The translations under genes were made by a program, and so were the position numbers. From IMG/VR virus record IMGVR_UViG_3300005512_000298, positions 1 through 25,394 of that record: DNA of 25,394 nucleotides. One strand, given 5' to 3'. A model generated the notes under the pieces. The model was not told the DNA's origin. It did no database searches and saw only the letters and a list, made by a program, of their open reading frames with translations. This document shows positions 1-25,394 of the stretch, piece by piece. The stretch comes from a virus (lineage: Duplodnaviria > Caudoviricetes). Positions within the stretch are counted from its first letter, which is position 1. Every line of letters starts with the position of its first letter.

Positions 1-118
1 AAGCCATCAGAAGAATTTTTTGTTCCTTTACCAAAAAAGGCCTGAATCTAATCTCTTGTTTTGTAGAAGGTATAATGACGTCATACTTTGGTACATCATT
101 TAATTTAGGTAGTGCCAT
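1..118 (-). CDS. gp26: Baseplate hub assembly protein, T4 gp26-like (5' part; runs off window start)
   Basis: Not in ORF track. Manual translation from ATG at 118 gives MALPKLNDVPKYDVIIPSTKQEIRFRPFLVKEQKILLMA, the typical gp26-family N-terminus (LP..P.Y...PS....FRPFLVKE.K.LL.A). AGGA SD upstream. Confidence 0.85.
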   Translation of the reverse strand, partial: MALPKLNDVPKYDVIIPSTKQEIRFRPFLVKEQKILLMA

Positions 119-135
119 TCATTTCATCCTTAAAA

Positions 136-753
136 TTATGTGCCTGTTTGTAATACTTGTGCCCCGTTAAGAGTTAAAATTGAATTGAGTGATTCTTCAC
201 TAGTGACAGCAGATCTCCAGTTTGTATAAGATAACTGCACATTCAGTTCTAAAATCCCATCTAATTCATTATTTAATTGTATAGCATTGAGTGTAGTGGG
301 AAAAGCTTCCTCTAATACACAAGAGTAGACTACTTCATCTGTCGCTAGTTGGTTAGTAGTAGCTACTCCTATACCACTTCCCTTTTTAATCTGGCTAATC
401 TTTACAGACTGTGCGTAATCAGATTTGTAACCAACCTCATATGTATTTTGGTCTACAGCTTTATTCTGCCACGCTTCAAAATACTCTTTGACACCATAGT
501 CATTCATCACATGAAATGTCATTGATACATCATCAACAAGATAACCATAAGCCATTTTACGTGTAGTTAACCCAATGGTTCTTTCGCGTGTCGTAATCTG
601 TCTACCAGGTAGAACAACATCCTTACATAATAGATTGAGTTCTGACATTGTAGCATATGGTGAGATACCGGGTAACTCTACTACAAATAGATTTGATCTA
701 GCAAGACCACCCTTTGAAGTGACTAAACTCTTAAAATCATCAACACCAAGCAT
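136..753 (-). CDS. gp54: Tail tube initiator / tail-tube-family protein (T4 gp54/gp19-like)
   Basis: GGLARSNLFVVEL, LLCKDVVLPGRQI, MTFHVMNDYGVKEYFEAWQ, LEEAFPT...L..QLSYTNW match the gp19/gp54 tube fold; position next to gp26 and gp2 favours gp54. Confidence 0.7.
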   Translation of the reverse strand: MLGVDDFKSLVTSKGGLARSNLFVVELPGISPYATMSELNLLCKDVVLPGRQITTRERTIGLTTRKMAYGYLVDDVSMTFHVMNDYGVKEYFEAWQNKAVDQNTYEVGYKSDYAQSVKISQIKKGSGIGVATTNQLATDEVVYSCVLEEAFPTTLNAIQLNNELDGILELNVQLSYTNWRSAVTSEESLNSILTLNGAQVLQTGT

Positions 754-1337
754 CAGATCATTCTCCTAGAATCGCTATAAACTTTGTTTCTACTAGATTT
801 CTGGAAGTCAGCGGTCGGCAGGAATGTAGCGATCTCCCATTCAGGTGCCGGAACCTTTGCAAATCTACTTCTCACATGCTCATTTAAATAATGTTTGACA
901 CATGGTTTAAAGTACTTCATCTTTGCAGCTCTCTTGAGCAAGTTGTATGATAAACGAAATCTAGTAGATTTATCATATCTCTTATTGTTTGTATAATCTA
1001 ATAATGCATCTAAAAACTTAGCACGTAGTAATGGTGGTAGATAGTGTAAATTCAATCCAAGAAAACCACCCTCTGCTGGCCCAATTACAATCACTAGTGG
1101 AAAGCTATCATAGTATGGCAGTTCCTTCTTTAGTTTAGGATCGTAGAAGAACATGTACATGTTACCTACAACGCTATCGTTATCAAGCTCTACAGGCTCT
1201 TCTCTCATCAAAGCGTTACGATTAATACCACGCATACTAGAAACGCGTTTACGAAACCACTCACGCGATTGTCGTGTTCTAGGCGTAATACCGGCTCTGA
1301 AAGCCTCTAACTCTAAGTTGTTAAATAAGTTACTCAT
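753..1337 (-). CDS. gp2: DNA end protector protein (T4 gp2-like)
   Basis: GNMYMFFYDPKLKKELPYYDSFPLV, GFLGLNLHYLPP, FKPCVKHYL..HVRS, EWEIATFLPTADF are diagnostic gp2 motifs. Confidence 0.92.
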   Translation of the reverse strand: MSNLFNNLELEAFRAGITPRTRQSREWFRKRVSSMRGINRNALMREEPVELDNDSVVGNMYMFFYDPKLKKELPYYDSFPLVIVIGPAEGGFLGLNLHYLPPLLRAKFLDALLDYTNNKRYDKSTRFRLSYNLLKRAAKMKYFKPCVKHYLNEHVRSRFAKVPAPEWEIATFLPTADFQKSSRNKVYSDSRRMI

Positions 1338-1342
1338 GACAC

Positions 1343-1350
1343 TATTTATA
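1343..1350 (-). promoter_or_regulatory. T4-type late promoter TATAAATA upstream of gp2
   Basis: Exact TATAAATA on the minus strand in the 14-bp gap between sulfotransferase and gp2, 5 nt before the ATG. Confidence 0.85.
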
Positions 1351-1351
1351 A

Positions 1352-1948
1352 CTATTCAAAGGAATATCCGAACTCTTTAATATCGTCCTTATAGTGTTGA
1401 CCCACATCATCGATCCAGCGTGGGTTTGTATAGTATTTGCGATAGTCTTTATGCTTTGATTGATTAGCAGGGAACAATGGTTTATAACAATTGTACATGT
1501 CCTGGATCTTAAGAAAGTCTTTGTCTAAGTTCTCAAATCTTAAGATATAATCTACTTTATCATAATATGTTACTTGTTGTTTATGAACACAACCCCACTT
1601 ACCGTGTTCCCATTCTCTGTTAGCAAATTCTTCCCATGAAGTTTTAAGTGGATCAATTCCATGTTGACCACCACTTGTTTGATTTCTGCGCACATAATAA
1701 TGATATGCACTCACAACTCTTGCCCATGGATTTCTTACTACACAAAAAGTAAATCCCATATCCATCTGTCTTTGGTCAGCATCCATCCACTTTTTGATTC
1801 TTTTCTGTGCTGCATGCTTTCCACCATGTTGTTGCTTAAAAAGATATGCGCCATTAACATTGTGTGTTAGCCACTGACTAATAGCAACACCTGCATTTTT
1901 AGGAATATGAATAAAAGTACCGGTTGGTTTTGTGGTAATCACTGTCAT
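1352..1948 (-). CDS. Sulfotransferase family protein (Sulfotransfer_2-like)
   Basis: FIHIPKNAG (5'-phosphosulfate-binding loop), FCVVRNPWARVVSAY (3'-phosphate motif), DYILRFENL..DF, and C-terminal Y..YY....V..HY.DD...FGY.F. Confidence 0.85.
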   Translation of the reverse strand: MTVITTKPTGTFIHIPKNAGVAISQWLTHNVNGAYLFKQQHGGKHAAQKRIKKWMDADQRQMDMGFTFCVVRNPWARVVSAYHYYVRRNQTSGGQHGIDPLKTSWEEFANREWEHGKWGCVHKQQVTYYDKVDYILRFENLDKDFLKIQDMYNCYKPLFPANQSKHKDYRKYYTNPRWIDDVGQHYKDDIKEFGYSFE

Positions 1949-2433
1949 TTTTTAGTCTTCTTCTTATAAGGTTTGAGTGGTTTTAAAGGTTTAATTTGTT
2001 TGGGATTGATGCCCATTTTTTCAAGAGTATGTTCTGTCCAGATCTGGAAGTCCCAGCCCCTATCCTTAGCATATGACTGTGCAGCTTTCCATTTGTTTTG
2101 ATTCTTCACATAAGTCATAGCCTCGCTGATATAACGCTTAGACTTATCAGGTTTCTTTGGAGGTTTAGTCTCTTTGTCAGGCTTTATCTCTACAAGAACT
2201 GTTCTACCATCCTTGTATGTAATCTTAAGATCCATAAAATATCTATGGTACCTTTTATCTATCTCCCATAAATATGGTATGACGACTTCTTCGGATGACC
2301 AATGCTTAATGTTAGGGTTGTTGTCGCACCATTTAAACGCGTTTCGTTCCCACATTGATCGATACACTACATTGTCTACATCACCTTTATACTTACTACG
2401 ATGTTTGACTTTGTATTTGCCAGAATATGCCAT
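1945..2433 (-). CDS. gp4: Head completion nuclease (T4 gp4-like, TnsA-type endonuclease fold)
   Basis: MAYSGKY...KYKGD..NVVYRSMWER..FKWCD.NP.I..WSSEEVVIPY, HRYFMD, VEIKP, NQNKWKAA, F.IWTE. Confidence 0.93.
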   Translation of the reverse strand: MAYSGKYKVKHRSKYKGDVDNVVYRSMWERNAFKWCDNNPNIKHWSSEEVVIPYLWEIDKRYHRYFMDLKITYKDGRTVLVEIKPDKETKPPKKPDKSKRYISEAMTYVKNQNKWKAAQSYAKDRGWDFQIWTEHTLEKMGINPKQIKPLKPLKPYKKKTKK

Positions 2434-2441
2434 AAATACCT

Positions 2442-2449
2442 TATAAATA
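2442..2449 (+). promoter_or_regulatory. T4-type late promoter TATAAATA for the rightward baseplate operon
   Basis: Exact TATAAATA in the divergent gp4/gp48 intergenic region, about 35 nt before the ATG at 2485. Confidence 0.85.
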
Positions 2450-2466
2450 ATCTTAAGATTTTTCTA

Positions 2467-2474
2467 TATTTATT
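2467..2474 (-). promoter_or_regulatory. Probable late promoter (AATAAATA variant) for leftward gp4-sulfotransferase unit
   Basis: One mismatch to TATAAATA on the minus strand, 33 nt upstream of the gp4 ATG. Confidence 0.55.
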
Positions 2475-2484
2475 AGGACAACAA

Positions 2485-3486
2485 ATGGATATAATAGATA
2501 CAACCTCTACCTTTCTTGATGAACTGGAGGGTGCAACTAATCCTAGATTTAGATATCCTCTGAGTTATCAGGATGAGTACAAAGGTACAATCAAGTTTAC
2601 AGCACTCAAGGCTGATTACCAAACATTGGGTTCAAAACTTCTTGGTACATCAAATGCTACTGGTGCTACGAATGCTTTGAACGATCTAATTCAAGAGATC
2701 GAGGAGTTCTTAGATTTCTTTAATGACTTAGAGGCACTTCTTGGTGGTACGTATCAATCATTAGAATATAATGGTGTTCAACACAGCCCCAAAGGTAGCG
2801 TGACTATGCATATGCCAACTCAGCTGTCATTTAGAGATAATATAGATTATCAAAACGTAGCGTTTGGAACTACTGGTAGTGCTGCTGAAAGAGCTTTACA
2901 GGAAAATCCTGGGTCATTAGCTAAAGCTGCAGCTGCAGGGGCGGAAAGATTTTTTGATAATATCACTGGTGTTATTGATGCATTTAAAAGTGGCATTACA
3001 TCAGAAGCTGCATCAATATATACTCAAAAGACACTTGGCAAGTTTAGCGAGCCTGTTAGTGGAGCTATAGAGGTTACTTCAGGTGTTACATTGAATCCTA
3101 ATAGACGATCACTATTACGTGGCGTTGGAATCAGAACATTTGGTTTTACATTTAAATTGATTCCTAATAATGCTCAAGAAGCAGCTGAGATTAAAAAGAT
3201 TATTGAGTTTTTCAGAAAAAATATGTACCCAGACGATATTATAGAAAACAACACTAATGTCTCAATAGGTTACAGATATCCAAATAAATTTAAGATTGAA
3301 ATGGAATATGATGGTAATTCTGTAGCATCAAAGATTCTACCATGCTTTTTGCAGGGATTCGATACAAACTACAACCCAAATAGTATGTCGTTCCATAAGG
3401 ATGGTGAATTTCCGGAAATCGATATCACGCTTACTTTCATTGAAGAAAGAGCATTGAGAAGACAAGATATTGTAAAGGGTTACTAA
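2485..3486 (+). CDS. gp48: Baseplate tail tube cap (T4 gp48-like)
   Basis: RYPL at N-terminus, HMPTQLSF.DNIDY, NPNRRSLLRGVGIRTFGFTFKLIP.N.QEA.EI..II.FFR..MYP, YPNKF.I, PCFL, I.LTF.E. Start moved from 2401 to in-frame ATG 2485, which follows an AGGA SD and avoids overlap with gp4. Confidence 0.88.
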   Translation: MDIIDTTSTFLDELEGATNPRFRYPLSYQDEYKGTIKFTALKADYQTLGSKLLGTSNATGATNALNDLIQEIEEFLDFFNDLEALLGGTYQSLEYNGVQHSPKGSVTMHMPTQLSFRDNIDYQNVAFGTTGSAAERALQENPGSLAKAAAAGAERFFDNITGVIDAFKSGITSEAASIYTQKTLGKFSEPVSGAIEVTSGVTLNPNRRSLLRGVGIRTFGFTFKLIPNNAQEAAEIKKIIEFFRKNMYPDDIIENNTNVSIGYRYPNKFKIEMEYDGNSVASKILPCFLQGFDTNYNPNSMSFHKDGEFPEIDITLTFIEERALRRQDIVKGY

Positions 3487-4769
3487 TGGCTTATTTTAGA
3501 AACTTTCCAATTGTTCCATACTATTTTGGTAATGAGATAGATCCTACTCAATTCCAAAACATTACTGCTTATATTGACCTTATAGATCAGATTGCAGATG
3601 ACGCTAGTTTTTATGAATACTATGAGATTAGAGATGGTGAGAGACCAGACGCATTATCATTTAGACTGTATGATACTGTCGACTATTACTGGATGTTCTA
3701 CCTTTTAAATGAAAATATAAGAAGACAGGGTTGGCCGCTAACGTTCCAAGAGCTACAAACAAGGTCGAAAGAATACTATCCAAACAAGGTGATTACTACT
3801 TCAGATGCTATACATGACAGAATGTATGTTGGCGACACTGTCATTCAGGGTTCTTTATCAAATCCATCAGCAATAGGTACAGTTTTAGAAAGAAATCTTG
3901 ATCTGGGTCAACTAGTTGTTAAACCAATTATTGAAGTTAGATCTATTACTGTTACTAATGGTGGGGCTGGTTATACACAAATTCCATCTGTTACAATTAC
4001 TAACGGTGATACAACTGCTACAGCATCTGCACAAATTGCGTCGGGTGCAGTTAGTGCTATTAGTATAATTAGTGGTGGTTCTGGTTTTGAAGAAGCACCT
4101 ACAGTAACAATATCTGAACCAACTATTGTAGATTATGAAGAGGTTGCTGTAAAGCTTGAAGCTGTTATCGATGGCTCATTGACATCAGGAGTTTATTACG
4201 ACTTTTTAAATGAAACATTTAACGGTTATAAAAGAGGTGATGTAAATAGAAACGGATCACTCACTATCGCCGATGCCGCATTGATTCGTGACTTTAATAA
4301 TAATCCGAATAGTGTAGATGTTGATACAAGAGCAAGAATCAGAACAGCGTTAAGACAAAACATCTTAGAAGACTATCTAACTTATCCTGACTGGGTTCCT
4401 TTTGGAAATACAGGAACTACAGCGTCAGCGACAGCTGTACTATCTAGTTCTACTTTCTCTACAGTACAGATAAGTTCAGTTCCAAATGTGACTAACTGGC
4501 GTAACTTTGATCCAAGCGATATTAAAACAATTACAGTTGATGGTGTAGCGAATCAATATGATGCTGTTCATCATTATGAGAATTCTGATGGTGAGTGGGC
4601 TGATGTGGATCCATTTAATCTATCAACAGGAAACTTAACTGCTATTAGTTATTATGATAGACTTGTAAGACAAAACGATAATCTAAAACAAATAAGAGTT
4701 TTAAAGCCAGGAGTTGCTGTACAAATATTTAATGAATTCCAGAAGTTATTAAGAGAACAGAATGGCTAA
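3486..4769 (+). CDS. gp53: Baseplate wedge protein gp53-like, enlarged by internal insertions
   Basis: MAYFRNFP..Y, Y.IRDGERPD.LS..LY....YYW...LLN...WPL (LysM-like), C-terminal HHYE and N.NLKQIRVLKP. Confidence 0.88.
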   Translation: MAYFRNFPIVPYYFGNEIDPTQFQNITAYIDLIDQIADDASFYEYYEIRDGERPDALSFRLYDTVDYYWMFYLLNENIRRQGWPLTFQELQTRSKEYYPNKVITTSDAIHDRMYVGDTVIQGSLSNPSAIGTVLERNLDLGQLVVKPIIEVRSITVTNGGAGYTQIPSVTITNGDTTATASAQIASGAVSAISIISGGSGFEEAPTVTISEPTIVDYEEVAVKLEAVIDGSLTSGVYYDFLNETFNGYKRGDVNRNGSLTIADAALIRDFNNNPNSVDVDTRARIRTALRQNILEDYLTYPDWVPFGNTGTTASATAVLSSSTFSTVQISSVPNVTNWRNFDPSDIKTITVDGVANQYDAVHHYENSDGEWADVDPFNLSTGNLTAISYYDRLVRQNDNLKQIRVLKPGVAVQIFNEFQKLLREQNG

Positions 4770-6123
4770 AGAAGTACAATCGGCAGAAGACTTTTCTGTA
4801 GATAGGATTTATATCACATCTGAAAGAATCAAACAGTTTATTGATATAAAGAATGTCGCAGTAGAGCTAAACATATTTGAAAATATTAATATGCCGTATT
4901 TAACGGGCTCTGTTCTTATTCTCGATGATAATAATATCTTTAATGCTATTGACTTCCAAGGTACAGAAAGATTAAATGTAGAGCTATCAATGCCTGTTGA
5001 TGGTGCACCAACTATCAGCAAAACTTTTATTATGAATAGAATTGAAAAGGTGCACAAATCTAATGACAAGACATCAATGTTATTGTTTAATCTTATTGAG
5101 GACATTGGATTCTATAATAGCGTACAGAATTTTAGTAAGTCATATGATGGTCGTGGTGAAGAGATTATCGCTAAAATATTAAATGATAAATTTGGTAGAT
5201 CTCTTTATAAACGTCTTAACACTTACAAAACATCTTATCAATCAAAATTTAGACTTATTGTACCATACCTTAATCCATTTCAAGCTACAAAGATGGCTTT
5301 AGATAAAATGACTACAGAGAATGGTAGTCCATACTTTTTATACTCGTCTCTTTATACCGATGATTTGGTTTTAGCTGACTTAGATACAATTATAGGTAGA
5401 CAATCCTTTAACTATAACGAACCATTTCAGTATGACCAATCAGTTGCAAATGACAAAGCTAACTCAGTTTTACTACAAGCTAGGTCTATATACAAACTAG
5501 AGGCACCTAATCAAGAGGACACATTGTTACTATCGGAGTTAGGCGCACTTGGTTCTGACTTTACTACAACAAATATGACAGATGGTAAAGACATAAAATA
5601 TGAACATGATGTAAATAAAGTCTATAAACAGCTGTTAAATTCAGGTGTACTGCCTGCAGACCAAGATAATATATTATTAGATAACTTATTTGTTGCAGAT
5701 CCATCAGGTACAGATACGCGCAAACTAAGTCAATTCAATTCACGTAAGTTTTCACAGATTGGTGGCGGCAAAACATTTCCGTATCAACAAGATATATCTA
5801 ACTGGACATATGAAACAGATCCAACAGCCTATAAACTAAAAATGTTTAAGTATGCAATTGAACAACTATTGAATAAAAATAATTTAAGTATTATTGTTCC
5901 AGGTCTTAAGTTTATGACCAAGGATATCACCACATCTGTCGGCAATCAGGTCGCTATAGCAATCTATAAAAATGAAATAGTCGATGAAACTACGAATCCT
6001 ATTGACACAAAAAGATCTGGTAATTACATAATGTTATCAAAAAGGCATGTGTTTAATATTGTAGATGTAAGCCATACAGTTCAAATCTCTTGTGCAAGAA
6101 TTGCTAATAGAAGGATTACATAA
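4762..6123 (+). CDS. Probable baseplate central hub protein (gp27-like)
   Basis: ELNIFENI..PYLTGSVLILD..N....FQGTE.L N-terminus and SGNYIMLSKRHVF C-terminus resemble the gp27/phage late-control-D hub fold; lies between gp53 and gp5. Confidence 0.65.
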   Translation: MAKEVQSAEDFSVDRIYITSERIKQFIDIKNVAVELNIFENINMPYLTGSVLILDDNNIFNAIDFQGTERLNVELSMPVDGAPTISKTFIMNRIEKVHKSNDKTSMLLFNLIEDIGFYNSVQNFSKSYDGRGEEIIAKILNDKFGRSLYKRLNTYKTSYQSKFRLIVPYLNPFQATKMALDKMTTENGSPYFLYSSLYTDDLVLADLDTIIGRQSFNYNEPFQYDQSVANDKANSVLLQARSIYKLEAPNQEDTLLLSELGALGSDFTTTNMTDGKDIKYEHDVNKVYKQLLNSGVLPADQDNILLDNLFVADPSGTDTRKLSQFNSRKFSQIGGGKTFPYQQDISNWTYETDPTAYKLKMFKYAIEQLLNKNNLSIIVPGLKFMTKDITTSVGNQVAIAIYKNEIVDETTNPIDTKRSGNYIMLSKRHVFNIVDVSHTVQISCARIANRRIT

Positions 6124-7058
6124 TGAAAGGATTAGATACAAACTTTTATGGTGATAATTTTAGGTGGTTTATCGCGCGAGTTGTAGATAACATGGATCCT
6201 GATAAACTAGGCCGTGTTCAGGTACAGATACGTGGTATTCACTCTACTGACCAACAAGAGATCCCCCAATCATCTTTACCTTGGGCATCTACAGTTCTAC
6301 CTACGACAGAGGGCGGAACATCTGGAATTGGTAAGATACCAAAGTTATTGCCGGGTGCATTAGTCTTTGGTATATTCTTGGATGGAAAAACATCTCAGCT
6401 TCCATTAGTTCTTGGTCATTTAAACCAAGAGGAGAGTCCTACATTACAGCAAAGAAGACGGGCTGCATTAAATCAAAATGCACCTAATCCTTCATTAGGT
6501 GCTAACGGTGGTGTAGATGGTACAACAGTTCGTAATGATGTAAAGAATCTGGATTTAGATGATAACACCTCTTATACAATAGCGCAACGTAGATTAGGTG
6601 CCATGATATTCTTTACTGATAATGGTTATACACCAGCTCAGGCTGCAGGTATAGTAGGTAATTTAGAAGCAGAATCTAATTTTAGTACAGTCGTGGTGTC
6701 TAGTGTTGAAGGTGAAACATCACAAGGTATTGCACAATGGAATCCCGATGTAGGAAGATTACAAGAATTAAAAGATTTCGCCGCTAATAGATTAAACAGC
6801 GATTGGCGTAAATTTAGTGTGCAATTACAGTTTGTGAAATATGAGTTAGAGAATTATGCATACTTCCAAAATTCATTGTTGAAAAAGGCTACTAAATTTA
6901 CTGGTGGTAAAGATAATAAAAATGCAACATGGATATTCTTAAGATATTACGAGAATCCACGTATAACTCCTACAGTTATAACAGAAAGAGAAGCATTTGC
7001 CAAAACAGCTTATGATCAGTTTACAGATAATTATATTACAAGTGCGGGGGCAGGATAA
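6123..7058 (+). CDS. gp5: gp5 N-terminal OB-fold domain fused to phage tail lysozyme (Phage_lysozyme2-like)
   Basis: WFIARVVDNMDPDKLGRVQVQIRGIH, LPWA, G..VFGIFLDG..SQLPLVLG (gp5 OB fold); then GYTPAQAAGIVGNLEAES...GIAQW...R...QLQFVKYEL...F.RYYE.P (tail lysozyme, about 6600-7022). Confidence 0.85.
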   Translation: MKGLDTNFYGDNFRWFIARVVDNMDPDKLGRVQVQIRGIHSTDQQEIPQSSLPWASTVLPTTEGGTSGIGKIPKLLPGALVFGIFLDGKTSQLPLVLGHLNQEESPTLQQRRRAALNQNAPNPSLGANGGVDGTTVRNDVKNLDLDDNTSYTIAQRRLGAMIFFTDNGYTPAQAAGIVGNLEAESNFSTVVVSSVEGETSQGIAQWNPDVGRLQELKDFAANRLNSDWRKFSVQLQFVKYELENYAYFQNSLLKKATKFTGGKDNKNATWIFLRYYENPRITPTVITEREAFAKTAYDQFTDNYITSAGAG

Positions 7059-8605
7059 TGTCATTTCAGCCTATTGATATTGAAAGAAAATTACAAAGAA
7101 TACAACAGAATGCTGGATTAGAAGGCGCTCTCAGTAAAGCTAATACGGCTATTCAACAGAATATTGTATCTACAACTAGTAAGTTAGGTAGAGCACTTGA
7201 AACGGTGGCTGGTTTTCAGGCCTTAGCTCAGAGTGCTGACGATGTTGTAGAGAGTATCACTAATTCAAGACCTGAACAGTTAATCGGTGCTTTTGCAGTT
7301 ACACAACTTACTAAAAATGTGCCTGGACTCAAAGGCAAATTAGTGTTAGAAGTTGGGGATGACCGTACTGATTTAAATGCACTGACTGGTAAAACTGTTC
7401 AAGATGGTTTTAATCAAGTGCAAATTACATCATCTGATCCGGAAGCAATACTATATCATACTAAGAAGACAACAAATGCTACAGATGCACAACTACGTAC
7501 AGTATTAGGTCAAGCACAAAATCTACAGGCGAAACAGTTTGAATTATTTGAAACAAGTATAAATGATCTTATAACTCCAATTATTGGTGCAGTAAGTGGT
7601 GTATTTGCTAGCTTTAATAAGTTTAGAGCTGGTTTACTTGGCGAGTTTTCAAAGGTTGTTATTGGAATTAATAATGAATTAAATAAAGGTTTTGGATCTA
7701 TTATAGAAAATGTTTCTGAAACTCTTACAGGTAATGGTAGAAGTATTGTAGGATCATTAACAGCTTTAGGTGGTGTTCGGATTACCTTGCCTGAATCTGA
7801 TATGAGTTTTGTTTTAAGCCTAGTAAGTGAGGGTACAGAGACAAAGATAAACCAAGCTGTAGATTTTTTGACTAAGTATTCTGATCTACCGCCAGGACAA
7901 TTAAGAGATGCTTTACGCGGTATAGATAACAGAGCAAGTAGTAATATTGTTACACCTACTGGTAACATACCTACAATCACTAATAACATTGATACTGGTG
8001 CCAAGACCTGGGACTTTGCGAATACACCAAAAAGTCATAACTTCTCTTATGTCTCATCGATGGAAGAATTAGAGGTAGATTTAAAGAGTATCACCAGAGA
8101 AATAACAGAGGTCATTGTTCACTGGACAGAGCATTTCAATAACCAAGATATTGATGCTAGTGATATTCAAGATATTATGAGTAGAAATGGTGATTCTATA
8201 CCCTATCATTATATTATAAGAAAAGACGGTTCATTGCAGAGAGGACGTCCTACAGTTTATGAAGGTGGATCTTTGAATAATAATCATGAGGACTATTCAA
8301 TTCAAATTGCATTTGTCGGCGGTATCAATGCTCCTACTGGTACGACTAATCCGAAAAGATTCTTGTCAGCCGATTCATTGACAAGCAAACAAATACAAAC
8401 ATTCCAGCAGTTTTGTATAGCATCATATGCAGCAAGACCAGGAATACAAATTATGGGACATAATGATATTGATAGAACTCAAAGAGATCCAGGATTTGAT
8501 GTAATAATTGAAATGGAAAATCTATTTGGCAAGAAAAATGTTTATGATAATCCATCAGAACAACCACCATATACAAGAGCAGAACTCATTAAAGTGAAGG
8601 TTTGA
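7058..8605 (+). CDS. Virion-associated protein with C-terminal N-acetylmuramoyl-L-alanine amidase (Amidase_2 / T7-lysozyme-like)
   Basis: EVIVHWT, YHYIIRKDGSLQRGRP, SIQIAFVGG, Q..T, IMGHND, DPGFDV (about 8090-8540); N-terminal about 340 aa unassigned, helical-looking. Confidence 0.8.
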   Translation: MSFQPIDIERKLQRIQQNAGLEGALSKANTAIQQNIVSTTSKLGRALETVAGFQALAQSADDVVESITNSRPEQLIGAFAVTQLTKNVPGLKGKLVLEVGDDRTDLNALTGKTVQDGFNQVQITSSDPEAILYHTKKTTNATDAQLRTVLGQAQNLQAKQFELFETSINDLITPIIGAVSGVFASFNKFRAGLLGEFSKVVIGINNELNKGFGSIIENVSETLTGNGRSIVGSLTALGGVRITLPESDMSFVLSLVSEGTETKINQAVDFLTKYSDLPPGQLRDALRGIDNRASSNIVTPTGNIPTITNNIDTGAKTWDFANTPKSHNFSYVSSMEELEVDLKSITREITEVIVHWTEHFNNQDIDASDIQDIMSRNGDSIPYHYIIRKDGSLQRGRPTVYEGGSLNNNHEDYSIQIAFVGGINAPTGTTNPKRFLSADSLTSKQIQTFQQFCIASYAARPGIQIMGHNDIDRTQRDPGFDVIIEMENLFGKKNVYDNPSEQPPYTRAELIKVKV

Positions 8606-8606
8606 T

Positions 8607-11225
8607 ATGACAACTACAAATCAAAATTTAGATACAAGTCTATCTACATCTGAGGGAACTACACAGTCTCAAGGTGTTAGTCCGGACAACAGCGAAGAAC
8701 CTACAGCTCAGTATCCGAAGTCTGAATACTTCTTTAGTTCTAATTTGAACTTTGCTGCAACAGGTGCAGCACGCAATGAGTTGTACACTGGAGGCGGTGA
8801 CCTAGGTCTTTCATTAGGTCTAGCTCCACAGGCACCATCGCAATATCCACATAATCAAGTCTCTGAATCAGTATCAGGCCACATCATCGAAGTTGATGAT
8901 ACACCAGGCAATGAAAGAGTTCTAATCAAGCATAGAACTGGATCAGGTGTAGAACTAAGAAGTGATGGTACAGTTCTAGTCACATCAACTAAAAACAAAG
9001 TTGAACTGACTGCAGACGATCATACCGTTGTTGTTGAGGGTGAGGGTAATCTTGTTTATAAAGGTAACTTAAATTTAAAGGTTACCGGTGATTTTAATAT
9101 TGAGTGCGCTAACTTTAATGTAAAGTCTAATGGTAACTACAATATGGATGTAAATGGTTCTCATAGAACTAAGGTGGGTGCATCACTTGGTGAGACTGTC
9201 GGACAAGGCACATCGAGAACATCTGCAGGTCAGGTTGTACATACATCGTTGGCTGGTCTATCAAATAACGTTAAAGGTACATTTAGTAACAACGTAGATG
9301 GTGATGCTAATTATGTGTCAAGTGGTTTGACGACACTAACATCAGAATCTCAGATTAATATTTCAACACCTGACCTAAATGCTGCAGCTACCAATCTTTC
9401 TGTATTTGGTGATGAGGGTACAATAGGCGGTGAAAATGTTATTATGTACAACTACAATATGTACACTCAAAAGAATATTAGAACTCTTACATTAGAAACT
9501 ACATCATTGTGGGCAGAGGAAAATGTGACAGCTACAGCCATGTATGCTGATACTTTCCATGGAGACCTAAACGGAGTTGCAGTAACTGCTACTGTTGCAC
9601 AATCACAAGCATATGCTGACCCTGTAGGTGGGGGTGGTGTAGGTTCTGCTGGATCTATTACAAACACGGCTGCAGATCCAGCAGCAATTGATGCTAAAGT
9701 GACAGCTATGCCATCAGCTCAATTACTTGAAACTTATCTAACAAAATCTCAAAATGGTGTCAAAACTGTTTCTATAGATGATGGAGACTTTATCAAGAAA
9801 AATGTAAACAAAACTGATGTATACGGTGGTCTATCAGATCTTAATCTAACTACAGGTCTTGTAAGATCCAGATTGAGAGATCCTAATAACTTAGCTGTAG
9901 AGGACTTCACCACACAAGCTGTAGCTGAAGGTGTTCTATCTGGTAACTATACAAATGTTGCACCTCCTGGTATTGGTAGGGTTGTCAGTGCAAATAGTAC
10001 TCCTAAGTTTGGTCAAATTAGATTTGGTAACGTTAAGATTACTTCAAATTCAGATCCATTCTTACCAACAAACCTAGTATCTAGTATCTTACCAGATCCT
10101 GTCTACAATCCAGACTTTGCGGTGTCTATCAATTCTAATACTAAATTAGCACCAGGTGTTTCTATCGCCAAGTTCTTAGGATCGACCGGACACCCTACTA
10201 ACTTAGGTTTCATTAAAGATGAACAACAATTGCGCCAGTTAGCTCGTCAATTATATCTACAAGCTGAGGTGATGCGTTCTATTGCAACGAACAAAGCTGC
10301 GTTTTCTGATTATAGACTGATCGTACAAGAGGGTGTTTATAGACCTGGTCCTGCAGAAACTGCGAGTGGATTAAATCTATTAAAACTTAAAGGTCAGGCC
10401 GTAGTTTATGACCTCGTTGATTTAGACGGTAGATCAGATCCAGCTGTCATATTTGACTTAGCTGAATACTGGAAAGACACACTACTATTCGATAAGATGA
10501 TTCTATCATATGACACTTATGATGCAGACAAAGAATTAGACGCACAGCTCATTATTATTATGCCAGAGATTAGTGATAGTTGGGTTGGCAGTTTTAATAG
10601 AACTGTAGAGACCCAGTTTAATGGTAATAAGCTGTCTCAAGGTGAATTAGTAGAATGTACAACCACACCTGTTACTACACAATCAGCTACTTCAAAGGTA
10701 GAATTACCTACTGGAGTAGGTGGTAGATACGGCCTAAATCTACTTACAATAAAAAACCCTAGTGGAGGTCCTCCTATTGTAGTACCAATTGTCGATACAT
10801 TAGCTGGAACAAGTCCAAAGATGAGACCTGGTGCTTTAGAAACAATGAAGAATCTACTCAACAATGAATATGCTAGAATGCAGGACTTCTACGAAGGACC
10901 ACTTACTATTAATGATGCTCTTGTTAAAGAAGGGTCTAGTCGTGATAAAAACGGTACTTCACAACATTATTTTGGCAGAGCATTAGATATTAATATTGTA
11001 GGGCTGAGTAACGGACAAAGAATCAAATTAGTTGATGCAGCCTTAAAAGCTGGATTTAAAGGCTTTGGTTTTGGTGAAAATATTTTACATGTTGATACAC
11101 GTCCTACAAGTCTTGCTGGTGTTCCAGGTGGATATAATGCCTGGGATTACACTAAAGTTGGTGATTCGCGTTGGGCCGGTAAATCATTTAATAATTACTG
11201 GAATGGTTATATTGAAAACCGTTGA
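8607..11225 (+). CDS. gp5: gp5 C-terminal spike (beta-helix) protein with C-terminal peptidase M15 domain
   Basis: YPHNQVSESVSGHIIEVDDTPGNERVLIKHRTGSGVE...DG and V.G.N repeats are the post-lysozyme part of gp5; C-terminal SQHYFGRALD...GFG....LHVDTR is the M15 Zn-peptidase H-x6-D...H signature. Confidence 0.82.
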   Translation: MTTTNQNLDTSLSTSEGTTQSQGVSPDNSEEPTAQYPKSEYFFSSNLNFAATGAARNELYTGGGDLGLSLGLAPQAPSQYPHNQVSESVSGHIIEVDDTPGNERVLIKHRTGSGVELRSDGTVLVTSTKNKVELTADDHTVVVEGEGNLVYKGNLNLKVTGDFNIECANFNVKSNGNYNMDVNGSHRTKVGASLGETVGQGTSRTSAGQVVHTSLAGLSNNVKGTFSNNVDGDANYVSSGLTTLTSESQINISTPDLNAAATNLSVFGDEGTIGGENVIMYNYNMYTQKNIRTLTLETTSLWAEENVTATAMYADTFHGDLNGVAVTATVAQSQAYADPVGGGGVGSAGSITNTAADPAAIDAKVTAMPSAQLLETYLTKSQNGVKTVSIDDGDFIKKNVNKTDVYGGLSDLNLTTGLVRSRLRDPNNLAVEDFTTQAVAEGVLSGNYTNVAPPGIGRVVSANSTPKFGQIRFGNVKITSNSDPFLPTNLVSSILPDPVYNPDFAVSINSNTKLAPGVSIAKFLGSTGHPTNLGFIKDEQQLRQLARQLYLQAEVMRSIATNKAAFSDYRLIVQEGVYRPGPAETASGLNLLKLKGQAVVYDLVDLDGRSDPAVIFDLAEYWKDTLLFDKMILSYDTYDADKELDAQLIIIMPEISDSWVGSFNRTVETQFNGNKLSQGELVECTTTPVTTQSATSKVELPTGVGGRYGLNLLTIKNPSGGPPIVVPIVDTLAGTSPKMRPGALETMKNLLNNEYARMQDFYEGPLTINDALVKEGSSRDKNGTSQHYFGRALDINIVGLSNGQRIKLVDAALKAGFKGFGFGENILHVDTRPTSLAGVPGGYNAWDYTKVGDSRWAGKSFNNYWNGYIENR

Positions 11226-11233
11226 TATAAATA
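11226..11233 (+). promoter_or_regulatory. T4-type late promoter TATAAATA upstream of gp25
   Basis: Exact motif immediately after the gp5C stop, 19 nt before the gp25 ATG. Confidence 0.85.
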
Positions 11234-11252
11234 AAAGAAAAAGATTTGAGTA

Positions 11253-11699
11253 ATGGCTACAACAAGAGTTCTATCAAAAGAAGACGGCAATTTAAATACT
11301 AGTACCCTCATTACTAGTAGAAGTCGTCTTTATTCTGATATCGATCTAACATTTACAGCCAAACCAAATGGCGAGATCTATAAGAAGAGAGATGCAGCAG
11401 CTGTAAAACAGGCTGTAAAAAATCTTATACAAACAAATCATTTTGAGAAACCATTTCAGCCAAGATTTGGTGCTAACATTAGAGAGTTTCTTTTTGAACT
11501 AGCTTATAACGATATTAAAACTGATATTAAAAGCAATATTATTAGATCTATACAAACATATGAGCCTAGAGCAAAAATATTAAAGATTGACGTCAACACT
11601 AGGCCTGATGAAAATAGTCTAGACGTCACGTTAGAATTTCAAGTAATCAACACTAAAGAGATTGTAGTGTTTACAACAGTTATATCAAGGTTAAGATAA
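11253..11699 (+). CDS. gp25: Baseplate wedge subunit gp25
   Basis: YSDIDLTF, D..AVKQAVKNLI.TN.FEKPF.P.FG.NIR..LFE, I..YEPRA, terminal L/I.RLR. Confidence 0.93.
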   Translation: MATTRVLSKEDGNLNTSTLITSRSRLYSDIDLTFTAKPNGEIYKKRDAAAVKQAVKNLIQTNHFEKPFQPRFGANIREFLFELAYNDIKTDIKSNIIRSIQTYEPRAKILKIDVNTRPDENSLDVTLEFQVINTKEIVVFTTVISRLR

Positions 11700-11700
11700 C

Positions 11701-13698
11701 ATGGCAACAACAATAGCTTCAACCGCTTTAGATTTTACAAATATCAAAAATAATCTAAAGACCTACCTAGCTGCTAGAGAAGAGTTCAGAGACTACAACT
11801 TTGAAGCCTCTGGTCTTTCTAACATCCTTGATGTGTTAGCTTATAACACACACTTCAACTCTCTGATTGCTAACTTTGCACTTAACGAATCTTATCTAAG
11901 TACTGCACAATTGAGAAGTTCGGTTGTATCTTTGGCTGAGGGCATTGGTTATATTCCTGATACTGACACGGCAGCACAGGCTACAGTTAATATTAGTCTG
12001 TCATCATCTGATGCTGGTCGTGATGCTGTTATCTCATTGCCTGCTAGAACAACATTTACAACTTCAGTTGATGATGTAAACTATACGTTCCAGACAATTG
12101 AAACATATTATGCTACTGATGATGGTACTGGATTCTATGAATTTGTAAATGCTAATGGTTCAAATGAGTTACCTATCTATGAGGGCACTCAAAAGACAAA
12201 GACATTCCTAGTTGGGGAGTATGAGGATAATCCTACATATGTAATTCCTGATGCTAACATTGATGCTGATACTGTGACTGTACGTGTCTACGAAAGTACA
12301 ACAAGTTCAACATTTTCTGTTTACACTAACATTATTAATGCTACAACTATTAATGCTCAGTCAACTATTTACATTCTAAAAGAAGCACCAAACGGTTACT
12401 TTGAACTTTCATTTGGTGACGGTGAAACATTTGGTGTTGCCCCTCAAGCAGGTTCGAAGATCGAGGTCTTATATCTTTCTACAAAGGGTGAACCAGCTAA
12501 TGGTGCTACATTATTCACCGCTGCAAATAATTTTACAGGTGGTGGTATTACTGATGCAGCTGTTACAGTTACGACTGTTACAAACAGTGTTGGCGGTGAG
12601 GTAAAAGAATCTATCGAGTCTATTCGTAAGAATGCGCCATTTCAGTATGCAACTCAGAATAGAATGGTGACAGCTGCTGACTATTCATCTCTTATTCTTC
12701 GTAACTATTCTACATTGATTAAAGATATCAAAGCCTGGGGTGGTGAGGATAATACGAATCCTGAATTTGGTGCAGTCTATGTCTCTATATTATTTGAAGA
12801 TGATGTGACAGCCTTAACTCAAGCAAACACTAAGTTAGGTATTAGGCAATTGTCAGATGACCTAGCTATTATATCATTTAGCCTTAGATTTGCAGACCCG
12901 GTAACTACATATATTGAGGTTCAAAACTTCTTTGACTTTAATCCTAAACTAACATCATTGACAGTAAATTCTGTACAATCTAATGTACTAGACATTATAT
13001 CTCAATACTTTACAGATAATACGGGTGGTTTTGACCAGTCATTTAGACGTTCTAATTTGCTTACACTCATCGATGAATCTAACCCTGCTATCTTATCATC
13101 TAGAGCTGAAGTAAAGATGCAACAACGATTTGTGCCTACAGCCCCTTCAATTTCCAGTACAATTCAGACATTGACTAACTTTACTATCCCTAATGATGAA
13201 CTTAATAACGCAATCAGATTAATTTCACAAAACAGTTATAATGCTGCAGCCTCCTTAATTTCTCAATATTCAACTAGTTCTTACGCTTCAATCAGAACTT
13301 CTATTACAGCTATTGCTAATGGTAGTACATTTACATTAAGATTCCCAACAGCCATTGCTGCACCAGATGATGTAAACTTAAGAATTACCAGCTCATCATT
13401 TGTTTATGAGGGCGTTTCATGTAGGATTCAAAATGCTTTGAGCAGTAACACACTACAGATTATTGCAAATGGAACAAATGACGTAATTGTCGATAATTTG
13501 GGTTCATATGCTGCAACGACAGGTGTAGTAACACTGACATACTTTACACCTTCATCTATTGTTGGTTCGGTTAACTATATCAAACTATCTGTTGTACCAG
13601 CTAATCAGAGTTCTATTGCACCAACAAGAAATAATCTGCTTGTTTATGATGCCGATGCTTCTGGCGCTACTGCAATCACAACCACCGCGAATGTTTAA
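11701..13698 (+). CDS. gp6: Baseplate wedge subunit gp6
   Basis: LDF..IK.NLK.YL, DYNFEASGLS.ILDVLAYNTH, NESYL.TAQLRSSVVSLA..IGY.P, FGDG, ESIESIR.NAP..YATQNR.VTA.DY, AWGGED. Confidence 0.93.
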   Translation: MATTIASTALDFTNIKNNLKTYLAAREEFRDYNFEASGLSNILDVLAYNTHFNSLIANFALNESYLSTAQLRSSVVSLAEGIGYIPDTDTAAQATVNISLSSSDAGRDAVISLPARTTFTTSVDDVNYTFQTIETYYATDDGTGFYEFVNANGSNELPIYEGTQKTKTFLVGEYEDNPTYVIPDANIDADTVTVRVYESTTSSTFSVYTNIINATTINAQSTIYILKEAPNGYFELSFGDGETFGVAPQAGSKIEVLYLSTKGEPANGATLFTAANNFTGGGITDAAVTVTTVTNSVGGEVKESIESIRKNAPFQYATQNRMVTAADYSSLILRNYSTLIKDIKAWGGEDNTNPEFGAVYVSILFEDDVTALTQANTKLGIRQLSDDLAIISFSLRFADPVTTYIEVQNFFDFNPKLTSLTVNSVQSNVLDIISQYFTDNTGGFDQSFRRSNLLTLIDESNPAILSSRAEVKMQQRFVPTAPSISSTIQTLTNFTIPNDELNNAIRLISQNSYNAAASLISQYSTSSYASIRTSITAIANGSTFTLRFPTAIAAPDDVNLRITSSSFVYEGVSCRIQNALSSNTLQIIANGTNDVIVDNLGSYAATTGVVTLTYFTPSSIVGSVNYIKLSVVPANQSSIAPTRNNLLVYDADASGATAITTTANV

Positions 13699-14702
13699 TG
13701 ACACAACTAGATAAAACACTCAGAGATAATAATAGACGGGATTTAAACCTTCAGAGATCTGAGGTTAAAAACGTATTACCTGAACATTTTATCGATGAAT
13801 ATCCGAACATCATTACACTCCTAGAAGCTTATTATGAGTGGATGGAAGAAACAGGTAATCCAGATCAAAAAGTAAGAGATCTATATCGTTCAAGGGATCT
13901 AACACAAGTTGATACTGATCTTTTGCAATACATTGAAGATGAGATTCTACTAGGTCAAGCTTACTTTGGTGGATTTATCAATAAACGTGAAGCTTCGAAG
14001 TTTTCTAATATTCTTTATAGATCTAAGGGCACTCGTTATAGTATCCAACAGTTCTTCAGAGCTTTCTTTGGCACAGACCCTGAAGTCATATATCCTAAGG
14101 AACAGGTTTTTAAAGTTGGCCCTCTTGTAGATTATTCTTTAGATAGTAGTAATGCTGCAGGTGAACAAATCTTATCGAATGCATCTAAGATAGGTGCTGA
14201 GTCACAGAGATTTTTGACTGACGATAAACTATATCAAGTATTAGCAATTCTAATTAAGTCTGATATTCCTATTGATACTTGGAGAGAAGTCTATAAATTA
14301 TTTGCACATCCAGCTGGAATGTATCTTGGCGGTCAGGTTCAAATAGCATCTGTAAACGCAACGGGTGTCGACACACTCATGCCTGAAATTGCTAAGGTTG
14401 TTTCTACTGACGTTGTTACAACTGGTGAAGCTCTGTTCGATCTTACCAGCCAGCCTTCTGCAGATCTTACCGGCCTTATTGATAGTGCTAGCACAACTTA
14501 CCGTATCGATCTACTACCACTTGATTCTGATCAGACTCTATCTGAACTTGATAGTAGCTATCCAAATATTCTTACTGCTCTATCACCGTCACTACCGACA
14601 TTCGATGATAATGATTCTGATGGCACAGCAGTAACAATGGATACAACAAGAAGACAACAAACTTTGGATCAGGATTGGTATGATTCAATTGGAACTTACT
14701 AA
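13698..14702 (+). CDS. gp7: Baseplate wedge protein, short gp7-like
   Basis: LP..F..EYP..I.LLEAYYEWME, LYRSKGT..SI..FFR.FFG, YQ...ILIKS, W...YK...HPAGM: gp7/tail-P2-I-like motifs; directly follows gp6. Confidence 0.7.
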   Translation: MTQLDKTLRDNNRRDLNLQRSEVKNVLPEHFIDEYPNIITLLEAYYEWMEETGNPDQKVRDLYRSRDLTQVDTDLLQYIEDEILLGQAYFGGFINKREASKFSNILYRSKGTRYSIQQFFRAFFGTDPEVIYPKEQVFKVGPLVDYSLDSSNAAGEQILSNASKIGAESQRFLTDDKLYQVLAILIKSDIPIDTWREVYKLFAHPAGMYLGGQVQIASVNATGVDTLMPEIAKVVSTDVVTTGEALFDLTSQPSADLTGLIDSASTTYRIDLLPLDSDQTLSELDSSYPNILTALSPSLPTFDDNDSDGTAVTMDTTRRQQTLDQDWYDSIGTY

Positions 14703-14708
14703 AACTAT

Positions 14709-14716
14709 TATAAATA
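14709..14716 (+). promoter_or_regulatory. T4-type late promoter TATAAATA
   Basis: Exact motif in the 39-bp intergenic gap, followed by GAGGA SD and the ATG at 14742. Confidence 0.85.
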
Positions 14717-14741
14717 CTCTTAAGTAAATTGAGGAAACCCT

Positions 14742-15761
14742 ATGGCAAGGCAAAATGTTAATACCGGCTCAACTGCCAATGACGGAACAGGTGATACACT
14801 TCGTACGGCTGGTACTAAAATTAATGAAAACTTTATTGAATTGTATTCACAATTAGGTGGAGGTGACTCTGGTACATCACTTACAACTGCTGTTAGATTA
14901 GTGGACAGCGGTCTAGAGTATGTAGGTGTTACAAATAATTCTGTACTTACTCATACAGAGGGTGCTTCAAAACTAGTATTTACTTTACCTGATTCAGAGG
15001 GAGCGGTTGTAATAAGTAGTGCAACTCAAACATTGACAAATAAAACAATTGATAGTGCTACATTAAATAATCCTATATTAGATGGCATATCAATTAATGA
15101 TACAAATGCTAGTCACACTTATAACATAAAACCAGGAAATTTAACATCAAAAAATATTAATATTAACTTACCGGTACTTGCTGATAGTGATACATTAACA
15201 TTTAATGCTCAGACACAGACATTAACAAATAAAACACTGACCTCACCGAAAATTGGTACAGCTATTCAAGATGTGAATGGTGCTGAACTATTAAAGGTTA
15301 CAGCTACAGCTTCTGCAGCAAATGAACTAACATTAGCTAATGCTGCAGCTGGTAATAGACCGACTATTTCAGCAACTGGTACTGATACAAATGTAGGTAT
15401 TAATATAGAGAATAAAGGTACAGGTGTAACTAGACTTGGTAAGATAGCCTATTCCAGTGCGCAGATGGACTCCTCTGGCGATAGAGATATGGAAAAAAAT
15501 ACGTTTATTGTATTGAATCCAACATCAGCACAAAACTTTATTATAAGAGATGGTAGTGTTAGTGGTGAATTAAAGATTATTCTAAATAGAGGCACAGCAA
15601 CAGCAACTCTTGAAGCAGATTCGGGCGCTGGGGCTACAATGGCAGCTGGTAATGTCAGATTAGCTCCAAATGCTATGTCTCAATTTATTTATGAAAGTGT
15701 TGAGAATAAATGGCATATGATCGGTACAGACTCAGCCGGCAACGGCATAGCAATAGTTTAA
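14742..15761 (+). CDS. Baseplate/tail-fibre connector protein with gp9/gp10-type N-terminus
   Basis: MARQNVNTG..ANDGTGDTLR.AG.KINENF.ELY is the gp9/gp10 N-terminal motif; two TQTLTNKT fibre-type repeats follow. Confidence 0.7.
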   Translation: MARQNVNTGSTANDGTGDTLRTAGTKINENFIELYSQLGGGDSGTSLTTAVRLVDSGLEYVGVTNNSVLTHTEGASKLVFTLPDSEGAVVISSATQTLTNKTIDSATLNNPILDGISINDTNASHTYNIKPGNLTSKNININLPVLADSDTLTFNAQTQTLTNKTLTSPKIGTAIQDVNGAELLKVTATASAANELTLANAAAGNRPTISATGTDTNVGINIENKGTGVTRLGKIAYSSAQMDSSGDRDMEKNTFIVLNPTSAQNFIIRDGSVSGELKIILNRGTATATLEADSGAGATMAAGNVRLAPNAMSQFIYESVENKWHMIGTDSAGNGIAIV

Positions 15762-15773
15762 TGAGATAAGAAC

Positions 15774-17117
15774 ATGGTAGCAATAATTACAGATAGAGTT
15801 AAAAATCAATTAGTAAATTCTCTTCTTACAGAGTTTGAGGATTCTTCTAATCGATACTACATTGCACTTGGTGCATCTGAGGCTTGGGACAGTACTGATA
15901 CTCCACCTACTCCCACAAATACAGAACGTGAGATTCGTCAGTTTAGATACAAAATGCAGTCAATCAAAGCTGTACTAGACACATCTCTTGTAGTAGTACG
16001 TTATAACTGGTCATCAGGTACTCTTTATCCGGCTTATAATGATAACTCAGTTGCGCAATCCTCACGCTACTATGTTATCACAGATGAGAACAACGTTTAT
16101 GTTTGTATTCGTCAAGGTAAAGACTCGAATGGTAATGCTGTTACATCGACTGTACAACCAACTAGCACATCAGCTACAACTTTGACAGAATTAGCTGATG
16201 GTTATATTTGGAAGTATCTGTACACAATTTCAGCAGCTGACGCTACAAGATTCTTGACAGCCAACTTTATGCCAGTTCAAATAATCGACTCAGCAGCTCC
16301 TGGAGATGCGTACTATAACCAGTATTTAGTTCAACAAGCTGCGACCGCTGGTCAAATCATTGGTTACAGAGTAACAGCAGGTGGTAGTGGTTTCACAGGA
16401 ACTCCTACTATTTCTGTTGTTGGTAATGGTAAGGGTGCTCATGCTCGTGCTGTTATTACATCTTCAAATACTATTGGCGCTGTTGAAGTTGATGAGTCAG
16501 CTGGAGGTTTTCCATTTGGTTCTGGCTATGATTATGCTAACGTAACAGTGAGTGGCGGTGCCGGCACGGGCGCGACTGTAGTACCTATCTTCGCTCCGCC
16601 TAATGGTATCGGTGCAGATCCAACAAGAGATCTGAGAGCAAGAGCTGTTAACTTTAATGTTTTGGCTGACGGTACTGAAGAAGGGGTATTCGTTACTGGT
16701 AATGACTTTAGACAATTAGCATTGTTGAAAAACCCATTACAGTATGATTCAACAGCTGCATTTACCGGTAATACAGCATTAGCACTAAGACAGATGAGAT
16801 TGTCTGCATCAGACGATTTTCAAGCTGACCAAGTTATTACTGGCGGTACATCTTCTGCTCAAGCATACATCGATTATTATGATGACTCAAATACAATTTG
16901 GTATCACCAAACTGAAGAAACTGGGTTTACACCATTTACTGATGGTGAAATTGTGACTACAACGACAGCTACTGCAAATAGAACAGCTGACTCTGCTGCA
17001 ATTGTTCCAGGATTTGATACTTATTCAGGTGAAATGCACTATATAGATAATAGAAACCTTTCTGTTACAAGATCTGCTGACCAAACAGAAGATGTTAAAA
17101 TTATTATTCAACTTTAA
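15774..17117 (+). CDS. gp8: Baseplate wedge subunit gp8
   Basis: YY..LG....W, RYNWSSGT.Y..Y, YYVITDE.NVYVCI, DGYIWKYLYTI, F....FMPV, NDFRQ..LLKNP, SGE..YIDNR....R..DQTEDVKIIIQL. Confidence 0.9.
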   Translation: MVAIITDRVKNQLVNSLLTEFEDSSNRYYIALGASEAWDSTDTPPTPTNTEREIRQFRYKMQSIKAVLDTSLVVVRYNWSSGTLYPAYNDNSVAQSSRYYVITDENNVYVCIRQGKDSNGNAVTSTVQPTSTSATTLTELADGYIWKYLYTISAADATRFLTANFMPVQIIDSAAPGDAYYNQYLVQQAATAGQIIGYRVTAGGSGFTGTPTISVVGNGKGAHARAVITSSNTIGAVEVDESAGGFPFGSGYDYANVTVSGGAGTGATVVPIFAPPNGIGADPTRDLRARAVNFNVLADGTEEGVFVTGNDFRQLALLKNPLQYDSTAAFTGNTALALRQMRLSASDDFQADQVITGGTSSAQAYIDYYDDSNTIWYHQTEETGFTPFTDGEIVTTTTATANRTADSAAIVPGFDTYSGEMHYIDNRNLSVTRSADQTEDVKIIIQL

Positions 17118-17126
17118 GGATATACT

Positions 17127-20063
17127 ATGGTATCTCAAGTAGTTCAAAACACATTTGTATCGACCTATAAAGACGACTTTAGGGATAGTGACAATTACCA
17201 TCGCATCTTGTTTAATACAGGTCGTGCGTTACAAGCACGTGAGCTTACACAACTACAAACTATTATTCAAAAAGAAATTGAACGGTTTGGTAGATATATA
17301 TTTAACGAAGGCTCAGTTATTTCATCAAATTTGGGTACATCTGCAACACGTTCATTTGCTGCACATTACGTAAAGCTTGATACTTCAACAAATCCATTAC
17401 CAACAGATTACGCAAGTCTAGAAAATACATTTGTAACCAATGATTTAGCAAGTCCAGTTACTGCTAATATTATTAAAGTAATTCCAGCTACTGGTGCTGA
17501 TCCTGCAACTCTTGTTTTAACTTATACTGATGGTGGTGATAATAGCTCTTTAGATACTACAACTCCACTTACATTTTTAGCTGGTCAAAATTTAACAACT
17601 GATAGTGGCACTCTTACTATTCAAACAATCGATACAGTTGCAAATCCAGCTGTTGGTAGAACATCGCTTATAACAATACCTGAAAATGAAGTTTTTTCTT
17701 TAGGTCATTTTGTCTATACGCCTAAACAAACTTTAGTTTTAAGCAAGTATAGCGATGAGTTTAATGGTGTAATTGGTTATAAGGTAATTGAAAGTGTTGT
17801 AACAGTTTCAGATGATTTGGCATTATATGATAACGCAGGATCTACTCCAAATTTAACATCTCCCGGAGCTGACCGTTACAGAATAGTTTTGACATTAATA
17901 GATGAATCTGATGTTGCTGCAGGTGAAACGTTTATACCTCTCATCAAAATGAGAAATGGCAATCTAGAAATATTACAAAACACCGATAATATTTTGAATA
18001 GATTGGGTGATACATTAGCCACTAGAACTTCAGAAATTAATGGTAACTTCGTAACTCGAGAAAAACAAGGTTTTAATTTACAAGTATTGCAAGATAGTGA
18101 TAATGATTATCTAAGATATGTGATTAGACCAGGCACTGCATATGTTAAAGGTTATAGAATTAGTACTACAGAGAACCAGGAATTTAGAGTCAAGAAACCT
18201 AGAACTGATCCTACTGATATTCTAAGAATACCTAATCCTACTCTTGCTACTAAATTTGGTAACTACTTCTTAGCAGATTCAATGTATGGTATGTTGGGTC
18301 TAATTGATAGTAATGCAACCGTTAACATTTATGATTCGGCTGATTTAGCAAACACAAAAATAGGTACAGCTAGAGTAAGACATATTGATAAATTAGAAGA
18401 TAAATTTAGAATTTATGTTCATAGTGTTTCAATAGATTCAAATGGAAGTGGTAGCTTTTATGACATTACTACAGCTCGTAGCTTAGGTCTAAGTGCTACT
18501 AATAAAGCTAATCTATTATTAACAGATAACCAACAAAACGTAAAGATACAAGAACCTGGTAATGGTGCACTGTTATTTAATTTACAGTATGCTGTTCCTT
18601 ATGAAGTTGGTCAAGCAACTATGGAGGTTGCTGAAGTCTTTTCAACTACAACTACTGGAGCTGGTAAAGGTGTATTTAATACATCTGCAGTTGATGAAGT
18701 TTTTGCCCAACAAGCTGATTGGATTCTTAAATATGATAGCGATGGGGCAGTTGTAACATCATTAACTGTAGAAAGTGGTGGTGTTGGATCTACATCAGTT
18801 AGGATTGGTGGATTGACAGCTAGTCAAGACGTTCAACTATTGGCTTATGTCAATATAACAGCTGATCCAATTAGTGTAAGTATACAAAATAACCAAACGT
18901 CTACTGGTTCACTTACTAATAATCAATATATCATACCGAGTGTAAATGTACAAAGATTAATCAGTGTAGTCGATAATACTACTTCTCAAGATATAACATA
19001 CAAATTTGTATTTGAAAGAAAGTCATCATTAGATTTTAAAGATGTAAGTGTTCTAAAATTAAAGGGTGAGTATTCAGCACCAGCTGGAACTATTACTGTA
19101 ACATATAATGATCATTCAGAAGGTAGCGGTGATTATTATAATGTGAATTCTTATTCATCTTATACGTACAGCGAGATTCCATTTGTTCCTGGTGATGGAG
19201 TATCACTTAATAACCAATTAGACTTTAGACCATCTAAAAATACATCTGGAACAGGATTTAGCGGGTCAGGGTCTAAAGTATTGAGACTTCCAAGAAATAA
19301 TAGTGTGATTAATTTTGACTATATTGAATATTATAAAGGACGTACTGATACAATTTACATTGATCCATATTCAAGGTCTATTAAATTATTACAGGGTGAA
19401 AATGAGGGTGTATATGCTGAACCACAAAATTTGCCGGGAAACATTTTGCCTTTGCATCAGATTGCTTTAAATCCTTACACTTATACAAATGAAGATCTGA
19501 CAAGAATTAAATATTCTCACAAGCACTATAGACAAGACGATATCAGTAGTCTAGACACTAGAATTTCAAGCTTAGAGGAATTATCAGCTCTTAGCTTGCT
19601 AGAAACTAGTGCTATCAATATTTCAGTTACAGATGCTGAGGGTAGAGAAAGAACTAAACTAGGTGTTACAGCTGATCCATTCTTAAATCACAGTCAGTCA
19701 TTAGTTAAAGGTAATGTTGAATTTAGAGCCAGTATAGATATGGGAAGAGGAATGATGAGACCTAAACAGGTCCGTAACATGGTTCCATTATGGTATGATT
19801 CAGATAATTCAACTGGTATTAAAAGATTTAATAATGTTTTATTGCCTAAATTTACAGAAAATGTACTTATTAATCAAACAGTTGCGTCAAGATCCACTGA
19901 TGTAAATCAATTGTTTGTTCCGAGATTTGTAGGATCGATGACATTAAATCCTGATCATGATTACTGGACTGAAAGACGTACTGTAGACAATGGGACAACT
20001 AAAGTGGTATTTAAAAACGGCGATGTATCAAGCTATGATAAATTCCAGGAATATGGCGGATAA
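17127..20063 (+). CDS. VrlC-like / DUF4815 baseplate-associated structural protein, N-terminal part
   Basis: Y.DDF....NYHRILF..GRALQARELTQLQTI.Q..IERFG..IF.EGS, L.DNA.S.PN..SPGADRY, PG.AYV.GY, LDFRP, Y.GR.D, Y...DI..L..RI..LE....LSLLE. Confidence 0.8.
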   Translation: MVSQVVQNTFVSTYKDDFRDSDNYHRILFNTGRALQARELTQLQTIIQKEIERFGRYIFNEGSVISSNLGTSATRSFAAHYVKLDTSTNPLPTDYASLENTFVTNDLASPVTANIIKVIPATGADPATLVLTYTDGGDNSSLDTTTPLTFLAGQNLTTDSGTLTIQTIDTVANPAVGRTSLITIPENEVFSLGHFVYTPKQTLVLSKYSDEFNGVIGYKVIESVVTVSDDLALYDNAGSTPNLTSPGADRYRIVLTLIDESDVAAGETFIPLIKMRNGNLEILQNTDNILNRLGDTLATRTSEINGNFVTREKQGFNLQVLQDSDNDYLRYVIRPGTAYVKGYRISTTENQEFRVKKPRTDPTDILRIPNPTLATKFGNYFLADSMYGMLGLIDSNATVNIYDSADLANTKIGTARVRHIDKLEDKFRIYVHSVSIDSNGSGSFYDITTARSLGLSATNKANLLLTDNQQNVKIQEPGNGALLFNLQYAVPYEVGQATMEVAEVFSTTTTGAGKGVFNTSAVDEVFAQQADWILKYDSDGAVVTSLTVESGGVGSTSVRIGGLTASQDVQLLAYVNITADPISVSIQNNQTSTGSLTNNQYIIPSVNVQRLISVVDNTTSQDITYKFVFERKSSLDFKDVSVLKLKGEYSAPAGTITVTYNDHSEGSGDYYNVNSYSSYTYSEIPFVPGDGVSLNNQLDFRPSKNTSGTGFSGSGSKVLRLPRNNSVINFDYIEYYKGRTDTIYIDPYSRSIKLLQGENEGVYAEPQNLPGNILPLHQIALNPYTYTNEDLTRIKYSHKHYRQDDISSLDTRISSLEELSALSLLETSAINISVTDAEGRERTKLGVTADPFLNHSQSLVKGNVEFRASIDMGRGMMRPKQVRNMVPLWYDSDNSTGIKRFNNVLLPKFTENVLINQTVASRSTDVNQLFVPRFVGSMTLNPDHDYWTERRTVDNGTTKVVFKNGDVSSYDKFQEYGG

Positions 20064-20072
20064 GGAAGAAAA

Positions 20073-21137
20073 ATGGGAACTGAAACATATTACGTCAGTG
20101 TTACTAATTCAAGAAGCAATTATACAGGCTTTAATGATGTAACAATCGCCAGACCTAAGTTTATATACTTTCAAGCTACAGGTCTCAGACCAAATGCTCG
20201 CCACTTTGTGTTTTTTGATAAAGTTAATGTTACTAACTATGTTAATACAAGTATTGGTACTATAAATGATTTTAACAATCTATCTAGAAACGACCCTAAG
20301 AGAAATCCTGGTGAAAAATATATAAATGAAACAGGATTTCCTACAGCTTTAGGTGGACCCACAGCTTCTATTTTTTCTGATGATGAAGGTAAAATAGATG
20401 GTGTATTTTACTTGCAAAGCAATAGCACAACTAATTTTCCTACAGGAACAAGAATATTATCTGTATTAGATATTAGTACGTACGCACCAGACGCAGCAAC
20501 ATCTTATTGTAGCGGACAATTTACTATTGATGGTGGAATTGAAAATTATTCTGTTTCTTATTATACAACACAAGAAGCAAGGACTAGATATGTAGCTGAT
20601 CCAGCACCAGATCCTGATCCACCTAGTAATAATGGTAGTTCGACTCCTGTTGTAAATCCGGCGGGGGCTGGTGCTTCAACAGATCCAGATCCAGTTGTAA
20701 GTAAAAAAGAGCCGAAGTATCTAATTACAGGGGATGAAAGATATCAAAATATTAACGGTATCGGTTATCTGTTTAAAACAGATCCAACGACTGGAGGTAG
20801 TGTTGTTGTTCATAAATCTGAAACTCTTGGAGAAATTTTGGGAGAAGAAAAGATTGGATATGGTACAGGCAGGATTACATCCTCTGGAGTAAATTTAGGA
20901 GTAGGTGATGCTCTTGTTAATGCTGGTTTTGGAGGACTAGATGGAATGTCGACGACTAATATTTTGGCATCCGCCTCTGGTGGTCGGGGTGCAGTGGTTC
21001 CGACTGGTGGTGATACAGCATTTAAATTAGATCCCGCAGGTGGTGGTTGGGTAGATCAATTTAGTGGTGAAGGTCTGTTTACAAACGGTGGTAAAAATGG
21101 AATTAACACATATTTTACAAATCAAGCTAGCTCTTAG
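20073..21137 (+). CDS. VrlC/DUF4815-like middle fragment with Pro/Gly-rich C-terminal extension
   Basis: ARPKFIYFQATGLRPNARHFVFFD.VNVT.Y, SDDEG.I.G.F.L, F.TGTR.L resemble the central block of VrlC-type proteins; AAGGA SD. Confidence 0.6.
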   Translation: MGTETYYVSVTNSRSNYTGFNDVTIARPKFIYFQATGLRPNARHFVFFDKVNVTNYVNTSIGTINDFNNLSRNDPKRNPGEKYINETGFPTALGGPTASIFSDDEGKIDGVFYLQSNSTTNFPTGTRILSVLDISTYAPDAATSYCSGQFTIDGGIENYSVSYYTTQEARTRYVADPAPDPDPPSNNGSSTPVVNPAGAGASTDPDPVVSKKEPKYLITGDERYQNINGIGYLFKTDPTTGGSVVVHKSETLGEILGEEKIGYGTGRITSSGVNLGVGDALVNAGFGGLDGMSTTNILASASGGRGAVVPTGGDTAFKLDPAGGGWVDQFSGEGLFTNGGKNGINTYFTNQASS

Positions 21138-21165
21138 GCTAGGAAAAATTTAATAGGAATTAGAA

Positions 21166-22839
21166 ATGGCAGCTTATATGAATCTCACTGACGTATCGTC
21201 ACCATTAGCTCAGACATTTAATGTTACTGAGCCCGGTGGAGTTATGCTAACAGGTGTCGGTCTTTATTTTTTTAGTAAACCTGGTGCTAGTGAAGGTAAC
21301 TTTCCTGTTACGGTAGAGTTAAGACCAGTTACTGAGGGTGGTGGACCTAGTGCTAGAGAAATTTATCCAGGAACTAAAGTAGTTAAATCTAAAGCTGATA
21401 TCACGGCTAGCACAACTTATAATGCAACTACAGGTGAAACTAAATTTGATTTTCCAGTTCCTTTTCATGTGCCAGAAAATACACAACTAGCACTAACCGT
21501 TTCAACAAATGCAGCTCCTGGCGCTTATAAAATTTGGATAGCTCAGCTAGGTGATTTTGAATATGGTAGCACATCCAGAAGGGTAGTAGATCAGCCCAAT
21601 GTAGGATCCTTCTTCACGTCATCTAATGGTACTACTTGGACACCAGAACAAAATAGAGATCTTACATTTAAAGTTTATAACGCTCAGTTTATTAATCAAA
21701 ACTCAGTGGCAACTTTATATGCCGATACACCACCACCGCGTCTTTTATCTGATATTTCAGCTAATGATAATCCATTAACATTTACTTCTGGAGACTCTGA
21801 TATCAAGGTTAGTCACCCACAAAGTGGGTTTCAAATTGGGGATAACGTTAGAATTTCTGGTCTAGATAGTGCTACGACTTATTATGGCATATTTGGACAT
21901 AGCATTATGGGCAAAAAAACAATCAAATCTGTAGATCCATATGGGTATGTATTTGCTGCTGACTCAGCTGCTGATTCATCGGGTCGTGGTGGCGGAACAG
22001 GCATAATTGCAGATGAACAATTAATTGTTGATACATTCAAGTTAAACTTACCTGATTTTGTGCCACAGTCTACAACTATAAGCTATAAAGCGAATATGAC
22101 CCGCGGTAAATCATATGCTGGTAATAATACACCATATGAAAGACAAACAACGTTTAATATTAACAATAAAGCATGGTGGGAACCAGAAAAACCGTTTTTA
22201 ATAGCATCTGAAATTCAAGAAAGTGATAGATTGAGCAGTTTGCCTTCATCAGTCTTCAGCGTTGTATTTAACACTGAAAACGTAAATGTTGCTCCATATA
22301 TTAATATTAATGCTGCATCATTAGAAACCGGTCATAATGTAATTGACTATGCAGACTCAGCTGCGGTATTTGCTGGAGCCAGTGGACTAGACTCTGATGG
22401 TACAGGTGGACGTAATATCTTAACTACAACACCATACATCGCTGAAAGTAGTTTTATTGGTGGTTCAAACGCTGCTAAATTTATAGCAAAACCAGTTTTG
22501 TTGGCTTCACCCGCATCTTCAATTAAGGTACTTGTCGATGCACAAAGAACATCTCATTCTGATTTTGAAGTATGGTATAGAACTGCTAAATTGGGTGATG
22601 AGACTAATTATCTAGGTATAAAGTCTTGGAATAAGTTTAGCACATCATCTATTCCTCCAAACACATCAAATTACGATGATATGCCAGTTGATGAGGATTT
22701 CCAAACGTTTAGAGAATACAGCTTCTCACAATTTAGTATACCTGATTTTGATGTATATCAAATTAAAATCGTAATGAAGAGTAAGAACTCGGCAAGACCA
22801 CCACTATTCCAAAATTTAAGAACAATAGCGACAGTTTAA
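21166..22839 (+). CDS. VrlC/DUF4815-like C-terminal fragment
   Basis: PLAQTF.V, LTGVGLYF.SKP, PV.VELRP, T.F.F..P, GSFF.SSNG.TWTP.Q..DL.FK.Y.A.F, V.L..PA.SIKV, F.EY.F, F..YQIKIVM.S.N...PP....LR.IA. Confidence 0.75.
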   Translation: MAAYMNLTDVSSPLAQTFNVTEPGGVMLTGVGLYFFSKPGASEGNFPVTVELRPVTEGGGPSAREIYPGTKVVKSKADITASTTYNATTGETKFDFPVPFHVPENTQLALTVSTNAAPGAYKIWIAQLGDFEYGSTSRRVVDQPNVGSFFTSSNGTTWTPEQNRDLTFKVYNAQFINQNSVATLYADTPPPRLLSDISANDNPLTFTSGDSDIKVSHPQSGFQIGDNVRISGLDSATTYYGIFGHSIMGKKTIKSVDPYGYVFAADSAADSSGRGGGTGIIADEQLIVDTFKLNLPDFVPQSTTISYKANMTRGKSYAGNNTPYERQTTFNINNKAWWEPEKPFLIASEIQESDRLSSLPSSVFSVVFNTENVNVAPYININAASLETGHNVIDYADSAAVFAGASGLDSDGTGGRNILTTTPYIAESSFIGGSNAAKFIAKPVLLASPASSIKVLVDAQRTSHSDFEVWYRTAKLGDETNYLGIKSWNKFSTSSIPPNTSNYDDMPVDEDFQTFREYSFSQFSIPDFDVYQIKIVMKSKNSARPPLFQNLRTIATV

Positions 22840-22840
22840 T

Positions 22841-23056
22841 ATGAATAGATTTTCTAAGGTACAAAATCAACCTGATTATATCAAGGACAATTTAACAGGT
22901 GCTATTGTCCATATAAATAGTACCAAATCTATGAATGAAAGAAAAAGATTAAATATAGAAGATCAGAAACAACAAGAAATTGAAAAACTAAAGAATGATG
23001 TAGGTGAAATAAAGTCTTTGTTGCATCAATTATTAGAGAAGAATTCAAATGGCTAA
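22841..23056 (+). CDS. Small coiled-coil hypothetical protein of the type found after VrlC-like genes in T4-like phages
   Basis: KV..QPD.IKD..TGAIV.IN and EIEKLKNDVGEIKSLL.QLL; tightly packed between neighbours. Confidence 0.65.
   Translation: MNRFSKVQNQPDYIKDNLTGAIVHINSTKSMNERKRLNIEDQKQQEIEKLKNDVGEIKSLLHQLLEKNSNG
22912..22919 (+). promoter_or_regulatory. Possible internal late promoter TATAAATA for the tail fibre gene
   Basis: Exact motif, but inside the 71-aa ORF, about 130 nt before the fibre ATG; could be chance in AT-rich DNA. Confidence 0.4.
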
Positions 23057-25121
23057 GATACCACCAATTAATCTATCTTCAAGTTTTAACACTTTCAGAA
23101 CTAGTTTTAATAAACTAGTTGATTCTGTTGGTGATCTTGCTACTCTTACGACTGATACAGATAGTGATGTTGTAAAAGCTATTAACTCAATCGATAGCAA
23201 TTTAGGCACTAGATCTTCTCTTACAACGTCAAATGCTAACGTTGTTACAGCTATTAACGAATTAGATGCTGAATTGGGTACAATTACTTCAGGTGCGATG
23301 GGCACAACCGCAAGCACTGTATCTGGTGCAATTGCAGAACTAGATAGTAGATTAGACTCCATTAATAACACACAACTAAATACCGCAGCTTTATATGTTA
23401 GTGGTAATGCACAAATTGACGGTACATTAACAGTTGATGGTACAGTTAACTTTAAAGCTGGTTCATCGGGCTCAGTTGCTCTTGGTGATGATAATACTGA
23501 TAATGTTGTGTTTAATGCTGATGTAAATTCAAATATTATTCCAAATACTGATAGTGCCTATTCACTAGGTAGCGATGATAAAAGATGGAAGCATGTATAT
23601 ACGCAAAACCTATCAGCAGATTCTTCTACTATCACAAGTTTAAATGTAACAGGAACTTTGACTGCTGGTTCTCTAACTGTTGATTCAGCTCATATTCAAT
23701 CTATTGTAGATAGCAATCTAGTTGCCATTAACACATCAATTGCAGCAGCGCTGGATTCAGCAGAAGCACAAGCGATGATCGACAGCAATCTGGTTGCTAT
23801 CAACGCTTCTATAGCAGCTCAATTAGATTCTGCTGAAGCTCAGGCAATGTTTGATAGTAACTTTGCTGACTCAAATGTCATTGCTACAATAGCTAATAGA
23901 TCTATTGCAAATAGTAAACTAACTAATAATACGATAACTGTAAATGGAATTTCAATTGCACTTGGCGCAGCTGGTAATATTGATATTACAGACTCTGGAT
24001 CTTCAGTAGCTCTTATTAAGTCAACAATGAAAGCTGACTCAGATACAGGTATTCATTATGACTCTGCTACAGCAAGATTTAGTTTAGATAAAATTCCAAA
24101 TTCAAGTATAACAAATTCAACTTTCTCTGTAAATGGTGTATCTGGTAATTTAGGTGCAAACATCACAGTTGACATTGTTGATTCAGCTGAGGTTATTGCA
24201 TTAGCTAGAGGTGGCTTAAGCGTAACAGACGCTGGTGGTGATGGCTCATTAAGCTATGCTTCTGGTACAGGAGTGTTTACATATACAGGTCCATCAGCTT
24301 CTGATGTAAGAGCTCACTTTACAGCTGGTGAGGGAATTGATATTACTGCTGGTGAAATCGCTGGTGAAGATGCAACAACTGCTAATAAAGGTATTGCTTC
24401 ATTTAATAGTGCATCATTCAGCACATCTAGTGGTGCAGTAAGCATTAAAACTGGTGGTGTATCAAACGATCAACTAGCGGGTTCGATTGCAAATGCTAAA
24501 CTAGCAAACTCAACATTCTCGGTAAATGGTGTATCCGGAAGCTTGGGTGCTAATATTGAGATTCCTACTATTGACTCAAACGGAACTATTAATCTGATTG
24601 GTGGTCAGTTTACTGCGGCACCAGAAACAATAACTAGAACTGGTGATTTAAGATTTAATGTTAGTGGTGATATTTACTTAGATGCTGACGGTGGCCAAAT
24701 TTTTCTACAGGATAACGGCGCATCAGGTCATAGAGCTACGATAGATTTAACTGGTGGTGCTGATACTGTAATATTAAAAACTGGAACATCTACTACTAAC
24801 ACGACATGGAGTGGTGAGGATATGACTGTTGTAGGTGATATCACATCACAATCTGATATGCGTGTTAAAGAGAACGTTGAAACAATTACTGACGGACTAG
24901 AGATAGTAGATACACTTAGAGGCGTTTATTATAATAAAATCGGTGAAACTGATCGTAAAGTCGGCGTCATCGCTCAGGAAGTTGAGACTGTTTTACCTGA
25001 AGTTGTAAAGACAGATGACGGTGGTATGAAGTCAGTAGACTATAGTAAGATGATTGGTGTATTGATAGAAGCTATTAAAGATCTAAAACACGAGATTGAT
25101 GATCTAAAAAGAGGGCTCTAA
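23049..25121 (+). CDS. Tail fibre protein with C-terminal intramolecular chaperone (peptidase S74 domain)
   Basis: N-terminal G.L..L.T....V.AINE repeats, Ser/Thr/Gly-rich shaft, then SDMRVKEN....L..V..LRGV.Y...GVIAQEVE.VLPEVV...VDY.KM..VLIEAIKDL from 24852. Confidence 0.85.
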   Translation: MAKIPPINLSSSFNTFRTSFNKLVDSVGDLATLTTDTDSDVVKAINSIDSNLGTRSSLTTSNANVVTAINELDAELGTITSGAMGTTASTVSGAIAELDSRLDSINNTQLNTAALYVSGNAQIDGTLTVDGTVNFKAGSSGSVALGDDNTDNVVFNADVNSNIIPNTDSAYSLGSDDKRWKHVYTQNLSADSSTITSLNVTGTLTAGSLTVDSAHIQSIVDSNLVAINTSIAAALDSAEAQAMIDSNLVAINASIAAQLDSAEAQAMFDSNFADSNVIATIANRSIANSKLTNNTITVNGISIALGAAGNIDITDSGSSVALIKSTMKADSDTGIHYDSATARFSLDKIPNSSITNSTFSVNGVSGNLGANITVDIVDSAEVIALARGGLSVTDAGGDGSLSYASGTGVFTYTGPSASDVRAHFTAGEGIDITAGEIAGEDATTANKGIASFNSASFSTSSGAVSIKTGGVSNDQLAGSIANAKLANSTFSVNGVSGSLGANIEIPTIDSNGTINLIGGQFTAAPETITRTGDLRFNVSGDIYLDADGGQIFLQDNGASGHRATIDLTGGADTVILKTGTSTTNTTWSGEDMTVVGDITSQSDMRVKENVETITDGLEIVDTLRGVYYNKIGETDRKVGVIAQEVETVLPEVVKTDDGGMKSVDYSKMIGVLIEAIKDLKHEIDDLKRGL
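23709..23861 (+). repeat. Tandem 72-bp (24-aa) coding repeat, 2 copies plus start of a third
   Basis: DSNLVAINTSIAAALDSAEAQAMI / DSNLVAINASIAAQLDSAEAQAMF / DSN. Confidence 0.9.
23901..24563 (+). repeat. Three dispersed ~27-aa fibre repeats (at 23901, 24093, 24483)
   Basis: SIANSKLTNNTITVNGISIALGA / IPNSSITNSTFSVNGVSGNLGANI / SIANAKLANSTFSVNGVSGSLGANI. Confidence 0.8.
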
Positions 25122-25122
25122 T

Positions 25123-25394
25123 ATGGCTTTCAAAATAGCAAGCAGTTTGTACACAAATCAGGGTGGATCGAGTACTGTCATAACAGATACGGGTGAAGCA
25201 AAGGGAAATCAATCTGGAAAAAAAGGCACTATTATAGCTGACTCAAATCCAGGAGACACTGATAATTACATAGTTTCTTTAGATCTAACATCAGGAAATT
25301 ATTTTGATTTTAATCCTGATTATAGTGCTATTAGTGCAAAAACTTATTTAATTTTTGATTTTGGAGGAAGCGACGGCGATTATTTTTCTAGTAA
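25123..25394 (+). CDS. Probable fibre-associated structural protein (5' part; runs off window end)
   Basis: Not in ORF track. Open frame from ATG 25123: MAFKIASSLYTNQGGSSTVITDTGEAKG...IADSNPG...SLDLTSGNYFDF...; starts 1 nt after the fibre stop. Confidence 0.65.
   Translation, partial: MAFKIASSLYTNQGGSSTVITDTGEAKGNQSGKKGTIIADSNPGDTDNYIVSLDLTSGNYFDFNPDYSAISAKTYLIFDFGGSDGDYFSS

Follow-up and report, generated by a model that had tools for sequence, protein, structure and literature searches.

The window analysed here is a 25,394-nucleotide stretch of the IMG/VR virus record IMGVR_UViG_3300005512_000298 (Duplodnaviria; Caudoviricetes), from a marine T4-like phage known without cultivation. It carries an inner block of baseplate and hub genes, an outer block extending from a gp7-like wedge protein to a tail fibre, and a sulfotransferase-family gene on the opposite strand (Table 1).

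Table 1. Genes of the window and their Asp-Ser (DS) dipeptides, given as observed (expected).
Feature	Position	Strand	Family	DS	Remarks
Sulfotransferase-family gene	1352..1948	-	PF03567		
Inner baseplate and hub block (gp48, gp53, hub, gp5 in three genes, gp25, gp6)	2485..13698	+			DS avoided
gp7-like wedge protein	13698..14702	+	PF23786	6 (2.7)	DS codons start at 14142, 14481, 14523, 14550, 14613, 14682
gp9/10-like fibre connector	14742..15761	+	PF07880	8 (1.5)	8 of 18 Asp
gp8 wedge protein	15774..17117	+	PF09215	7 (2.4)	
VrlC-like N part	17127..20063	+	DUF4815, phrog_358	9 (6.2)	8 followed by a small residue
VrlC-like middle part	20073..21137	+		0 (1.9)	exception within the outer block
VrlC-like C part	21166..22839	+		6 (3.5)	6/6 followed by a small residue
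71-aa virion protein	22841..23056	+	phrog_473	0 (0.3)	uninformative
Tail fibre with C-terminal S74 chaperone	23049..25121	+	PF13884	19 (7.2)	all DS within residues 25-509

After correction for composition, the outer block (gp7-like protein through fibre) contained 55 DS in 3770 aa where 25.8 were expected (observed/expected [O/E] 2.1, Poisson p ~4e-7), and the inner block contained 4 in 3724 aa where 18.5 were expected (O/E 0.22, p ~6e-5). Among the 400 dipeptides, DS was the most over-represented in the outer set and the most under-represented in the inner set. Serine followed 55 of 270 Asp residues in the outer proteins versus 4 of 234 in the inner ones (Fisher p 4e-12). These totals, and every count per protein, agree with those of an earlier note on this DNA. 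The earlier note had also reported that 49 of the 55 outer sites are followed by A, D, N, G, S or T, which was confirmed against a background of 50% (binomial p 1e-9); none of the 4 inner sites is followed by a small residue. The claimed concentration in outer proteins holds for the block as a whole and, taken singly, for gp7, gp9/10, gp8 and the fibre only, the N and C parts of VrlC not being significant on their own. The lack of DS in the S74 chaperone had been offered as an argument, but it is uninformative because only 0.43 would be expected there.

None of 3000 whole-protein shuffles reached 55 in the outer set or dropped to 4 in the inner set. The same result was obtained with 3000 shuffles within 30-residue windows, which ruled out local composition as the cause of the excess. 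No enrichment in the window was found for SD (23 observed, 25.8 expected in the outer set), DT (24 observed, 27.6 expected), NS or ES, and the DS sites are dispersed. Hexamers encoding DS were counted 55, 1 and 14 times in the three frames, and the codons used are mixed. The signal therefore lies at the protein level, as had been supposed from codon variety, and a DNA-level cause such as restriction-site or repeat bias was ruled out.

The letters of the motif were defined on a pooled set of 317 proteins. D-S-A/D was enriched 6.26-fold, with DSA as the commonest form and DSD as the other main one, and D-S-N/S/G was enriched to a lower level (1.9-fold). Control patterns were flat or depleted: DT[AD] (0.52), NS[AD] (0.64), ES[AD] (0.46), DA/DN/DG[AD] (0.75-1.14), DS[ILVM] (0.51) and DT[ILVM] (1.01). 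Of the small third residues first put forward, A and D stand, followed by N, S and G; Thr, with DST at 0.74-fold, is not part of this position. Conservation was higher for serine after Asp (172 of 247 aligned cells, 70%) than for other serines (41%) or neighbouring residues (51-60%). In 35 gp8 orthologues, sites return in the same loops, with a register that slips by 1-3 residues, and NA, NT, DA and NS interchange at position 117.

The distribution of the motif was then assessed across phages, gp8 being surveyed in 109 non-redundant loci from 184. According to a FastTree phylogeny, the DS pattern characterizes a single clade of marine T4-like phages, in which it arose once. Homologous folds outside the clade, including those of other marine T4-like phages, lack the motif, as the earlier reading of a specific tag would have it. 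Inner proteins showed a DS O/E of 0.43 (236/547) in 70 motif-rich lineages and 0.93 (138/148) in 27 motif-poor ones, with DS[AD] cut-offs for this split picked after the data had been seen. Across the 63 gp8 loci for which each set comprised 1000 aa or more, richness in outer DS and inner DS were inversely related (Spearman -0.60).

In the clade sheath, with segment limits set by alignment to T4, the segment matching domains I-II of T4 gp18, which are exposed to solution, contains 27 DS versus 15.4 expected, and the core 3 versus 13.9. The corresponding values outside the clade are 8/14.8 and 16/12.2 (Fisher p 3e-5 for the split). The neck proteins gp14/gp15 and the capsid are also DS-enriched in the clade, and no DS enrichment was seen there in the tube, gp13, protease, scaffold or terminase. 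A capsid segment with 18 DS versus 7.0 expected was given little weight, because its limits were drawn after the sites had been seen. The surface position postulated for the sites is thus supported by the exposed sheath domains and by the predicted gp8 model, in which 6 of the 7 sites lie in coil or turn and none at a helix start.

The cytoplasm is where T4-like phages build their virions. D-S-(A/D, less often N/S/G) is probably a sequon at which the phage O-glycosylates its subunits before they assemble. On this reading, a cytoplasmic glycosyltransferase encoded by the phage would add a sugar to the motif's serine, whose hydroxyl is the likely acceptor. The enzyme would act on free subunits, because modification after assembly would need no purge of sites that end up buried. 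Of the earlier proposal, the serine tag directed at the surface came through those of its suggested checks that were run; the Bacteroidota link, a role of the sulfotransferase as reader and the argument from the S74 chaperone did not.

Among 76 clade-core genes, seven are absent from all five outside genomes; four of these seven are glycosyltransferase-like, and none is a kinase or an SdgB-like gene. The clade shares a GT25-GT25-GT8-like-Maf-like gene cassette, and near the Maf-like gene a GT25-like gene was found in 68-72 of 80 loci and a GT8-like gene in 76 of 80. GT25 is present in 16 of 17 motif-rich records, in 0/1 for phage C48C1 and in one of eight records outside the clade. The window, a 25-kb fragment, does not include the cassette, which was found in a relative with a 92% identical gp8; a glycosyltransferase cluster is present in genome G004. 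The idea that the enrichment tracks transferases agrees with the conservation of this cassette, but the link is confounded, because the motif arose once and any clade-specific gene would co-occur with it. The idea fails for the sulfotransferase: homologues of the window gene occur in two of six complete or near-complete clade genomes tested and only in G004, G042 and G001. With this patchy distribution the gene was ruled out as reader of the motif, and it is at most an accessory decorating enzyme.

The Maf-like protein has about 200 aa, a single domain and a GNG motif. Its predicted model (pLDDT 92.5) adopts the Maf central-domain fold (PF01973). The best fold match of this model was Maf 5MU5 (Z 11.1, rmsd 3.7, 167 residues aligned, 10% identical); Cst-I (Z 9.7) and ST3Gal (Z 8.4) also matched; the fold is also common to pyrophosphokinases and SteA (Z 8.8-9.7). 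A weak PF01973 signal was detected in 17 of 47 members, none above the cut-off. No significant match was found in PDB sequences, PHROGs or Pfam (0 of 46 distant relatives for the latter), nor any Foldseek match with E below 0.001, and the ESM Atlas neighbours are unnamed viral clusters. If the motif is glycosylated, this 200-aa Maf/sialyltransferase-fold protein would be the most likely initiating enzyme, an assignment that we rate somewhat below an even chance. Its GT25 and GT8-like neighbours may extend the chain and methyl- and sulfotransferases decorate it, which would result in a glycan coat over head, sheath, neck, baseplate rim and fibres. We tentatively suggest that this large clade has a sequon-based O-glycosylation code of its own, in which a stand-alone Maf-fold enzyme would read D-S-(A/D) on free subunits in the host cytoplasm and start a coat over the whole outer particle; the proteome would have been rewritten both ways, and the DS map would predict the exposed faces of the virion.

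Several observations speak against glycosylation. In C48C1 and G008 the Maf-like gene persists, although gp8 and VrlC have lost most of their DS. A cytoplasmic enzyme would meet non-structural orthologues, yet these are not DS-poorer in the clade (0.73 inside versus 0.73 outside). The middle part of VrlC has no DS, the Maf-like fold is not specific to Mafs, and many sites in the fibre repeats look like helix caps. C48C1 (OQ984149) is a sequenced phage in an annotated collection that retains DS-A/D sites in its sheath (residues 119-139), at capsid position 149 and in the fibre repeats, and the claim is directly testable because this clade member sits there.

The resemblance to helix caps raises the alternative that DS is purely structural (Asx-turn, beta-hairpin turn or helix N-cap) and became common in surface loops and fibre repeats of the clade through descent and repeat expansion. 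Repeats such as LDSAEA match a capping-box pattern, the gp8 sites fall in turns of the predicted model, the interchange at position 117 resembles an Asx-turn, and D and S are naturally abundant in surface loops. However, in caps and turns D can be replaced by N, T or S, and the serine too is exchangeable, whereas such variants are flat or depleted here. The local shuffles do not account for the excess, no gp8 site is predicted at a helix start, and homologous folds outside the clade manage without the motif. The purge from inner proteins and sheath core would also be left without a reason, and we consider a structural origin unlikely. Every sequence argument for a tag fits equally a phage-made non-sugar modification of the serine (phosphate or pyrophosphate ester, sulfate, acyl or similar). 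MptE and thiamine pyrophosphokinases are also among the fold matches of the Maf-like model (Z 7-8.8), and members of the clade encode sulfo-, methyl- and carbamoyltransferases. This is nevertheless quite improbable given that the genes conserved beside the Maf-like one encode glycosyltransferases, that the sulfotransferase homologues are confined to three genomes and that no kinase is clade-restricted.

Recognition of the motif by the host, whether through the general O-glycosylation system of Bacteroidota, to which the sites had first been compared, or through another protein-modifying enzyme, is very unlikely. D-S-A, D-S-S and D-S-G do fit the extended Bacteroidota motif, D-(S/T)-(A/I/L/V/M/T/S/G/F/C), as given in PMC8729774, and the genome bins with gp8 matches are taxonomically mixed. 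But that system, as described there, modifies only proteins exported beyond the cytoplasm and accepts D-T and hydrophobic third residues. Enrichment is lacking here for DT, NS, ES and DS followed by a hydrophobic residue, so the phage motif is not the Bacteroidota sequon. Binding of seawater Ca2+ or Mg2+ by DS-D/A loops at the virion surface is hardly credible: several sites read DSDG or DNDSDG and the phage occurs in seawater metagenomes (no RNA dataset was listed among the sequencing runs that contain it), but DSA, the commonest form, has no second acid, DAD, DND, DGD and DTD types show no enrichment, and other marine T4-like phages lack the motif.

If the motif is indeed a three-residue address on the outer particle of this abundant marine lineage, many ocean phages would be glycan-coated or otherwise modified, with consequences for grazing and decay as well as for particle sticking and host recognition. 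It would also provide a portable tag together with a small serine glycosyltransferase that works in the cytoplasm. In the accessible literature searched, we found no earlier report of an Asp-Ser virion motif and no paper on C48C1.

Known systems share some of these features. In the Bacteroidota system, Asp precedes the acceptor hydroxyl, as it would here, and selection against the motif has been argued for proteins meant to stay unmodified; that system is periplasmic, DSD and DSN lie outside its motif, and it accepts Thr as well as hydrophobic third residues (PMC8729774), which are both under-represented in the phage. SdgB/SdgA carry out staphylococcal O-GlcNAcylation of Ser-Asp repeats. SdgB is a soluble GT-B enzyme that glycosylates the tripeptide DSD, the minimal acceptor and also a main form here (PMC8561734). 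Its substrates are adhesins with long tandem SD repeats, whereas in the phage the sites are scattered, DSA and DSD are equally common and SD is not enriched. Mafs, as outlined in PMC11339370, attach sugars directly to surface Ser/Thr of a polymeric appendage (flagellin); they carry additional domains, and no sequon is known for them. The clade protein shares with them the predicted central-domain fold and the GNG motif, but it is a single domain of about 200 aa, compared with 632 residues in 5MU5, and lacks the three-domain architecture with its helical C-terminal part. Virion glycosylation itself has, in the reports available, been described for few phages and at subunit C-termini. Mycobacteriophage glycosyltransferases are reported to modify the phage's own capsid and tail subunits, the glycans sitting at the C-terminal ends of the capsid and tail-tube proteins (Freeman et al. 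2023, as cited in PMC12619734 and PMC10877033). In the marine clade, by contrast, the putative address is an internal tripeptide that is dispersed over many of the outer proteins and avoided in the tail tube.

The 25,394-base window is the entire sequence of its record, a fragment with tail genes from a T4-like phage. Seawater and estuary metagenomes contain its sequence, with at least half of its words present in 18 of the 24 runs listed. The nearest annotated phage is C48C1, filed under Kyanoviridae, with 34% identity in gp8 and 39% in gp6. Coordinates of the features mentioned here, together with side observations, are collected in the table.

Location and make-up of features in the window and in related phages
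Feature	Coordinates	Strand	Description
gp2-like DNA end protector	window 753-1337	-	
gp53	window 3486-4769		427 aa, against about 240-260 aa in many relatives; insertion (about residues 142-262) with a match to repeats found in large structural proteins of virions
gp5 hub-needle	window 6123-11225		three genes, three different wall-lytic domains: OB fold with phage tail lysozyme PF18013; amidase PF01510; gp5 C-part with terminal weak peptidase M15 match
VrlC-like protein	window 17127-22839		three genes in the window's subclade, two in some relatives, single gene of 1700-2000 aa in most
Modification gene cluster of G004	L091:4753-16734		12 kb: GT25s, several methyltransferases, sulfotransferase, radical SAM/SPASM protein, 2OG-Fe(II)-like protein; make-up of such clusters differs widely among relatives
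665-aa protein of G011	L203:9010-11004		putative ribonucleotide reductase alpha, by likeness to an annotated C48C1 gene
Isocitrate lyase of G011 (complete clade genome)	L208:18524-19726		full-length
ORF of C48C1	start L099:44175		putatively similar to isocitrate lyase
Maf-like gene of G018	G018:C1:133762-134353		in two pieces, probably an assembly error; whole in G010, whose baseplate proteins give identical counts

An earlier note had counted the dipeptide Asp-Ser (DS) in each virion protein, and every count proved exact. After correction for the composition of each protein, both the enrichment and the deficit that it described persisted: the eight outer proteins contain 55 DS against 25.8 expected (36 against 18.5 when the fibre is left out), and the eight inner proteins 4 against 18.5. 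Among the 400 dipeptides, DS showed the highest excess in the outer set and the strongest deficit in the inner set, while SD, DT, NS and ES were at or under expectation. None of 3000 whole-protein shuffles, nor of 3000 shuffles within 30-residue windows, matched either the 55 or the 4. The signal lies at the protein level, as had been proposed, with DS-coding hexamers numbering 55, 1 and 14 by frame. Enrichment across the outer block holds for the pooled set; VrlC-N and VrlC-C are singly non-significant and VrlC-mid has no DS. The lack of DS in the S74 chaperone, also put forward as evidence, is uninformative, with only 0.43 expected. The gp2-like end protector also shows an excess (3 against 0.6; 11 against 4.0 in the clade) and was rejected as an instance of the motif, its third residue never being small.

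We then scored related phages. Of 79 related viral loci, most repeat the pattern. The set was widened to 184 gp8-bearing loci, of which 109 were retained at less than 80% identity, and DS followed by Ala or Asp (DS[AD]) was scored over gp7, gp9/10, gp8 and VrlC. Seventy loci with at least 1000 aa scored at least 3x (high group), 27 scored below 1.8x (low group), and the remainder were intermediate or short. Tree building with FastTree used 105 gp8 rows in which the motif had been masked. A branch with support 100 groups all 71 high rows, including the window, with six of the seven intermediate rows and two of the 27 low ones. HTVC008M, Mosig, Melnitz, S-SM2, P-SSM4 and pf16 fall outside this clade and lack the excess. 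DS avoidance in inner proteins splits along the same branch (observed/expected 0.43 in high against 0.93 in low). The high lineages are kin, and these figures therefore reflect one origin rather than 70 independent events. The DS pattern is real, strong and clade-wide.

Pooling 317 outer proteins of the high group defined the motif letters. DS[AD] occurred 1191 times against 190 expected and DS[NSG] 549 against 295; DST reached 0.74x, and DS followed by a hydrophobic, aromatic or basic residue, Glu or Pro 0.37-0.51x. The variants DT[AD], NS[AD] and ES[AD] were at 0.52, 0.64 and 0.46, and the 80 low-group proteins gave 0.66x for DS[AD] itself.

The strongest test compares an exposed segment with the core inside one protein, the sheath. 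The sheath of G011 aligns to T4-type sheath at residues 6-89 and 319-618, and the unaligned gap is the counterpart of T4 gp18 domains I and II (88-345). According to PMC3004832, these two domains are solution-exposed, domains III and IV make up the core, and gp7-gp11 sit at the baseplate periphery. In the eight clade genomes searched, 27 DS lie in the exposed segment (15.4 expected; third residue small in 25) and 3 in the core (13.9 expected). In eight outside genomes the values are 8 against 14.8 and 16 against 12.2 (Fisher p 3e-5). Clade orthologues of gp14, gp15, sheath and capsid protein show a DS-small excess; in those of gp13, tube, gp25, gp6, gp5, protease, scaffold and terminase such sites are scarce or absent. 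Non-structural orthologues fall short of the expected DS to the same degree in the clade (129/176.8) and outside (109/150.3), which counts against a simple outside/inside picture. The 665-aa protein and its orthologues, unlike most non-structural proteins, have a clade-only deficit (2 against 13.9; outside, 10 against 12.9).

In this clade, which also owns a glycosyltransferase cassette, exposed faces have acquired a strict tripeptide that buried ones have been cleared of. We consider it probable that DS marks the site of a phage-made glycan, the modification itself being predicted. The enzyme would recognise D-S-small, modify Ser and act on subunits prior to assembly; such an early encounter is suggested by the loss of DS from proteins whose final position is buried. 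A structural motif is an unlikely explanation, for which helix-capping and Asx-turn patterns are the comparison. In aligned cells between the window and eight relatives, Ser after Asp was kept in 70%, other Ser in 41% and flanking residues in 51-60%. Across 35 gp8 orthologues, DS sites occupy loops near 22-24, 39-40, 171-177, 240-242, 322-329, 371 and 406-407, sliding one to three residues inside a loop. Of the seven window sites in the AlphaFold model of gp8 (pLDDT 87.9), six fall in coil, the seventh lies in a strand, and none is at a helix start.

The sole candidate enzyme gene in the window fragment encodes a sulfotransferase, with homologues in G004, G001 and G042 and none in G011, G018, G043 or C48C1. 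A non-glycan modification made by the phage and tagged by DS appears somewhat less likely than a structural motif. It is very doubtful that a host enzyme reads the motif, and metal binding by DS is barely credible.

Turning back to a glycan, G004, whose gp8 is 92% identical to that of the window, has five GT25 genes clustered with genes for methyl- and sulfotransferases and for a 200-aa Maf-like protein. The latter has no Pfam match; its predicted fold (pLDDT 92.5) best matches Maf 5MU5 (Z 11.1, rmsd 3.7, 167 aligned), followed by SteA (Z 9.7), Cst-I (9.7), an MptE-type pyrophosphokinase (8.8) and ST3Gal (8.4). This protein would likely initiate the chain, which neighbouring enzymes would lengthen. 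A search of 57 records, mostly fragments, placed its gene in 20. When records of at least 80% completeness are taken alone, all five motif-rich ones carry it (two of these found via the gene itself), C48C1 does too, and none of the eight motif-poor ones does; in a collection of 50,697 phage records, C48C1 alone has it. Among 191 ORFs of G011, 76 are found in at least four of five clade genomes, and only seven of these are absent from all five outside genomes. They encode a primase-like protein, a pair of small proteins, two GT25s, the Maf-like protein and a 269-aa protein with weak GT likeness. Around the Maf-like gene, 76 of 80 loci have a GT8-like gene and 68-72 GT25-like genes.

Three counter-cases speak against a tie between cassette and motif. 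C48C1 has kept the Maf-like gene and is devoid of GT25; the excess is gone from its gp7, gp8 and VrlC, while DS-A/D is retained in fibres, sheath and capsid. G008 keeps the cassette, yet its gp8 and VrlC are DS-poor; G045 (61% complete) is motif-rich with neither Maf-like nor GT25 gene seen. In PMC12801897, glycosyltransferase clusters of cyanophages are interpreted as targeting host surface or DNA, a caution that the cassette may be unrelated to the motif.

No earlier report of a DS virion motif was found in the literature searched, mostly outside subscription journals. This analysis contributes the contrast within the sheath, the link between DS gain in outer proteins and DS avoidance in inner ones, a small set of clade-restricted genes, and the recognition of a partial, nested loss in C48C1 that is open to bench testing. 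The Bacteroidota O-glycosylation sequon, invoked earlier, does not fit (PMC8729774), since DT[AD] and DS-hydrophobic are depleted. The pattern also falls outside SdgB-type SD repeats, and Mafs are described without any known sequon (PMC11339370). In its action, the proposed system would resemble SdgB, which glycosylates DSD (PMC8561734), and mycobacteriophage virion glycosylation, as presented in PMC12619734 and PMC10877033.
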